64,000 bases of DNA from Rhodothermales bacterium (GTDB taxonomy: Bacteria; Bacteroidota; Rhodothermia; Rhodothermales; Bin80): assembly GCA_022821385.1 (NCBI GenBank), contig JAJEDR010000056.1, positions 28,038 to 92,037 of the forward strand, in the 5' to 3' direction. Made by a program: the position numbers and the translations under genes. The stretch's first letter is position 1, and every line of letters starts with the position of its first letter. A model generated the notes under the pieces. It saw nothing but the letters and a program-made list of their open reading frames with translations. It did no database searches and was not told the origin of the DNA. Below, one piece after another: positions 1 to 64,000 of the stretch.

Positions 1-815
1 CCGGCATTCATTATAAGCTGCCCGTACCGTCTGCACAGGTAAAGTCCTGCGTATTACTTGCAGGTCTGTGGGCCAAGGGACAGACGATTGTATATGAAAC
101 GGTTCGCTCACGTGACCACACGGAGCGTATGTTGAACCTCACGATACGCTCCTTTGACGACGGGCGTACGATACATTCCGATTCATCACATACAGTCCCT
201 CACGGTACGTTCACGCTCCCCGGTGATTTTTCCGCAGCCGCATTTATTCTGGTAGCTGCTTCCATTGCGGGGACTGCTCCTGTCCACATGTCAGGTGTTG
301 GACTCAACCCAAGTCGAACTGGTCTACTTGCTGTACTGAGACGGATGGGGGCGAACATTCAAATCAGCAATAAACGAACATCAGGCGTAGAACCTGTGGG
401 GGATCTGTCGGTGCGCAGGTATCCGTTGCACGGAGTCACCGTCAGAGGAGAGGAAATCCCTAATGTGATCGACGAAATCCCTGTAATCGCCGTGGCTGGT
501 GCCTTTGCGAATGGAGTGACCATCATACGCGATGCGACTGAGCTCCGGTACAAAGAATGTGACCGTATTAAGGCAACGGTGACCAACCTTCGGGCACTGG
601 GAGCCAAAGTGGAGGAATTTGAAGACGGATTGGCAGTCACCGGGCAGGTGCCGCTGCAAGGTACCAGAGTTTCAAGCTATGACGACCATCGCATTGCAAT
701 GGCCATGGGCGTGGCGGCTCTGGGAGTGCATGGCACTACAACCATTGAGGACGCTGACGCTGCCGCAGTGTCGTTCCCGGAATTCTGGGATACCATAGCC
801 GCACTGCAGGCGTAG
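1..815 (+). CDS. aroA: 3-phosphoshikimate 1-carboxyvinyltransferase (EPSP synthase), C-terminal part; the 5' end lies outside the window
   Basis: Frame 3 is open from base 3 (GIHYKLPVPSAQVKSCVLLAGLWAKGQT..RSRDHTERML) and runs into the listed ORF 129..815. The SAQVKS, RDHTERM and DDHRIAMA motifs are EPSP synthase hallmarks. Confidence 0.9.
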   Translation, partial: GIHYKLPVPSAQVKSCVLLAGLWAKGQTIVYETVRSRDHTERMLNLTIRSFDDGRTIHSDSSHTVPHGTFTLPGDFSAAAFILVAASIAGTAPVHMSGVGLNPSRTGLLAVLRRMGANIQISNKRTSGVEPVGDLSVRRYPLHGVTVRGEEIPNVIDEIPVIAVAGAFANGVTIIRDATELRYKECDRIKATVTNLRALGAKVEEFEDGLAVTGQVPLQGTRVSSYDDHRIAMAMGVAALGVHGTTTIEDADAAAVSFPEFWDTIAALQA

Positions 816-1147
816 TTCAACCGAAGCAGGACGCGGTAAAACCGTGGCTGCCAACGGGACGATCCCTATCTCGTATCTCACGCCTGAACGGGATGAAATC
901 CTCGTCGGCGCCTGCAGAAAAGAACCGTTCAATTTTGCGGCTATCGTGTGCGGTTGGCTTCTTGCCTCGCTCGAAGCTGCGACGGGCTGCGACGCAGTGA
1001 GAATTATTTGAATTCATGTCAAACGGAGAAAATGATTCCGTTTGCGACACCAATAACCGTTCAGTTGGACGTGTTGGGTTTCAAGGCACAAAATGAATCC
1101 CATTGTAAATCAGCACTAAGAGAGCAGCGCACACCTAGTTCAATTGG

Positions 1148-2755
1148 ATGGCACGAATGTGGCCGGTGATGTGTATTATGGACAAATTGGCTGTAGATAG
1201 ACGTAAGATGGATACGCATAAGGTTGAAACGATAATTCCTGCAAATCCATACACAAGGACGGAAATGAACACCTCTGGAGTCAAGTACTTAGGCAAAGTC
1301 TATACACCGAAGTGGATTGTGGATCATATGTTGCAAACCCTGTTTAATCAGTCCCTTGAGCAGATTAAGGTATGTGATCCCGCATGTGGAGAGGGAGACT
1401 TCCTCACCCCGATCGTTGAAGAAATTTGCAGGCGATTAGAAGGGGCGACAGCACATGAGCAGGCGGGGCTTCGCGCTACCTTGGAGCACATCACAGGATA
1501 TGATGTCGACGACGCAGCTGTAAGGAATTGTCGTCATAAACTCACGAAAATTGTGAACCAGATGCTGGGGTGGTCGTGGGATGATTCACGGTGGTGTATT
1601 CACCACGCAGATGCGTTGGACGCATGGAGGCGAGATCAGGGTACATTTGACTGGGTGATCGGAAATCCGCCTTATGTACGAATTCAGCACCTTGAAGTGG
1701 AGCGGAGGAAGAAAATTAAAAGCGGCGGCTGGAAATATTTTCGCGGAGCCAGTGATTTATATATTGTCTTCTTTGAGCTAGGCCTCCACCTGCTCAAAGA
1801 TCAGGGAGAACTCATGTACATCTCCCCGAGTGGGTGGCTCCGTAATGATGCAGGGATGACTCTGCGCGAGGACCTAGAGTTGAATCATGGAATCCACGCC
1901 CTCTACGACTTCGGGGATCATCAGGTATTCCCCGGCGTGAGCACCTACACATGTATCTCGCATATCTGTAAGGGAACCCCGGGTGAGAAAACAACGGTGT
2001 TCCGATACATCGGGGAGCGCTTTATTGGTTCATACAGGCTGGTGCAGTCGAACTCAGGCTGGGCGGTGGTAGACCGTGCTTCCTTGCTGCCAAAACCAGC
2101 AACTGTAACAAAACTGCGTGACATTGCGGATATTCATGTAGGGATTCAGACACTGGCCGATAAGGTCTTCATCCTGGAGGTAGTGGAGCAGAATGAGGAG
2201 TTCGTGGTGGTCCGGGTAGATGGTAAGCGTTTTCCCCTTGAGAACAAGGCAGTTCGCCGCATCCTAAAAGCCTCCGTCATGAAGCATGGGCGGGATAAGA
2301 TTGAGCGGGTAGTGATCTATCCATATGATCGCAAGGGAAGGCTCCTTCCCGAAGGAACATTCAAGAACCGGTTCCCAATGGCCTATTCGTGGCTGCTTGA
2401 CAATAAAGCGCGTCTTCTTGCTCGCGATAAAGGTACCTTCAGTCCCAAAAAATGGTTTGGCTTTGGAAGAGAGGTTGGCATACGGAGTGCGCTGGGAGAC
2501 AAGATTCTCACCTCGGGCATGAATCCGTCCCCGAACTTCCAGGTATGCGAAGACCCGGACGCTCTCTTTTATTCTGGATATTGCATAAAACCTCGACTCA
2601 ACATTGATCTGGGCGTACTTGCGAGAGAATTAAACAGCCCCGCAATGGCAGCACATGTACAGGCGTTTGCACAACCGTTCCGAGGAGGATGGTATAGCTA
2701 CGCGAAGCGTTACATTCAGGACTTCCCGGTGTCGCCCAATCTGGTTCGCGTGTGA
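1148..2755 (+). CDS. Type II N6-adenine DNA methyltransferase (gamma class, Eco57I/TaqI-like layout)
   Basis: The SAM motif I is VCDPACGEGDFL and the catalytic motif IV is GNPPYV. A long C-terminal region is consistent with a target-recognition domain. The true start may be an internal Met (MDKLAV, MDTHKV or MNTSGV). Confidence 0.8.
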   Translation: MARMWPVMCIMDKLAVDRRKMDTHKVETIIPANPYTRTEMNTSGVKYLGKVYTPKWIVDHMLQTLFNQSLEQIKVCDPACGEGDFLTPIVEEICRRLEGATAHEQAGLRATLEHITGYDVDDAAVRNCRHKLTKIVNQMLGWSWDDSRWCIHHADALDAWRRDQGTFDWVIGNPPYVRIQHLEVERRKKIKSGGWKYFRGASDLYIVFFELGLHLLKDQGELMYISPSGWLRNDAGMTLREDLELNHGIHALYDFGDHQVFPGVSTYTCISHICKGTPGEKTTVFRYIGERFIGSYRLVQSNSGWAVVDRASLLPKPATVTKLRDIADIHVGIQTLADKVFILEVVEQNEEFVVVRVDGKRFPLENKAVRRILKASVMKHGRDKIERVVIYPYDRKGRLLPEGTFKNRFPMAYSWLLDNKARLLARDKGTFSPKKWFGFGREVGIRSALGDKILTSGMNPSPNFQVCEDPDALFYSGYCIKPRLNIDLGVLARELNSPAMAAHVQAFAQPFRGGWYSYAKRYIQDFPVSPNLVRV

Positions 2756-2756
2756 C

Positions 2757-3482
2757 ATGTATGGTACACGAAAAGAACGATTCCTGAAGGCTGTGCAGAG
2801 GTCCTACGCCCGCTTTGTAGACACGAGTCCCCGCTCAAACGAAAAAATCAAGGTCCTCCATGGATGGGTTATTAAAGAACTTCGTGCAGTACTGGGCGAA
2901 CGGTACACCATCAAGGGACTTACCGAGGCGGGCGGAAAAGAGCAACGTGTGGACGGAAAATACTATCAGAAACAGGTTGATGTGGCAATTTCCAGAGAAG
3001 ATAATACGCTCGGGGTAGTGAGCATTAAGTTTGTCATGTCGAACTATCAACAGAACAAGAACAATTACTTTGAACAGCAACTTGGTGAAACTGCCAACCT
3101 GCGGAGGGGAAACATTGTATACGGCTACATCATGTTGATTCCACAACCCACACCGTACTTGAAACGGGGTGGAGAGGTGAAGAAGTACGAGGATGTGGAC
3201 GATCGTACCATTGACTTATACATGCGCCTGGGGGAGGATCATGGACAGCCCCATGTTCCCGATGTGCAGTGCATAGCACTGTTCCTCTTAACTGAACATA
3301 AAGGAGAGATCCGCCGACAATGTACCAGAGAAGACTTACCAGATTTGTCACCGGCAAACTTTGAAAATCTGGTTGGGCGTCTCAGCATTGATCATTTCTT
3401 CGAGAGCATGGAGTCCCTGATCAAGAGCAAGTATATCCAAACCAGAGGGTCTCCAGCTCACAGCTCTCATTTCCCCATATGA
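2757..3482 (+). CDS. Putative type II restriction endonuclease, partner of the upstream methyltransferase
   Basis: The ATG at 2757 lies one base after the methyltransferase TGA (2753-2755). The product is 241 aa. A PD-(D/E)xK-like core is plausible (VDVAISRED...VVSIKFVMS). I cannot name a family by eye, so the call rests on context. Confidence 0.5.
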   Translation: MYGTRKERFLKAVQRSYARFVDTSPRSNEKIKVLHGWVIKELRAVLGERYTIKGLTEAGGKEQRVDGKYYQKQVDVAISREDNTLGVVSIKFVMSNYQQNKNNYFEQQLGETANLRRGNIVYGYIMLIPQPTPYLKRGGEVKKYEDVDDRTIDLYMRLGEDHGQPHVPDVQCIALFLLTEHKGEIRRQCTREDLPDLSPANFENLVGRLSIDHFFESMESLIKSKYIQTRGSPAHSSHFPI

Positions 3483-4330
3483 CGCTCTGTTATAGATCAT
3501 GGATCTGACTAATAAGGACAGATTTCCCTGGTTTGACCCCGCCGACCTTCCACTAATGAAGAATTTCCGGACAAGTACAAAGTGAGGCTCGTACCAAAGG
3601 GCGAATTCCCTTTCCGCAGCGCATGTGGCGTCACGTCTGTGCAAATATCCCGAATTACTGGGAAACGCCATGCTCCAAGAGAGCCAGTAGATGTGGGGGC
3701 ATCTAGTTCCCATCCCAAAATTTGGAAAACAGACGTCCAAGTATGTTACTTCCTGGAAAAACCTATTGTCTCGTCCAATTGGCAATAGTAAAGATCATGA
3801 ATGAACCATTTTGACGTATCAACATGTCTCAAATGTGTAATGTTGGGATTATGGCGTAAATCCAAACGTTCTGAATCCTGAACATCTTATTAACCAAGCG
3901 TATTAACGAGTCCAGTCGTTCTCCAGCAAGACATCAGCAAGTTCCATGGCGAGGTCCGAAACGACATCAGTGATCTCCACAAAGGCCAAAAGATGATAAC
4001 AAATTCCATGGACAGGCTTGACAGCCGCGTCTTACGTATGAAAGTCCTGCTACCGTCCACACCTTGGAGTCATAACAAGGGACCAGTCAGGCGTTGAGCA
4101 AACCTCTTGGTCGTCCAGATCTGGTGCACACTGAAAATTTGTCCAAATCGTATTTGATTCAAATCAAACGCTTCCCCCGGTCGGAAGCAGTGCGGTCAAG
4201 CGGGGCCAACGGACGGTAGCTTCTACCCCACACGAAATTAACCGGACGTAAAGGGATTTCTACCCTTTCAAACCAGTGTTCGGGGTTGACTGCCAAGTAT
4301 TTCTGGACCACGCGGCCAAGCGTCTGACGG

Positions 4331-5467
4331 TCACAAACCGCGATCGCCGATTAGAGCTGAAAGCATCGCATCGTTCGTTGGAAAGGTGCGCATATGACGG
4401 GTCAAAGCCTGCATAGCTTCCATTGGTCGACGACTGTTGAGTACCTGAAACAGTCGATTGTGCTTTTGCATCGATTGTCCCAAAAGCAACTCCTCATTGC
4501 GTGTTCCTGATTTTCGGAGATTAATCGCAGGCCAAACGCGCCGATGCGCCATTTGCCGATCCAGTACTATCTCTGCGTTGCCTGTACCTTTGAACTCCTC
4601 AAAGATTACATCATCCATCCGGCTTCCGGTCTCAATCAAGGCTGTGGCGATGAGCGTGAGCGAACCACCATCCTCAATATTACGTGCGCTTCCGAACAGG
4701 CGTCGAGGAATCCGCATCGCCCCAGAATCCAGGCCCCCTGACATCGTTCGTCCCGACCCCTCTCCCCAAAGATTGAATGTTCGTCCAAGACGTGTCAGCG
4801 AATCCAGTAGGAGAACGACATCATCTCCCAGTTCTACCAAACGTTTAGCATATTCAAATGCCAAAACCGACACACGCACATGATTGAACTCTTCTTCATC
4901 ACTGGAGCTGGCAAATACTGTGGCTTTTGTGCTACGCCGAAAGTCTGTTACCTCTTCGGGACGCTCATCTACCAGAAGTGCAACCAAATGAATATCGGGA
5001 TGATTTTGTGTCAGTGACGCGGCAATTTCCTTGAGAATAATGGTTTTCCCCGTACGAGGTGGGGCCACAATCAATGCCCGCTGTCCCTTGCCGATCGGAC
5101 ATGCCAGATCCACAACCCGCATCGTTATATCATTAGGGCCTTTGACCAGGTTCAGTTTTGTGTCTGGGTAAACGATCTGCCCCTTCTCAAACTCAATCAG
5201 GTTTGCCCACGCCGTGGGGCGTTTGCCCATTACAGTTACCAAGCGGGACACCTGCAGATCTCCTCTCCTACCCGGCCGCGCATACCCTTCTAGCACCACC
5301 CCATCACGTAACCTGTAGCGGCTTATAAACGAAGGCGGGCAGAACGGATCGCTCTTGCTCTTTGGCATACCTGACTTCAATGCCCGCACGAAACCGAACT
5401 TGCGGTCTCCTATGATCTCGAGCATTCCCTTGAACGGCTTCTCAGGTCGCTTGGCTTTTGGAGCCAT
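4331..5467 (-). CDS. rho: Transcription termination factor Rho (short form, no N-terminal helical bundle)
   Basis: The OB/CSD-like RNA-binding part is GMLEIIGDRKFGFVR. The Walker A is APPRTGKT and DERPEEVT is also present. The listed ORF starts with TTG at 5470, and ATG at 5467 is the likely start. An in-frame stop lies 4 codons upstream. Confidence 0.9.
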   Translation of the reverse strand: MAPKAKRPEKPFKGMLEIIGDRKFGFVRALKSGMPKSKSDPFCPPSFISRYRLRDGVVLEGYARPGRRGDLQVSRLVTVMGKRPTAWANLIEFEKGQIVYPDTKLNLVKGPNDITMRVVDLACPIGKGQRALIVAPPRTGKTIILKEIAASLTQNHPDIHLVALLVDERPEEVTDFRRSTKATVFASSSDEEEFNHVRVSVLAFEYAKRLVELGDDVVLLLDSLTRLGRTFNLWGEGSGRTMSGGLDSGAMRIPRRLFGSARNIEDGGSLTLIATALIETGSRMDDVIFEEFKGTGNAEIVLDRQMAHRRVWPAINLRKSGTRNEELLLGQSMQKHNRLFQVLNSRRPMEAMQALTRHMRTFPTNDAMLSALIGDRGL

Positions 5468-5808
5468 CAATCGTATGTTTCAGAATTGCTGGCCTTACCA
5501 GCGATATATGTTTGGAATAAAGTACCTGTGCCTAGACATCGGGCACACAAGAGGGATGAACTTCAGACGCAATGCTACTGCGCAGAACACCTTAGGAAAC
5601 TACACACAATGCACCCGTATCCCGGATAACGCTTATGTCCTTTTCACGGGTCACAGGAAGCTCCAATGAGAGCACCCCGCCGCGCGGTTTCACCAATCCC
5701 GGACATAGTGTACAACCCTTCCCAGTCCGCACCACGCACCGCACGAGGCAATCCGTACGACACCCGCTCTAACATCCGAAACCTGCCACAGTTCCAATAT
5801 AGGCGCCC

Positions 5809-6441
5809 GTGTACAACTCTTATACCTATTGGTCCGACAAGATAACAATGGATATGCTCAAATATGAAAAGGTCCTTTGGAATCAGGGCCTGACATATGT
5901 TGGCGGAATCGACGAGGTTGGTCGAGGCGCGCTGGCGGGCCCGGTGATAGCCGCGGCCGTCATATTACCTCCCGCTATTGTAGTTGACGGAGTTTTCGAC
6001 AGCAAGAAGCTCGGAAAACGTGCACGCGAGAATGCCCTGGCCAATATTTGCGAAATCGCCATAGACATCGGAATTGGTCACGCAACCCCCGAAGAGATCG
6101 CGGAATTCAATATTGTTGGAGCATCATTGCTCGCCATGCAACGTGCGATTGACTTAATGGATTGTCCGCCACAGGCACTCCTTGTTGATGGCAATCGCCA
6201 TATTCCGAGCGCTGGCTGCCCACAATTTGCGCTTGTTAAGGGGGATCAACGCAGTCAGACTATTGCGGCAGCCTCTATAGTCGCCAAAGTAACCCGTGAT
6301 CATCTCATGTACCAGCTCCATCTAGACAACCCTGATTACGGCTGGGCTACTAATGTTGGCTACCCCACTTCTAAACATTACCGTGCACTCCGTGAAATCG
6401 GTCCCAGCACGCATCATCGACGTTCATTCCGACTCCTATAA
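5809..6441 (+). CDS. rnhB: Ribonuclease HII
   Basis: The GIDEVGRGALAGPV and DSKKL motifs are present. The listed start is a GTG at 5809; an ATG at 5848 (MDMLKYE) is an alternative. Confidence 0.9.
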   Translation: MYNSYTYWSDKITMDMLKYEKVLWNQGLTYVGGIDEVGRGALAGPVIAAAVILPPAIVVDGVFDSKKLGKRARENALANICEIAIDIGIGHATPEEIAEFNIVGASLLAMQRAIDLMDCPPQALLVDGNRHIPSAGCPQFALVKGDQRSQTIAAASIVAKVTRDHLMYQLHLDNPDYGWATNVGYPTSKHYRALREIGPSTHHRRSFRLL

Positions 6442-6953
6442 GCTTCCCAGCACTTCTCTGCCGCAACCTCGGGGGATACACCATCCACATTAATTGTCTG
6501 GTGTGCTTGCCGGTACATTGGCTCCCGTTCTTCAAGAAGACAGCGAATCCGGTCCTCCATTTGAGCAACGTCCAAAGGCCTGCCTTCCTGATCCTGTAAT
6601 AAAGGACGTTCTGTCCTGTCAGCCCGGAGTCTGCGCACCAGTTCCGGTATGCCTACACGGAGATACAGAACCTCGGCTTTCTTCAGAGACCAGGCCCGGT
6701 TTTCCGGGTCTATGAACGTCCCGCCTCCCAGTGCACAAACGATACCATTCGGCAGTGATTGTAGGGCTGTGGACTCCACCCTCCGAAAAGCTTTTTCGCC
6801 CCGCTCAGAGAAGATTTCCGCTATTGAGCATCCCGCTATGTCGGCGATACGATCATCCAGATCAATGAATTCAACGGCAAGCCGGGCGGCCAGTAATTCT
6901 CCCGTTACACTTTTACCGCATCCCATGAAACCTGTGAGAAAAATTCTGGACAT
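6414..6953 (-). CDS. aroK: Shikimate kinase
   Basis: The P-loop is GFMGCGKS and the LGGG motif is present. Size is about 180 aa. The 3' end overlaps rnhB convergently by 28 nt. Confidence 0.9.
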   Translation of the reverse strand: MSRIFLTGFMGCGKSVTGELLAARLAVEFIDLDDRIADIAGCSIAEIFSERGEKAFRRVESTALQSLPNGIVCALGGGTFIDPENRAWSLKKAEVLYLRVGIPELVRRLRADRTERPLLQDQEGRPLDVAQMEDRIRCLLEEREPMYRQAHQTINVDGVSPEVAAEKCWEAYRSRNERR

Positions 6954-7611
6954 AACGTCTGCCTGGATGCGGGACGATTGTGTGGAACGCTAACGTGGAT
7001 GATAAGGAATTACGACGGAATCAGGTTTTGGTTGGTTTAGCGGAAATGGTGTGCTTCGACAGGATTTGGGCCGTATGCGTCCTGGCTTGCCGCTGAATAC
7101 CTAATCAGGGGGTATTCCGGGGAAATTACGCTGCATTTCGAGGATTCGGCCATGTTGGGCGTAATCCCCCGAACTTTCCATCAGAGACGTTATTCTGTTC
7201 CCATTCCGTATCCGTTGTTCTTGAACCGATCGAATTGCAGTATAATCTCTGCACAAGTTTCTCGTCGTAAGTGCATTCCGACCTGTGACCCGGTTCAACC
7301 GGAATCCGCGCGCTGCTCCAATCCTCTCTGAACCTCTGCCCTGGTCTCAAATTCACGCCCAAGTCTTGTCACAGACTCGAAATTACCTTCGCCCGACACT
7401 CTTTCGTAAATACCTCGGCAGAAAAACCTGACACAATTTCCAAATACAAATGTACTCTAGGGAACATAGGATTCACGAACGGTCGCATCTTCTCAGTTCT
7501 GATTCAGAGAAGATATCTGTGCATGATCCCAGAGCGGTGCATAAATCGCACGGTTCGTAATACCTATTCTGTCCTATCTCTTAGTACCATCTACGTGAGA
7601 ACTGACTTTTC

Positions 7612-8382
7612 ATGTCCAGATATGCATTACTGCTGGAGTATGACGGTTCAGAGTTTAACGGCTGGCAACGACAAAGTACGGGCCCAACTATACAGGCAAC
7701 CGTTGAAAACGCTCTCCAAACCTTCACTCGTCAAAAGTACCTGCAGGTTACCGGCTCTGGTCGCACAGATGCGGGCGTACATGCAAGGGGGCAAGTGGCG
7801 CATTTTGAATGCGAAACCCTTCCCGATCATGCATTTCAACGCTTGGTAAAATCACTCAACGGGCTCTTACCCCCCACTGTTGCAGTACGTGCTGCAGCAC
7901 CAGTACATGAGAACTTTCATGCACGATATGACGCAAGGTTGAGAAGATATCACTACTATGTTTCGACCGAACCGCAGGCCCTCGAACGCAATCGTCGATT
8001 AGCGATTTACTCCTCGCCAGATTTTGAGCGAATGAATCACGCATGCGCTCTTCTTATCGGAAACCAACATTTTGGAGCGTTCTGCCGTACACGCAGCGCA
8101 ACCGTTAACCGTATCTGCAGCATCGTGCGGGCGCAATGGGAGCCGGAAATACGTTCCGGCTGCTGGCGATTTGTGGTGGAGGCAGACCGGTTCTTGCATG
8201 GTATGGTACGTGCACTGGTGGGCACGCTACTGGAAATCGGGCGCGGCAAACGACCTGTTCAGGATATGAAGCGTATCCTGGCAACACAGGATCGGCGTGA
8301 GTCCGGCGTAGCTGCACCTGCATATGGCCTCGTGCTTGAACATGTGGTATATGATATCCCGATCTTTGGAGGCAGCGACTGA
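7612..8382 (+). CDS. truA: tRNA pseudouridine(38-40) synthase
   Basis: YDGSEFNGWQRQ and GSGRTDAGVHARGQVAHF (containing the catalytic Asp) are present. Confidence 0.9.
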   Translation: MSRYALLLEYDGSEFNGWQRQSTGPTIQATVENALQTFTRQKYLQVTGSGRTDAGVHARGQVAHFECETLPDHAFQRLVKSLNGLLPPTVAVRAAAPVHENFHARYDARLRRYHYYVSTEPQALERNRRLAIYSSPDFERMNHACALLIGNQHFGAFCRTRSATVNRICSIVRAQWEPEIRSGCWRFVVEADRFLHGMVRALVGTLLEIGRGKRPVQDMKRILATQDRRESGVAAPAYGLVLEHVVYDIPIFGGSD

Positions 8383-8385
8383 TTC

Positions 8386-9702
8386 ATGCGACACTGGTGG
8401 CTTATCGTATTGGGGCTCGTGGCGTGTGAACGTCCATTCGTTGAAACCATCCGGCCGGAACTCGTAGTCCTGGAGCCCGATCTTTCCGAAGTGCAGACTA
8501 TTCCTGTGATTCAGCTACGCGTGCAGTCTGCTCACTTTCGGGCGGTAGGAGGCGTTTTGCTGAATGGCGTACCAATGGATCCCGCTCCCCCAGGACCTGC
8601 TTTCTGGCAAATATCCGTCGGCTTGCGGCTTGGTCTTAACACACTAGTACTTGAGGCAACAGATGTGGAGAATGTCTCCCGGGTAGATACTGCTTATGCT
8701 GTTTATCTGCCTCACCGCATTTCGTTAAATGCACCTTCGTTGCCCGAAGGACGAGGAGGACACTCTATCGTCCGCCTCCGCGATGGAGACCTGATGGTTA
8801 CCGGAGGGGCCAGCACGCAAGGAGGGGCCGCGCGAGGGGAATCATTCCTGTTAGCTTCCAACTCCGGGATTTTTGGTCTCATGCAGGAACGCCTGTTAAC
8901 TCCGAGAACCGGTCACACCTCTACGGTTCTCCCGAATGGTCAGGTGTTGATTGTCGGGGGAAGCAGGGTTGACTCACCCACTAATGTCGGAGAATTGATC
9001 GAATCCGTAGAAATCTTTGACCCTGACGCATCCAGGCGCGGCTTCCGGGAGATACCTGTCAGCGGGCAACCGATCCGCCGCGTGTACCATGCTGCTGTAC
9101 TGCGCCAGTCTGGCAATGAATTATTTCTCGATCTTATCGGAGGTAATGGCGATACACGCTATGGCAGCAGTCCCTTCTTTGGTGTGCGACAGGATCTGCG
9201 CACCTTCAGGATTGAGCCCGATGAGCTTATCGCTTTAAATACAAACTCCTCCGCTCCATTTATTGACGAGCCCGTAGCCGGATATACTGTAACCCGAACG
9301 CAACCTAACTCGTATCTCTTATTAGGAAGCCGATTCATAAATAACTCTGCCATCAACGGAAACCTACGCATTGATTATCCGGGAGGCACCGGGTTGTTTA
9401 TATCGGGTCTGCCGGAGTTTTTGCTGCCTCGCACTGCGCATGCAACGGCATCGGTTCTCAGCGGCGTATACACGACCTTTGGTGGACATCAAAGCACCTC
9501 CTCGGATGTGCTAACTCAAATGGAGGTATTTAATGAACAAGCGAATCAATTTTTTGCAATGCGACCTTCACAGGCTATGGTGGGTCGCTATCGTCATACC
9601 GCCACTCCTTCGGGATTGCGGTCCGTACTGTTGGTCGGGGGGTTTGCCCGAAATGGAACAGCCATCACGGCCTCAGAGTATTTTGTAGTTTCTACTGAGT
9701 AG
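8386..9702 (+). CDS. Kelch-repeat beta-propeller lipoprotein (function unknown)
   Basis: The signal peptide has a lipobox-like Cys (LGLVAC). Repeated R.(G/Y)H....L..G...v.GG units occur, for example GRGGHSIVRLRDGDLMVTGG, PRTGHTSTVLPNGQVLIVGG and GRYRHTATPSGLRSVLLVGG. Confidence 0.65.
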   Translation: MRHWWLIVLGLVACERPFVETIRPELVVLEPDLSEVQTIPVIQLRVQSAHFRAVGGVLLNGVPMDPAPPGPAFWQISVGLRLGLNTLVLEATDVENVSRVDTAYAVYLPHRISLNAPSLPEGRGGHSIVRLRDGDLMVTGGASTQGGAARGESFLLASNSGIFGLMQERLLTPRTGHTSTVLPNGQVLIVGGSRVDSPTNVGELIESVEIFDPDASRRGFREIPVSGQPIRRVYHAAVLRQSGNELFLDLIGGNGDTRYGSSPFFGVRQDLRTFRIEPDELIALNTNSSAPFIDEPVAGYTVTRTQPNSYLLLGSRFINNSAINGNLRIDYPGGTGLFISGLPEFLLPRTAHATASVLSGVYTTFGGHQSTSSDVLTQMEVFNEQANQFFAMRPSQAMVGRYRHTATPSGLRSVLLVGGFARNGTAITASEYFVVSTE

Positions 9703-9723
9703 CCTCGATAATTTTCAGGACAA

Positions 9724-9906
9724 ATGCGTCTGGACTTGCTTCTTCGTTGGATCGTGATCGCGATTGTAATTGTCGCAGTGGTCGTATTGCTGGATGTTAT
9801 ACTCGGGCTGGTGGTAGGATTGGCCAGGGCTGCAATGCCAATCCTGATCATTCTCTTTCTGGTAGGTGTAGTTGTGCGGATCATTGGCGGTAGGCGCTCT
9901 CTGTAG
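9724..9906 (+). CDS. Small hydrophobic membrane protein (hypothetical)
   Basis: The 60-aa ORF has two predicted TM stretches. It fits exactly between the neighbouring same-strand genes (stop at 9906, tadA start at 9912). Confidence 0.4.
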   Translation: MRLDLLLRWIVIAIVIVAVVVLLDVILGLVVGLARAAMPILIILFLVGVVVRIIGGRRSL

Positions 9907-9911
9907 AGGGC

Positions 9912-10391
9912 ATGACATTGTCACAATTGCTTGAGCCAGATCGTCGCTTTATGAAGTCTGCCCTTCGGCAGGCTGAGCAGGCAAGAGACAAGGGAGAAGT
10001 ACCTGTCGGGGCCGTAGTCGTTAGAGATCAGCAGATTGTGGGTCGAGGCCACAACCTGGTTGAATCCTTGCGTGATCCGACCGCACATGCCGAAATGATT
10101 GCGATCACTGCGGCGTGTGAAACACTTCAATCCAAAGTTCTGAAAGCGTGTACGCTGTATGTCACACTGGAGCCGTGCCCCATGTGTGCAGGCGCAATCG
10201 TACTTGCTCGTTTGGATCGCCTGTGCTATGGAGCTATGGATGCGAAGGCAGGTGCTGCCTCCTCCCTGTATAATATCCCGCAGGATGAACGCTTAAACCA
10301 CCAAGTGGAAGTAGTCAGTGGTGTGGAAGCGGAACAAGCCGAACATCTACTCCGGGATTTTTTTCAGCAACTCAGAAGAGCTTCTTCATGA
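9912..10391 (+). CDS. tadA: tRNA adenosine(34) deaminase
   Basis: The zinc-binding motifs HAEMIAI and PCPMCAGA are present. Confidence 0.9.
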   Translation: MTLSQLLEPDRRFMKSALRQAEQARDKGEVPVGAVVVRDQQIVGRGHNLVESLRDPTAHAEMIAITAACETLQSKVLKACTLYVTLEPCPMCAGAIVLARLDRLCYGAMDAKAGAASSLYNIPQDERLNHQVEVVSGVEAEQAEHLLRDFFQQLRRASS

Positions 10392-10436
10392 GCGACCATA
10401 CCGCAACAGACTGCACATCATCTAGATAGACCGGAT

Positions 10437-11441
10437 ATGCAGGATATTGTAATTATCGGGGCCGGCCCGGTGGGCCTAGCTTGCGGAATTCAGGCTGCAA
10501 AGCATGACCTGAATGCCGTCATCATAGAAAAAGGGACGATTGTCAACTCACTAGTCGGCTATCCTACGCACATGGAGTTCTTCTCCACGGCCGAACTCCT
10601 AGAGATTGGTGGACATCCGTTTCCCACGCTAAATACCAAACCTACGCGCCCCGAAGCACTTCAATACTATCGTCGGGTCGTAGCCAGGGAAGCCTTGAAT
10701 CTGCAGCTTTATGAGCACGTACAGCGCGTGGAAGGTGCTGATAATGATTTCAAGGTTATCACGACCAAAGGAACGTATCTATGTCGCAAGGTAATTGTCG
10801 CGACCGGGTTTTTTGATATCCCCAACGCCCTGGGAGTCCCTGGTGAGAACCTCCCGAAGGTCACACACTACTACCGAGAACCTTATGCCTACGCCGAACA
10901 ACATGTGGCCGTCATCGGAGCCAAGAATTCAGCTGCAAAAGCTGCTCTGGAATGCTATCATTTTGGGGCTAAGGTCTCTCTGATTCATCGTGGAGATGCT
11001 CTTTCTGAAAAGATCAAGTACTGGATTAAGCCGGACATTGAGAACCGCATCAAGGAAGGAAGCATTACTGCGTGCTTCAACACACGGGTAACTGCGATTG
11101 AGCCCGGCCACCTACTCCTAGAAGGACCGGCGGGGCCCTCTAAATTGAAAAATGATTTTGTGATTGCCATGACCGGCTATCGCCCAGATTTTGCCTTCCT
11201 GGAAACACTGGGTATTGACATAAAGGATGATGCGTCCTGCACTCCTGTTCACCATGCCGAGACCTTTGAAACCAACCGTCAAGGCCTGTATCTGGCCGGC
11301 ACTGTATGCGGCGGACTTCACACAAGCCGCTGGTTTATTGAGAATGGACGCTTCCATGCTGCGCAAATCATTCGTCATATCAAGACAGGTACAGTCGAGC
11401 CTCTACAGCTTCAGGAACGCTACTGGAAAACTGCCGAATAG
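10437..11441 (+). CDS. ypdA: YpdA-family FAD-dependent disulfide reductase (putative bacillithiol disulfide reductase)
   Basis: The N-terminal IIGAGPVGLACG dinucleotide fold is followed by EKGTIVNSLVGYPTHMEFFST, typical of YpdA. A second GAKNSAAKAA fold is present. Confidence 0.75.
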   Translation: MQDIVIIGAGPVGLACGIQAAKHDLNAVIIEKGTIVNSLVGYPTHMEFFSTAELLEIGGHPFPTLNTKPTRPEALQYYRRVVAREALNLQLYEHVQRVEGADNDFKVITTKGTYLCRKVIVATGFFDIPNALGVPGENLPKVTHYYREPYAYAEQHVAVIGAKNSAAKAALECYHFGAKVSLIHRGDALSEKIKYWIKPDIENRIKEGSITACFNTRVTAIEPGHLLLEGPAGPSKLKNDFVIAMTGYRPDFAFLETLGIDIKDDASCTPVHHAETFETNRQGLYLAGTVCGGLHTSRWFIENGRFHAAQIIRHIKTGTVEPLQLQERYWKTAE

Positions 11442-12364
11442 GCAAACTTCCAAGACTGCATCCTGCGAGAAGGTAGCCATTTGCTCCTGAAACCCGATGA
11501 ACTGCAGACCGACGCTACCTATCCACCACTGCTGGTACCTCCCCCTACCTGCCCTCTTTGCGCAAGTGCTCCCAGTTAGGGGACTTGTTGCATGCCCCGC
11601 TTGAGACTGAACCACTTAAAGACGCATAGATCAACCCGCCGAGGACATTCTTGGAAACGCAATCGACCCACAGGTTCTGATCGCGTGTTTTATTGGCTTT
11701 ATAGAGCTTGTTTCTTGCCAAGAACATCACCTTTGCAATTCTCAATACTTTTGCGGCATTCCTCCACACGAACGAGATCAGACATGTATGGTTCTGACTA
11801 TATCATAGCGGAAGCGGAACTCCCCAGAAACAGAATGTCTTATGAGTTAATAATTAAAAACCAATATTTCCCATTATATCACAGAGAAAGAACATAATTA
11901 ACGGTGAAAATACTCGAAGTGTTATTATCTTTGTACGCAAAGTTTCCTGTCCATGATGACCTGCTGGCTGTGCAATATTCACAGGGCGAGTGCTTTGAGC
12001 CTATTCGCCCGAAGCACTCGTGGTCGTCAAGGCTGGAAACCGTATTGTAAATCCCACGGGGTCCTATTTGTGATCTGGCCCCGGTTCTAGATTTTGGAGT
12101 TTTGCAGGAGATTCAAACTCTTCCATAATCCTTACCGATTGCCAAAGACACGCAGCAAAACTCAATATTTGTGGAGATTGACAAGGAGGGATTCTGGCTA
12201 TTCTACTTGCAAATACTCTCACTCATACTATGCTAACTCGGCTGCCGAACCAATATGAACAGTCCTCTCTGCAAGCATTCGCCCATAACATATCGAATAC
12301 AATCTGGGATTCTCACTGTTGATTCGCACCAATAGCCTACAATGCACATACCTGCAGCAATTCC

Positions 12365-15300
12365 ATGCCTCCGTTAATGAATTTTATGGGTCAAACATTC
12401 CAATGGATACGGCCCCGAATTGGAATCATTCTACTCCTAGCGCTGTGGACCATTCCAGCAGGGTGGACTACGCATTCAATTCCGGAAAAAACGGGAATAG
12501 TACCTGAATCAGGCCCACATCTAGACCCCGTTGCTCTCACGATCCCCGAATGTTGGCAACCCAATAGTGCAATTGCGCAACCTATTAGCATCGTGGGGGA
12601 AGCAACTACTAGGTCCCATATTAAATGTTATGTGCATGGGCAGTCGCCTATTTCAGTGCCAATCCCTGAAACAACCTCCTCGGACAATAACCCGCCTAAT
12701 GGTAGAACTAACGCCAACTTCGGCTTTGATTTTAATCCCTCAGCAGACAGAAAAACCGAAACACGTTCTTTCATCATTTACACCGATATAGATATACTTT
12801 TCGAAAACGCCGGTGCTACTACAATTACAGTCACGGCTGAGGTCGATGGAGTTTCCCCCTTCAATACAGCTACCACGCTCCCGATAACTGTCACCGGGTC
12901 CGGGGTGGCCTCAGCTGTAGATTTTGCTTCTGTCCCAAATTTCAATATCGTTGTTCCGGGTGGTGCCACAAGTGGCTCGGCAACCTTCACACTCACACCG
13001 GAAAATGATCTCGTAGACGAAACGGATGAAACCATCACTGTAGCCAGCACAAGCGCACTAGTAAACGGAACGGATGAGATTTCACTGAGAGATGACGATG
13101 CTCCGCCAACCGGTATCAGCCTTGATGCTACGCCAAATGTCGCCCAAGAGAACGAAGGAGCTCAAATTATCACGGTCACCGCTACCGTTGATGGGCGAAC
13201 AACCTATTCCACGGCACAATCTATCCCAATCACCGTCACAGGCACGCTCACAGCCGGTGCAGTTGATTTTATACCTGTGCCAGATTTCAGTATTGAGATA
13301 CCGGCTGAAAGCAGTTCCGGCAGCACAACCTTTACACTGACACCTGAAGATGATTCGGTGGCTGAAACAGACGAGACCATCACCATAGCCAGCTCAAATG
13401 CAGCCGTAACAAACACAATCACCTTCCTTCTCCGCGATGATGATGGAGCGCCAAGGGGAATCAATATTCTTACCAACACAAGTGCAGTTTATGAGGACCT
13501 TGGTGCACAGGATGTCATAGTCACTCTAGAAGTTTCCGGCTCCACAACCTATCCAACAGATCAAACAGTACCACTTACTGTCACGGGCACAGGTGCCACC
13601 GGCGTGGTTGGGTTTGATCCCGTTGCGAACTTCAACATTGTACTCCCTGCACAGGCATTGACCGCAAGCTCAACGCTTACAATCACGCCTGTAAACAATT
13701 TAGTTGATGAGGCGAATGAAACGATTACTTTGGCCAGTTCTTCTCCAGAAGTAACCGGACCAGCAACCATCAATCTTATAGATGATGACCCGACTCCCTC
13801 AATTACACTGAACGCTGCACCGTCAACTATCAGTGAAGCCGATGGTGCCACCCAGGTCACGATTACTGCAGGCTGGAATGGTCAGGTAGTCTTTCCGATT
13901 GACCACCTGATCCCGCTATCCATTACTGGATCAGGCTCGGATGCTGCCGTAGACTTTACATCGGTCACAAACCTCGATCTCCACGTAGCTGCTGGAGCGA
14001 GTGGTGGAACTGCAACATTTACCCTCACGCCTATTGATGACTCAGAAGAAGAAGTAGATGAAGTCATCACCATATCCAGTACAAGTACACTCGTAAGTGC
14101 ACCGGCAACCATCACCCTGACCGATGATGATGCCACACCCAGTATTCGTCTTTCCGCGACACCAGGTTCCGTTCGCGAAGGTGATGGACCCACAGCAATA
14201 ACCGTGACCGCTACGGTGGATGGTGCTACCACAATCGGCGCCTCGCTGATTCTACCCATAAATGTCAGCGGGTCGGACGTGCCTGAAGCCGCTGACTTTG
14301 CGCCGGTCGCAGATTTCAATCTCACTATTGATGCGGGCAATTCTACCGGTTCAGCTGCTTTCATACTCACCCCCGAGAACGACACCGAAAATGAACTCAA
14401 CGAATTAATTACAATAGCCAGTACCAGCGCACTTGTGACTAATCATACGACCATCACTCTGATTGACGATGATGCCGCCCAAGTGGCGCTTTCCGTGACT
14501 CCAGCAACCATCCACGAAAATCGTGGAACGCAAACCGTCTCTGTAACCGGTACACTCGATGGCGTCCGGGCATTCCCGACAGACCGCGTAGTCACACTAT
14601 CGATCAGCGCAAGCGGCAACCCCGATGCCGTGGACTTTGAACCTGTTGCTGACGTTGATCTGGCTTTTCAGTCCGGCTCCTTTACAGCCACCGAGGTGTT
14701 TGATTTGACGCCAATTGATGATCTGGAATTCGAATCAGACGAAACGATCACCGTAGCCGGTTCCGATGCTATCGTCACCGGCCCGGCATTTATAACCTTG
14801 TTAAATGATGATATAGAACCGGAAGGCATCGTTCTGGAGGCTTCACCGAGCGTCATCAATGAGGATGCCGGCCTGACCAAGGTAACGGTTACTGCCAATG
14901 TACAGGGGCTTACGCGCTACTCCACTGACCAGGAGATTGTTCTGGCTATAACCGATGATGGTGATCCGACTTCGGTAGCGTACACATCTGTTAACGAAAT
15001 CACACTGACAATTCCGGCAGGCGCAGCATCTGGATATGCTGAATTCGATGTCACACCCGAAAACAACAACCTCTACCAGTCCGATGGAACCGTCACGATC
15101 GGCAGCTCCAATGCCCTTGTATTGAACACAACTGACCTTACACTTGCGAACGACGATGCAGCGCCAACGGGGATCGTCCTGTCAGCCCAGCCTACCTCAA
15201 TCTCCGAGGACGCCGGTCCAACCCGGGTAACGATTACCGCCAATGTACAAGGGGACACGCGCTACTCCACAGACCAAAGGATTGTCCTAGACATAACCGA

Positions 15301-17908
15301 TGACGGTGATCCGACTTCGGTAGCGTACACATCTGTCAGCGAAATCATACTGACTATTCCGGCAGGCGCAGCATCTGGAAATGCTGATTTCGAAATCACA
15401 CCCGACAACAACAATGTTCACCAGCCAAATGGAGCCGTAACGATCAGCAGTTCCAACACCCTCGTATTGAATACAACTGACCTCACACTCGAGAACGACG
15501 ATGCCGCGCCGACGGGGATCGTCCTGTCAGCCCAGCCCACATCAATCTCGGAGGACGCCGGTCCAACCACGATAACTGTCACTGCTGCTGTACAAGGAGA
15601 GACAACTTACGCCACTGAACAAACCATAACCGTAACAGCGAGCAGTTCTGGACAGGTATATGCGGTCGATTTTGCCGCAGTCCCGGATTTTGTAATCACA
15701 ATCCCGGCCGAATCCACCAGTGCCAGCACCATCATTGAGCTTGTCCCCGAAAATGATCAGGAAGACGAACAGGACGAAACCATCACTTTAAGTAGCACGA
15801 ATTCCCTCGTTATACAGGGAAGCAGTATTACGATTGTGGATGACGATCAGGCACCCACGGGTATAGCCGTATCAGTCAACCCCGATGTAGTTGCTGAAAA
15901 TTCTGGACCCACTGAGGTGACGGTAACTATTACTGTAACTGGAGGCACACGGTACGCAGAAGAAAAAGCGTTAACCTTGAGCGTTGCCGGCTCTGGCCTG
16001 CCCGGAGCAGTAGGCTTTGCACCAATTTCCCCGATCATGCTGTCGCTCCCCCCTGGGGAAGACGTGCTCTCAACAACTTTTTCGCTGGAACCTGTAGACA
16101 ATCTGCTAGATGAGCCCGATGAGATCTTGACGATAGCTGTTGCTGGAGATGATGTTGGGGCCGAGGCGCAGCTTTCCCTTACGGACGATGATCCTGAGCC
16201 GGCTGGATTTGCCTTGACCGTGACTCCCGAAATTGTCGTAGAGGGGGACGGCCCGACTAATGTCAGTGTGACCGCTACTGTTATGGGGATCTCGCGGTAT
16301 TCAGCCATGCAAACTCTTGACATCTCCGTCACTGATGCAATTGCCGGAGCGGTTGGCTATGAGAATATTCCCGACTTTACCATTGAAGTCGCTCCCGGTA
16401 CAGATTCGGGCACTAACACCTTCATACTAACCCCGAAAGAGAATACCGTCAGGGAAACTGATGCAACAATTACGATAACTGCCCTGCATATGGGCAAAAC
16501 TATCAACGTAAGGCTTTTGCTTCGGGATGACGATCAGGCAACTGTGCGGGCGTCTGATGTAAATGCTGCTCTGCTACCTGAGGCAACCAGAGCCATGATT
16601 GCCAGCGCAGTAGGGGCAGTCAGTAATCGTATTGACGGGTTCAGGAATACCCACTCAGCATCTTCGGGGAATTTTTCGAGTACGCTGTCCGGTTTGATGA
16701 TGAGATTCCGTGACGGTACACCCTACACGGGATCTGTAGCCGCGTCTACCTGGACTTCCCGACTTAGTAATACCTCGCTGTCCGCGAGCTTGAATGGACG
16801 CATCACGGTTTGGGGGCATGCAGATTATCGTGCGCTATCCGGCAACAACGCCGACTACCCCCTTGGCTATGACGGAGATGTCAGCGGTTTTCATGCTGGT
16901 GCTGATATGACCCTTGGCCGGTTTCTTGTCGGAATTTCTGCATCACAGTTTGATGGTGATCTGGATTACGAATACAGTGGCAGCACAGGCCAGGTAAACC
17001 TTAGCGCGCCTGTAAAAGGGCTGTATCAGATCGACGCACGTACACTCAGTCCCTATGTGAACTGGTCCTGGAGCGCGAATTCTGGAATATGGACCATGGC
17101 CAGTTTTGGCGCAGGCGACGTAGAACTTTCTGATCCAGACATGGCTCCTGAACGGTCTGAGACTTCTTTGCAGGCCTTCGCTGCGGGGGTTGATTTGCGA
17201 TTGATTACGGCTCAAAGCGGCTTTTCTCTTACGGTAAAGGGAGCCGCGTGGACAGGACAAATGGATCTGGATGAAAATACAAGTCGCATAAGTGGGTTGG
17301 CCGTAAATGTCCGTCGCATCCAGATGTCATTTGAGGGAGCATACCGCATCGGACTTGCATCAAAGGGGATGTTTCAACCCTTCATTGAAGCTGGCATGCG
17401 AGGCGATGGAGGGGACGGACAAACAGGGTTAGGCGTGGAACTGGGAGGAGGTGCACGCCTCGCTTTGCCCTCCGCAGGACTTCGATTTACAGGACAAGGG
17501 CGTGCACTTGTCGCCCATAAAGGCAATATCGACGAATGGGGATTTGGTGGTATGCTGAGTTATTCCCACGGTGATCATACCGGGCCGACGCTGGAATTGG
17601 GATCATATACGGGTCATACGCTTGGTGGTACTCAAAAAATCTGGAACGATGCCGCATGGTTCGCTGAACATACTCGGGGGCGTGCCAAGACAAGGTTGCA
17701 GTCGTTGCTGGGCTATGGATTTGAAGTGAGCACCGGAACTGTCATGCCTTATACCGGAATAGAACTGGAGCGTGGTGTTAATACACGAATGGGAGCAGAG
17801 TATCGCTTTGGAGATCGATTGAGTGTTCGGCTGGAAGCTTCCAACCGCATAGCATCACATACACACAACTTATCCCCCGTCGTACACGGATCAATCACGC
17901 TGCGTTAA
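12365..17908 (+). CDS. Giant surface protein: signal peptide, about 11 Calx-beta repeats, C-terminal autotransporter-like outer-membrane beta-barrel
   Basis: The product is 1847 aa. The N-terminal hydrophobic signal is IGIILLLALWTIPAGW. Repeats of about 115 aa each end in a DDD/NDD motif. The last ~450 aa show alternating-hydrophobic beta-strand patterns. Confidence 0.85.
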   Translation: MPPLMNFMGQTFQWIRPRIGIILLLALWTIPAGWTTHSIPEKTGIVPESGPHLDPVALTIPECWQPNSAIAQPISIVGEATTRSHIKCYVHGQSPISVPIPETTSSDNNPPNGRTNANFGFDFNPSADRKTETRSFIIYTDIDILFENAGATTITVTAEVDGVSPFNTATTLPITVTGSGVASAVDFASVPNFNIVVPGGATSGSATFTLTPENDLVDETDETITVASTSALVNGTDEISLRDDDAPPTGISLDATPNVAQENEGAQIITVTATVDGRTTYSTAQSIPITVTGTLTAGAVDFIPVPDFSIEIPAESSSGSTTFTLTPEDDSVAETDETITIASSNAAVTNTITFLLRDDDGAPRGINILTNTSAVYEDLGAQDVIVTLEVSGSTTYPTDQTVPLTVTGTGATGVVGFDPVANFNIVLPAQALTASSTLTITPVNNLVDEANETITLASSSPEVTGPATINLIDDDPTPSITLNAAPSTISEADGATQVTITAGWNGQVVFPIDHLIPLSITGSGSDAAVDFTSVTNLDLHVAAGASGGTATFTLTPIDDSEEEVDEVITISSTSTLVSAPATITLTDDDATPSIRLSATPGSVREGDGPTAITVTATVDGATTIGASLILPINVSGSDVPEAADFAPVADFNLTIDAGNSTGSAAFILTPENDTENELNELITIASTSALVTNHTTITLIDDDAAQVALSVTPATIHENRGTQTVSVTGTLDGVRAFPTDRVVTLSISASGNPDAVDFEPVADVDLAFQSGSFTATEVFDLTPIDDLEFESDETITVAGSDAIVTGPAFITLLNDDIEPEGIVLEASPSVINEDAGLTKVTVTANVQGLTRYSTDQEIVLAITDDGDPTSVAYTSVNEITLTIPAGAASGYAEFDVTPENNNLYQSDGTVTIGSSNALVLNTTDLTLANDDAAPTGIVLSAQPTSISEDAGPTRVTITANVQGDTRYSTDQRIVLDITDDGDPTSVAYTSVSEIILTIPAGAASGNADFEITPDNNNVHQPNGAVTISSSNTLVLNTTDLTLENDDAAPTGIVLSAQPTSISEDAGPTTITVTAAVQGETTYATEQTITVTASSSGQVYAVDFAAVPDFVITIPAESTSASTIIELVPENDQEDEQDETITLSSTNSLVIQGSSITIVDDDQAPTGIAVSVNPDVVAENSGPTEVTVTITVTGGTRYAEEKALTLSVAGSGLPGAVGFAPISPIMLSLPPGEDVLSTTFSLEPVDNLLDEPDEILTIAVAGDDVGAEAQLSLTDDDPEPAGFALTVTPEIVVEGDGPTNVSVTATVMGISRYSAMQTLDISVTDAIAGAVGYENIPDFTIEVAPGTDSGTNTFILTPKENTVRETDATITITALHMGKTINVRLLLRDDDQATVRASDVNAALLPEATRAMIASAVGAVSNRIDGFRNTHSASSGNFSSTLSGLMMRFRDGTPYTGSVAASTWTSRLSNTSLSASLNGRITVWGHADYRALSGNNADYPLGYDGDVSGFHAGADMTLGRFLVGISASQFDGDLDYEYSGSTGQVNLSAPVKGLYQIDARTLSPYVNWSWSANSGIWTMASFGAGDVELSDPDMAPERSETSLQAFAAGVDLRLITAQSGFSLTVKGAAWTGQMDLDENTSRISGLAVNVRRIQMSFEGAYRIGLASKGMFQPFIEAGMRGDGGDGQTGLGVELGGGARLALPSAGLRFTGQGRALVAHKGNIDEWGFGGMLSYSHGDHTGPTLELGSYTGHTLGGTQKIWNDAAWFAEHTRGRAKTRLQSLLGYGFEVSTGTVMPYTGIELERGVNTRMGAEYRFGDRLSVRLEASNRIASHTHNLSPVVHGSITLR
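12782..16540 (+). repeat. In-frame array of Calx-beta-type coding repeats (~330-345 nt period)
   Basis: The recurrent pattern is ..ITVTATVDG.T.YSTDQ.I.L.VTG.....AVDF..V.DF.I.IPAG..SG...F.LTPE.D...E.DETITI.S........I.L.DDD..P. I counted eleven D/N-DD boundaries. Confidence 0.8.
14816..15568 (+). repeat. Near-identical tandem duplication (2 full 345-nt units plus the head of a third) inside the Calx-beta array
   Basis: The units start at 14816, 15161 and 15506. Units 1 and 2 share exact runs such as ggtgatccgacttcggtagcgtacacatctgt (32 nt) and attccggcaggcgcagcatctgga (24 nt). Units 2 and 3 share acggggatcgtcctgtcagcccagcc (26 nt). Confidence 0.9.
16547..17908 (+). other. Autotransporter-like (type Va) beta-barrel domain of the giant protein
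   Basis: A helical linker (VNAALLPEATRAMIASAVGAVSNRIDGF) is followed by at least 12 amphipathic strands, for example RITVWGHADYRAL, VSGFHAGADMTL, LQAFAAGVDLRLI, GVELGGGARLAL and LSVRLEASNRI. The terminal residues are ..SITLR, not the usual aromatic. Confidence 0.6.
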
Positions 17909-18388
17909 CGTGACCTGGGCGGGGCACCCTCGTTAGCTGAATATTGCACCGCGTCTGATTGCGGATTTAATGTTCAACTGCGTAACACGCCGGGATAGCC
18001 GACGGTTTCCTTGGCCGATTTATCCGTGCTTCCGCCTTCAGCGAGTCCACAGACGTTTGTTTTGATACCGATGGAGAAGCCCATATCCTTTTGGGTGAAT
18101 CCATATTGATCCAAGATGATTGGGAGGCGGGCTTATGCACCGAAACCGCTACGGTCACTTTCTGCTGAGGGAGTTAACTGCCCTTGCTAATGAACCAATG
18201 GACGCCCATGTCTTTCGGTAATACCGCAATTCGTGTAGAGTGATTGATTTCCGTCTACACCATATTGACGCATTTCATGGAAACAGTTCGAGATTCCGCG
18301 GTACATCACAGCTTATTGACCTCGTTGCGGCGGATGCTGGGGTTATGGAATAGGATGCAGCTGCTTGTAACCAAGCAACGTATTTTAC

Positions 18389-19663
18389 ATGGAACCCCAG
18401 CCGCCGAACCTTGTCCAATTACGCTTCACACGGTATCTCATTGTGATGGCTGAATCACATCATCTCAGACCGTCCGCCCCTCTCACCGCTGCTCGTGATC
18501 GAGGGCCCTCCCGGTATTTTCACGGCCGAATACGGAGCCAGCGCAATTTCAAGGAACTGTTGCACCGTGCGACTCAGGCGGGGAATGGAACGACATTCCT
18601 AATTCAGGGACCTCCTGGTGTGGGGAAGACTGCCCTGGTTTATGAATGCAAACGTCACGCTTTAGAAGGTGGCTGGGATGTAGCCTCTGTTAACCCTCCG
18701 ACTCTTTGGGATCCAAACGAAATGCTGTACGCTCTTGGGCGAGGGAGCAGACTGAGACTGACGGGGGGGTCTGGGAAAGTTGGCGTAGATGCAGTTGTGA
18801 AAATCGAGGCGGGATTGGATTTTTCAGTAAACCAGGAAACCCGTACGGTACTGCAAGTGCTTAGGGGTGGGAAGAAGCCCCTACTCCTCGCCTTGGACGA
18901 AGCTCAAGCACTGGGCAAGCCAAATATTCCGCCATCTGATCAGGTGGGCGTTGTGAACAGTGTCCTTAACAACATCCACAATGGGGACTTGGATAGACCT
19001 GTCATTCTTTTGGCAGCGGGTTTAGGGACGACCTTGAAGTCCTTCGGGAGACTTGGAATTTCGAGGTTTGCAGCGCACTGTGTTGTGGAATTAGGGGCAT
19101 TGAGTAAGGAGGATGAGCGTGCGGTGATCCGGGATTGGATCAAAAAGGAGGGTAGAGCCAAAGGAGATCCAACAGGATGGATTGATGCGATCTCGCGGGA
19201 AACGCATGGATGGCCCCAGCATATCCAAACCTATGCGGACATCGCTGCAGAGCAGCTAAAGGCAGATGGCGGAATTATGACTCCAGAGGGGTTGCGCGTT
19301 GTACTGGAAGCGGGACGGGAATATCGTCAGGTGTATTACAAGCAACGAGTAGATGACTTTCGTGTAGATCAGCTCCGCAGTTTGGCAAGAACCATTGCGG
19401 CTGTCCCCCAGGGAGAGCCTACTGAGTATAGAGATATAGTGTCTTCTCTGGCACGGGACTATGGCGATGATGGGGCGGAAACTTTATTCAAGAGCTTGGA
19501 AGAGCAAGGGTTGCTAGCGCGGAGTGGGATGGGGTATGCTGTCCCCATTCCCTCGATGCATGCATGGCTGAGGGACGAGTATGTCCGAGAGAAGATTGAA
19601 TTCCCTCGCGACCCGCAGAAGGGACAAAGCAGTCACGAGCAGAGTTCCGGGTTGGAACATTAA
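18389..19663 (+). CDS. Orphan P-loop NTPase (AAA_16 / ORC-Cdc6-like ATPase with probable C-terminal winged helix)
   Basis: FHGRIRSQRNFKELL precedes the Walker A GPPGVGKT. The Walker B is LLLALDEAQAL. The likely true start is the ATG at 18446 (MAESHH). The gene is flanked on both sides by roughly 450-480 bp without convincing ORFs. Confidence 0.6.
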   Translation: MEPQPPNLVQLRFTRYLIVMAESHHLRPSAPLTAARDRGPSRYFHGRIRSQRNFKELLHRATQAGNGTTFLIQGPPGVGKTALVYECKRHALEGGWDVASVNPPTLWDPNEMLYALGRGSRLRLTGGSGKVGVDAVVKIEAGLDFSVNQETRTVLQVLRGGKKPLLLALDEAQALGKPNIPPSDQVGVVNSVLNNIHNGDLDRPVILLAAGLGTTLKSFGRLGISRFAAHCVVELGALSKEDERAVIRDWIKKEGRAKGDPTGWIDAISRETHGWPQHIQTYADIAAEQLKADGGIMTPEGLRVVLEAGREYRQVYYKQRVDDFRVDQLRSLARTIAAVPQGEPTEYRDIVSSLARDYGDDGAETLFKSLEEQGLLARSGMGYAVPIPSMHAWLRDEYVREKIEFPRDPQKGQSSHEQSSGLEH

Positions 19664-20116
19664 CTTCGGTGCGCCCCGACCCAACTCTTATTCGATGGTC
19701 GCGGTGGAAAGGGCTCATACAGGCGAAATACCGAATGTTTTTTGCAACGTCAAGGTGCAAAATAGAGCTTAATTATGAACCGTTATCGTACTTGACGGAC
19801 GTTACCTCCAATATTTCGGGGGAGGCCTTTATTCCTTCCAAGTGGCCGTATGGAAATTATCCGGGAACCTCGAAAATCTCGGCTACATCGCCCAAGTAAG
19901 GGTCGAAATGTTAGTTTTGGGCACAACATCAAGGACGTATACTGCCCTTGCGATCCAAGCGTTACGCCGAATACGCATTGACTATACGGAACGTTACCAC
20001 AAACCCACCTCCCGCCATGCCATTCCCTACTTCACCAATCACCGAATCTGTCTTGCCACGGATTCGATGATAGGATTAAACCAAAATTCCCGCAGTGTAC
20101 GGCTGTCGGCACCTAA

Positions 20117-20611
20117 CTACATGCCCAGACTCCCTCTCACTGCGTCCATCACATCCTCATCAATCTCTAAATAGCCCTGTTCACGGGCATAACTCTCGAC
20201 ATTCCGCTTGACCATAGGCCGGATATAGTGGGGAATTGCTTCAATGCGAGCCAGTGCCTCTGCCGTCCAGACAGGCTTTTTCGGTTCAGACTCCGCAGCC
20301 CCAATTGCGTCGTTGACCATCCCCGTGAAAGGACATTTACCACCTGTACCTGAGGGAGGTCCCTCTGGCGACTCCTCCTGGACCGATGCAAGATTTGATC
20401 GAAGGGTTTCCATGGGCTCCTCCGGTGTGGTTCGCCCGCCGATCCTTACACCCAGTGAGCGAACCATCTGGGTCTCGGCCCTGTTGGTCAACATCGCTGT
20501 CTGCACTGAACAGGTCGGACACTCATACACGATGGACATTGAGCCGTCAAATGGACCATGCGTAGACTTTAATGCCATTGGCTGGTCACAGGGAACACAC
20601 AAAAATTTCAC
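20117..20611 (-). CDS. Zn-ribbon plus PCP_red-domain protein (last gene of the bd-like operon)
   Basis: The N-terminal CVPC...CPTC ribbon is followed by a linker with a KCPFTG motif. The C-terminal VWTAEALARIEAIPHYIRPMVKRNVESYAREQGYLEIDEDVMDAV (nt 20138-20272) matches the BchB C-terminal PCP_red pattern W..eA...L..iP.f.R...r...E.yAr..G...It. The GTG start overlaps the upstream stop (GTGA at 20608-20611). Confidence 0.7.
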   Translation of the reverse strand: MKFLCVPCDQPMALKSTHGPFDGSMSIVYECPTCSVQTAMLTNRAETQMVRSLGVRIGGRTTPEEPMETLRSNLASVQEESPEGPPSGTGGKCPFTGMVNDAIGAAESEPKKPVWTAEALARIEAIPHYIRPMVKRNVESYAREQGYLEIDEDVMDAVRGSLGM

Positions 20612-21462
20612 TTTGATTGATTTTTAAGCCAGAAATGTACTCGTTGGGCTACATCCAGGATCGCATTGGCGGCCGGATGCCCCGCATGCACCTCAATGTA
20701 AGATCTGCCCGTCTCCAAAAAATCGGCAAGCGTAACATTGAACGGAATAGCGCCCAAATAGGGGACACCATGCCGCTCAGCCAGTTCCTCCACCGCCTCG
20801 GTCCCGATAAACATCTGCTCTTTACATCTACACTCCGAACAAATCATCGTACTCATGTTCTCAACCACACCGGCAATCCGCACATTCGCAACATTCAATG
20901 CCATCAAAATAGAACGGGAAACAACCGTCATCGCCGTCTGTGATGCCGTAGAAACAACAATTGCACCCGTCAGATCCGGTAACAGGTCCGCCAAATTCTG
21001 AAGCCGTTCGGCACCAGGGGGCAAATCTATCAGCAACACATCCAGATCACCCCAATCGGTGTCTGAAAGCAATTCCCGAAGTGCACTCATCTCAACCATT
21101 GAACGCCAAGTATAGGCGCCCTGCTGGGATGATGCTTCCCACACGAGCGGGGTTTCGTCCTCCGGCAAAAACATATCCATGGACATGACCGGCACACCGT
21201 ACGCGTTACGGGCAGCGATCATTGCACCATTTTTCGGTGACGGCTTATGGTCTCTTACTCCCATCATACGCGCCATGCAGGGCCCATTCAAATCTGCATC
21301 CAATACGCCCGTACGCACCCCCAACCTAGTCAGCCCATCCGCCAGACAGGCAGTCACAGTACTTTTTCCAACCCCTCCTTTTCCACTCATCACCGCGAAA
21401 ATACTCCCGATCCGCGCCAGACGCTCCTTTAGCCGATCGTGCTGCTGGGCAACTTGTCCCAA
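20608..21462 (-). CDS. Mrp/NBP35/ApbC-like P-loop ATPase (SIMIBI class; putative Fe-S cluster carrier)
   Basis: The deviant Walker A is SGKGGVGKST and DLPPG is present. A CSEC pair sits where Mrp proteins carry CxxC. Confidence 0.75.
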   Translation of the reverse strand: MGQVAQQHDRLKERLARIGSIFAVMSGKGGVGKSTVTACLADGLTRLGVRTGVLDADLNGPCMARMMGVRDHKPSPKNGAMIAARNAYGVPVMSMDMFLPEDETPLVWEASSQQGAYTWRSMVEMSALRELLSDTDWGDLDVLLIDLPPGAERLQNLADLLPDLTGAIVVSTASQTAMTVVSRSILMALNVANVRIAGVVENMSTMICSECRCKEQMFIGTEAVEELAERHGVPYLGAIPFNVTLADFLETGRSYIEVHAGHPAANAILDVAQRVHFWLKNQSK

Positions 21463-21503
21463 GACATCAGATCCTCCATCGGACGCTATATCGTGGTAGG
21501 TTT

Positions 21504-23438
21504 TCAGTTATCCGAGCCAGCTTGCGCTTGTTCCTGGATCATTTCCTCCATCAGCTTTATCCCTTCCTTTATCCCTTCCTCGGTGATTGCAAGCGTGATC
21601 AGGTTCGTCTTCGAGGCACGTGCAACCGCTTCTACACGTTCCTTGGTGCGTGTACGCATGAAGCCCTCCGGAACCCGGCTCAGCCGCGCACGGGCATTTC
21701 TTGCCCACAAAAACTCTCCATCTTGTAACAAGTCCTCTGCGGCCTTCCTGGTTGGGGCTTCACGTGAGCCATCAGCATACTCACCAACCGTCTTCAAATG
21801 TCCTCCAGGTGTGAGGTTCTGCAGTTCTTCGGCATTACCGGTCAACACCGCACGCACCATACCCAGCGTGATCGTGGGTACGCGCTGTACGCGTGCCCGT
21901 TTTTCAATCTGTGCCTTGGCCCGGCGCATCTGGTAGCCGTCAGGAACAGAACGAAGTTCTTTTAGTGCTTCCTTGGTCCATTGCAGGCGGACATCATCAA
22001 AGGTTTGTTGCTCCTGTGAACCACCCTCCAGTTTGGCCAACTGCGTGATCGCATCCTTGTCCAGCTTCTGGAATGCCTCCGCAGGGCTGCCACAAACGGC
22101 GCATCGCACGGGGTCAAAGTCACGCGCTGAATATCCACACTGACTGCAAATCCATGTTACAGAATCTCTGTTTGCGATTTCCTTGGCCGCGGTATCCTCT
22201 GCAATTATGCCCATCTTGATCATGGACGAGCGCGGCAGGATATTACCCATAGCCTGTTCAACTATCTTTCGGGTGATCACGGAATGTCCACGCTCCATGG
22301 CCCACCGATGAATTGTTGTGCGTGCGATGCCACGAGCGAAGTCGGGAGCAGTATTCAGGAGGCGTGTGGCAGGCTCCGTCCATAACATGGATTCCTCTGC
22401 GCTCACGTCTACAGGTGGCACATACCGCTTACTGGATAGCAAGATATTACATGGCGCTTGGCGGAGAAGATTCTCCGTGTTGCTCCCGATGTCCATATCC
22501 TCATCACTGTGCACCCCGATACGTCCCAGAACCAGCAGCCACGGCTCTTCACGCCTGACGTACTGCAGCATCTTCTCGAATGCCTTGCCGTCAAGCAAAG
22601 TGATCTTTAGATCTACCTCAGCTTCATCCGCAATTCGTCTGGCAATATCCAGATGTGACTGATATATCTTGGCAAGTCCGGTGTCAATAACCTCTTCGTG
22701 CAACTGCTCCTGCTCCTTGAACCTGAAGACCTTTGATGCTTTTTCCGTCAGCACGTTAACAATGCTGTTGAACATTGCATAATGCAGGTAGGGATCATAT
22801 ACCGACACCGCTTCAACCTGGCGCCCCGTTTTCTGACCAAGCTCAAGCGCAGTGCGCAGGCCCGCAAAAGACTCTGGACTGCCGTCAATTCCCACGACAA
22901 TATTGCCCTCGGGCTTTCCGTCAACGCTGATCGTTCCCGGATCAAGATTCTTGATCACCAAAGTGTCTGTGCGTACCCGACGGGTGACACGCTCACATAC
23001 ACTCCCTATGGTACTGTCCTTAACAGCCCCCAAACCCAGCGCACCCATGATAACGAGGTCATAGTCACTCTCGTCAATGTCCTGAGCAATCACCTTCCAG
23101 TTCTTGCCGTCATACATTTTCGGTTCAAACGGCACACCAGCGGCTTTACAACGCTCTTCTGCCACAACCAGGTAAGAATCACTGATGAGCTCGAGTCCCA
23201 TTGTGATCAACGTGTCGTGAATCTTGCGCTGCTTCTCCATCGCTTCCTCAATCAGGTATTCTTCTGGAAGCGTGTATTCCATTTGTTTGAAACGATAATC
23301 ATGCATACGTGCCGCGTACGCATGACTCGCTACAACCGTCGAATCAAATTGTCCAGCAAGGGATACCGCCATATCAATGGCACTGAGCGAATGCTCAGAA
23401 TTGTCAACCGGTACGAAAATCTTCTTGTACATGAGCAT
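21504..23438 (-). CDS. Multidomain protein: tandem universal stress protein (USP) domains, three PCP_red domains and a rubredoxin-like Zn ribbon
   Basis: USP-like units cover aa 3-165 and 178-336 (KKIFVPVDNSEHS and NIVVGIDGSPES). The PCP_red-like units are LWTEPATRLLNTAPDFARGIARTTIHRWAMERGHSVIT, LQWTKEALKELRSVPDGYQMRRAKAQIEKRARVQRVPTIT and FLWARNARARLSRVPEGFMRTRTKERVEAVARASKTNLIT (nt 21564-22385). The ribbon is WICSQCG..RCAVCG. Confidence 0.7.
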   Translation of the reverse strand: MLMYKKIFVPVDNSEHSLSAIDMAVSLAGQFDSTVVASHAYAARMHDYRFKQMEYTLPEEYLIEEAMEKQRKIHDTLITMGLELISDSYLVVAEERCKAAGVPFEPKMYDGKNWKVIAQDIDESDYDLVIMGALGLGAVKDSTIGSVCERVTRRVRTDTLVIKNLDPGTISVDGKPEGNIVVGIDGSPESFAGLRTALELGQKTGRQVEAVSVYDPYLHYAMFNSIVNVLTEKASKVFRFKEQEQLHEEVIDTGLAKIYQSHLDIARRIADEAEVDLKITLLDGKAFEKMLQYVRREEPWLLVLGRIGVHSDEDMDIGSNTENLLRQAPCNILLSSKRYVPPVDVSAEESMLWTEPATRLLNTAPDFARGIARTTIHRWAMERGHSVITRKIVEQAMGNILPRSSMIKMGIIAEDTAAKEIANRDSVTWICSQCGYSARDFDPVRCAVCGSPAEAFQKLDKDAITQLAKLEGGSQEQQTFDDVRLQWTKEALKELRSVPDGYQMRRAKAQIEKRARVQRVPTITLGMVRAVLTGNAEELQNLTPGGHLKTVGEYADGSREAPTRKAAEDLLQDGEFLWARNARARLSRVPEGFMRTRTKERVEAVARASKTNLITLAITEEGIKEGIKLMEEMIQEQAQAGSDN

Positions 23439-23456
23439 TAACGCGTAAACCGCGCA

Positions 23457-23786
23457 TCAATAGACATAAGGAATTCGATCACGCACATAACGAAGTCTAT
23501 CAATCACATAATCCATTTCCGGGCGGTCACTGATAGCGGCCACGTTCAATAACGCGGCGTCAAGAAAAGCTCCACACGAACCTCTCTCTTCTTCATCTGC
23601 CTTCTCTACACAGGCAATGAACCGCCTGAGTTCAAACCGTGTTTTGACCAATTGGTTACGTGTATCCGAGGAAGGATCCGCAACTGCAATGTGTCGGGAA
23701 AGTCGCCTGACCTCCAATCCGAGGATTGGAGGAACCATCTGACGAAACTGCTGCCAGGGTAAATATTGAATCTCGTTTTCAACCAT
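23457..23786 (-). CDS. Hypothetical 109-aa protein inside the operon
   Basis: The ATG at 23786 lies 2 nt after the ferredoxin stop (23779-23781). The listed ORF start at 23801 is a TTG. I saw no recognisable motif. Confidence 0.5.
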   Translation of the reverse strand: MVENEIQYLPWQQFRQMVPPILGLEVRRLSRHIAVADPSSDTRNQLVKTRFELRRFIACVEKADEEERGSCGAFLDAALLNVAAISDRPEMDYVIDRLRYVRDRIPYVY

Positions 23787-23997
23787 TGGCCGTCCGCGCA
23801 ACGGTTGAGACAGGCTCTTCTCTCATTTCGGGAATCGGCTGAATAGCATCAACCTCACAAAAGGCCAAGCACTCCATAAAATCTGTACACTCGGGCTCAA
23901 TCACGTAGATCGGATCGTCAACCCTTATAGCCTCAATTGGGCACATGTCTACACAATCACCACATGCCGTACACTCCTGCGTAATGTAGAATGGCAT
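23779..23997 (-). CDS. Small 4Fe-4S ferredoxin
   Basis: A CTACGDCVDMCP cluster motif is present, plus a second, degenerate CTDFMECLAFCEVDAI motif. Confidence 0.75.
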   Translation of the reverse strand: MPFYITQECTACGDCVDMCPIEAIRVDDPIYVIEPECTDFMECLAFCEVDAIQPIPEMREEPVSTVARTANG

Positions 23998-24000
23998 ATT

Positions 24001-25245
24001 CTAAACGAGGTGTATTGGTTTTCTGGAAAAGGCGGGCGCTGTACCAAATGCCTTGGACCGCTGCATACCACTGAGTGCGCCATTCATAACCTCAGTGGTG
24101 ATACTTGAAACGCCTTTGTTGCGAGCGTACGCTTCGACGCCTTTCCGCGTCTTGTTACGAATGAACGAAATAGGAATCCGCCCAAGACGCTCCTGGGCGG
24201 CCTGATCCCAATGCAGTACCGCCTCCGGCAAAGCTGCGCCCGTGGGCTGATAGGCGCAGCCGGGGTCTTCTGCCAAATAATCCCCCGTGGCAGCGAAGGC
24301 CCGACACCGACAACCGCCGCATAGATCTTTGAACTCACATGCACCACAGCGCCCCTTCAGGTTTGCCGTTTCCCTAAGTTCTGCAAAAACGGCGGAACTG
24401 TCCCAGATTGTCGTGAAAGACTCCTCCAGCACACTTCCAGCCACAACATCCATATAGGGACAGGGCGTAACATTTCCCTCCGGTGTAATTCTGCAGTATT
24501 CTGTTGCTGCCATGCATCCACCGCTTTCGAGCCCCCCGCGCCCCATAGCGTAGGCAATCTGCTTGAATTGGGGTGCACACTTGCTGCGTACCAACATGGG
24601 GCGATAGTCCTCCTGCAGATCGACCAGTCGCGTCAGCATGGCTTCCGTCGCCGCAGCCGAGAGATCAGTCATCCCTTGTCCCCGTCCGGTCTGCACCAGA
24701 AAATACAGATTGAACGACCATGCCCCATGATCCCGCGCAAAATCCAGAAGTGCGGAAATCTCGTCGTAGTTCTCTTCCATGACCGTTGTTTGCACGAGCA
24801 CTTCCAGCCCCTCTTCCCGACAGATTTCCAATGCGCGTACTGAGTGCTGCCAGGCATTACGTCCACCCCTGAATGCGTTGTGACGATCAGGATCAGCGGA
24901 ATCTATACTGATCCCGACTCCTTTGACGCCACACTCAACCATCTTGCGGGCAACAGCACGCGTCACAAGCACGCCGTTGGTACCCATCACGACCCACATG
25001 CCCATTCCGCTCGCGGTCTCCGCAAGATGGTAGATATCTTTCCGCAGGAGTGGTTCTCCCCCCGTCAATATCAGCATTTCAGTGCCGAGAGTCCGCATTT
25101 CACCAAGCAATGCTAGGCACTCATCGGTGGTCAGCTCCCGATCAGCGGCGCGTCCGGCAGACAAGTAGCAATGTGGGCACTGTAAATTGCATTTCTTGGT
25201 CAGATTCCACGATACGAGCGACGGTATGTACGTCCTCCTGTCCAC
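24001..25245 (-). CDS. Radical SAM/SPASM enzyme (NirJ/AhbC/AhbD/PqqE-like) with a C-terminal PCP_red domain
   Basis: The CNLQCPHC motif (nt 25168-25191) is CX3CX2C, and TGGEPLL is present. The SPASM-type Cys cluster is GRCGACEFKDLCGGCRCRAF. The C-terminal LHWDQAAQERLGRIPISFIRNKTRKGVEAYARNKGVSSITTEVMNGAL lies at nt 24073-24216. Confidence 0.8.
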   Translation of the reverse strand: MDRRTYIPSLVSWNLTKKCNLQCPHCYLSAGRAADRELTTDECLALLGEMRTLGTEMLILTGGEPLLRKDIYHLAETASGMGMWVVMGTNGVLVTRAVARKMVECGVKGVGISIDSADPDRHNAFRGGRNAWQHSVRALEICREEGLEVLVQTTVMEENYDEISALLDFARDHGAWSFNLYFLVQTGRGQGMTDLSAAATEAMLTRLVDLQEDYRPMLVRSKCAPQFKQIAYAMGRGGLESGGCMAATEYCRITPEGNVTPCPYMDVVAGSVLEESFTTIWDSSAVFAELRETANLKGRCGACEFKDLCGGCRCRAFAATGDYLAEDPGCAYQPTGAALPEAVLHWDQAAQERLGRIPISFIRNKTRKGVEAYARNKGVSSITTEVMNGALSGMQRSKAFGTAPAFSRKPIHLV

Positions 25246-25248
25246 TGC

Positions 25249-26784
25249 TTAAGCGGTTTTCCTGCGACGCGCCCGTAAATTCACCAGGGCCACAATCAAC
25301 AGCTCTGCCCCCAACACAATCAGGAACCACTTTGCCATGGGGAGCACCGCAGATTGCGTCTCCATTGGTTGCAGATACAGATGGTACCACGCCGAAATCC
25401 CACGCTTGTTGCCTCGCTCCCCGTTAAACCCGTCCCATACAGTAAAAGAAATCGGGACAAACGTCGCTTCCGACATCGTCAACTCTCCCCGGCTACGAGG
25501 ACCCTTGAACTGGACGGTCCAAACCCCATCTTCGTAGCTAGCAGATCTTTCCAGGGCGATCCCGTTATCAGCGATCCGCCCCGACCCCTGCCCCGTTAAC
25601 ACCGCAGCTGAATCCGTAGCAAGATCCGTGTACCAGATACTCATCGGAAACCTGCTGTCTCCAAACATGAAGTACGGGCGTTCCAGTCCCTCTGGCGTAC
25701 GGGACGGCAGGAGTGCTGCCACTGCATCCGACCACCCATCCATTAGCGTATCCGGCTGTGCCGGATCAAACATTGGCACCTCAATCCCCGGGTTATTCAT
25801 GCCTTCGGTTTCTGCGGTCATATCGTGCCACTGCAGCTGGATTGCGATCTCTGATTCGTTGTAAACCGCCTTAACACTTATGCCATTGACGCCGGGATAG
25901 AAAGCACGCCCAGGCTCAATTATCTGGCCTACGATCGGAAAATACGTTTCAGGTGCTGCTTCAAAAAGACTATCGCCCAACACGAGTTCACCCGACCGCC
26001 CCTGCACCGTAACCGTCGTACCATAGTCCGGGGTATCTCTCGACAGCGACCATACATAATCCACTAAAGCCCACCGATCCTCCTCGTCAATCGTTTGCTC
26101 ATACGAAGGCATCGGCGTCCCATTCAGACCAGTCATGAAGGTCCGATATATATCCTCACGTGTAGCACTGGCTCTGAATGTCCAGCGCTTGGTCATGTCT
26201 GCCGCTCGAATAGGGTATCCCCAGTCATCCACGAGTTCTGGGGCGCTCTCGCCATTTCCGCGGCCGTTCTCGCCATGACAGTCGGCACATTGATTGGCTT
26301 CAAATACCTCTCGCCCACGTGCCAAGTGGTCCGGGTCTGCTGAATATGAGGGCGCACGCGGGATCTCTACCACCGTAGGATTGCCGTACGGCCCATCAAA
26401 AGCAGACTCAAATGTCTTGAGGTAATAGGCTAGGTTGGTGATTTCCGTCTCTGACAGGATCCCTTCCCAGGCAGGCATACTCGTATACGGCATCCCGAGG
26501 CGAATACTCCGCTTGATATCTTCTGTGGTGGGAAGTTCGCCGCTCGCTGTGGAACGGAACTTATAGTTGCCCGAAGTAAAATCTCTCGGCGTGGGGCGCA
26601 GGTAGGGCGTCGCCACGGCACTAGCATCTCCCTCATAGCCATGGCAGTGCGCACACTTGATATCGTAGACTTCCTTGCCCTCAGCGCGTTGCGCCTCAGT
26701 GCCAAGATCGTTCTCCTGTTGTGCAACCGCAGGGTTAGCGATGTACACCAGCAATAAAGTCAGCAAAATTCGCATCCTCGTCAT
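25249..26784 (-). CDS. Dihaem c-type cytochrome fused to an EB_dh-like (ethylbenzene dehydrogenase gamma / type II DMSO-reductase haem-b subunit-like) domain, C-terminally membrane anchored
   Basis: A signal peptide is present. The haem motifs are CAHCH (nt 26641-26655) and CADCH. A ~230-aa beta-rich domain contains WHDMTAE...FTVWDGFNGERGNKRGISAWY. The C-terminal TM helix is WFLIVLGAELLIVALVNL. Confidence 0.7.
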   Translation of the reverse strand: MTRMRILLTLLLVYIANPAVAQQENDLGTEAQRAEGKEVYDIKCAHCHGYEGDASAVATPYLRPTPRDFTSGNYKFRSTASGELPTTEDIKRSIRLGMPYTSMPAWEGILSETEITNLAYYLKTFESAFDGPYGNPTVVEIPRAPSYSADPDHLARGREVFEANQCADCHGENGRGNGESAPELVDDWGYPIRAADMTKRWTFRASATREDIYRTFMTGLNGTPMPSYEQTIDEEDRWALVDYVWSLSRDTPDYGTTVTVQGRSGELVLGDSLFEAAPETYFPIVGQIIEPGRAFYPGVNGISVKAVYNESEIAIQLQWHDMTAETEGMNNPGIEVPMFDPAQPDTLMDGWSDAVAALLPSRTPEGLERPYFMFGDSRFPMSIWYTDLATDSAAVLTGQGSGRIADNGIALERSASYEDGVWTVQFKGPRSRGELTMSEATFVPISFTVWDGFNGERGNKRGISAWYHLYLQPMETQSAVLPMAKWFLIVLGAELLIVALVNLRARRRKTA

Positions 26785-26787
26785 CGG

Positions 26788-27621
26788 TTAATGCGGCATG
26801 CCCTGCGCCCGTGGTTCGAATCCGGTGAACTCATATAGAAATATGATCACATCCCAAATCTCTTCTTCCGTAAGAAAATCTTCCCATGCCGGCATTGCGC
26901 TTGACCATGGCGTTGATTCCGACGGTAGTCCCGGAGCTCCTTTTGCAATTCGCCAGAACAGATAGGACTCCTGGAGCATTGCGATAGTCGTTGCATCATT
27001 GAAGTTTGCCGGAAGCGGGTCATACCCATGCGCAAACATCCCGGCCCCCTCCATATTATCCCCGTGACAGTAGAAACAGTTCTCAAAGTAAATCCGCCGT
27101 CCATTAGCAACATGCTCTGCAAAGGCTGCTTCATCCGTATGCTGGAGCTCACGGATGGGGTTATTGGCGGTTGTCAGATTAATCGAGGTGCCCTGAAAGG
27201 TTATTGAGGACGGGGGTGGCGGGTGTATCGTGCGACCACTGGAAGGTGGCTGCGGCGCCTCGTTCATACTGGCAAAGATCCAGGCAGCCACTGCTCCTGG
27301 AATCACTAACATAACAATCAGCAATGCAACCCTATACTGACGGGTCACCATGAAGCGTACGATAGATTCCTTGGCCTGCTTCAGCTCTTCATTATCCGCC
27401 GACAGATACGCAACCAGCGCAATCGTGATGATCGCCATGAACAGCACGATAATTGAATTCGGCAGCGGCGGATTAATGCCGTACGAGAAAGCGGCCCACA
27501 GCGCAGCCCACCATATCCCCATCCAGGCTAGACGATTAAGCTTGACCCAGCGTGTCACCACGAACTGGATCAGAACCATCGCTGCTGCTATCGCAAGAAG
27601 CATAAAAAGATTCATGGACAA
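26788..27621 (-). CDS. Membrane-bound monohaem cytochrome c (4 N-terminal TM helices)
   Basis: The hydrophobic N-terminal half is followed by a CFYCH haem motif and a class I cytochrome c-like tail (MPAWEDFLTEEEIWDVIIFL). Confidence 0.75.
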   Translation of the reverse strand: MSMNLFMLLAIAAAMVLIQFVVTRWVKLNRLAWMGIWWAALWAAFSYGINPPLPNSIIVLFMAIITIALVAYLSADNEELKQAKESIVRFMVTRQYRVALLIVMLVIPGAVAAWIFASMNEAPQPPSSGRTIHPPPPSSITFQGTSINLTTANNPIRELQHTDEAAFAEHVANGRRIYFENCFYCHGDNMEGAGMFAHGYDPLPANFNDATTIAMLQESYLFWRIAKGAPGLPSESTPWSSAMPAWEDFLTEEEIWDVIIFLYEFTGFEPRAQGMPH

Positions 27622-27641
27622 ACAATATCAATTCAGTAAGC

Positions 27642-28433
27642 CTAAAGCGAAGCTAGATAATCTACCAGGGCCTGCAGTTCCGAAGCAGATACCTGTTCAT
27701 GAAAACCGGTGGCATCAAGCATGGCGGTCATTACCCCGGCAACAAAGCCCTCAGTTACTGTTGCATCTGGGTCCACAATAGCTTCGTAGATTTCCGCCTT
27801 GGACATGCGTCCACCCAAGCCTTGAAGCGTTGGTCCAGCAGCCGCTGTACCATCAAGGGTATGACAGGTATTACACAGGTACGCCGCGAACAGTGTTTCT
27901 GCATCCCGATTCCCCCCTACCGCCGCCGGAGCAACGTCCTGTGATGCAGGCGCTTGGCCCTGCCATTCAAGTTGCGTATCCATCGTAACCGTCGGTGTTC
28001 CGCCAAGAGATTGCAGGTAGGCAATCACGGTGAGTATCTCCTGATCTGTAAGTGCAATCGGCGGACGGGCAACGTTGGGCATTCCGGCCACATAACCTTC
28101 CAGAACGTACGCGTTCGGATCATACATGGACTCTGCCAGATAGTAAACATCACTTTGCCCCGCAACACGTTCTCCAGCTATAGCACCAATACCGGCCAGA
28201 TCCGGGAAACGCAACCCGGTTCCATGGTCGCCCATTGTGTGGCACGTCAGGCAGGTCCCTTTGCCGGCCACAATTTCCTCACCAATGGGAATCATCTCCT
28301 CTGTAGTAAGATTGGCGCCAATCTCTATATCCTCAGGCGGCTCTGTTCGCTTCTGTGGTACCCACAAACTGACGTACCAATAGAAAACGCTGACCACAAT
28401 GGTGAATCCAAATATTTTCAGGGCCTGTTTCAC
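27642..28433 (-). CDS. Membrane-anchored dihaem cytochrome c
   Basis: An N-terminal TM anchor is followed by the CLTCH and CNTCH motifs, each with a distal Met region. Confidence 0.8.
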   Translation of the reverse strand: MKQALKIFGFTIVVSVFYWYVSLWVPQKRTEPPEDIEIGANLTTEEMIPIGEEIVAGKGTCLTCHTMGDHGTGLRFPDLAGIGAIAGERVAGQSDVYYLAESMYDPNAYVLEGYVAGMPNVARPPIALTDQEILTVIAYLQSLGGTPTVTMDTQLEWQGQAPASQDVAPAAVGGNRDAETLFAAYLCNTCHTLDGTAAAGPTLQGLGGRMSKAEIYEAIVDPDATVTEGFVAGVMTAMLDATGFHEQVSASELQALVDYLASL

Positions 28434-28460
28434 TGGACTGCCTACCGGTCTGTTGGTTTA

Positions 28461-30236
28461 TTAAGAATCTATAGGTGCGGATGCTTCCGCTTTACTCCAT
28501 CGAGAACCCGATTTGGGTTCCCAATCCTTTCGACCGGAAAGTCCGGCCAGGAAGAAAACAATCGCGATCAACAGGAAGAAAACAATAACAATCGCGCTCA
28601 CAACACCCCCAGCATAACCCAGTGTGGGGGTAAACGCATCTACGGAGGTGTCGCGTACTACACCATACACATGCCAATGCTGACGCATACCAGCACGAAC
28701 ATAGCCCATGAGGCCCATCAGCCAGGTAAACGTGATCGCCAGGAAGAAAAGGGCATACTGCGATCGAGCCGAAATTTTTCCCCACACGATTTCCCCGCGG
28801 GACTTTGCATTCTTGAACAGGAAAATATCAATGACCGTCACAGATATCATCGCAAACAATACAGACATCACCTGTGGCTGACTCAGTCCAATACGCGTTT
28901 GGGCATCCACAAAGTACCCGTAAACACCCAGAAATACGACGTAGATCACCACTGCAGCAAATATGCCGAATTGAACCCAGTTCCCGGTCTTGGCCCACGA
29001 AACGGTCGCCTCCTTGTTCGCACGCCGATAGAGCAGGAAGCTGACATAGGTTGTGAGTATGAGCAGGTTAACCGCGGTATTCTTCGCGCTCATCACACCC
29101 AGAACATTCAGTATAGGATGATGTGAACCTCCCATTGCGCGGGCCTCTTCCACCGTCGCAACAAGCGAATGCGGGGTTGCCCACACGATAAAACAAAGCG
29201 TAATGATGCCCAGAAGGTATTTGATAAACCCTCGGAAGCGTTCTGCCCCCGGTATCCGGGCCATGCTTAGCCACAGATAGTAGTTGGCCGCCAGGAACAG
29301 GTTACCAATCAGTACCGCCTGCACGATAAACAACCACGAGAACGTACCTCCCATCAACGTGATTCCAAGGCTCTGGTCGTACGCGTAAATCTCAACCCCC
29401 AACCAGTAACCCGCAAACGGGAGGGGCAGCAATGCACAAATGGCCACAAAAATACCTATGTACCCCATCCAGTCGTAATGAGCCCGGGCCTCCAGTGTTT
29501 TCGCGCCCAAAAATTTGAAGGCGCCGTAAGCTGCCCCGATAGCTCCCCCAAAAGCCACATTGGCAATAATCCGGTGGATGTTGATGGGCATCCAGATGTA
29601 ATTGTTGATTGCCTCCCAGATATTGGTCAGGTTGCCCATCTCGTCAATTCCATTGGGCGTGTTCATGAACGTCAACCAGGCATTGGCAATGAACATGATC
29701 GCCGTGCCCACGATGTTGAGCATCACCCCTAGGAACAAGTGCAGGCGGGGGGAGAGTTTCCCCCAGCCGTAGTAATACGCGTAGAGGAAAAACGCTTCAA
29801 GAAAGAACAGCAGGACATACGGTAAAAAGGTCCAACTGAATATCTTGACCAGATATTGGGTAAGCGCTGGATAAAAGACGATCAGCCCGAAGGTAAGCAG
29901 CGCACCCAGGGTTGCCGTGAATGAGAACGACACCGAAAGCAACTTCGTGAAATCGTAGGCCAGTTGGTCATAGCGCCGGTCCCCCGTCTTGTAGCCGATG
30001 AACTCAATGACGAGCGCAAAAATGGGAACTGCTAACACAAACGCTGCAAACATCAAATGCAACTCGGCGACCGCCCACATAAGCACACGGCTGCTTATGA
30101 AAGGCAGCGCCCTGTACTCGGGATCGGCCTCCTGGGGGGCAGCCCAGGCTGACTCAGAACACAGAGCCACTAACACCAATACGAGGATTCCCAGAGGAAT
30201 CCTCAGCATCCACGATCTTCGATCAATTGTCAGCAT
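28461..30236 (-). CDS. Cytochrome bd subunit I (CydA)-family membrane protein, non-canonical (no CydB partner, no long Q-loop)
   Basis: Four motifs resemble canonical CydA motifs: AVAELHLMFAAF (His19 region), FFLEAFFLYAYYYGW (FFLES..FFFGW), NAWLTFMNTPNG (N.WMQ.P.G) and HRIIANVAFGGAIGAAYGAF (His186 region). GMRQHWHVYGV resembles GRQPW.VYG. I count about 13 TM segments plus a signal-like N-terminus. Confidence 0.75.
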   Translation of the reverse strand: MLTIDRRSWMLRIPLGILVLVLVALCSESAWAAPQEADPEYRALPFISSRVLMWAVAELHLMFAAFVLAVPIFALVIEFIGYKTGDRRYDQLAYDFTKLLSVSFSFTATLGALLTFGLIVFYPALTQYLVKIFSWTFLPYVLLFFLEAFFLYAYYYGWGKLSPRLHLFLGVMLNIVGTAIMFIANAWLTFMNTPNGIDEMGNLTNIWEAINNYIWMPINIHRIIANVAFGGAIGAAYGAFKFLGAKTLEARAHYDWMGYIGIFVAICALLPLPFAGYWLGVEIYAYDQSLGITLMGGTFSWLFIVQAVLIGNLFLAANYYLWLSMARIPGAERFRGFIKYLLGIITLCFIVWATPHSLVATVEEARAMGGSHHPILNVLGVMSAKNTAVNLLILTTYVSFLLYRRANKEATVSWAKTGNWVQFGIFAAVVIYVVFLGVYGYFVDAQTRIGLSQPQVMSVLFAMISVTVIDIFLFKNAKSRGEIVWGKISARSQYALFFLAITFTWLMGLMGYVRAGMRQHWHVYGVVRDTSVDAFTPTLGYAGGVVSAIVIVFFLLIAIVFFLAGLSGRKDWEPKSGSRWSKAEASAPIDS

Positions 30237-30344
30237 TACAGTTATCAGACAGACAGCGCAGCAGGTGAGTCATAGGCAAACAAACAGGAACAGGAAAATA
30301 AGCAATGATCTTCAAGTTGCGCCTCTCAAGATGATCAGATTAGG

Positions 30345-30352
30345 TATTTTTG
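30345..30352 (+). promoter_or_regulatory. Candidate Bacteroidota-type -7 promoter box (TAnnTTTG) for the DoxX gene
   Basis: TATTTTTG lies 55 nt upstream of the ATG at 30407, in the 170-bp divergent spacer between the bd-like operon and the DoxX gene. Confidence 0.25.
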
Positions 30353-30369
30353 GGCTTGCGTGGCCCAAA
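30349..30369. promoter_or_regulatory. Perfect 7-bp inverted repeat (tttgggc-N7-gcccaaa) overlapping the candidate promoter box
   Basis: Read directly from the sequence. It could be an operator or an RNA hairpin. No T-run follows it. Confidence 0.3.
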
Positions 30370-30406
30370 TTAGTTATTTTCAACCGTAAGGTAAAAAATT
30401 TTCAGT

Positions 30407-31579
30407 ATGCTCCAAAAATTTGACGCGTGGCTTGACGAATATCGTGAAATTGCCTTTGACCTGATCCGTATCTATCTGGGCATCGGCCTGTTTGCACGAG
30501 GGATTCTTTTTTTGTTTGACGCATCAACGCTCGTGGCGCTTCTACCAGAAGGCGCACCGGCGTGGCTTTCCGAAAGCTGGGTGCATCTCTTCGTAGCCGG
30601 GTTTCACATGGTAGGCGGACTGCTGATCACAGCCGGATTCTGGACACGCATCGCCGCCCTCTCCCAGATTCCCATTCTTTTTGGAGCAGTGTTTTTGAGT
30701 CTGGGAAGTTTGTTTTCGGCAAACCAGTCGCTGGAACTGTCCTCGCTAGTGCTCTTCATGTTGCTCCTGGTCGTGATCTGTGGATCGGGGAACTGGAGCC
30801 TTGATCGACTGATCGGGAATTCCCCGAACGATTTACGGCAACTGCTGGCCAAACTGTATCGCTTCCGTGCACACGCCTTTGATCTTCTGCGTATGTACCT
30901 GGGGCTCGGCCTGCTTATCCGGGGCATGCTATTCATTGCGGATGCAAACAGCTTCATGGACCTCATCGGCGCGAATTCATCGGCTATGCTACGGTCTAGC
31001 GTTCTGCTGCACTATGTTGCACTGTCGCACTTGCTGGGCGGTTTCATGCTGCTGACCGGACTGCTTTCACGCGTTGGTGCACTGATCCAGATTCCCGTCC
31101 TCGTGGGGGCAGTGTTTGTTGAAGAGATGGCCGGGGGGCTGACCGCGGGTACACAGGGCTTTGAGATCGCCATGCTGACCCTGTTCCTGCTGATCCTGAT
31201 CTTCCTCTACGGATCGGGCCAGATCTCCAGCGATCACTATTTCTTCAAGCGAACCAGCGGACCTACGCCAACGCGCACCACCGTGACCGGGCAGGCGGCG
31301 GAGATCCTTAGTCAGGATGTACCAAAGGATCGTGAATTCGCAAACCCAGTCGACATTCTTGCAGTCCCGGAGGCATTGACCTCCGAAGAATCCATCAAGG
31401 AAATCATCTCAAACCCCTATATCGTGTCCCAGGCTCGATACAGTTTCTGGGGCTGGGCCTTGTTCCTGATGGATGTGACCCCGCAGCCAAAAGAGATTGT
31501 GTTCCGAGATGTCCACAGTGGACAGATTCTGCGTCGCAGCAAGGACCCCAGCGTCATCCAACAATTCAGATACCGATAA
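30407..31579 (+). CDS. Tandem DoxX-family membrane protein with a C-terminal soluble extension
   Basis: Two similar ~135-aa units are present (FDLIRIYLGIGLFARG...HMVGGLLITAGFWTRIAALSQIPILFGAVF and FDLLRMYLGLGLLIRG...HLLGGFMLLTGLLSRVGALIQIPVLVGAVF). Confidence 0.75.
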   Translation: MLQKFDAWLDEYREIAFDLIRIYLGIGLFARGILFLFDASTLVALLPEGAPAWLSESWVHLFVAGFHMVGGLLITAGFWTRIAALSQIPILFGAVFLSLGSLFSANQSLELSSLVLFMLLLVVICGSGNWSLDRLIGNSPNDLRQLLAKLYRFRAHAFDLLRMYLGLGLLIRGMLFIADANSFMDLIGANSSAMLRSSVLLHYVALSHLLGGFMLLTGLLSRVGALIQIPVLVGAVFVEEMAGGLTAGTQGFEIAMLTLFLLILIFLYGSGQISSDHYFFKRTSGPTPTRTTVTGQAAEILSQDVPKDREFANPVDILAVPEALTSEESIKEIISNPYIVSQARYSFWGWALFLMDVTPQPKEIVFRDVHSGQILRRSKDPSVIQQFRYR

Positions 31580-32054
31580 CCCCTGCGCTGCGGAGATACT
31601 GATCTTCTTTTCTTCGCATGGTTCGTACACCTTCGGAGGTATCGTCCTCATACCCCAGCAGATGGAGCATGCCGTGCACGATGTACCGGCAGACCTCTTC
31701 GGTATAGGTGGCCGAATAGGCGTTACAGTGGATTTGCGCAAAATCCAGGCTCACATAGATTTCGCCATCTAATGCCGCTTCATCACTGAGAGAAAAACTC
31801 AAGACATCCGTATCATAATCTGCCTTCTTCCAGGACCTGTTCAGCTCACGCAACTGTTCAGCACTCATGAGGGTGATTTCCAGTTGCCGGAGGCATTGAC
31901 CTTCCCCCTCGGCCACTTGAGCTACCAGATGCTCTATGAGATTCGGATCAAAATCAAGCTTTTGGTGCGCAACAGTGACTGATAATTCACCTTCCGGCGC
32001 GTCTGTGGTCAGGTCTGGCCAGTGATCAGGCGGGGTTTTCATCCTCATCATCAA
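31566..32054 (-). CDS. ybeY: rRNA maturation endoribonuclease YbeY
   Basis: The HGMLHLLGYED zinc-binding motif is present and the size is about 150 aa. Confidence 0.85.
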   Translation of the reverse strand: MMMRMKTPPDHWPDLTTDAPEGELSVTVAHQKLDFDPNLIEHLVAQVAEGEGQCLRQLEITLMSAEQLRELNRSWKKADYDTDVLSFSLSDEAALDGEIYVSLDFAQIHCNAYSATYTEEVCRYIVHGMLHLLGYEDDTSEGVRTMRRKEDQYLRSAGVIGI

Positions 32055-32508
32055 ACGTGAACCCTTCCAGGGCCCCCTCAGCCATCAGGAAAGAAATCAC
32101 ACTGTTTGAAATCTGCCGGGGCATTTTGGTGTAATCCATATCCAGCAGACGTCGGTCATAATTCGCATAAAGCTGACACCAGGCTGTGGCCTGCACAATG
32201 AGTGCGTTTACGACATTGTCCCCCTTCGCATAGAAGATTACTTCCTGGAACTCCTCCTCGGCTACTAGACCTGTGCACCCGACCAGATGAAGCTGTCCAC
32301 TTACCGTTTCGGCAGTCACAATGTGGCCGGAAATTTCCCCCTTGAGCTCTCCCGGAAATTCAACATCTATTGAGATCTCCAGGTTGATGGTCTGGCCAAG
32401 CTCTTCGTTCGTGACCTCGTAGCGTACAACGTGGTCCTGTCGTTTGGGCACTGTACCCAGTGCACGACCGATCCGTTCAAAGTCGTGTTCGTGAAACTGA
32501 AACGCCAT
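32026..32508 (-). CDS. Hypothetical acidic-tailed protein
   Basis: The 160-aa ORF overlaps the ybeY start by 29 nt on the same strand. I saw no recognisable motif. Confidence 0.55.
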   Translation of the reverse strand: MAFQFHEHDFERIGRALGTVPKRQDHVVRYEVTNEELGQTINLEISIDVEFPGELKGEISGHIVTAETVSGQLHLVGCTGLVAEEEFQEVIFYAKGDNVVNALIVQATAWCQLYANYDRRLLDMDYTKMPRQISNSVISFLMAEGALEGFTFDDEDENPA

Positions 32509-32537
32509 TTTTGATACTAGCTGATCTGATCCTCAAG

Positions 32538-35489
32538 CTACTGAATTTCGTCTTGAACTCCCGAGTCCTGTCCGGCGGAATCCTGTGTTGATATCCCTAC
32601 TACATTCCCGGAGCTGTCAAAAATTGTTCCTTCTGGCAGCCCCATCATCAATGCACGCATTTGATCAGCGGTAATGTTTGCCTCCTCCCCGAAATCTTCA
32701 CGAATATTATTCTCAAATGCCGCGGCCCCCTCGTAATCCTCCGCCTGTACGTACGCTCTTCGTATTGCATCCACCAAGGCATAGTTCATCTGTTCCATTC
32801 TCTGCGAGATATTAGGTAATCTCAGCCTGTGTCTGACGAGGGGTTCGGCAAATTGAAGGATTTGCAAGGCCTTGGTGTAATCACGCGCCTGCTCATAAAC
32901 CTGTGAAATGTACATGAAAGAAGCAAAGTCTCCCGGGATCGTCGTAAACGGTATTTTTTCCAACAATCCGTCCATGAGGGCAACGCCTTCCTCCACTTGA
33001 CCATCCTCTATCAACGCGATAGCCGTCTGCGCAAAAATATTCCTGTAGTTGTCCACCATATTCCGAATATTCGCGTCATAGTAAACCTTGGGGTTATTCA
33101 GGTTCCTGAACCTGAACGTCTTTAGCCGCTCTGGGGTTACTCCAAGTTCGACCCGCCCCTGAGAATCCTCGTGGCGTATCGGAACGACACGTAAAGCCTT
33201 GCCTTCCAGCTGGAAATAATTCTGCAAATCCAGACGACCATCGGGTGCCACGGTTACAGCAAAGTACACTGGACGTTTCCATCCATCGGCAGCTGCTCCA
33301 GCAACTATATTTAGGGCAGCCCAGTCTGCCCCATATATGAGATGCGTTGTCTCACCAGTCTGCGGATCCGTACTAAGTGGCCGACCACGCAGTGTCCAGG
33401 TCATTGAGCTGTCGATCATGCCCCGGTCAGCCTGGCCGATGAATACTTCTGATTCCTCGGAAAAGAGCGCTGTATCAACAGGTAACTGAAATGTTCTTGG
33501 CTCCCATAAACTGGCACTTAGACCATCTATATCTCTATCAGACATTCTTATGGGTAACGGAGATGATTCCCGCGAATGCTGATTCTTGAGTTGCCGCACG
33601 TACCACGGTGTATTCAACAGAGAGAGGTTTGCAACGCGTACATCCCTTCGAACACCTTCGACTTCCTGCGCATACCAGAGAGGAAAGGTGTCGTTATCAC
33701 CATTCGTGAACAGGATCCCGTCCGCCGCGACGCTCATTAGCATATTATGCGCGTAGTCGGGTGCAATGTAACGACCAGATCGATCGTGGTCGTCAAAATT
33801 TTCCATGGTCATCCAACCCGGAACGGCCAGAAATACTATCGCAGCAACAACCCACGTTAGATTGCGGAACACATCGCCTATTGCATCCCGCACGAGCCGG
33901 AGAAACCCGCTAGCTCCAATTCCAATCCACAGACTGAAAGCAAAAAAGCTCGCGACATACGAATAATCCCGCTCCCGGGGCTGCATCGGTGTCTGATTGA
34001 GATAGAGGATTATCCCCACACCGGTGACCAAAAACAGGATCAGCACACTGAACGCCCGCCGCCAGTCCCTGCGGAAGTGATAAAGCATTCCAAAGAGACC
34101 CAGCAGCAATGGCAGTGCAAAGTATCTGTTGCGACTTGCTTTTTCGCTGGGAGTCTGCTGGAATGTTTCGTTTGGCCCATCAATGAAAGTGATTCCCGTT
34201 ATCTGCCGCGCCCCTTCAACATCACTCTCCCGTCCAGAGAAATTCCATAGAAAATAACGCAGGTACATATGCCCCAACTGATACCTCCAGAAGAATTCCA
34301 TGTCGGAGTTGTAGCGCCGATAGACATTTACATGCTGCGGCGAAGGTGAATATCGTCGGGGAAACAGCTTTTCGTTGTTTTCATCGAAACCACCGGTCGC
34401 GTTATTGAAGCTGGGTCCACTTAAAATGGGCGTTTCGCCGTACTGCTCACGCTCCAGATAGGATACGATTGCTTCCGGGGTTTCGGGGTCATTTTCGTCA
34501 ATGGGCGGATCAGCTGCGCTGCGAATAAAGATGACTGCGTAGCTAGAGTACCCAATCAGCACCATAAGCAGACATACCGCAACAAGGTTCGCAGTCTGTA
34601 GTTGCCGTTTATGCGTCATCCATACAGCTGCAACAACTCCAAGAGCCACCAACAGCAACACGATCAATGGTTGTCCGGTTTCTCCGGCAAGCCCCGGCAG
34701 TTTTTGTACGATCCCCGGGTAAATGACAAGAAATGCAACGGACGCTACTACGAGCGTTAGAAGAATAGCCTGCCAGCGCTTTCTCGACTTCCAGTCAGGC
34801 TGTCCCTGAACATCCCATTCCTTGCGATCGTACTCGACAAAAAAGAAGATCAGTGCAATAAAAAAGAGTGCTAGTAAACTCAAAAGGTGCACACCGATGG
34901 CCAATCCAAACAAATAGGCGACCAGTACAAGTATCCGGTTGGCCCCTAATCCCAGGCGATCACGCGTATTGGCAAGTTCTTCCCGCGCGAGATCGCTCCA
35001 TTTCATGATCAGCCACACCACGAGTGCGGTAAAAAGCATAGACATCGCATACACCTCCGCCTCCACTGCATTGAACCAGAATGAATCCGTAACTGCAAAC
35101 GTGCAGGCCCCAACCACGCCCCCGAACCGCTGAACAAAAGTAGCCGAGACAGGACCGCTATTCCCCCCACGCGTGTTCGGGGTGAACTCCCGGAGCAATC
35201 GAACAATGATCCAATACGTTAACAGTATCGTGAATGCACTGGAAAACACCGAAACCAGATTGACCGACAGCGCAACCAAGTCTGAGGGAACAAACATGGA
35301 AAAAAGCCGCCCGACCAACATATAGAAGGGAGCCCCCGGGGGATGTGATACCTGCAGTCCATGTGCAATCGCAATAAACTCTCCTGCGTCCCAAAAACTC
35401 GCTGTGGGGGCAACAGTCAGAAGGTACAGCACCAGCGCATACGCAAATACTCCAATAGATACAAATAGGCCTGCACCCTGAGATTTCAT
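32538..35489 (-). CDS. DUF2723-family (protein O-mannosyltransferase-like) polytopic membrane glycosyltransferase
   Basis: The N-terminal LYLLTVAPTASFWDAGEFIAIAHGLQVSHPPGAPFY is characteristic of the family. Many TM helices are followed by a large TPR-like C-terminal region. Confidence 0.75.
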   Translation of the reverse strand: MKSQGAGLFVSIGVFAYALVLYLLTVAPTASFWDAGEFIAIAHGLQVSHPPGAPFYMLVGRLFSMFVPSDLVALSVNLVSVFSSAFTILLTYWIIVRLLREFTPNTRGGNSGPVSATFVQRFGGVVGACTFAVTDSFWFNAVEAEVYAMSMLFTALVVWLIMKWSDLAREELANTRDRLGLGANRILVLVAYLFGLAIGVHLLSLLALFFIALIFFFVEYDRKEWDVQGQPDWKSRKRWQAILLTLVVASVAFLVIYPGIVQKLPGLAGETGQPLIVLLLVALGVVAAVWMTHKRQLQTANLVAVCLLMVLIGYSSYAVIFIRSAADPPIDENDPETPEAIVSYLEREQYGETPILSGPSFNNATGGFDENNEKLFPRRYSPSPQHVNVYRRYNSDMEFFWRYQLGHMYLRYFLWNFSGRESDVEGARQITGITFIDGPNETFQQTPSEKASRNRYFALPLLLGLFGMLYHFRRDWRRAFSVLILFLVTGVGIILYLNQTPMQPRERDYSYVASFFAFSLWIGIGASGFLRLVRDAIGDVFRNLTWVVAAIVFLAVPGWMTMENFDDHDRSGRYIAPDYAHNMLMSVAADGILFTNGDNDTFPLWYAQEVEGVRRDVRVANLSLLNTPWYVRQLKNQHSRESSPLPIRMSDRDIDGLSASLWEPRTFQLPVDTALFSEESEVFIGQADRGMIDSSMTWTLRGRPLSTDPQTGETTHLIYGADWAALNIVAGAAADGWKRPVYFAVTVAPDGRLDLQNYFQLEGKALRVVPIRHEDSQGRVELGVTPERLKTFRFRNLNNPKVYYDANIRNMVDNYRNIFAQTAIALIEDGQVEEGVALMDGLLEKIPFTTIPGDFASFMYISQVYEQARDYTKALQILQFAEPLVRHRLRLPNISQRMEQMNYALVDAIRRAYVQAEDYEGAAAFENNIREDFGEEANITADQMRALMMGLPEGTIFDSSGNVVGISTQDSAGQDSGVQDEIQ

Positions 35490-35683
35490 ATTATAACTGA
35501 CATGGATGAACGTAAAAACGGAACCAGTGTAACTACGGACTGGAACGCGTGTTGCCGGATCGAGGGTTAAAAACAGGTTGCTCGCAGTCTACGGCCTGGA
35601 TTTCCGGCTTTGCCATGCTATGAATGCGCAGCCCAAGGATCCTTTAATGACCAGCTCTGCACCAGTAAGTTTGGATTAATACC

Positions 35684-37171
35684 ATGAATATAGTCCCCAA
35701 TATTATTCATCGTATGGTCCTGCGTCAACTTCCCGGTCCATTGCTGGGTTGGTTGGGTATGCTGCTTTTTTTGCTGTTAATGCAGTTTCTCATCAAGTTT
35801 CTGCCGGAACTGACCGGGCGTGACTTACCAATTGGAATCGTACTGGAACTCATCGCCTACAACCTGGCCTATATGGTGGTCTTGTCCGTACCGATGGCGG
35901 CACTATTGACTTCCCTAATGGTCTTCGGGTCACTGGCAGAATCTCGCACGTGGGTGGTGATCCGCAATTGTGGTATTACGCTGTGGGGGCTGACGTGGCC
36001 GGTATTTGCTGCCGCCATCTTCCTCACCTGGGGCATGGTCTACTTTAACAACGTGTTGCTGCCGGAATCAAACTTCAGAGCACGCAATATGTGGGAAACG
36101 ATCCGCACTGCCCGACCAGGATTCAGCTTAGAGCCCGGTGTATTCTACCAAGAAATTGATGACTACAGCATTCTGGTTGGCGAGCGGAATGGCAACCTCC
36201 TTCAGGACATTCTTATCTACGACTACACGCAAGGGGGCGTCAATGGCGCAACCATCCGGGCAAACAGGGGGGAACTGGTTCCACTTGGGAACGCGGTCAA
36301 CCTCATTCTGAACGATGGCGAAATGCACCGACTCACTCGCCGATCCGATGCACAAGGGACTGAACGATATGAAAAACTTGCCTTTGAGCGCCTACAGCTG
36401 CGTCTAGATCTCAGTGAGCTTGGGTTTCAGGTGCGTGATCCGTCCACCGGATATCGGTCGGATCGCTCCACTCCAATGGACCGCATGCTCAGCATCGTGG
36501 ATTCACTCGAGATCCGACTGTCAGAACAAGAAGCTGAGTTACGCGGCAGTATGCCGATGCCGCCCCCTGAACAAGAACCTGACGTTATGTCTACGGATGT
36601 TTCTCCCAGGAGCTCCTTGGAATGGCTTCGCAGTGAATCATTCTCCGCTTCAACTTCCGGTGCTAACCCAACAGAAGCAACAACAATGGCGCCTCGCGCC
36701 ATCCTGGACGGTTTAACCGAAGATCAAATGAAGCGCACTTACCAGCGTGCACGTGATTACGGCCGGGATGCCCGAAGCTCTATTGGCGGTAAAGGCAGAA
36801 ACCTGGAGCGTACAGCTTCGGCCATCAACCGCTATAAGGTCGAAATTCACAAGAAGTATTCGATTTCCGTCGCATGCTTCATTTTCGTCCTTATTGGCAT
36901 ACCACTTGGATTGAGTATCCGCCGGGGTGGTCTTGGAACTGCCGGAATGGTAGCAGTTGGCATTTTTCTCTTTTATTGGGTCACGCTGGTTCAGGGAGAA
37001 AAATTGGCAGACCGGGGGCTGCTCAGCCCCTGGATAGGCATGTGGTGCGCAAACATCATCATTGGCTTTGTCGGGATTTGGCTCTTCGTAAGGGTTTCGC
37101 TTGACATGCGTGCCCGACCACGCTATACCGGTAAATTCTTGTCAAGATATCTCACTGCAAAAGCGGAGTAG
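35684..37171 (+). CDS. LptF/LptG (YjgP/YjgQ) family permease with an enlarged periplasmic insert
   Basis: The N-terminal IIHRMVLRQLPGPLLGWLGMLLFLLLMQFLIKF and the TM pattern (3 N-terminal and 3 C-terminal helices) fit the family. A ~120-aa Ser/Pro/Glu-rich insert is present. Confidence 0.7.
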   Translation: MNIVPNIIHRMVLRQLPGPLLGWLGMLLFLLLMQFLIKFLPELTGRDLPIGIVLELIAYNLAYMVVLSVPMAALLTSLMVFGSLAESRTWVVIRNCGITLWGLTWPVFAAAIFLTWGMVYFNNVLLPESNFRARNMWETIRTARPGFSLEPGVFYQEIDDYSILVGERNGNLLQDILIYDYTQGGVNGATIRANRGELVPLGNAVNLILNDGEMHRLTRRSDAQGTERYEKLAFERLQLRLDLSELGFQVRDPSTGYRSDRSTPMDRMLSIVDSLEIRLSEQEAELRGSMPMPPPEQEPDVMSTDVSPRSSLEWLRSESFSASTSGANPTEATTMAPRAILDGLTEDQMKRTYQRARDYGRDARSSIGGKGRNLERTASAINRYKVEIHKKYSISVACFIFVLIGIPLGLSIRRGGLGTAGMVAVGIFLFYWVTLVQGEKLADRGLLSPWIGMWCANIIIGFVGIWLFVRVSLDMRARPRYTGKFLSRYLTAKAE

Positions 37172-37567
37172 ATCGCTGTGTGCGTTGTTAAGAACGGCTG
37201 TATATCATTGATTTGCCCCCTAAGCCAATAACGACTTGCTCTCTGCCTCTTTGAAATTTCCGTCTGACAATTTGCCGTCTCCATGAATGCATCCGCGCGT
37301 ATACACACGTACGACTCTTGGAGAAGGTTATCCCTATATTTATCACAAGATGCTGCACTAGGGAATCGATTTCATGTGCCGCTTAGTGCACCTCTCGGAC
37401 CCTACAGAAAGAACCTCGCAAATCGCCATTTCCAATTAGCAACCACCGGCACAAGCTGTCCTAACACTGCCAACGGACTGCGCTCGCACTGCAAGCGAAA
37501 CCTAAACAAGAATTCCGGCTATCAGTAGCCATGGTAGACATAATTGGATACCGACCACTTTATGCAT

Positions 37568-38941
37568 CTACATAAGCCAACGCAAACTGGCAAAGAGTGA
37601 CGCCAATACTCCCAGGGTTGCAAAGGCCGGATTGATCAAGTTTGCTCGAAGGGGCGGCCCGTAGATTCGCGGCATCAGCAAGTAGAAGACCATTGCCACG
37701 ATGCCTATGGCCAACAGACCGAGTCCTAGATCGCTCAAAAGGCCCAGAACCTCGGAGCCCGAAGCGTCGAAATCCATCTGACCTGTTCCTCGGGCGAAGG
37801 GGATGAGCAACGTTGGAACATAGATGAGCATCCAGCCGAGCCCTATCGCACCGATCAGCCGCACCGAACGGCGTCCCCGTTCGGGCTGGAGACTGATCCG
37901 TGAGACACCGTAAAGAGAGAGTTGGGCCGCAAACGTAGTGGCGAACGGTATAAGCAACCATCCCTCCTGGGCGATAGAATGAACAAATAGCCAGAGGAGT
38001 GCACCGCCGGCAATTGAGAGCATAGTGTATACAGTGTGGGAGCGTCGCTCGCTTGAGCGCGGCCACGCCAGCGTATGGATCACAAAAAAGACGAACGGAG
38101 CTATGAGCCACTGCCAGCCGCCCAGTGCAAAGGCCGCGTAGCCGAAAAGCGCACAACCAATGAGTGCACTGTCATCAAGCTTGCTGCGATACCGCCAAGC
38201 CAATGCAAACGCACCAAAGATGATGGCAGCCAACAGGCGGAAGAGGAGCAGCTGGGCGTCCTGATCGAGGTAGAGACGCAGAAATGCATGCGCACCTAGG
38301 GGAATGAAAAAATTGTCCAACCCGCGCCATGCCACAAGCTCAAGCATCATGACGAGGAGCGCAAGGATCGTCGCGATGAGAACGGCCTCCGCACGACCCG
38401 TGTCGGTCAAGAGTAGAAGCGGAAGGTGAGCGCTAAAAAATGCCACGAGGAAGAATGCCAATGACCCCTCAATGCTCTTGTAGCCATCCGAGGTCTTGTA
38501 TTGCGTTTGCCCGTAGCGAATACCCACCAGAGCTGCAACTGCATCAGCCAGCGCCAGCGTAAGGATCGGAACGACGTAGAGCAACCACTCGCCTTGGCTG
38601 ACTATGAAGAGCAGCGTGACCGAAATCGGGTAGTAAATCTCGCCGAGGCTGTCCCGGCCTACGCCGCCCAGAACGGTTCCAATGCCGCTGCGCAAGTTGC
38701 GGATTGACCGCGTTACCAACAAGGCCGTACACGCGAGTACGGCCAGCACGACCATCGGCCATGCCTGATCAAATACCCACGGTAGCGGAAGAACGACCAA
38801 CCCCATGCCGACATGGACCCCCTTGCGGAGAACCTCAGGATGAAAACGACTCCTCTTCTCCACTGCCTTGAGACCAACCAAAAGCACAGCGAGCGCAGCC
38901 AGCACGGCCGCCATGGCAAGGAGGTTTGATACGAGTGTCAT
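37568..38941 (-). CDS. Polyprenol (phytol/dolichol) kinase / CdsA-like CTP-transferase-family membrane protein with an extra ~240-aa C-terminal membrane domain
   Basis: RKGVHVGMG and LADAVAALVGIRYGQTQYKTSDGYKSIEGSLAFFLVAFF resemble the G-D-x-x-A-x-x-x-G...K-S-x-E-G motif of the VTE5/SEC59/CdsA family. Confidence 0.55.
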   Translation of the reverse strand: MTLVSNLLAMAAVLAALAVLLVGLKAVEKRSRFHPEVLRKGVHVGMGLVVLPLPWVFDQAWPMVVLAVLACTALLVTRSIRNLRSGIGTVLGGVGRDSLGEIYYPISVTLLFIVSQGEWLLYVVPILTLALADAVAALVGIRYGQTQYKTSDGYKSIEGSLAFFLVAFFSAHLPLLLLTDTGRAEAVLIATILALLVMMLELVAWRGLDNFFIPLGAHAFLRLYLDQDAQLLLFRLLAAIIFGAFALAWRYRSKLDDSALIGCALFGYAAFALGGWQWLIAPFVFFVIHTLAWPRSSERRSHTVYTMLSIAGGALLWLFVHSIAQEGWLLIPFATTFAAQLSLYGVSRISLQPERGRRSVRLIGAIGLGWMLIYVPTLLIPFARGTGQMDFDASGSEVLGLLSDLGLGLLAIGIVAMVFYLLMPRIYGPPLRANLINPAFATLGVLASLFASLRWLM

Positions 38942-38955
38942 CTATGCACGACAGT

Positions 38956-40092
38956 TCAATCAGGAGCTGAGCCATCTGCACGGCGGCCCGCTCCTGCTGT
39001 GACTGTTTCGACAACAAAACGGCTGTAGAAGAACGCCTTGTCTTGGAGATGAAGCCTCTCGGCAAGCTCCGTGTGCGAATTAAGGGTATGGGACAACTCC
39101 GGTGGACGACTGCGAGGCACCAGCATGTTCCAGTACGCGAATCGCGCCCCGTCGCGCGAGCGTGCGGCTAGTTTTGAGAGCAGCTCATGAAAATTCTCGT
39201 CGGACATGTATTCGAAAATGTCGCTAAGGTTGTAGCAGTCGACTCGAAGTTCAGGCTCGGACGCGAGAAGTTCCTCAATCGACATACAATGCCATTCCAG
39301 CCGGTCCAGATTCTCCCGGATGACGTCGAAATTCTCTCTCCTTAATGCATGCGGAAGAGCCGTGGTGTGACGGCCGGTGAGTATCCACTGGAGGTAGGGG
39401 TTGGCCGCGGGGTCGAGTTCGGTAAGAGCGTGCTTTGCGCGCGCAAGGATCCGTTCCGAAACCGAACCCTCGACATAGCGGAAAAAGGCCGGATCCCGTC
39501 CCATCCTACCCATTACGAAGCGAGAAAAGAAAAGTCGAAAAAGGAATTCCCAGCGCCGGTTGGCCCAGTGCCGATCGTAGAAGCGACGGCGTTCCTCTGC
39601 AGTGCCTCCGGCCAGAAGTCGCTCGACTCGTTGCCGGGAATGGATCCAAGGCAGTATCTTGTTACGAAAGGCCGCGAAGTACTCCTCGAACTTGCCGGCG
39701 GAGCCGATGCCGGCTCGGACGAGCTGCGGGCGAGCGTCCCAAAAGGCCCGGGCTTCGGCTTTGAGAACACCGCGGCACCGTAGATAAAGTGCTTCCCGAT
39801 CGTCGCATTCCCGCGAACCGATCAATTGAAGAAGCTGGTCGTGGTTAAGCACCCGATAGGCCGCGACTCGCAACTCGAGGCATGCCAATTGGGCTGGATT
39901 CATATCGACAGCTATCACACGGGCCGGACTACGTGAAAGTAGTGAGAGTGAGTTTTCCCCCGCCGAAGCAATAGAAAGGCAGACATCCCCTTCTTTGACG
40001 CCAAGTGCTTCCAAGAGGATATCGGCGTCCTCCCAGCACTGTGCATAGCGAATGAACGAGAAGTCGGCGCGGGCTGCTGCTTCAGTACTCAT
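38956..40092 (-). CDS. BtaA/DUF3419-family protein (SAM-dependent 3-amino-3-carboxypropyl transferase-like)
   Basis: IRYAQCWEDADILLEAL and the SAM-fold motif VCLSIASAGENSL are present. The start overlaps the upstream stop (ATGA at 40089-40092). Confidence 0.65.
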   Translation of the reverse strand: MSTEAAARADFSFIRYAQCWEDADILLEALGVKEGDVCLSIASAGENSLSLLSRSPARVIAVDMNPAQLACLELRVAAYRVLNHDQLLQLIGSRECDDREALYLRCRGVLKAEARAFWDARPQLVRAGIGSAGKFEEYFAAFRNKILPWIHSRQRVERLLAGGTAEERRRFYDRHWANRRWEFLFRLFFSRFVMGRMGRDPAFFRYVEGSVSERILARAKHALTELDPAANPYLQWILTGRHTTALPHALRRENFDVIRENLDRLEWHCMSIEELLASEPELRVDCYNLSDIFEYMSDENFHELLSKLAARSRDGARFAYWNMLVPRSRPPELSHTLNSHTELAERLHLQDKAFFYSRFVVETVTAGAGRRADGSAPD

Positions 40093-42827
40093 GCGTCGGC
40101 CTCCTTCCTCGATTGTGTAGAATGCTTGCTGTCATCCGAATCAGGCTCGGATTCAGGCCCGGCATCCAGGCGCACCGTGCCATGTGCGCCATCCATCTCC
40201 ACCCAACTGCCACTTTTGATCCGGGTGGTAACACCAGGGATGGAGACGATAGCGGGGATCCCCATTTCCCGTGCCACGATTGCCGAATGCGAAAGCAAGC
40301 TGCCGCGCTCAACCAATATTCCGGCAGCGGCCGGGAAGAGCATGATCCATCCAGGATCGGTACGCTCCGCTACCAGGATCTCTCCCTGTTGCAGCTCGGC
40401 CCCTCGTGGATCACGAATTACGCGCGCCCGGCCCTTCACGATACCGGGACAGCAACCAATGCCGCGAAGTGCATCCGTCCCTTGGGCTTCGTTGTCTTCG
40501 GCCCGACTCGCTGCGTTCTCAGCGTAGCTATTGGCAATGTAGGGGGCTCCAAAGGTTTCGAACCGGTCGGCTGGAGTTTCGAGTTTGGCGTAGCGCTCGA
40601 AGGCGCGACGGCGAATGCCTGCGAGACCACGAAGATCCTGGCATGTGACGGCTCCCTCGGTGTAAGACAAGATTTCATCGATGTCCAGGTAGAAGATGTC
40701 ACGTGGATCATCAAGGACGCCCTCGGCAAGGAATCTGCGCCCGATCTCGAGGAAGATTCTGCGTACGCGACCAAAAAGACGGGTGCGCTCAAACCTCAGA
40801 TTCTCACGATCACGCACGCGCCTCCGGGCATTGCGAAGTACCCAAGCGAAGATAGTACGCCGCAGAATGCGCCTGCCCAAGGCACGACGAACCCTCTCCT
40901 CGGCGCGCCTCCGCACGTCCGAAGAGATACCGCTCTCGAACGCTTGACCGCGTGCAAGCCTGGCGGCGGCGTGACCGATTGAGCGCAGCAAGGGCTCAGG
41001 GTCATCAAACAACGTCGTGGACTCAAGTTTGAGCTCATCGAGACAGCGGTCACCGAAAACATTGAGGTAATCGTCGTAGAGCCGCGCCAACTCGTTGTGG
41101 TCGCGCAAGGACCGGATGGCCGCCGTCGTTGCACCGTGGCAGAGCACATCAATCAACTCGTCGCGTCGCGCCGCGAGTGTGGCCATCTCGACGATGCGCC
41201 TCGCGGGCTCGGCACTGATCATGCCTCCTTGATCGCACACCAAGTCGTTTTGCAGGGAATCGTGTTCGTCCTTCTCGCCGGGACACCACCCGGACGTCAG
41301 ACGACCGAGCACACCGAAAAAAATCATGGCAAAGAAGTCGTTGATCAACGGCGCATCCCAGCGCGTAAGCAGTGTCGACTCAAGCGCGCGGTAGTCGGCT
41401 GCGAGTTGATCAAGACGCCTTGCATCAAGGGGCGGGTCCGGCGGAGCGAGCGCACGGTTTAGGCGGTCATAAAACCTTTCAATCATGTGTGGTAGCCGGA
41501 CTTGGTTGACTACCATTCCAGCCATGGTGTACATCATTCGAAGCAGGTCAAGTAGGCGCGCCGACCGGGAGGCGTTGGATTGCGTAGCCGTGATCTCGTC
41601 TGGAAGGCCCTCGCGGACGCCCATCATCTGCTCCATGAAGCGGCGATTGAATGTATAGCCCGGCAGCATCGCGATTACGCGATACCAGTTAAGGAGGTTG
41701 TAATAGACGCGACCGCGGATCAGCCCAAGCATTCGCTGAAATGTTAGATCGTTGGCTGCAATTCTAGCCTTGGAAACACCCAGAAGACGACAGAATTCGC
41801 GGTACACACCCTCGTAGGCATGCAGCGCAAAACTGAAGGTCAGTGGCGTGGTGATTCCGTTGTAGCTCTCTACGATGTTTGAATTGTCCCAGATGGCACG
41901 AACGCCGTCGGGATCCGGAGTGGCTACCAGAGAGGTGATCGGCCGCGATTGCAGCAGGAATAGATCCCCATCGTACATTGCCCACTCAATATCTTGGGGT
42001 CGTCCGAAGTGCCGCTCTGCGCGGCGCGCTAGCTCCGCAACCCGCATGGCCTGCTCATCAGTGAGCGACGGTTCGGAGGCCGCAGGCTCCAGGATTTCCT
42101 GCGTGGCAACGCCGAGGGGACTGTCAGGGGCCGGCCGATGTGCGAGTTGCTTGGCCACAATATTGCGCTCAAGGATCGTTCCGTCAAAATGGACCCGCCA
42201 AGTATCAGCATCGGCATCCCCACCAACCAGCGCCGTACCTAGGCCGCGTAGCGCGGAAACAACCGCAACGGAGCGACGTCCGGTAACCGGGTCAGCGCTG
42301 AAGGCGACCCCAGAGACCTCGCTGTCCACCATCGCCTGCACCAATACTGCTGGAGCCTGTGGTAGACCTGACAAGTCATTCTCGCGCCGGTAGGCCAGAA
42401 CGCGTTCGCTGAACCCAGACCTCCAAACATCGACTACGCGAGTCGGCAGATACTCGCGGGTCACGGACAGAAAGCTGTCGAACTGACCGGCAAATGAGTG
42501 CTCCACTCCGTCCTCCTGAATTCCAGACGAGCGCACCGCGACGAAACGACTGTCGCTGCTCAGTGCTGCGAAATGCCCCTCTACTTCCTCCATGACCTTG
42601 GACGCCGGTAGGACCTCGGCAAAGAACGCGCGAATGCTTTCCTGATTCTCCGCTTCGAGCAGGGTCCGGCGCTGAACCGGCGAAAGACTGGCTTCAAAGG
42701 CATTCGGCGCAATGACAAACCACACCGGAATCTTCAAGCCGGTGCGGGAGAGTGAGGCTAGAGCTGCTGCCTTGCCCCCCATCCGGCCAACATCAACCCC
42801 ACTCAGTTCTGAAAGCACAAAGTTCAT
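40089..42827 (-). CDS. PEP-synthase-like phosphotransferase with rifampicin-phosphotransferase-type domain order (ATP-grasp, unknown central domain, C-terminal His swivel)
   Basis: The N-terminal PPDK_N-like motif is GGKAAALASLSRTGLKIPVWFVI. The C-terminal PEP-utilizer swivel motif is GSLLSHSAIVAREMGIPAIV. The ATG at 42827 forms ATGA with the UbiA stop; the listed ORF start at 42911 is probably too long. Confidence 0.7.
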   Translation of the reverse strand: MNFVLSELSGVDVGRMGGKAAALASLSRTGLKIPVWFVIAPNAFEASLSPVQRRTLLEAENQESIRAFFAEVLPASKVMEEVEGHFAALSSDSRFVAVRSSGIQEDGVEHSFAGQFDSFLSVTREYLPTRVVDVWRSGFSERVLAYRRENDLSGLPQAPAVLVQAMVDSEVSGVAFSADPVTGRRSVAVVSALRGLGTALVGGDADADTWRVHFDGTILERNIVAKQLAHRPAPDSPLGVATQEILEPAASEPSLTDEQAMRVAELARRAERHFGRPQDIEWAMYDGDLFLLQSRPITSLVATPDPDGVRAIWDNSNIVESYNGITTPLTFSFALHAYEGVYREFCRLLGVSKARIAANDLTFQRMLGLIRGRVYYNLLNWYRVIAMLPGYTFNRRFMEQMMGVREGLPDEITATQSNASRSARLLDLLRMMYTMAGMVVNQVRLPHMIERFYDRLNRALAPPDPPLDARRLDQLAADYRALESTLLTRWDAPLINDFFAMIFFGVLGRLTSGWCPGEKDEHDSLQNDLVCDQGGMISAEPARRIVEMATLAARRDELIDVLCHGATTAAIRSLRDHNELARLYDDYLNVFGDRCLDELKLESTTLFDDPEPLLRSIGHAAARLARGQAFESGISSDVRRRAEERVRRALGRRILRRTIFAWVLRNARRRVRDRENLRFERTRLFGRVRRIFLEIGRRFLAEGVLDDPRDIFYLDIDEILSYTEGAVTCQDLRGLAGIRRRAFERYAKLETPADRFETFGAPYIANSYAENAASRAEDNEAQGTDALRGIGCCPGIVKGRARVIRDPRGAELQQGEILVAERTDPGWIMLFPAAAGILVERGSLLSHSAIVAREMGIPAIVSIPGVTTRIKSGSWVEMDGAHGTVRLDAGPESEPDSDDSKHSTQSRKEADA

Positions 42828-43777
42828 ATCAATTCTCTCAAGAATAGCGGAGCCGGTCCCAAACTCAGGTAAAGCACAAGCGTCCAAACTCCAGACCAAT
42901 TTTCGATCCACTTGCCTGCCTGCGGAGTTTGGCGACGCAGAAAGCTCAATCCTGTGAACACCGCAACGCCGAAAGTCATGCTGAGGACAATCGCCAGTGG
43001 CAGGAAGAAATCAATCCGGTGTGCGGCTATGCAGGCGCAAGCGAGCGTGAGCCCCATTACCAACCACCATGCACCCAGCGCCCGCTTCCGACCCCACACG
43101 GCAGAATACGTGGGTACGCCCTGCTCCTCATCTTGCGGACTGCGAATCTTACGACCGATTTCGATCACCATGCCATTGAATAGGCTGGCCAGCAGAAACC
43201 AGAAGAGCCCGGATGGAGGATAGCCCTGATAGGCCAGCCAGTCGGTGCTCGTCGCATAAAGATCGACGAGCGGCATGATGGCCATGTGTGAAATCATGTA
43301 CGTAAGGGGTTTGCCGCGCAGCCATTTCTCCACGAAGAACTCCTTGCTCATCAGCGCTTGGTATGTCCAGGTTACAAGAAGCAAGACCAGAAGCCGTGCG
43401 TCCAACCAAAGGGCTAAGCCGACCTGAACAATGGCGCCCAGTACGAAGAGGCTGCCTAACTCGCGCAAGCTCACCAGACCTCGCGGTACTGGACGGTACG
43501 GCCGATATAGCGCGTCCTCTTCTTCATCCTTGAACTCGTCTGCGATTCGTAGCTGGAGAAAGAAGATCAGGCAGGAACCGAACGCAACTACCACGGACAA
43601 GAGACTGGGCCATCCAGCAGTCGATCGCAGCATCCAAGCGAAGGCGACGGCACTAAAACTGAAGGCAAGGATCAGCGGCCCGTGCTGCACGAGCGGGAAA
43701 CGCTCCTTCTGGTACACCCACCAGCGCAAAATCCCCTTGCTGCGGGCGGTGCTTGAGACCTTTTCTCCGCCAGTCAT
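42824..43777 (-). CDS. UbiA-family prenyltransferase
   Basis: I count about 8 TM helices. The Asp-rich loop is RIADEFKDEEEDALYRPYRPVPRG. The ATG at 43777 forms ATGA with the HMGR stop (43774-43777); the listed start at 43867 is probably too long. Confidence 0.65.
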   Translation of the reverse strand: MTGGEKVSSTARSKGILRWWVYQKERFPLVQHGPLILAFSFSAVAFAWMLRSTAGWPSLLSVVVAFGSCLIFFLQLRIADEFKDEEEDALYRPYRPVPRGLVSLRELGSLFVLGAIVQVGLALWLDARLLVLLLVTWTYQALMSKEFFVEKWLRGKPLTYMISHMAIMPLVDLYATSTDWLAYQGYPPSGLFWFLLASLFNGMVIEIGRKIRSPQDEEQGVPTYSAVWGRKRALGAWWLVMGLTLACACIAAHRIDFFLPLAIVLSMTFGVAVFTGLSFLRRQTPQAGKWIENWSGVWTLVLYLSLGPAPLFLRELI

Positions 43778-45045
43778 CGCGCCAGCGTTTGGTGCGCCCT
43801 CGTGAAACCATGCGACGACAACGCGGCACTGATTGATAGCTCGCCTGCCAGCACCAGAGCCGCGCATACCTCGGCAAAAGCCGCCGAATTTCCCGGACCG
43901 GCCAGCTTGAGAATATCCATACAGGCATTCTGACTCGGCAGGCCTGTCCCGCCTCCAACCGTGCCCAAGATGAGATTGGGAAGCATGATCGAAGCATACA
44001 GGCCGCCTTCTTCAGCAGACTCAAAACGGGTCACACCCACAGCAGATTCGGCTACGCAGGCAGCATCCTGGCCGCAGGCAATGAAGAGGGCCGCCATTCC
44101 GTTGGCATAATGCCCCTGTATCCCAATGTTGCCACTCATGACACCGCCGATTGTCGCAGCGCGGTAGAAGTCCAGCATTCGGCGGGCATTTGTCTTCAGA
44201 TGTCCTTCGAGGATTTCCCGCGTAAGCGTAACCTCTGCCGTAACCTTTTTTCCACGAACGTTCTGAAAGGACAGATGGGATGCCTTCTTGTCTCCCGAAT
44301 GATTGCCTTCGACAAACCAGTAGGCGGGCTGAACCGGAGTCTGATCCAGAATGAAGCGGCAAACCGCATCAGTCGCAATCGTGACCATATTCTGTCCTGA
44401 AGCATCGCCGGTAACAAATTCGAAAATCAGGTAGATGTGGTTGCCCTCAACATTAAAGCGGGTACGGATGAGCAGACCATGACGTGTGGTGGACGCGGCT
44501 ATTTCCCTGAACGTCTCCACATGCTCGCTGGCCCACATGATGAACTTACCGACCTCGATCAGATTGTTGAATGCGAAGACGGGAGCACGAGTGACGCCCT
44601 CCCAAATTGCAGCTGCAGTACAGCCACCAGCCTGAGTGATGGCCTGCGCCCCCCGCGTGTAGGACGCTACGAGAGCGGCTTCCGTCGTGGCAAGGGGCAC
44701 ATAGTAGTCTTCTTGCGCGAATAGCCCCCGAACTCGCAACGGTCCTGCAAGCCCAATCGGAATCTTCGCAGTACCGATAAAGTTCTCGATGTTCTTGCTG
44801 TACGAACTCATCTGTTGACGCGTCATGGCATCAAATAGCTGTTGCCTCACCGATGCGTCTACATCTAGCATTTGCCAGCGTTGATCAACTGCCTCGGAAG
44901 AAATTGTCCCGGGCGCATCGCCTCGGGATACGCTTGGTGGGATGCCTTCCAATGAAGGCATCAGATCCTGCTCGATTTCCTGAGGGGAGCGTTCGGCGAG
45001 CAGGCGCTTGAAATAGCCCTGCACGCCCCGGAGATCAGCTGACAT
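43774..45045 (-). CDS. Class I hydroxymethylglutaryl-CoA reductase (catalytic domain only)
   Basis: ENFIGTAKIPIGLAGPL, PLATTEAALVAS (catalytic Glu), TGDASGQNMV, SGDKKAS (Asp/Lys) and the C-terminal SSHGF (His) are present. Confidence 0.8.
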   Translation of the reverse strand: MSADLRGVQGYFKRLLAERSPQEIEQDLMPSLEGIPPSVSRGDAPGTISSEAVDQRWQMLDVDASVRQQLFDAMTRQQMSSYSKNIENFIGTAKIPIGLAGPLRVRGLFAQEDYYVPLATTEAALVASYTRGAQAITQAGGCTAAAIWEGVTRAPVFAFNNLIEVGKFIMWASEHVETFREIAASTTRHGLLIRTRFNVEGNHIYLIFEFVTGDASGQNMVTIATDAVCRFILDQTPVQPAYWFVEGNHSGDKKASHLSFQNVRGKKVTAEVTLTREILEGHLKTNARRMLDFYRAATIGGVMSGNIGIQGHYANGMAALFIACGQDAACVAESAVGVTRFESAEEGGLYASIMLPNLILGTVGGGTGLPSQNACMDILKLAGPGNSAAFAEVCAALVLAGELSISAALSSHGFTRAHQTLAR

Positions 45046-46642
45046 GGCGTTTGAGTTCTTTTTCGAGTGATGAGTAGTCTATTTTTGCGTTGTGACGGCG
45101 ATCAACCGGTATTCGCGGCAGTCGCACCACCCTGTCGAGATGTGCCCAGGATAGCGCCTCTAACACGCGTCGCTCCGCGTCCGCTGGAGCTCGCGGACCC
45201 AGCTGTACAGCAAGCAGGCGCTCGCCGCTGAGTCTAGCAAGGGCGCTACGCTCGATCCAGTCCAAATTGCTTGCTGCACATTCCGCGGCGAAGGGATAGA
45301 TCGTGCCACGCGTGTCCTGAATGACGGCGCCAGCGCGCCCTAGAAGCCATAGCCGACCTTCGGCGTCCATATAGCCAGCGTCACCGGTACGATGCCAAAC
45401 CTCGCTTCCAACGCGGAACTTGGTTTCCTCGTCACCAACTCCGTTCAGGTAGCCGGTAAGAACATGGGGACCGCAAACAATGATTTCGCCCGGGTGCTCC
45501 GGAGGGAGTATTAAATCAGCGAACTCTTGCGCACTCGTGGCCGGCAGGGGCTCTCCCCATCGGTTGTCCGCAATACGAAGGTCAATTTGATGCACAGGCC
45601 TTCCGACCAGAAGCCCCTTTCCAGCATACATTGCGGCCAGATCGCTGGCACTCGCATCGTCCCAGTCAAGATGTGATATGGGCTCTGCCTCTGTGGACCC
45701 ATAGACCACAATAACTCGACCCTGTGGCATCGCCGCGCGAAGTTCATGCAACAGACGGGGAAAGACAGGAGCGCCGCCAGTATAAAGTTTTTCGAGCATG
45801 CCAAGGCGTACCCTTCCTTTCTCGCTTTCTTTCCCTGCAGCTTCACGGGCCCCCTCAAGCAACCTGTCGTACAGCGCCGGAGAGCCAACGGTCCGAGTAA
45901 TGCCGTGGTGCTCGAGTTGCTGAAGAACCGGGCCAGGCTCTATGAAGCCGGGTCGCCGGAGGTCGCATTGCGGAATTATTGAAGTGACGCCTGAGGCCAT
46001 ATTGGCTAGTACAAAGATCGGCAGGGTAGCGAGATCGACTTCACGGGGTTCCAGGTCGATGGACTCTGCCAAAACAGAATGCTGAGCCCGCAAAAATCCA
46101 TGACTGCGGACTGTCGCCTTAGGCTGTCCGGTGCTCCCGCTTGTGAATGTGAGTAGAGCTTCGTGCGACGAATTGCAAGTAGCGATCGAGTCCCGGGGGC
46201 TCAGATGTTTGAGTGTGGACCAGCGAACTGCGTTAGGGGCCCAACCTGCAGTTACGAAGTGGTGCTTGACTTGACGTAAACCTTTACAGATAAAACGTAA
46301 TATATGCGCCCGCGCCGGACCTAGGAAAGCCTTCGGACGAGCAATCTCGCAACACTGTTCAATATGTCTCCGTCCTGCAGACGGATCAAGCACAGTGGCC
46401 ACCAGCCCAAGACGGAAGATGCCCAGGAGTGCAACGTAGAGCTCAATGGACATCGGCTGAAAAAGAAGCACTCGATCACCCTTAGTCAACCCTGACATGC
46501 GAAACAACGCCGCAGCCCTGGCCGACCGTTCGGCAATCTGGGCAAAACTGAGCGTGCGGGTCCCTCTTCCAGCCCCTTCAACAATAGCCGGTCGGTCAGG
46601 GTATCTTGCGGCCTGCTCAATCAAGATATGACAGATATTCAC
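45035..46642 (-). CDS. ANL-superfamily adenylate-forming enzyme (acyl-CoA ligase / OleC-like)
   Basis: TSGSTGQPK, YGSTE, HRTGDAGY and the C-terminal PVDRRHNAKIDY are present. Confidence 0.8.
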   Translation of the reverse strand: MNICHILIEQAARYPDRPAIVEGAGRGTRTLSFAQIAERSARAAALFRMSGLTKGDRVLLFQPMSIELYVALLGIFRLGLVATVLDPSAGRRHIEQCCEIARPKAFLGPARAHILRFICKGLRQVKHHFVTAGWAPNAVRWSTLKHLSPRDSIATCNSSHEALLTFTSGSTGQPKATVRSHGFLRAQHSVLAESIDLEPREVDLATLPIFVLANMASGVTSIIPQCDLRRPGFIEPGPVLQQLEHHGITRTVGSPALYDRLLEGAREAAGKESEKGRVRLGMLEKLYTGGAPVFPRLLHELRAAMPQGRVIVVYGSTEAEPISHLDWDDASASDLAAMYAGKGLLVGRPVHQIDLRIADNRWGEPLPATSAQEFADLILPPEHPGEIIVCGPHVLTGYLNGVGDEETKFRVGSEVWHRTGDAGYMDAEGRLWLLGRAGAVIQDTRGTIYPFAAECAASNLDWIERSALARLSGERLLAVQLGPRAPADAERRVLEALSWAHLDRVVRLPRIPVDRRHNAKIDYSSLEKELKRHVS

Positions 46643-46718
46643 AGTCGCTCACGTTAAACGACAAATAACAGTTTCATTGCAGGTTCACACACGACAACAT
46701 TAGCCACCCTGTACTGGA

Positions 46719-46738
46719 CTAAGGCTAATCAGCCTTAG
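46719..46738. promoter_or_regulatory. Perfect 8-bp inverted repeat (ctaaggct-aatc-agccttag) in the GNAT to ligase spacer
   Basis: Read directly from the sequence. It lies 77 nt upstream of the ligase start and 231 nt downstream of the GNAT stop. No U-tract follows on the transcribed strand. Confidence 0.3.
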
Positions 46739-46969
46739 ACGCCCCTAATTTAACCAATCGGTATGATGTTTCCGCAGTGTGGGCTAATAGTTTGTGGCTT
46801 TGGTTGGTTTGGTGTCGTTTTTCGTGGGATTTCGGGGAGATTTTGATCAAATTTACCTGCTCATGTACATGCCAAGATCCCCAACCTCAACTCAAACCAC
46901 ACTTGGCTTACCCGGAAGTTAAAATGCGCAAACAGAATTAAAACGATGGTTGTAATGGTCACAGCACGG

Positions 46970-47959
46970 CTACAGGGGTTTCTCGTACAGCGTGTAGCGA
47001 CGGATAGTAGTCCCGTAGTGGCTCGAAATACGCCGTGACCAGTTGGTCTCCTGCATAAGCGCATGAATGGCGCGTACGAATCCGAGGCCACGTGCCGCCC
47101 GTTGACATTCATCCATTAGCATTCCACCGATTCCGTGTCCGCCGTATTCTGGATGCACAGCCATAGACTTTACAATTGCCGTGCGTGTAGGCTCGCCCCT
47201 CCCCGATTCCAACAGGTCCGGGATCGCGAAGATGAAGCCTATAAGTTGCTCGCCGTGGTCCGCGAGAAGTACCATTTCGGGCAAAAGATATTCGCGGATT
47301 GGAGCGTACGTAGCCAGAAACTTCTCAAATGAAATGGGGCTGTAAAGTAGATTGCGCGTAAATGCGACTAGAGATAGCTCATGGATGGCCGCGAGTTCGT
47401 CCTCGAAACGCGCCAATTCGAACGTCCGTAAGGTGATGCCGTTGCGCTCAAGCTCGGTTCGCCGCTTGTCGGAGCGGGAATCAACTCGGCTAAGGTCGGC
47501 ATTGAGCGCCGAGGTATAGGTCGCCATGGGCACGAATCCGGCGTCACTGAAATGCCCCGGCCACTCGTCTGGATTGTCCGGCTCCAAAAAGAATGCCGGT
47601 TCGGTCCCGCGGTCGGTCAGCAGCCTGTAGCGGTGCCATGTGGACCCGTCCATCGGACCAATGACCCGTTTACGTCCCTCAACCCGATGTCGGTGCGAGG
47701 CGTGCTCTAACAGTTCCTTTCCGGCATCGGCGTTGGCTGCTGCATAGTGACCAACAAGACCGTCCGATGTCGACGCTCCACTAGCATCGCACCTTTCCCA
47801 CAGCGAACAACGGGCGACTAGCGCACCAGTCGTGTCGTGGAGTGCCAAGTGGCACATTGGATTGGTAGACTGGAAGCTCTCAGGGTTCAACAACTCCACC
47901 GACCCATCCCGCAAGGACATCAGATCTTCTATGCGCTTGACAATGGTAAGTGAATTCAT
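46970..47959 (-). CDS. Two-lobed GNAT-family N-acyltransferase
   Basis: The C-terminal acetyl-CoA-binding type motif is IVKSMAVHPEYGGHGIGGMLMDE. An N-terminal GNAT-like half is also present. Confidence 0.65.
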   Translation of the reverse strand: MNSLTIVKRIEDLMSLRDGSVELLNPESFQSTNPMCHLALHDTTGALVARCSLWERCDASGASTSDGLVGHYAAANADAGKELLEHASHRHRVEGRKRVIGPMDGSTWHRYRLLTDRGTEPAFFLEPDNPDEWPGHFSDAGFVPMATYTSALNADLSRVDSRSDKRRTELERNGITLRTFELARFEDELAAIHELSLVAFTRNLLYSPISFEKFLATYAPIREYLLPEMVLLADHGEQLIGFIFAIPDLLESGRGEPTRTAIVKSMAVHPEYGGHGIGGMLMDECQRAARGLGFVRAIHALMQETNWSRRISSHYGTTIRRYTLYEKPL

Positions 47960-48909
47960 AGCTCCTACGGCTCTCAGACTTTGCCCAACCTCACCGCAAA
48001 TGAAACTGGCTCTTCCTGCTGTATATATTAACTGGTCTTCCCACTCTGTACTATACAGACGGCCCCCGTACCGGGCTAATCCGTGTTAGGTTCCCCTGAT
48101 CATGCTATTTCGGTATGACCATTCCGCGGTTTTGAGTTGAAACCTCTTGGATCCAGTGTGCTAATGCCCGAAATATCGTCCCAAGCCGGGAAAATGGAGG
48201 ATGATATAATTCACTCCGAATCGCAGCGGTTTCTTAGCGCTCATGTTGGACAAGCACACCATCTACGACGTAAGTGGGCTTAATGACTGAGCGTTATTCG
48301 GACCAAAGGCACAACTCCGGATCACGAACTTGGCGGGATCTTGGTAATATTCTAGTTCCTGCTCGGTATCTGCAGATGGCACGGAGTGACTCATCACCGT
48401 GGAGGATCGCCATATTGCCAAGACATTGACGTATCCCCGAAAAATTGGGGAAACATTTGCCGCTCAAATGGAACTGCCTTATGATCCCTCAACCTTCCTC
48501 ACACGGGCTGCATTACGATCCCGGGGCTGGCCTGTATCAGCCCCCAGTTGGATAGGCCCGCCATCGAACAACTCACTATGACCTCTGAGCAGGTTTTCCC
48601 GTACATAACAGCCGGATCTGACTAGCGCCAGCCGCTAACATTAACCAATCATTTGACTCGAAACGGTACCGCAAATGGCCGAACAGTCCTTGAAAACGTA
48701 CGTGGGACTCACCCCAGGCTTGGACCGAATGGACCCCTCATCGGATGGCCACCTCTTGACCAACCTACCCAAATATTCGTTCGGGAATCGTTCCACTGAA
48801 AGTGTGTACAATTGATCATACGTGCGGGTAATTGGTTGGAGGCTAGCCGCGCATTTTTGCTAAATCTCTACGGCCGCCAGTACAATCATAGGAACCATCT
48901 GACCACTTA

Positions 48910-49584
48910 ATGCTCTACTTGGTACCCACTCCCATCGGCAATTTGGCTGACGTTACATTCCGTGCGATAGAGGTGCTGGGGACCGTAGATCTTGTGGCCT
49001 GCGAAGATACCCGACGTTCCGCTATCCTTTTAACGCACTACGGTATCGACACGCCAACGATCAGCTACCATGATCATAACGAGCGCCAACGCGCACCGCA
49101 GTTGATAGAACGAATGGAGGCGGGACAACAGGTGGCTCTGATCAGTGACGCGGGTTCGCCTGGACTGAGCGATCCCGGGTTTTATCTAGTCCGCCTATGC
49201 TGGGAGAAAAACATCCCCGTGCAGGCACTACCCGGGTCCACTGCACTGATTCCTGCGCTCACTGCAAGTGGACTGCCTTCTGAATGTTTTGTGTTTGAGG
49301 GATTTCTGCCCCATAAAAAAGGCCGCAATAAGCGCTTGGAAGCAATTCGTGCAGAGACGCGCACAATTGTACTCTACGAGAGTCCACACCGGCTCATCCG
49401 AACACTGAATGACCTGGTAAATACTCTGGGACCCGAACGTACCGGGGCAGTTGCCCGGGAGTTAACCAAAAAATTTGAAGAAATCCATCGAACGAGTCTG
49501 CAAAGACTACTTGAATATTTTCGTAGCAAGACTACAATCAAAGGGGAATTCGTGATTATCATTGCACCCCCTGCCTTTAACTGA
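48910..49584 (+). CDS. rsmI: 16S rRNA (cytidine1402-2'-O)-methyltransferase
   Basis: MLYLVPTPIGNLADVTFRAIEVL..ACEDTR is present. Confidence 0.9.
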   Translation: MLYLVPTPIGNLADVTFRAIEVLGTVDLVACEDTRRSAILLTHYGIDTPTISYHDHNERQRAPQLIERMEAGQQVALISDAGSPGLSDPGFYLVRLCWEKNIPVQALPGSTALIPALTASGLPSECFVFEGFLPHKKGRNKRLEAIRAETRTIVLYESPHRLIRTLNDLVNTLGPERTGAVARELTKKFEEIHRTSLQRLLEYFRSKTTIKGEFVIIIAPPAFN

Positions 49585-49591
49585 ACCGTAC

Positions 49592-50233
49592 ATGTCTACC
49601 ACTTACGTCACACCATTCACATTTAGTGACTTTGCCACGAACTGCTATGTCTGCCATAGTGACGGGGAAGCTGTCATTGTGGATGCCAGCTGTTCGACTG
49701 ACAAAGAAACCTCGGAAATTGTCAACTATGTCAACGCAAACAATCTTAGCGTGCGGCATCTGTTACTCACGCATGCACACATTGACCATATCCTGGGGTG
49801 CAACACTTTGGCGAAGCAGTTCGGCCTTGCATGGCAAGCCCACCGAGATACCTCCATCTGGCTTACTGGGGCACCAGCTCAGGCATTACTGTACGGCATA
49901 CGAATGATGCAGCCCCCCAAAGTCGGTAACTGGCTAAATGAAGGGGATATTGTACAATTTGGGAGTGCCCAATGGCGGATCCTGCACACTCCCGGGCACG
50001 CGCCTGGCTCGATCTGTTTTGTGGATGAGGCCAACGATTTTGTCATCGCCGGTGATGTGCTTTTTAGTCAATCCATCGGACGAACAGACTTGCCAGGCGG
50101 AAATATGGGAACCCTCATGGCATCCATTTTCCAGAAACTGCTCACGCTGCCAAACAACACGCTAGTCTATTCCGGCCACGGCCCGTCTACCACAATCGGT
50201 GCTGAGCGCAGGGACAATCCATTTCTGGTGTAG
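49592..50233 (+). CDS. MBL-fold metallo-hydrolase (glyoxalase II-like)
   Basis: THAHIDH and HTPGHAPGS are present. The ATG at 49592 follows the rsmI stop; the listed TTG at 49562 overlaps rsmI. Confidence 0.8.
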   Translation: MSTTYVTPFTFSDFATNCYVCHSDGEAVIVDASCSTDKETSEIVNYVNANNLSVRHLLLTHAHIDHILGCNTLAKQFGLAWQAHRDTSIWLTGAPAQALLYGIRMMQPPKVGNWLNEGDIVQFGSAQWRILHTPGHAPGSICFVDEANDFVIAGDVLFSQSIGRTDLPGGNMGTLMASIFQKLLTLPNNTLVYSGHGPSTTIGAERRDNPFLV

Positions 50234-50237
50234 TGGC

Positions 50238-51353
50238 CTACAGTAGGTTCTCCTCGAGTGTGTCATCAATCATGACCCTCACCTCCTGATCTGTCGGCCG
50301 GCTGTCCAATCCCATAATGGAGTTATATACCAGTTCTCCCATGTGCTCGCATTTGGCATAGCGGTCATCTCCATGGAACTCACACAGGCTTTCTGCCAAT
50401 TGGCGAACATGGTCTGAATTGGCAATTTTGTCTTTCCGCATCACTTCAAGGAGCGCATGCACACGCCCATCACTGACACTGACACGATGGGCCATCAATG
50501 CCCGTTCCTCTCTGCGATACTGCGCCACCACCGTCGGGGCCAGTACTTCTTGGACCGCTTTCATCAAGGGTGCATTGGCCTTGTAGGCCTGTGGGCGATA
50601 AACTTCAATATTCCGGTGGTGGCTCTGCTGATCAAAATCAATAGCTCGAAACCGATAGTGATGCTTCTCAAAATCCCGCGTAATGTTAACCACAAAATTA
50701 CCCGTATGCATATCGCCAAGCAGCTGTAACAGACAGCGCGTATCGAATTTGACAAACTGCTTGGCCAATCGCACGAGGTCGAAGCGGCTCTCTGGCATGT
50801 CATTCGCAAGGAATACATCCCCTGGAACCCCCACGATATGCTCTTCTATAGTAGTGTCACCCCGAACAAAGTAGTGGATTCGGCTAGGTGAGAGAAGGTG
50901 CTCCAGTTCCAGGCCGTAAATGCGGTTCGCATCGGTTTTCTTAACGTAATAGTAGTCGCAGTTCTCGTTGAGAGCGTTAACCATCCTCACCCTGTATGGC
51001 ATAGTGTTCCCGTACACGCACAGATCAACCCGATCTACATACAGATGCTGTACGATTGAAAGATCCCCGTGGGCTTTCAAATCGGCATAGGTTAATACGA
51101 GGTCATCATTGATTTCCCGTTGCTCACTTGGAGGATAAAACACGCTCATCCATAGCGTATCCTTGCCATCCTCACCATATAACGGCACTCCTTCTACATA
51201 TCGGCTGAGATCCTGATAACGAACCCCCCTTGTCTGAAGCCGGCCATAACGCTTCAGATACCCTCCGAGATCTTTGTTGACCGGGTAAAATGCCTTCTTT
51301 CGGCTTACCAGATGCCGATCAAGATGCGCCACATTTGAACCAGTGTTCTCCAT
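50238..51353 (-). CDS. Hypothetical protein with protein-kinase-like catalytic motifs
   Basis: LGDMHTGNFVV resembles the HxDxxxxN catalytic loop of Kdo, RIO and ABC1-type kinases. It is followed by AIDFDQ, which is DFG/DFD-like. Confidence 0.45.
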   Translation of the reverse strand: MENTGSNVAHLDRHLVSRKKAFYPVNKDLGGYLKRYGRLQTRGVRYQDLSRYVEGVPLYGEDGKDTLWMSVFYPPSEQREINDDLVLTYADLKAHGDLSIVQHLYVDRVDLCVYGNTMPYRVRMVNALNENCDYYYVKKTDANRIYGLELEHLLSPSRIHYFVRGDTTIEEHIVGVPGDVFLANDMPESRFDLVRLAKQFVKFDTRCLLQLLGDMHTGNFVVNITRDFEKHHYRFRAIDFDQQSHHRNIEVYRPQAYKANAPLMKAVQEVLAPTVVAQYRREERALMAHRVSVSDGRVHALLEVMRKDKIANSDHVRQLAESLCEFHGDDRYAKCEHMGELVYNSIMGLDSRPTDQEVRVMIDDTLEENLL

Positions 51354-51645
51354 GAAATCAAAGCTTTGTTTCCGGTAGGAACTCGGTCAGCCCATCCTGA
51401 ACACCCTGTATATCGTAAGGAATGAAATGTTGAGTATCCTTTGGTGTCTTGGGGTTAAGAGTTACGAAGAAGTTAAGGCTAAGAATTTAGATTTAGCCAG
51501 ACCTCTCCGATCTTCTCCCAGCGCTAGACAAAACGGTACTTTCTTTTTCATCATGTTACGTGGATAACTCCCCGGGAAAAACCAATTGTCTCCTGTGCTT
51601 TGCGCGCTCGGGCAGAGCACAGCGTGAAAGGCGCATAGAGTGCTA

Positions 51646-52470
51646 TCATTTGTAGCCTGTCAGTTTACTGGACATACCAACCAGTTGAATAGCCTTAAAA
51701 TTATCTCTTGTTTGGTGACCCTCACTAGATTGTTTTTGTCTGTCATCTATTTTGATTGCGGTCGTGACGGGGGCAAACCTCCTTTCGTATCCCTCGTCCA
51801 GAATTGAACAATTGAAGTAATCGATTCCCAGCCTTCGGTCTTCGCCGTGAGAACTGTGAATATGGCCGAAAAATACTGCCTTCAGCCTTGGGAGATTCTG
51901 ACATCGAAGATACAAATCTTTGCTGCCAAGGTAGTCAGTGGGGCGAACGTACTTTGGCAATACGGGGCCGACCGTATCCATAATTGAATATGGAGGACCA
52001 TGGCTCACGAGCACGTCAATCGTGGCGGGAATGTTGTCCGTGTACATGGACATGTCATAACCCTGAAAAAACCATCTCCCAAACGGAGGGGTATGAGGCA
52101 AGCCCCAAAACCTTATTCGGGTTCCTTTGCTGGCTATGATGGCTGCTCCACTGTTCATTAAAAGGTGGCCACCTGCCCTTACTATTTCTGACTGGCAGTT
52201 CTCCGGCATGAATTCACAAATCTGGTCATGATTGCCCGGAACTACCATGATTGCCCTGAACTGGTCCCTAACGACGGCCAGTTCTCGCAAAAACTTTCGC
52301 CATGACCGCCTGTGGCTGTCATAGATCACGGACTTGGTTAGGTGGTCTGTTCTGCCAGTAGTGAAATCTCCACAGTGAATGAGAATGTCACTTTCGTAAT
52401 CCCTTAGCAGGTCTGGCAAAGCGACTTGTCCGTGCGTGTCACTGATTGCAGTAATTGTAAGTTCAGCCAT
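51646..52470 (-). CDS. Calcineurin-like metallophosphoesterase
   Basis: The ISDTHG, HCGDF, PGNHD and FGHIH motifs appear in the canonical order. Confidence 0.8.
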   Translation of the reverse strand: MAELTITAISDTHGQVALPDLLRDYESDILIHCGDFTTGRTDHLTKSVIYDSHRRSWRKFLRELAVVRDQFRAIMVVPGNHDQICEFMPENCQSEIVRAGGHLLMNSGAAIIASKGTRIRFWGLPHTPPFGRWFFQGYDMSMYTDNIPATIDVLVSHGPPYSIMDTVGPVLPKYVRPTDYLGSKDLYLRCQNLPRLKAVFFGHIHSSHGEDRRLGIDYFNCSILDEGYERRFAPVTTAIKIDDRQKQSSEGHQTRDNFKAIQLVGMSSKLTGYK

Positions 52471-53014
52471 ACTAGAAGTGATTTGTATAATGCTTCAAGG
52501 CGTAAACTTCAAGCCGTACTCCCAGCTGCGCAACTTCCACGGAAGACGACGCGAGTTAGGTCGGCGTGCACGCAGGTTCTGGCTCTACCAACTCGGCCGC
52601 AGACCTGATCAGGCTATTCGGCTTCAATACCCCGCTCTATAGCTGGTTTTACCTTTAATTTTTATGGACAAAGACGCAAGCCGCCGCAGACGAAGAAACT
52701 GCAGGTCCAAAGTTTTGAAGCTTCTGTAACTTCTCTCGACGGTTTTCACTCCTTGGGTCTTCCTACTGAATCGTTCTGCCATAACGTTGGATTGTTCCTG
52801 GCAAGTGCATTGCACACCCCTTTGAGACGGCATTCAAGCATCTCGGCCATTTCCACAACCTCCTTGACAACTGCCCCATTACGCCCTACCAAGCCTCCCC
52901 ACTTGCTCAACATTGTCCGAACGAACCGAACAACCTACGTACTTTACACGACCAACAGGATATACGGAAACAACGCCGCCTTGAGCTGTTGCTCATGGAG
53001 CAAAATTGTGTTGA

Positions 53015-55066
53015 ATGGGTTCTTGCGGTATGACCGGTAACCAGCCATTTTCACCGGCAGCGGGCGCTGGCACATCCAGCGAACCTCTGAAGGTATCGGT
53101 GATCATCGTTAACTATAACGTGAGGGACCTCCTTCGCCAGGCCCTCCGTAGCGTCAAACTATCACTGGCCGACATTCCTGCCGAAATAATTGTGATTGAC
53201 AATAATTCGGTAGATGGATCAGTCGGTATGTTGCGTGAGGAGTTTCCAGAAGTCTTGATCATTGCCAACCGCTCGAACGTTGGATTTTCTGCGGCTAACA
53301 ATCAGGGGATACGCATGGCAGGCGGGGAATATCTGTTCATCCTGAACCCGGACACAATTGTTGAGGAAGACACGATAAGCGTGCTTACGAATTTCATGGA
53401 CTCCCATCCAGATGCCGGAGCTATGGGATGCCGTATCCTTAACCCCGATGGGACCTTTGCTTTAGAGAGTCGCCGATCATTCCCTACCCCCGAAATTGCA
53501 TTCTACCGCATGATCGGACTTAGTCGAATATTTCCGCGAAGCAAAACTTTTGGCCGCTATAACCTCACATTCCTGCCTCAGGATGAAGTGGCAAAGGTTG
53601 ACGCGTTGAGCGGTTCGTGCATGTTTGTGCGAAGTACTGCGCTCATGGGATCGACAAATAACGAAACAGGCCCGGGCGGCGCTGGACTGTTTGATGAAAA
53701 ATTCTTCATGTATGGCGAAGACCTGGATCTGTGCTATCGCATCCAGAAAGCCGGCTGGGCAATCTACTACACACCGGAAACCCAGATCATTCACTACAAG
53801 GGTGAGAGTACAAAAAAGGGAGACCTCAGGTACGTACGTCTCTTCCACGGCGCGATGGCACGCTTTGCCAGAAAGCATTTGAGCGAAGATTATCCCAAAG
53901 CTTTCCTATGGGTTTTGCATCTGGCCGTCGTTGTGCGCGGGTTGATAACGGCATTCGGAAACACGCTGCGCCATAGAGCTGTGCGTGACTGGGTGTTATG
54001 TGTTGGTGTGGTGGCTGCACTGGGATTGTTTCGGTCCGTCCAGGCCGGAACACAATTCATGTCACTCTTTTATTGGGGCCTGTCTCCTCTGTTCGCTCTG
54101 ATTACGACTGGTGTGATAGCTGCCTCAGGAGGCTACCGGGCACGTAAGCCATATCTTGGACTTGTATTTCTGGGACTGGTGACAGCAGTCACCGCGCTGG
54201 CTGCACTATCATTCTTTGTAAAACAGATAGCATTCTCCCGTGCGGTTGTGATAGCCTGCCTGCCTGCCTGTATGCTGGTTCTGTCTGCGGTACGCCTGAT
54301 TCCCAGAACCCGCCAGCGCCTGCACCGCCGTACGCTCATCGCAGGAAATCTTTCCGATGCTGATTTTCAAGCTGTGCAGCAGATGCCACAGTACACTCTG
54401 GTAGGGATTGCAACACATAACGGTACGCGTAACGAGTCATCTACTCTGCCCCATTTTGGTGATTATGATCAGTTGCGTGACATTGTACGCGTACATGATA
54501 TTGAGTCCATAATTTTTGCTTCCGCGAGTCTGACGAACAAGAAAATTTTTGCCCTTATGCAGCAGCTTGCCGGCCTCCCCGTTCAAACGCATATCGTTGA
54601 TGCGGGACAGGACCACATGATCGGCAAAACGTCGATTGAAAAACTGGGCAAACCACCCCTTCTCGAGGCCGAAGAGGTGATCGGAGCCTTGCGCTCACAT
54701 ACTGCGCGCCGGGTGTCCGACATAATGGCTGCTTTGGCCGGAGCAATCATTCACCCGATTGTTTGGCTTGCTGCCAGGATGGCCGGCCCGCGCTCCCGAT
54801 GGATGCGAAGGAGCGAACGCATCAGACAGTGGCGTGCGGTTCTGCGAGGACAGCTCCCGCTAATAGGATTCCACGAGGGAAGCGAGTTTGTCCCTCCTGC
54901 CGAATGGCAACTGCAACCCGCAGTATTTGCAGTCAGCGAAATGCTCGGACCAAATATCAGACGTCCGACTGAGGAGATTGAACAGGCATACTGGTACTAC
55001 GTACGGAATCAGTCCGCCTTACTGGACTGGTTCATCGCCATACGCGCCCTGCGTGCACCGGCTTAG
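53015..55066 (+). CDS. Family 2 glycosyltransferase fused to a membrane / sugar-transferase-N-terminal-like region
   Basis: [40 protein letters not shown] make up the GT2 part. TM helices and a WcaJ-N-terminal-like linker ([10 protein letters not shown]...ESIIFAS) follow, but no recognisable catalytic sugar-transferase motif. Confidence 0.7.
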
Positions 55067-55115
55067 GAACAGTCCCCCCTCGCACTTGTTGATTCCGCCC
55101 ACTCCAGAGTCAAGG

Positions 55116-56108
55116 ATGCATAATAAATCCAATAAATTTCTACTGGACTTCGAGAAACCGATCGTTGAGCTTGAGCAAAAGCTTGACGAGATGCGGACCA
55201 TCGAAACGAGCGAGGCTGATCTCTCTCACGAAATTAACGCACTCGCAAAGCGTATCCAGGAGCTGCGCACTTCCGTCTACGGCAACCTGACCCGCTGGCA
55301 GCGTGTACAGATTGCCAGACATCCCCTGAGACCGTATACCAATGATTACATTTCTGCGCTCACGGAAGGGTTTACGGAATTGCACGGGGACCGATGCTTT
55401 GGTGATGATCCGGCAATTGTAAGCGGCTTCGCCACGCTGCGCGGCGAGCAATTCGACTATCAGGATCACACCATACTTGTAGTCGGACACCAGAAGGGGC
55501 GTGACACCAAAACACGCCGCTATCGCCGCTTCGGTATGCCCAATCCGGAAGGATACCGGAAAGCACGGCGACATATGCAACTTGCCGAAAAGTTTGGCAA
55601 ACCCATTGTCTGCCTGTTGGATACACCCGGCGCCTACCCTGGTATGGATGCAGAAGAGCGTGGACAGGCAGAAGCTATTGCCCGCAATCTTTTTGTCATG
55701 GCGCGCCTTGAAGTCCCGATTGTCATTGTCGTTATCGGAGAAGGGGCTTCAGGTGGCGCACTAGGCATTGGAGTTGGTGATCGTATGCTTATGCTGGAAA
55801 ACGCCTGGTATTCGGTGATCTCCCCGGAAAGCTGCTCATCCATTTTATGGAGGTCCTGGGATTATAAGGAAGAGGCTGCACGTGCTCTAAAGCTCACCGC
55901 ACCTGACCTGGTTGACGTAGGTATTGTTGATCAAATTGTGAAAGAACCGCTGGGCGGTGCACACTCCGATCCAGAAACGACGTACAAATATGTTGGCCAG
56001 GCCATTTGCGAGGCGCTGCAGGAACTGAAAACACTGCCCACGGAAGACCTGTTGAATCAACGCCTCAAGCGGTTCGACCAAATTGGCAAGTTTAACGTGG
56101 CGACATAG
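55116..56108 (+). CDS. accA: Acetyl-CoA carboxylase carboxyltransferase subunit alpha
   Basis: [27 protein letters not shown] and [26 protein letters not shown] are present. The listed ORF (54888) has a 76-codon upstream extension overlapping the preceding gene. Confidence 0.9.
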
Positions 56109-56115
56109 TGCCTTC

Positions 56116-57006
56116 ATGCTTGCCCGTGAACAATTCCCCGGCTATTTGTCACCAAAAAGCCTGACATGCATTCTCGAGATTGCTTTGGCGGAAGATGTCG
56201 GCGAGGGTGATATCACCTCAAACGCATTAATACCAGAACACTATCAAGGCAGGGGAACTCTGGTCATGCGGGAGAATGGCGTACTTGCCGGTCTAGTGCC
56301 AGCCCAACACACCTTCACGCTGGTTGATCCGACGGTAAAGTGTAGCTGGGTTTTCGAAGATGGTAAACGCGTACAGGCAGAGTCGGTAATCGGTACGGTC
56401 ACAGGTCCCCTACGGTCTATACTTACGGCTGAACGCCTCGCTTTGAACCTCCTGCAGCGAATGAGCGGGATTGCCACGGCAACCGCAACCATGATAGAAA
56501 GCATGCAGGGTAGCAAGTCCCTTGTTCGTGACACGCGTAAAACAGCCCCTGGATTACGACTCCTGGACAAATGGGCGGTCATGCTGGGCGGAGGAACCAA
56601 TCATCGCATAGGCCTATACGACCGAATACTGATCAAGGACAACCATATTGAGGCCGTTGGAGGCCTTGCAGCATCTGTGCGCCGCGCCGCAAAGAAACTG
56701 CCCCATTACCTGATTGACGTAGAAGCGCGTACGCTGGCGGAGGTTGAGGAAGCCATCACAGTTGCCGAACTGATTGACGTGCTCCTTCTTGATAATATGA
56801 CGGTCCTAAAAGATGATGGTACAATAGACTGCTCACGGTTAAAGCAGGCCGTAGATTATATTGACGGCCGCATAAAGACCGAGGCAACAGGTGGCATTAC
56901 GCTCAAGACAGCTCCAGTCATTGCAACAACGGGCGTGGACTATCTCTCCTGCGGTGCACTCACACACTCAGTTCGTGCGATAGACATTGCGCTCAATGTG
57001 TCCTAA
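56116..57006 (+). CDS. nadC: Nicotinate-nucleotide pyrophosphorylase (carboxylating)
   Basis: LAEDVGEGDITS, DTRKTAPGLR and ILIKDNH are present. The ATG at 56116 follows the accA stop (56106-56108). Confidence 0.9.
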   Translation: MLAREQFPGYLSPKSLTCILEIALAEDVGEGDITSNALIPEHYQGRGTLVMRENGVLAGLVPAQHTFTLVDPTVKCSWVFEDGKRVQAESVIGTVTGPLRSILTAERLALNLLQRMSGIATATATMIESMQGSKSLVRDTRKTAPGLRLLDKWAVMLGGGTNHRIGLYDRILIKDNHIEAVGGLAASVRRAAKKLPHYLIDVEARTLAEVEEAITVAELIDVLLLDNMTVLKDDGTIDCSRLKQAVDYIDGRIKTEATGGITLKTAPVIATTGVDYLSCGALTHSVRAIDIALNVS

Positions 57007-57157
57007 GACTGGAGAATTGTCCAAATATTGCCCGAACAAATGGCTCTAGACGCATAAACCACATGTCACTTTTACGAGGGTTGATATGGCATGCACACCA
57101 TACCATGTGTACTTTCGGCCTGGTACAGGAACTTCGCACCGCGGACAAATACAAAAA

Positions 57158-58411
57158 ATGACAACCCCGAGTGATACCACACGCGTCAACGAGAAGCGAT
57201 TTCTGGAAGATTTCTCACGGCTTACGCGGGATGGAGCTACGCCGGAAGGCGGGCTAAACAGACCCGCATTGAGTGATGCACATTTAGCTGCACGGGAAAC
57301 GTTCCGCAATATGATCCGGGAACGGGGCTTTTTGATTCGTGAAGACACTGCAGGCAACCTTTCCGCGTGCCATGCGCTCTCCGAGACAAGAAAACCCGTG
57401 CTGTTGTTGGGATCGCATCTTGACTCCGTAGCGAATGGTGGACGATTTGACGGTACACTGGGTATTGCAGCCGCATTCGAAGCGTTGCAGGTCTTGCGTG
57501 ATTATGAAGTGGATTCACAGATCGCTGTTGAGGTCATCGACTTCACAGACGAGGAGGGGACATGGGTTTCACTTCTTGGAAGCCGCGCCATGTCAGGACA
57601 ACTGACCCAAAAGGATTTGACCAACCCAAGAGGAGATCCAGAAGCTTTTCGACGGGCATTACAAAGGGCCGGACTGTCAATCGGCGGCCTTTTGGATGCT
57701 ACCCGACCTCCGGACAGACTGCAAGCCTACTTAGAACTACATATAGAACAAGGCACACGCCTTGAGCGCAGCGGGACTGATATCGGTGTAGTGACCGGCA
57801 TGGTCGGCATTCACATGTACCTAGTTACGTTCCTGGGACAAAGCAATCATGCTGGCACAACGCCCATGAACAAACGCCGCGATGCGGCGCTCGGTGCGGC
57901 CGAGTTCTGCCTCATGGTCCAGAAAACAGTAATGGACGATTACCCCGATTGCGTTGCCACGGTGGGGCGTATGGACTTCTCACCCGGTGCATTCAACATT
58001 GTGGCTAACCGCGTTACCGTATTCATGGAACTGCGCAGCGAGGATGCTACACGTGCAGGTGCACTGGAACAGGCCCTGCGGGAAACCTCCCTGAACACAT
58101 CTGTAAAGTTTGGCCTGAAGGTTGATTTCCAGCACCTTGAATCCGTTGCTGAACGCAAGATGGCGCCTACCATTGTTGAGCAATTTGAATCATCGGTCGA
58201 CCTGCTCGGACTGTCCAGCAGGCGTCTGCCCTCACTGGCCGGACATGACGCCCAGTCAATGGCAACCCTTTGTCCAGCCGGCCTGATATTCGTTCCCTCC
58301 GCGGGGGGATTCAGTCACTCGTTCCGTGAGTATACACCGTGGGAAGCCTGTGTCAAAGGCGCAAATGTACTGCTGCACACGGCAATGCAGCTTCTCAAGC
58401 CACCGGAATAA
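57158..58411 (+). CDS. M20-family amidohydrolase (allantoate amidohydrolase / N-carbamoyl-L-amino-acid hydrolase type)
   Basis: GSHLDSVANGGRFDGTLGIAAAFEAL is present. The likely start is the ATG at 57158 (MTTPSD). Confidence 0.75.
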   Translation: MTTPSDTTRVNEKRFLEDFSRLTRDGATPEGGLNRPALSDAHLAARETFRNMIRERGFLIREDTAGNLSACHALSETRKPVLLLGSHLDSVANGGRFDGTLGIAAAFEALQVLRDYEVDSQIAVEVIDFTDEEGTWVSLLGSRAMSGQLTQKDLTNPRGDPEAFRRALQRAGLSIGGLLDATRPPDRLQAYLELHIEQGTRLERSGTDIGVVTGMVGIHMYLVTFLGQSNHAGTTPMNKRRDAALGAAEFCLMVQKTVMDDYPDCVATVGRMDFSPGAFNIVANRVTVFMELRSEDATRAGALEQALRETSLNTSVKFGLKVDFQHLESVAERKMAPTIVEQFESSVDLLGLSSRRLPSLAGHDAQSMATLCPAGLIFVPSAGGFSHSFREYTPWEACVKGANVLLHTAMQLLKPPE

Positions 58412-58461
58412 ACCCTGTTCCCCCTCGTTAGGTACAACATCTCTGGATACAGGTAACTACC

Positions 58462-59859
58462 ATGCTGCAGGAGCAGAGCCGATTCTACCAACAACTGCTG
58501 TTCTTCATGGATATGCTGCTCGTTGGCTGTGCCTGGATTGCAGCGTACTACCTCCGGTTCGAGGTTCTCGTCACCTGGCCCGTTCCCCTTCCCGAGTGGC
58601 ATCCATTGAGTCGGTATCTGACATTTTTGCCATGGATTCTGATTTCTGCCGCACTCACTTTCTGGGCTTCAGGCCTCTATGTGCCGAATCGCGCGCAGCG
58701 TTGGACCACACTGATACGAAGTGTGGCTAAATCTGTCGGACTGGCACTAATCATCACGTTGGCGTTCCTTTCATTCTATCGCGACTTCAACGTTTCGCGA
58801 CTGACCATTTTACTATTTGCCGCACTGGCCCCCATCTCTATGGTGACACTGCGGCTTTCCATATATTTTTTCGTACGGAGCGCACGGCGACGCGGGCGAC
58901 ACCTGCGACGCGTTCTTATTGTCGGAGCCGGAACTGCCGGAAGACGACTCGCCAGGTCCTTTGAGCTTTATCCGTGGATGGGGTTCCAGGTGATTGGCTT
59001 TCTGGATGATCACAAAACCGACGAACCGGACGTTTTGGGGAAAGTGGATGATGTACTGCCGCTGCTGGATGCGGCGGAAAACCCAATCCATTACGTTTAT
59101 ATCGCCCTGCCCCTGCATGCAGTTGGTAAGATCGAAACACTCCTCAGCTCACTCTCTACACGCCTCGTGCATGTTTGCCTGGTTCCGGACCTCCTGCAAC
59201 ATGATATCATCAACAGCCGCATCACCGACGTAGATGGCCTCCCTGTGCTGCATATCATTGATGAAGCACCTATAGACTTTCGGAGGTTTGTCAAAAGATG
59301 CCTGGATGTTGTGTTTTCTTTGCTGGTGTTGATTATTCTTTCGCCGCTCCTGCTCATAATTGCCGCGTTGGTGCGTCTCTCTTCAAAGGGGCCCGTGCTT
59401 TACAAACAGGAACGTATGGGGCTCAACGGGTTGTGCTTCAATATGCTGAAGTTTCGCTCCATGCCAGTAACTGCCGAAAAAGAGTCCGGTGCGGTCTGGG
59501 CCAAAAAAGGTGAAAATCGGGCAACCCCAATTGGTCGTCTTCTCCGACGGACTTCCCTTGATGAACTGCCTCAGTTCATCAACGTGCTGACAGGAGACAT
59601 GTCCGTCGTTGGCCCGAGACCTGAAAGACCCGTGTTTATTGAGGATTTCAAGAACCGTATTCCACGCTATATGCTGCGACACAAAATGAAGGCAGGGATC
59701 ACCGGCTGGGCACAAGTCAATGGGTGGCGTGGAAATACCTCCCTGGAAAAACGCATTCAACATGATCTCTACTATATTCAGAACTGGTCCCTGTACCTGG
59801 ATATAAAAATCATGATCATGACCGTCTGGAAGGGATTTGTTAATCGTAACGCATACTGA
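58462..59859 (+). CDS. Polyprenyl-phosphate sugar phosphotransferase (WcaJ/WbaP-like initiating enzyme)
   Basis: Four or five N-terminal TM helices are followed by DELPQFINVLTGDMSVVGPRPERP. Confidence 0.85.
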   Translation: MLQEQSRFYQQLLFFMDMLLVGCAWIAAYYLRFEVLVTWPVPLPEWHPLSRYLTFLPWILISAALTFWASGLYVPNRAQRWTTLIRSVAKSVGLALIITLAFLSFYRDFNVSRLTILLFAALAPISMVTLRLSIYFFVRSARRRGRHLRRVLIVGAGTAGRRLARSFELYPWMGFQVIGFLDDHKTDEPDVLGKVDDVLPLLDAAENPIHYVYIALPLHAVGKIETLLSSLSTRLVHVCLVPDLLQHDIINSRITDVDGLPVLHIIDEAPIDFRRFVKRCLDVVFSLLVLIILSPLLLIIAALVRLSSKGPVLYKQERMGLNGLCFNMLKFRSMPVTAEKESGAVWAKKGENRATPIGRLLRRTSLDELPQFINVLTGDMSVVGPRPERPVFIEDFKNRIPRYMLRHKMKAGITGWAQVNGWRGNTSLEKRIQHDLYYIQNWSLYLDIKIMIMTVWKGFVNRNAY

Positions 59860-59868
59860 TTCGGCACC

Positions 59869-61881
59869 TTGATTCAGCTACAGGGCATTGATGTTGCACT
59901 TGGGGGAAACCAGATACTTGAGGGGCTGACCTGGACCCTTAAGGATGGTAAGCGCATTGGCTTGATCGGCCCCAATGGCGCAGGAAAAACAACACTTCTT
60001 CGCGTGATCGGAGGATACCTTGATCCCGATGACGGCCATGTAGCCCGTTCTGGCTCCGTTGGTTACCTAGCTCAGGATGTACAGGAAGTAACCTCCAGGC
60101 GATCGGTGATCGAAGAGACATTAACCGCCTTTGAGGCCATTGAGGCACTGCAGGATCGTGAAGAGTCGCTCACCCAGGCACTAGATCTCCCCGGGACAAA
60201 CCAGACAAAAATTCTGCGGGAGCTGGAAGCCATCCACGAACGTTTGGCGATCCAGGAGGCACATTCCGCACAGGCGCGCGCAGAGACGGTTCTGGAGGGG
60301 TTAGGGTTTTCGACCGATGACCTGACACGACCCGTAGACACCCTCTCTGGAGGTTATCGAATGCGGGTATCACTGGCACGCATCTTGCTCCAGAGGCCAG
60401 ATGTGTTGCTTCTCGATGAACCCACCAATCATCTTGATATCCTCAGTATAGACTGGCTGGAACAATACCTGAGCAGTTATGCCGGCACAGTTGTTCTGGT
60501 GTCACACGACCGGTACTTCCTCAACAGGATGATCAATACTGTCGCACACCTGTATCGCGGCCGCATTACAGAATATGCCGGGAACTATGATTACTTCCTA
60601 GTTGAACGGGAAAAACGACGGTCTCTTGAGCAGGCCGCCTACGAAAATCAGCAACGCGAAATCCTCCAGGCCGAGCGCTTCATCGCACGCTTCCGGTACA
60701 AAGCATCAAAAGCACGTCAGGTCCAGAGCCGGATAAAGCATCTCGAGAAACTTGAGCGTCTGCTGCCACCCGACTCACCAGATGCTCAGATTCGAATTCG
60801 GTTCCCATCGCCAAACCGGTCTGGGCGTACAGTCCTTTCTGTAAGCGAATTCTCGAAAACTTACGCAGGTACAGAAGAGCCGGATGTGTGTGTATTTGAC
60901 AAAGCTGGACCTCTCGAGATCACTCGTGGACAAAAAATTGCACTTATCGGCAAGAACGGTGCAGGTAAATCAACCCTGGCACGCATTCTTTTCGGAAGCG
61001 AGGCCATTGAAGGATCACGCAAAAAGGGACATAACGTGGAAACCCGGTTCTTTGCCCAGCATCAGGCAGATTCTCTGATCGCAACCGACACAGTACTTGA
61101 ATCGCTTGACCGGGAAGCCGTTGGGCGCGAAGAGGTTTACTTACGCACACTTCTCGGGGCGTTTCTGTTTACTGGTGACGATGTATTCAAGCCGGTTCAG
61201 GCCCTTTCCGGGGGTGAAAAGAGCCGTCTCGCACTCGCCAGAACACTCGTCAACCCAGCCAACTTTCTGATTCTGGATGAGCCGACCAACCATCTTGACA
61301 TCCAGTCCATCAAGGTGCTGATTGAAGCGCTTCGACAGTACAGTGGAACCTTCGTAATAGTGAGTCACGATCGGCATTTTCTTGACCATGTAACCAACGT
61401 GATCTGGCACATTGGCGATAAAGGGGTGCGCGCATACGAGGGTACTTATTCGGAGTATCAATGGGCGCTTACTCACGGATCCCTCAGCCGAATTGGGCAA
61501 GAGCGCCCGGCTGCGAAAAAGTCGGTCCGCAAGAACCGCACCCGATCCGGTGGGCCCAAAACCAAGGAAGAAAAACGGCGCGAGGCCGAGGCTCGTAATC
61601 GTGCATACCGTGACGCACAGATGAATGGACAGACTGCTACAGATGAGCTGACCCCTCATCAAAAACAGTGGCTGTGTGATGAAGCTGAATCGGCGATTGC
61701 AGAAGCTGAGTCGCGTAAGCGTACGGCGGAAATAGCGCTAGCGGATCCAAATGTTTACTCAAATCCGGTACATGCAAAAGAGGCGAGCGCAAACTACGCA
61801 TCTATTCAAAAAGAGTTGGACAATCTGTATGCACGCTGGGAGGCACTGGTGGAATCGTTGGGAGATCACTTACGTGAGTAG
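59869..61881 (+). CDS. ABC-F family ATPase (Uup/YheS-like)
   Basis: Two ABC cassettes are present (GPNGAGKTT/LSGGYRMR and GKNGAGKST/LSGGEKSR). There are no TM domains, and the C-terminal tail is basic and coiled-coil-like. The start codon is TTG. Confidence 0.85.
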   Translation: MIQLQGIDVALGGNQILEGLTWTLKDGKRIGLIGPNGAGKTTLLRVIGGYLDPDDGHVARSGSVGYLAQDVQEVTSRRSVIEETLTAFEAIEALQDREESLTQALDLPGTNQTKILRELEAIHERLAIQEAHSAQARAETVLEGLGFSTDDLTRPVDTLSGGYRMRVSLARILLQRPDVLLLDEPTNHLDILSIDWLEQYLSSYAGTVVLVSHDRYFLNRMINTVAHLYRGRITEYAGNYDYFLVEREKRRSLEQAAYENQQREILQAERFIARFRYKASKARQVQSRIKHLEKLERLLPPDSPDAQIRIRFPSPNRSGRTVLSVSEFSKTYAGTEEPDVCVFDKAGPLEITRGQKIALIGKNGAGKSTLARILFGSEAIEGSRKKGHNVETRFFAQHQADSLIATDTVLESLDREAVGREEVYLRTLLGAFLFTGDDVFKPVQALSGGEKSRLALARTLVNPANFLILDEPTNHLDIQSIKVLIEALRQYSGTFVIVSHDRHFLDHVTNVIWHIGDKGVRAYEGTYSEYQWALTHGSLSRIGQERPAAKKSVRKNRTRSGGPKTKEEKRREAEARNRAYRDAQMNGQTATDELTPHQKQWLCDEAESAIAEAESRKRTAEIALADPNVYSNPVHAKEASANYASIQKELDNLYARWEALVESLGDHLRE

Positions 61882-61893
61882 CGAATCGGTGCA

Positions 61894-63093
61894 ATGAGGT
61901 ATTACACACAGAAATATCTTCTGAAACTCGGAGCAATACTTATTGGGGGATTGGGCTGCACATTCTGTGTGCAGGCCCAAATCACACGATTGCCTCACGC
62001 GGACACAACCAGTGGAAACTATTTCGGAACTTCTGTAGCGCTGGACGGACCCCGCGCGATCGTTGGGGCAAGTGGAGAGGCATCCTGTGGAGTAGGTGCC
62101 GGAGCGGCCTATATCTTTGAGTTGGTGGATTCTACCGGTTACTGGCATGAAAAAGCACGACTCATCCCTTCGGATTGTGAGGAGGGCCTTGCTTTTGGTA
62201 GAAAAGTTGCGCTTGATGGCAATGTGGCCCTTGTAGCGGGCAGTCAGGAATATTTCGCTAACGAGCGTTCAAATGCAGTCTATGTGTTTGAACGGGACGA
62301 TACGGGCAACTGGATCCAGACCGGGCGGCTCACGAGTACCGGCCATAACCGGGAGGGACCAGCAGGTGCCGCCGTTGCCGTGCATAACGATCGAATACTC
62401 ATTACAACCGCAGGTGATGCAACACTCGGTAATCAACTTCACGGCACCGCCTACATCTACGAAAAGGTCGATAGCTCTTGGTCACTGAAGCATAAAATAA
62501 CTGGCAGCGACGATGTATCGGCCGGAATTTTTGGCGGTAATGCTGTACTCCACTCAAACCGATTGGCGGTCGCAGGCAGTGCCTACTTTAATCGGCGTGC
62601 AGGCTCAGTCTATCTATTCGAATATGACCGGAGTGGCGCTTGGTCAGAGGTTGCTAGGCTGGGAGGAATTGAAGGTTTTTTCATCTCGCTGGACCTGCAC
62701 GGCGATGAGCTGCTGGTTGGGCAGACCGGGGCTGGACAGAATGAGTCCGGGCAGGCAACTTTATTTGCACGCGATTCAACCGGAGCCTGGGTGAAGACTG
62801 CTATACTGGAACCCCCCTCACCCTACCGGAAAGGGGCTTTCGGTACAGAAGTGGCACTGCATGGAGACCGGGCTCTAGTCGTTGGCTACGACGAGCAACT
62901 CCGTCTGAATTTCAATGTCGATCGCGTGGTATACATATTCGCCCGCAGTAATGGACAGTGGCACTACCAAGGAATCATAGACATTGGAGAAGCTGCCTTC
63001 GGTAACTCCATTGATCTTTACAATCAGACCGCTCTGGTTGGTGCGTCAGGCAGCACAGATGCGGGAGCAGTTTACGTTATTCAGATCCGGTGA
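61894..63093 (+). CDS. Secreted FG-GAP-like beta-propeller repeat protein
   Basis: A signal peptide is present. Six or seven repeats have the form FG..VAL.G..ALVGA....G.vYvF. Confidence 0.6.
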   Translation: MRYYTQKYLLKLGAILIGGLGCTFCVQAQITRLPHADTTSGNYFGTSVALDGPRAIVGASGEASCGVGAGAAYIFELVDSTGYWHEKARLIPSDCEEGLAFGRKVALDGNVALVAGSQEYFANERSNAVYVFERDDTGNWIQTGRLTSTGHNREGPAGAAVAVHNDRILITTAGDATLGNQLHGTAYIYEKVDSSWSLKHKITGSDDVSAGIFGGNAVLHSNRLAVAGSAYFNRRAGSVYLFEYDRSGAWSEVARLGGIEGFFISLDLHGDELLVGQTGAGQNESGQATLFARDSTGAWVKTAILEPPSPYRKGAFGTEVALHGDRALVVGYDEQLRLNFNVDRVVYIFARSNGQWHYQGIIDIGEAAFGNSIDLYNQTALVGASGSTDAGAVYVIQIR

Positions 63094-63698
63094 ACACGCT
63101 CCTGGAAATTCTTGAAGAGCGACTACTGGAAAGTGTCGCTGTGCTTACGGGCATCCTGTGCGTCTGGTTTAATGTTCGCCAAAACATCTGGACCTGGCCG
63201 GTTGCCATCATCAGCAGTCTGCTTTTTGCCGTTGTGTTCTTTGAGGACCATCTCTACACAACCATGCTCCTCCAGGGACTCTTCATTGGCATATCTATCT
63301 ATGGATGGCGAACCTGGCTAACCGGTGGGCCCGAAGGCGGAACATTGCTGGTCACCCGACTCCGTCCCGTAGTTGGCTTGATACTTCTTGCATTGACTGT
63401 GACGGGAACCGCAGGATTTACTCTGCTGCTCAAATACCTGATAGGATCGCCCTACCCGTTAACAGAAGGCCTGACAACCACACTCAGCGTTATTGCCAGC
63501 TGGATGGCTGCCCGCAAAATTCTCGAGGGCTGGCTCGTCTGGATTGTTACTGATGCGATCTATGTTGGTCTCTTTATCGCCACTGAACTCTATCTAACTC
63601 TCCTCCTATACGTCCTCTACCTCGGTCTGGCCACCACAGGGTATATAGCCTGGCGAACCTCCTATCTGAGCAACACCATTCTGCGCGAGGCTACCTGA
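63090..63698 (+). CDS. pnuC: Nicotinamide riboside transporter PnuC
   Basis: The N-terminal LESVAVLTGILCVWFNVRQNIWTWPVAIISS is typical, and I count 7 TM helices. The GTG start overlaps the upstream TGA (GTGA). Confidence 0.8.
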   Translation: MNTLLEILEERLLESVAVLTGILCVWFNVRQNIWTWPVAIISSLLFAVVFFEDHLYTTMLLQGLFIGISIYGWRTWLTGGPEGGTLLVTRLRPVVGLILLALTVTGTAGFTLLLKYLIGSPYPLTEGLTTTLSVIASWMAARKILEGWLVWIVTDAIYVGLFIATELYLTLLLYVLYLGLATTGYIAWRTSYLSNTILREAT

Positions 63699-64000
63699 GT
63701 ACCCGCACGTAACTTATAGAGGTAGGTCCCACTTGGAAGCCCAACAGCATCAAATTGAGCAGAGTACTGTCCAGGCGGCTGCGTACGGTCCACCAGTGTC
63801 TGTATCCGTCGCCCCGTTAAATCGAAAACATCCAGTTTAACCCTTGACTGCACGCCAATGCGGTACTCAATAGTCGTCGCTGGATTGAATGGATTGGGGT
63901 AGTTCTGATGTAATGCAATAGAGTTAGGGATTTCAGCCGCAGGCTCAGCACCAGTATATATTGGATTTGATGGATTGGCAATAATGTCAAGCGGATCAAA
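63662..64000 (-). CDS. 3' end of a secreted protein with a T9SS (Por) C-terminal sorting domain; the rest lies outside the window
   Basis: I translated the minus frame by hand. It stays open from 64000 and reads ..LHQNYPNPFNPATTIEYRIGVQSRVKLDVFDLTGRRIQTLVD..GLPSGTYLYKLRAGTQVASRRMVLLR*. The listed ORF starts only at an internal GTG (63853). Confidence 0.8.
   Translation of the reverse strand, partial: FDPLDIIANPSNPIYTGAEPAAEIPNSIALHQNYPNPFNPATTIEYRIGVQSRVKLDVFDLTGRRIQTLVDRTQPPGQYSAQFDAVGLPSGTYLYKLRAGTQVASRRMVLLR

Follow-up and report, generated by a model that had tools for sequence, protein, structure and literature searches.

An inserted seven-gene orphan operon in a Rhodothermales genome, possibly for a prenylated membrane metabolite

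The segment from position 37179 to 48876 of the window (the whole stretch of 64,000 nucleotides analysed here) is an insertion, since a close Rhodothermaceae relative, L086, has an empty site with the same flanks. With moderate confidence, this insertion is read as horizontally mobile and as carrying a self-contained seven-gene orphan operon for a membrane-associated, prenylated small molecule or lipid (Table 1). Between the same flanking genes the window holds 11,698 bp and L086 only 263 bp. By blastn, window positions 35654-37178 match L086 positions 8184-9705 at 89.5% and positions 48877-53185 match 9969-14278 at 86%, the nucleotide identity of the two genomes being about 88%. The flank proteins are 82–96% identical between the window genome and L086. 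The cluster proteins of the two genomes are 75–85% identical, and in L086 the cluster lies about 600 kb from the empty site. The window flank genes were found beside the cluster in no other locus. Horizontal acquisition, which an earlier sequence-only reading took as probable, or else relocation, is shown by this empty-site comparison, which is much stronger evidence than base composition.

Table 1. Features of the inserted segment, in window coordinates
Feature	Position	Strand	Basis or remark
Inserted segment	37179..48876		Empty-site comparison, L086
Non-coding downstream end of insertion, 389 nt	37179..37567		blastn boundaries
Polytopic membrane protein, 457 aa	37568..38941	-	Predicted; conserved N-terminal domain of ~200 aa, C-terminal half variable
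DUF3419 (BtaA-family) SAM-dependent transferase, distinct subfamily, 378 aa	38956..40092	-	Pfam, full-length
Rifampin-phosphotransferase-type dikinase, 912 aa	40089..42827	-	Pfam, NCBIfam, PDB
UbiA-superfamily membrane prenyltransferase, unnamed subfamily, 317 aa	42824..43777	-	Pfam, profile search
Class I HMG-CoA-reductase-like (HMGR) NAD(P)H thioester reductase, 423 aa	43774..45045	-	Pfam, PDB comparison
ANL (AMP-forming) ligase, 535 aa, PRK09274/OleC-related clade	45035..46642	-	Pfam, NCBIfam
Non-coding gap GNAT-ANL, 327 nt	46643..46969		Atypical; a 4-nt overlap is usual in other loci
Tandem-GNAT acyltransferase, 329 aa	46970..47959	-	Pfam, AF2, Foldseek
Non-coding upstream end of insertion, 917 nt	47960..48876		No ORF of note

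The gene-bearing island has a GC content of 57.0%, whereas all other 10.4-kb windows in the 64 kb reach at most 53.1% (mean 51.9, sd 0.8). In 1-kb bins, GC is 51–60% inside the island versus about 51% in the flanks, and the tetranucleotide deviation is highest at 37.5-45 kb. The compositional shift reported before (58–67% against 47–48%) is therefore real in both windowed GC and tetranucleotides, but its size is about 5 points and not 10–20, and the RSCU codon usage of the island is not distinct. The long antisense ORFs are present as described. First, second and third codon positions all have elevated GC, so that part of the shift reflects amino-acid composition. Much or most of the offset is intrinsic to the cluster, because in 54 other genomes cluster GC tracks that of the host (43–73%), with a median of 2.6 points above the flanks.

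The upstream end of the insertion, which gave no Rfam match and resembles none of the other cluster loci, presumably holds a promoter or regulatory region. Near the downstream end, a terminator-like hairpin is found at 37531-37516 of the minus strand; sites of this kind show no excess over shuffled sequence. The neighbours of the insertion in the window are envelope genes, encoding LptF/G, a TMEM260-like protein and a GT2.

The seven minus-strand genes were confirmed by the ORF check, and ORFs and junctions together support one tightly coupled operon. Three ATGA overlaps (43774-43777, 42824-42827 and 40089-40092), the 11-nt overlap of ANL and HMGR (45035-45045), the 14-nt gap from DUF3419 to the membrane protein and the 327-nt gap from GNAT to ANL can all be read in the sequence. 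The ATGA overlaps place the start of UbiA at 43777, giving 317 aa, and that of the kinase at 42827, giving 912 aa, rather than at the starts of the longer ORFs; a UbiA of 317 aa is also found in the gene call on an identical public contig, and homologue alignments begin at residues 29–40 of the longer kinase ORF, in agreement with 912 aa. At most junctions the median is a 4-nt overlap, with -4 nt across 55 loci between GNAT and ANL, and the GNAT-ANL gap of the window resembles no sequence in the other loci.

In almost all loci of sufficient length among the 80 examined, the seven proteins occur together; these loci represent Rhodothermales, Gemmatimonadota, Latescibacterota, Actinomycetota, Planctomycetota, Verrucomicrobiota, Acidobacteriota, Methylomirabilota, Eisenbacteria, Chloroflexota and Gammaproteobacteria. 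The set is complete also in Cyanobacteria and Bacillota, and it occurs on an alphaproteobacterial plasmid, where the record ends inside HMGR. At least 541 species genomes were matched in the scan; among the carriers in culture are Brevibacillus laterosporus, Leptolyngbya and Roseinatronobacter. The loci revealed no eighth conserved gene, the genes inserted in some clusters being unrelated, and the unit has no prenyl-diphosphate synthase, transporter or regulator. It is clear that the gene set is not scattered in other genomes: inheritance and transfer both keep the seven genes together, and their translational coupling is conserved. The enzyme classes named at the outset are supported by Pfam and NCBIfam, and the failure to assign them to a characterised pathway still holds, as none of the seven proteins reaches a curated NCBIfam equivalog cut-off and literature searches found no description of this operon.

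The interpretation offered with those classes stands only in part. It listed carboxylate activation and thioester reduction, which as a linear route would have the ANL ligase turn a carboxylic acid into a CoA thioester and HMGR reduce this to an alcohol, which is then phosphorylated, used by UbiA, aminocarboxypropylated and N-acylated. The 11-nt ANL/HMGR overlap in the window, which equals the median for the 23 loci where ANL adjoins HMGR, is consistent with such a route, as is the HMGR pocket described below. However, two gene orders exist that are circular permutations of each other (35 versus 22 of 57 loci), and in 35 of the 57 the operon begins with HMGR and ends with ANL, so that the two lie at its opposite ends. 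Moreover, GNAT and ANL always travel as a pair, fused in locus L068, and some 12 of about 60 clusters (~20%) have an intact ANL but no HMGR. For these reasons the conserved, organising logic is not one of ANL feeding HMGR, and the linear route is rather unlikely. The operon consists of two sub-modules, GNAT-ANL and (HMGR)-UbiA-dikinase-DUF3419-membrane protein.

The HMGR matches Pfam HMG-CoA_red (1.7e-111) and shares with class I (archaeal-type) enzymes about 50% identity (6hr7, from Methanothermococcus), the catalytic Glu/Lys/Asp/His and the GTVGGGT motif; it differs in scoring under the TIGR00533 cut-off (323 bits against 441.8), in its pocket and in belonging to a unit without other mevalonate-pathway genes. 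Judged against only two canonical sequences, Ser is replaced by Glu in the cis-loop and DAMGMN by DASGQN in all 59 cluster HMGRs, and GRGKS to VRGKK is a further invariant change. The substrate pocket thus appears altered and the catalytic residues intact. A non-HMG acyl-CoA is plausible as substrate, because the differences from canonical enzymes lie at residues fixed in 100% of cluster HMGRs. The loss of HMGR in about 20% of clusters, with the kinase always kept, argues against the kinase acting on the HMGR product.

The UbiA protein, with more than 4,000 homologues, has a Pfam match of 51.5 bits (1e-13), and all its NCBIfam hits are far under cut-off. A profile search against the PDB aligned both Asp-rich motifs with chlorophyll synthase (9e-6) and DGGGPS (2e-5). 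Chlorophyll synthase (ChlG) and DGGGPS both O-prenylate, which, as these are the nearest solved relatives, suggests an oxygen nucleophile for the UbiA of the operon, although at E about 1e-5 the link is a weak one. UbiA enzymes also make quinones, haem O and decaprenyl-phosphoribose. Together with the envelope genes beside the window copy, this range could point to a prenylated cofactor or carrier lipid, such as a prenylquinone- or chromanol-like compound or a polyprenyl phosphate decorated for use in building envelope glycans. That product is nevertheless improbable, since the envelope neighbours are not conserved beside the cluster elsewhere and the unit has no genes for aromatic precursors, ring methylation or glycosyltransferases.

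The dikinase comprises an ATP-grasp domain, a central domain and a phospho-His swivel, without the PEP/pyruvate TIM-barrel domain, a layout shared with RPH and PigC/RedH-type enzymes. Pfam finds only PPDK_N (2e-57) and PEP-utilizers (9e-25), and the Leptolyngbya orthologue is annotated with an Rph_4th domain. In the PDB the dikinase is closest to 5hv1/5fbs, and the RedH and PigC NCBIfam models align to the full length. It differs from these enzymes in scoring far under the equivalog cut-offs (PRK06241.2-2, 796 bits against 883; RedH, 360; RPH, 325 against 999), in its place in a biosynthetic operon and in a family-specific central domain. The swivel motif LLSHSAIVARE is visible in the translation, and at the sequence level the swivel His and the two UbiA Asp-rich motifs are seen to be intact. 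As the closest solved relative is rifampin phosphotransferase, GNAT acetylation of antibiotics is common and the segment is mobile, the island might serve xenobiotic or antibiotic modification, with the RPH-type enzyme and GNAT inactivating a toxin and the extra HMGR giving target-level resistance. This is very improbable in view of the RPH equivalog score and of the strict co-conservation and coupling with UbiA, DUF3419, ANL and the membrane protein, unexpected of resistance genes. PADLOC also assigns six of the seven proteins to no defence family, its only hit, a weak one, being the DUF3419 SAM-binding region (residues 21–83) to mad2 (E 7e-5).

The membrane protein falls into no Pfam or NCBIfam family. 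It has an all-helical AF2 model (pLDDT 91), and its N-domain, the only part kept in Blastocatellia, carries a CdsA/polyprenol-kinase-like signature with invariant or near-invariant D133, A136, G140 (at least 90%), G144, K155, S156, E158, G159 and S160. The former label 'polyprenol-kinase/CdsA-like' rests on this motif and on the names 'phytol kinase' or 'diacylglycerol/polyprenol kinase family' that some sources give to homologues; it failed every statistical test run, since no kinase was identified by Pfam, by NCBIfam, by a profile search of the PDB, by Foldseek or by hhalign with E. coli CdsA. In plant and cyanobacterial phytol salvage, VTE5 is the phytol kinase and VTE6 the phytyl-phosphate kinase. 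That system, which feeds chlorophyll synthase and homogentisate phytyltransferase, shares three components with the operon, namely a kinase-like protein in the membrane, another phosphotransferase and an enzyme of the UbiA family, and the UbiA of the window is nearest, weakly, to chlorophyll synthase. It differs in that the second kinase of the operon is an RPH-type His-swivel dikinase and not DUF92 (the VTE6 family, weakly matched by 4 of 30 membrane-protein homologues), the kinase assignment of the membrane protein is statistically unsupported, HMGR, DUF3419, GNAT and ANL have no counterpart, and the hosts are mostly non-phototrophs. The salvage analogy and the isoprenoid affinities of HMGR, UbiA and the 'phytol kinase'-named protein would suit isoprenoid precursor supply or prenol salvage, a non-canonical route in which HMGR, two unconventional kinases and a prenyltransferase make or recycle prenyl diphosphates, with GNAT, ANL and DUF3419 as accessories. 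Such a role is improbable: the unit has no homologues of HMG-CoA synthase, mevalonate kinase, decarboxylase or IPP isomerase, HMGR is dispensable, and DUF3419, GNAT and ANL are conserved as strictly as the 'isoprenoid' genes.

BtaA moves a 3-amino-3-carboxypropyl group from SAM to a lipid hydroxyl in the DGTS pathway. The DUF3419 protein shares this Pfam family (5.6e-76, full length), and a betaine-type lipid had been suggested, in which it would act as BtaA on diacylglycerol in phosphate-sparing membrane remodelling. This is highly unlikely, because the unit has no BtaB-type N-methyltransferase and two of the six other enzymes are of ATP-consuming kinase type, not phosphate-sparing. In the operon the amine would be N-acylated by the tandem GNAT instead of being methylated. 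The protein is, furthermore, only 27–30% identical to rhizobial DUF3419 proteins, but 45–59% identical to the Brevibacillus and Roseinatronobacter cluster copies. It could also catalyse methyl transfer or another SAM reaction.

In the acyltransferase, Acetyltransf_1/7 (Pfam, 8e-10) match residues 226–300, in the C-terminal half, which is a GNAT domain; the N-terminal half also has a GNAT-like fold but lacks the motif that Pfam recognises. The best Foldseek matches of its AF2 model (pLDDT 89) are MAB_4324, a GlcN N-acetyltransferase, MshD and a clavulanate tandem GNAT (E 1e-16 to 1e-11). The ANL ligase matches Pfam AMP-binding (2.7e-56), PRK09274 with 375.7 bits (cut-off 478) and the OleC models with 222 and 204 bits (cut-offs 900 and 850); no close solved structure was found for it. 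The operon shares an HMGR, a ligase that forms acid-CoA thioesters and a GNAT of two-domain layout with the fungal fusarinine siderophore branch (HMGR, mevalonate, SidI, SidH, SidF), in which SidI is the mevalonyl-CoA ligase and only the C-terminal half of the two-domain GNAT SidF has the GNAT motif (PMC3709128, PMC11751504). This is an analogy only: the operon has no SidH-type hydratase, hydroxyornithine or NRPS genes, and the PDB profile search found no sequence similarity of SidF to the GNAT of the window.

The product is most likely a prenylated, SAM-aminocarboxypropylated and N-acylated membrane metabolite, its steps being deduced from the enzyme classes and their order conjectural. At the membrane, UbiA would use a prenyl diphosphate to prenylate an oxygen nucleophile, and the dikinase, with the kinase-like N-domain of the membrane protein, may supply or recycle the phosphorylated substrate, from alcohol to phosphate to diphosphate, by a route analogous to the one by which VTE5/VTE6 feed UbiA-type transferases in plants. 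DUF3419 would place the 3-amino-3-carboxypropyl group of SAM on a hydroxyl of the lipid intermediate, giving a homoserine-type head group joined by an ether link; its free amine could be N-acylated by the tandem GNAT with the acyl-CoA made by ANL. By the precedent of fungal SidI and SidF, HMGR may supply a mevalonate-like hydroxy-acid for this acylation; alternatively, it may reduce a pathway acyl-CoA to an alcohol. It would be dispensable in the hosts without HMGR. Kept in hundreds of bacterial species from about 14 phyla, the operon is an orphan pathway, conserved as a unit.

The seven minus-strand open reading frames described in the sequence-only reading are all present in the window, and each of the enzyme classes named there was recovered by Pfam, the 457-aa polytopic membrane protein being left without a family. 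The junctions could likewise be read off the sequence: ATGA overlaps at 43774–43777, 42824–42827 and 40089–40092, an overlap of 11 nt between the ANL ligase and the HMGR-like reductase, and gaps of 14 nt and 327 nt. The region had further been called GC-rich by 10–20 points on the basis of spot counts; the shift is genuine, but it amounts to 5 points, with 57.0% GC in the island versus at most 53.1% in other 10.4-kb windows of the 64 kb (mean 51.9, sd 0.8). The tetranucleotide deviation within the 64 kb is maximal at 37.5–45 kb, the island does not stand out in codon usage (RSCU), and all three codon positions share in the higher GC.

Genes of the cluster and the Pfam domains assigned to their products (window coordinates)
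Feature	Position	Strand	Source
GNAT	46970–47959	minus	Pfam
AMP-binding (ANL)	45035–46642	minus	Pfam
HMG-CoA_red	43774–45045	minus	Pfam
UbiA	42824–43777	minus	Pfam
PPDK_N + PEP-utilizers (dikinase)	40089–42827	minus	Pfam
DUF3419	38956–40092	minus	Pfam
457-aa polytopic membrane protein	37568–38941	minus	no Pfam family

The host is a Rhodothermaceae bacterium, the RsmI of the window clustering at ≥90% identity with proteins of Rhodothermaceae MAGs. In a close relative with a 3.55-Mb chromosome the neighbouring genes and their order are those of the window (TMEM260-like, LptF/G, RsmI, MBL hydrolase, a 371-aa protein, a 274-aa protein and GT2), and LptF/G and RsmI are almost adjacent. Nucleotide alignment to this relative covered window 35654–37178 at 89.5% and 48877–53185 at 86%; between the aligned flanks there are 11,698 bp in the window (37179–48876) versus 263 bp in the corresponding stretch of the relative (L086), a presence/absence polymorphism at a conserved site of the kind by which genomic islands are recognised. 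The segment 37179–48876 is an insertion, and the empty site shows that it was acquired horizontally, as had been proposed, or relocated. A separate copy of the cluster (L002) is present in the relative about 600 kb away, with proteins 75–85% identical to those of the window; since identity among the backbone proteins that surround the site is 82–96% (median about 94%), the two copies are not positional orthologues. In 80 other loci the cluster never has a flanking gene of the window as its neighbour. No integrase or mobility gene was found in the inserted segment and no tRNA gene in the 64 kb, and the junction has neither a target-site duplication nor terminal or flanking direct repeats.

Base composition was of little use as a sign of recent transfer and was mostly rejected as such: across 54 genomes with a host GC of 43–73% the GC of the cluster follows that of the host, and in 91% of hosts, whatever their GC, it exceeds that of the flanks (median +2.6 points). 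In four loci (L008, L054, L021 and L015) it stands 9–13 points above the flanks, the usual difference being 3, which suggests comparatively recent transfers into those hosts.

Within the inserted segment, the 917 nt upstream of the first gene (47960–48876) have no convincing ORF, no Rfam match and no similarity to other cluster loci; they may represent a promoter or regulator-binding region, or a remnant of the carrier of the insertion. An imperfect 24-nt direct repeat (79% identity) is found upstream of the ANL gene (46880–46903) and again upstream of the GNAT gene (47984–48007); it may be a regulatory site common to both genes or have arisen by chance. The Rfam scan returned nothing beyond a xanthine-riboswitch (NMT1) match on the plus strand at 38406–38482, antisense in the membrane-protein gene, which with 22 bits versus a gathering score of 36 (E 0.35) is almost certainly due to chance; promoter and terminator scans gave counts at or below shuffle expectation. 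Outside the segment, the relative (L086) has two tandem copies of the TMEM260-like gene (~982 aa), the duplication including part of the LptF/G gene, and the single window copy at 32064–35643 aligns to both L086 1–3558 and 4953–8103 (88.8% and 87.6% nucleotide identity). Window 53015–56108 encodes a 683-aa protein with a GT2 glycosyltransferase in its N-terminal half and a polyprenyl glycosylphosphotransferase-like C-terminal half, its ORF overlapping the next long one (54888–56108), and the region downstream of the island looks like an exopolysaccharide-type locus.

The UbiA protein of the window has more than 4,000 homologues, and when one genome per species was scanned, relatives turned up in at least 541 species, the seven-gene unit being spread over about 14 phyla and at least 541 species-level genomes. 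When the seven window proteins were compared by tblastn with the best 80 loci, all seven were co-located in almost every sufficiently long locus. The carriers comprise Rhodothermales, Longimicrobiales/Gemmatimonadota, Latescibacterota, Acidimicrobiia, Planctomycetota/Phycisphaerae, Verrucomicrobiota, Acidobacteriota, Methylomirabilota, Eisenbacteria, Anaerolineales and several Gammaproteobacteria. Complete sets also occur in the cultured cyanobacterium Leptolyngbya sp. FACHB-541 and the cultured Firmicute Brevibacillus laterosporus B9, where the cluster lies at about 463.6–474.5 kb of NZ_CP011076.1, and the cultured Roseinatronobacter sp. S2 has a plasmid-borne copy, annotated with generic RefSeq names only, whose stretch ends inside HMGR at the end of the record. 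Among the 80 loci there is no further gene family that keeps company with the seven; a NYN nuclease, a HepT/MNT pair and an opposite-strand carbamoyltransferase inside some clusters were considered and dismissed as unrelated passengers. Two of these, in two lineages, sit between UbiA and the kinase in antisense orientation, namely a NYN/OST-HTH nuclease gene (L072, 7801–8604, minus) and a HepT/MNT-type toxin–antitoxin fusion (L081, 3616–4287, minus). The copies from Rhodothermales, Longimicrobiales, Latescibacterota and Acidimicrobiia are 64–90% identical to that of the window, and as the cross-phylum copies are as close as those within Rhodothermales, transfer between phyla is indicated. One of the closest loci comes from the SB06xx MAG series, the series that also yielded the sponge-specific Entoporibacteria, and the other closest bins are presumably of sponge origin as well.

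The genes occur in two arrangements. The order GNAT-ANL-HMGR-UbiA-kinase-DUF3419-membrane protein was found in 22 loci, the window among them, and its circular permutation HMGR-UbiA-kinase-DUF3419-membrane protein-GNAT-ANL in 35. The block from UbiA to the membrane protein is invariant in order, and GNAT and ANL always move as a pair, being fused in an Acidobacteriaceae MAG into one 855-aa ORF without internal stop (L068, 14997–17564). An apparent fusion of DUF3419 and the membrane protein (L013, L014) was rejected, the two being separate genes in different frames with a 4-nt overlap. The translational coupling of the cluster genes is conserved, with a median junction of −4 nt for GNAT>ANL, HMGR>UbiA, kinase>DUF3419 and DUF3419>membrane protein. 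About 12 of about 60 clusters, of both gene orders, lack HMGR, and in these ANL abuts UbiA (for example L008 and L019). From the two permuted orders and the clusters without HMGR it follows that the ANL/HMGR overlap in the window is a by-product of one of the orders; it provides no evidence that ANL feeds HMGR, and that idea was not upheld.

The UbiA protein exceeds the Pfam cut-off (51.5 versus 34.2 bits) and has invariant residues D80, D84, D88, D216 and E217 in two Asp-rich Mg-diphosphate motifs, both of which align with chlorophyll synthase. By NCBIfam it belongs to no named subfamily (UbiA, MenA, ChlG/BchG, DGGGPS, SCO3242 and others); its best match is PRK13592 with 86 versus 443 bits, and BchG reaches 29 versus 212. 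Among solved structures it is weakly nearest to chlorophyll synthase and DGGGPS, both of which prenylate oxygen nucleophiles. A prenylquinone or ether-lipid pathway was rejected, partner enzymes being absent from the unit. The dikinase has the RPH-type architecture of ATP-grasp (PPDK_N), central domain and His swivel (PEP-utilizers), with the catalytic histidine in LLSHSAIVARE, and Pfam found no PEP-utilizers_C, that is, no C-terminal PEP/pyruvate domain. It scores far below the equivalog cut-offs for RPH (NF041857, 325 versus 999) and PEP synthase (TIGR01418, 246 versus 740), and equally far below those for PigC/RedH models. With this RPH score and a biosynthetic context, a rifamycin-resistance locus was rejected.

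The membrane protein, a candidate member of the CdsA/polyprenol (phytol, dolichol) kinase superfamily modelled with a pLDDT of 91, contains an invariant motif D-xx-A-xxx-G-xxx-G...K-S-x-E-G-S, of which the form D-xx-A-xxx-G-xxx-G...K-[ST]-x-[EQ]-G is shared by eye with E. coli CdsA, and the JGI and NCBI pipelines give homologues of the protein the names 'phytol kinase' or 'polyprenol kinase family'. No significant match was obtained with Pfam including domain-split scans, with a PDB profile search, with hhalign against E. coli CdsA, or with NCBIfam, where the homologues named 'polyprenol kinase' gave none either; Foldseek against the PDB had no match at E ≤ 0.001. Some lineages keep only its N-terminal domain of about 200 aa.

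The HMGR-like reductase matches PF00368 over the full catalytic length (373 bits, residues 53–423) and shares about 50% identity with 6hr7, a class I enzyme from an archaeon. Its catalytic Glu (ENxIG), Lys (DKK), Asp (GQD) and C-terminal His align with those of 6hr7 and the A. thaliana enzyme and are kept in 59 cluster HMGRs, and the TIGR00533 equivalog cut-off is not reached (323.3 versus 441.8 bits). The canonical HMG-binding pocket, with its cis-loop Ser and DAMGMN, is not present in the cluster HMGRs: judged against two canonical reference enzymes only, all 59 have Ser replaced by Glu in the cis-loop, DAMGMN by DASGQN, DKKP by DKKA and GRGKS by VRGKK, the Ser-to-Glu change (at Glu246) and the Met-to-Gln change being 100% conserved. 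The cis-loop serine presumably corresponds to human Ser684, which contacts the HMG carboxylate, and the HMGR-like enzyme may possibly act on an altered substrate. A mevalonate pathway was rejected, HMGR being its sole member in the unit; HMG-CoA synthase, mevalonate kinase, phosphomevalonate kinase and the decarboxylase are found neither in the unit nor as conserved neighbours.

The DUF3419 protein matches its Pfam model over the full length (256.6 bits) and is 27–30% identical to rhizobial DUF3419 proteins. It shares this domain with the BtaA of the DGTS pathway; the unit differs in containing no methyltransferase that could be the N-methylating partner BtaB, and in the divergence of its DUF3419, and on these grounds the DGTS pathway was rejected. 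We infer for it, from sequence, a 3-amino-3-carboxypropyl transferase that would act from SAM on a lipid hydroxyl. Neither this protein nor the N-domain of the GNAT has relatives among solved structures by sequence. The GNAT has a tandem two-domain fold with the Pfam motif in the C-terminal half only; Foldseek matched it to MAB_4324 (E 4.5e-16, TM 0.65), and the fold also resembles MshD and GlcN N-acetyltransferase. The ANL protein has an AMP-binding domain of the PRK09274/OleC-related clade and no close solved structure; with 222 and 204 bits versus OleC equivalog cut-offs of 900 and 850, it is by profile score related to OleC, yet not OleC.

These assignments can be arranged into a putative assembly line that would be membrane-associated. 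UbiA would O-prenylate an acceptor from a prenyl diphosphate, and the dikinase together with the kinase-like membrane protein would generate or recycle a phosphorylated substrate, in analogy to the VTE5/VTE6 phytol salvage that feeds UbiA-type transferases. DUF3419 would transfer the 3-amino-3-carboxypropyl group of SAM onto a hydroxyl, and the resulting amine would be N-acylated by the ANL/GNAT pair. [quoted passage not shown] Of all this, only the modular organisation of the operon and the intactness of its catalytic motifs are directly observed. That the product is a prenylated, aminocarboxypropylated and N-acylated membrane metabolite has, in our estimation, an even chance of being correct, and any single step, substrate or the order of steps is far less secure and a matter of conjecture.

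A bolder proposal is that the operon makes a new class of membrane lipid. The product would be an amphiphile, glycerol-free or non-canonical, that has an isoprenoid tail attached by a new O-prenylating UbiA subfamily; its head group would derive from the aminocarboxypropyl moiety of SAM, N-acylated with a mevalonate-like acid; the RPH-type dikinase would be a novel prenol or prenyl-phosphate kinase; and the whole would have spread horizontally between phyla, sponge symbionts included. Taken jointly, we consider these claims rather unlikely. If they hold, what the operon confers would be a trait of the membrane or surface that can pass from host to host and that has an ecological role, symbiosis being one example.

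The island had been said to match no characterised pathway, and this stands, none of the seven proteins reaching an NCBIfam equivalog cut-off. A full-text search of the literature available without subscription found no description of the operon; the 'lipocone' paper and the cly-cluster paper deal with some of the domains in unrelated contexts. A defence system was rejected by PADLOC. The cluster can be classed as an orphan isoprenoid/amino-lipid-type biosynthetic operon, in which known superfamilies occur in an unprecedented combination. The sequence-only reading was right in what it observed and partly supported in its interpretation.

The finding is larger than a single odd island, the operon being widespread, mobile and strictly conserved. 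With Brevibacillus laterosporus B9, Leptolyngbya sp. FACHB-541 and Roseinatronobacter sp. S2 there are cultured carriers in which its function is directly testable. Once the product is identified, functions would follow for several uncharacterised subfamilies: the large one of UbiA, the HMGR-like one whose pocket is altered, an RPH-type dikinase that has no part in antibiotic resistance, a non-BtaA branch of DUF3419 and a membrane protein family without a Pfam model. Orphan operons with so wide a distribution usually have a function that is of general ecological value, and the occurrence of 70–85% identical copies across phyla, partly in sponge-metagenome bins (as supported for the SB06xx series only), suggests that this one may be a transferable trait relevant to symbiosis.
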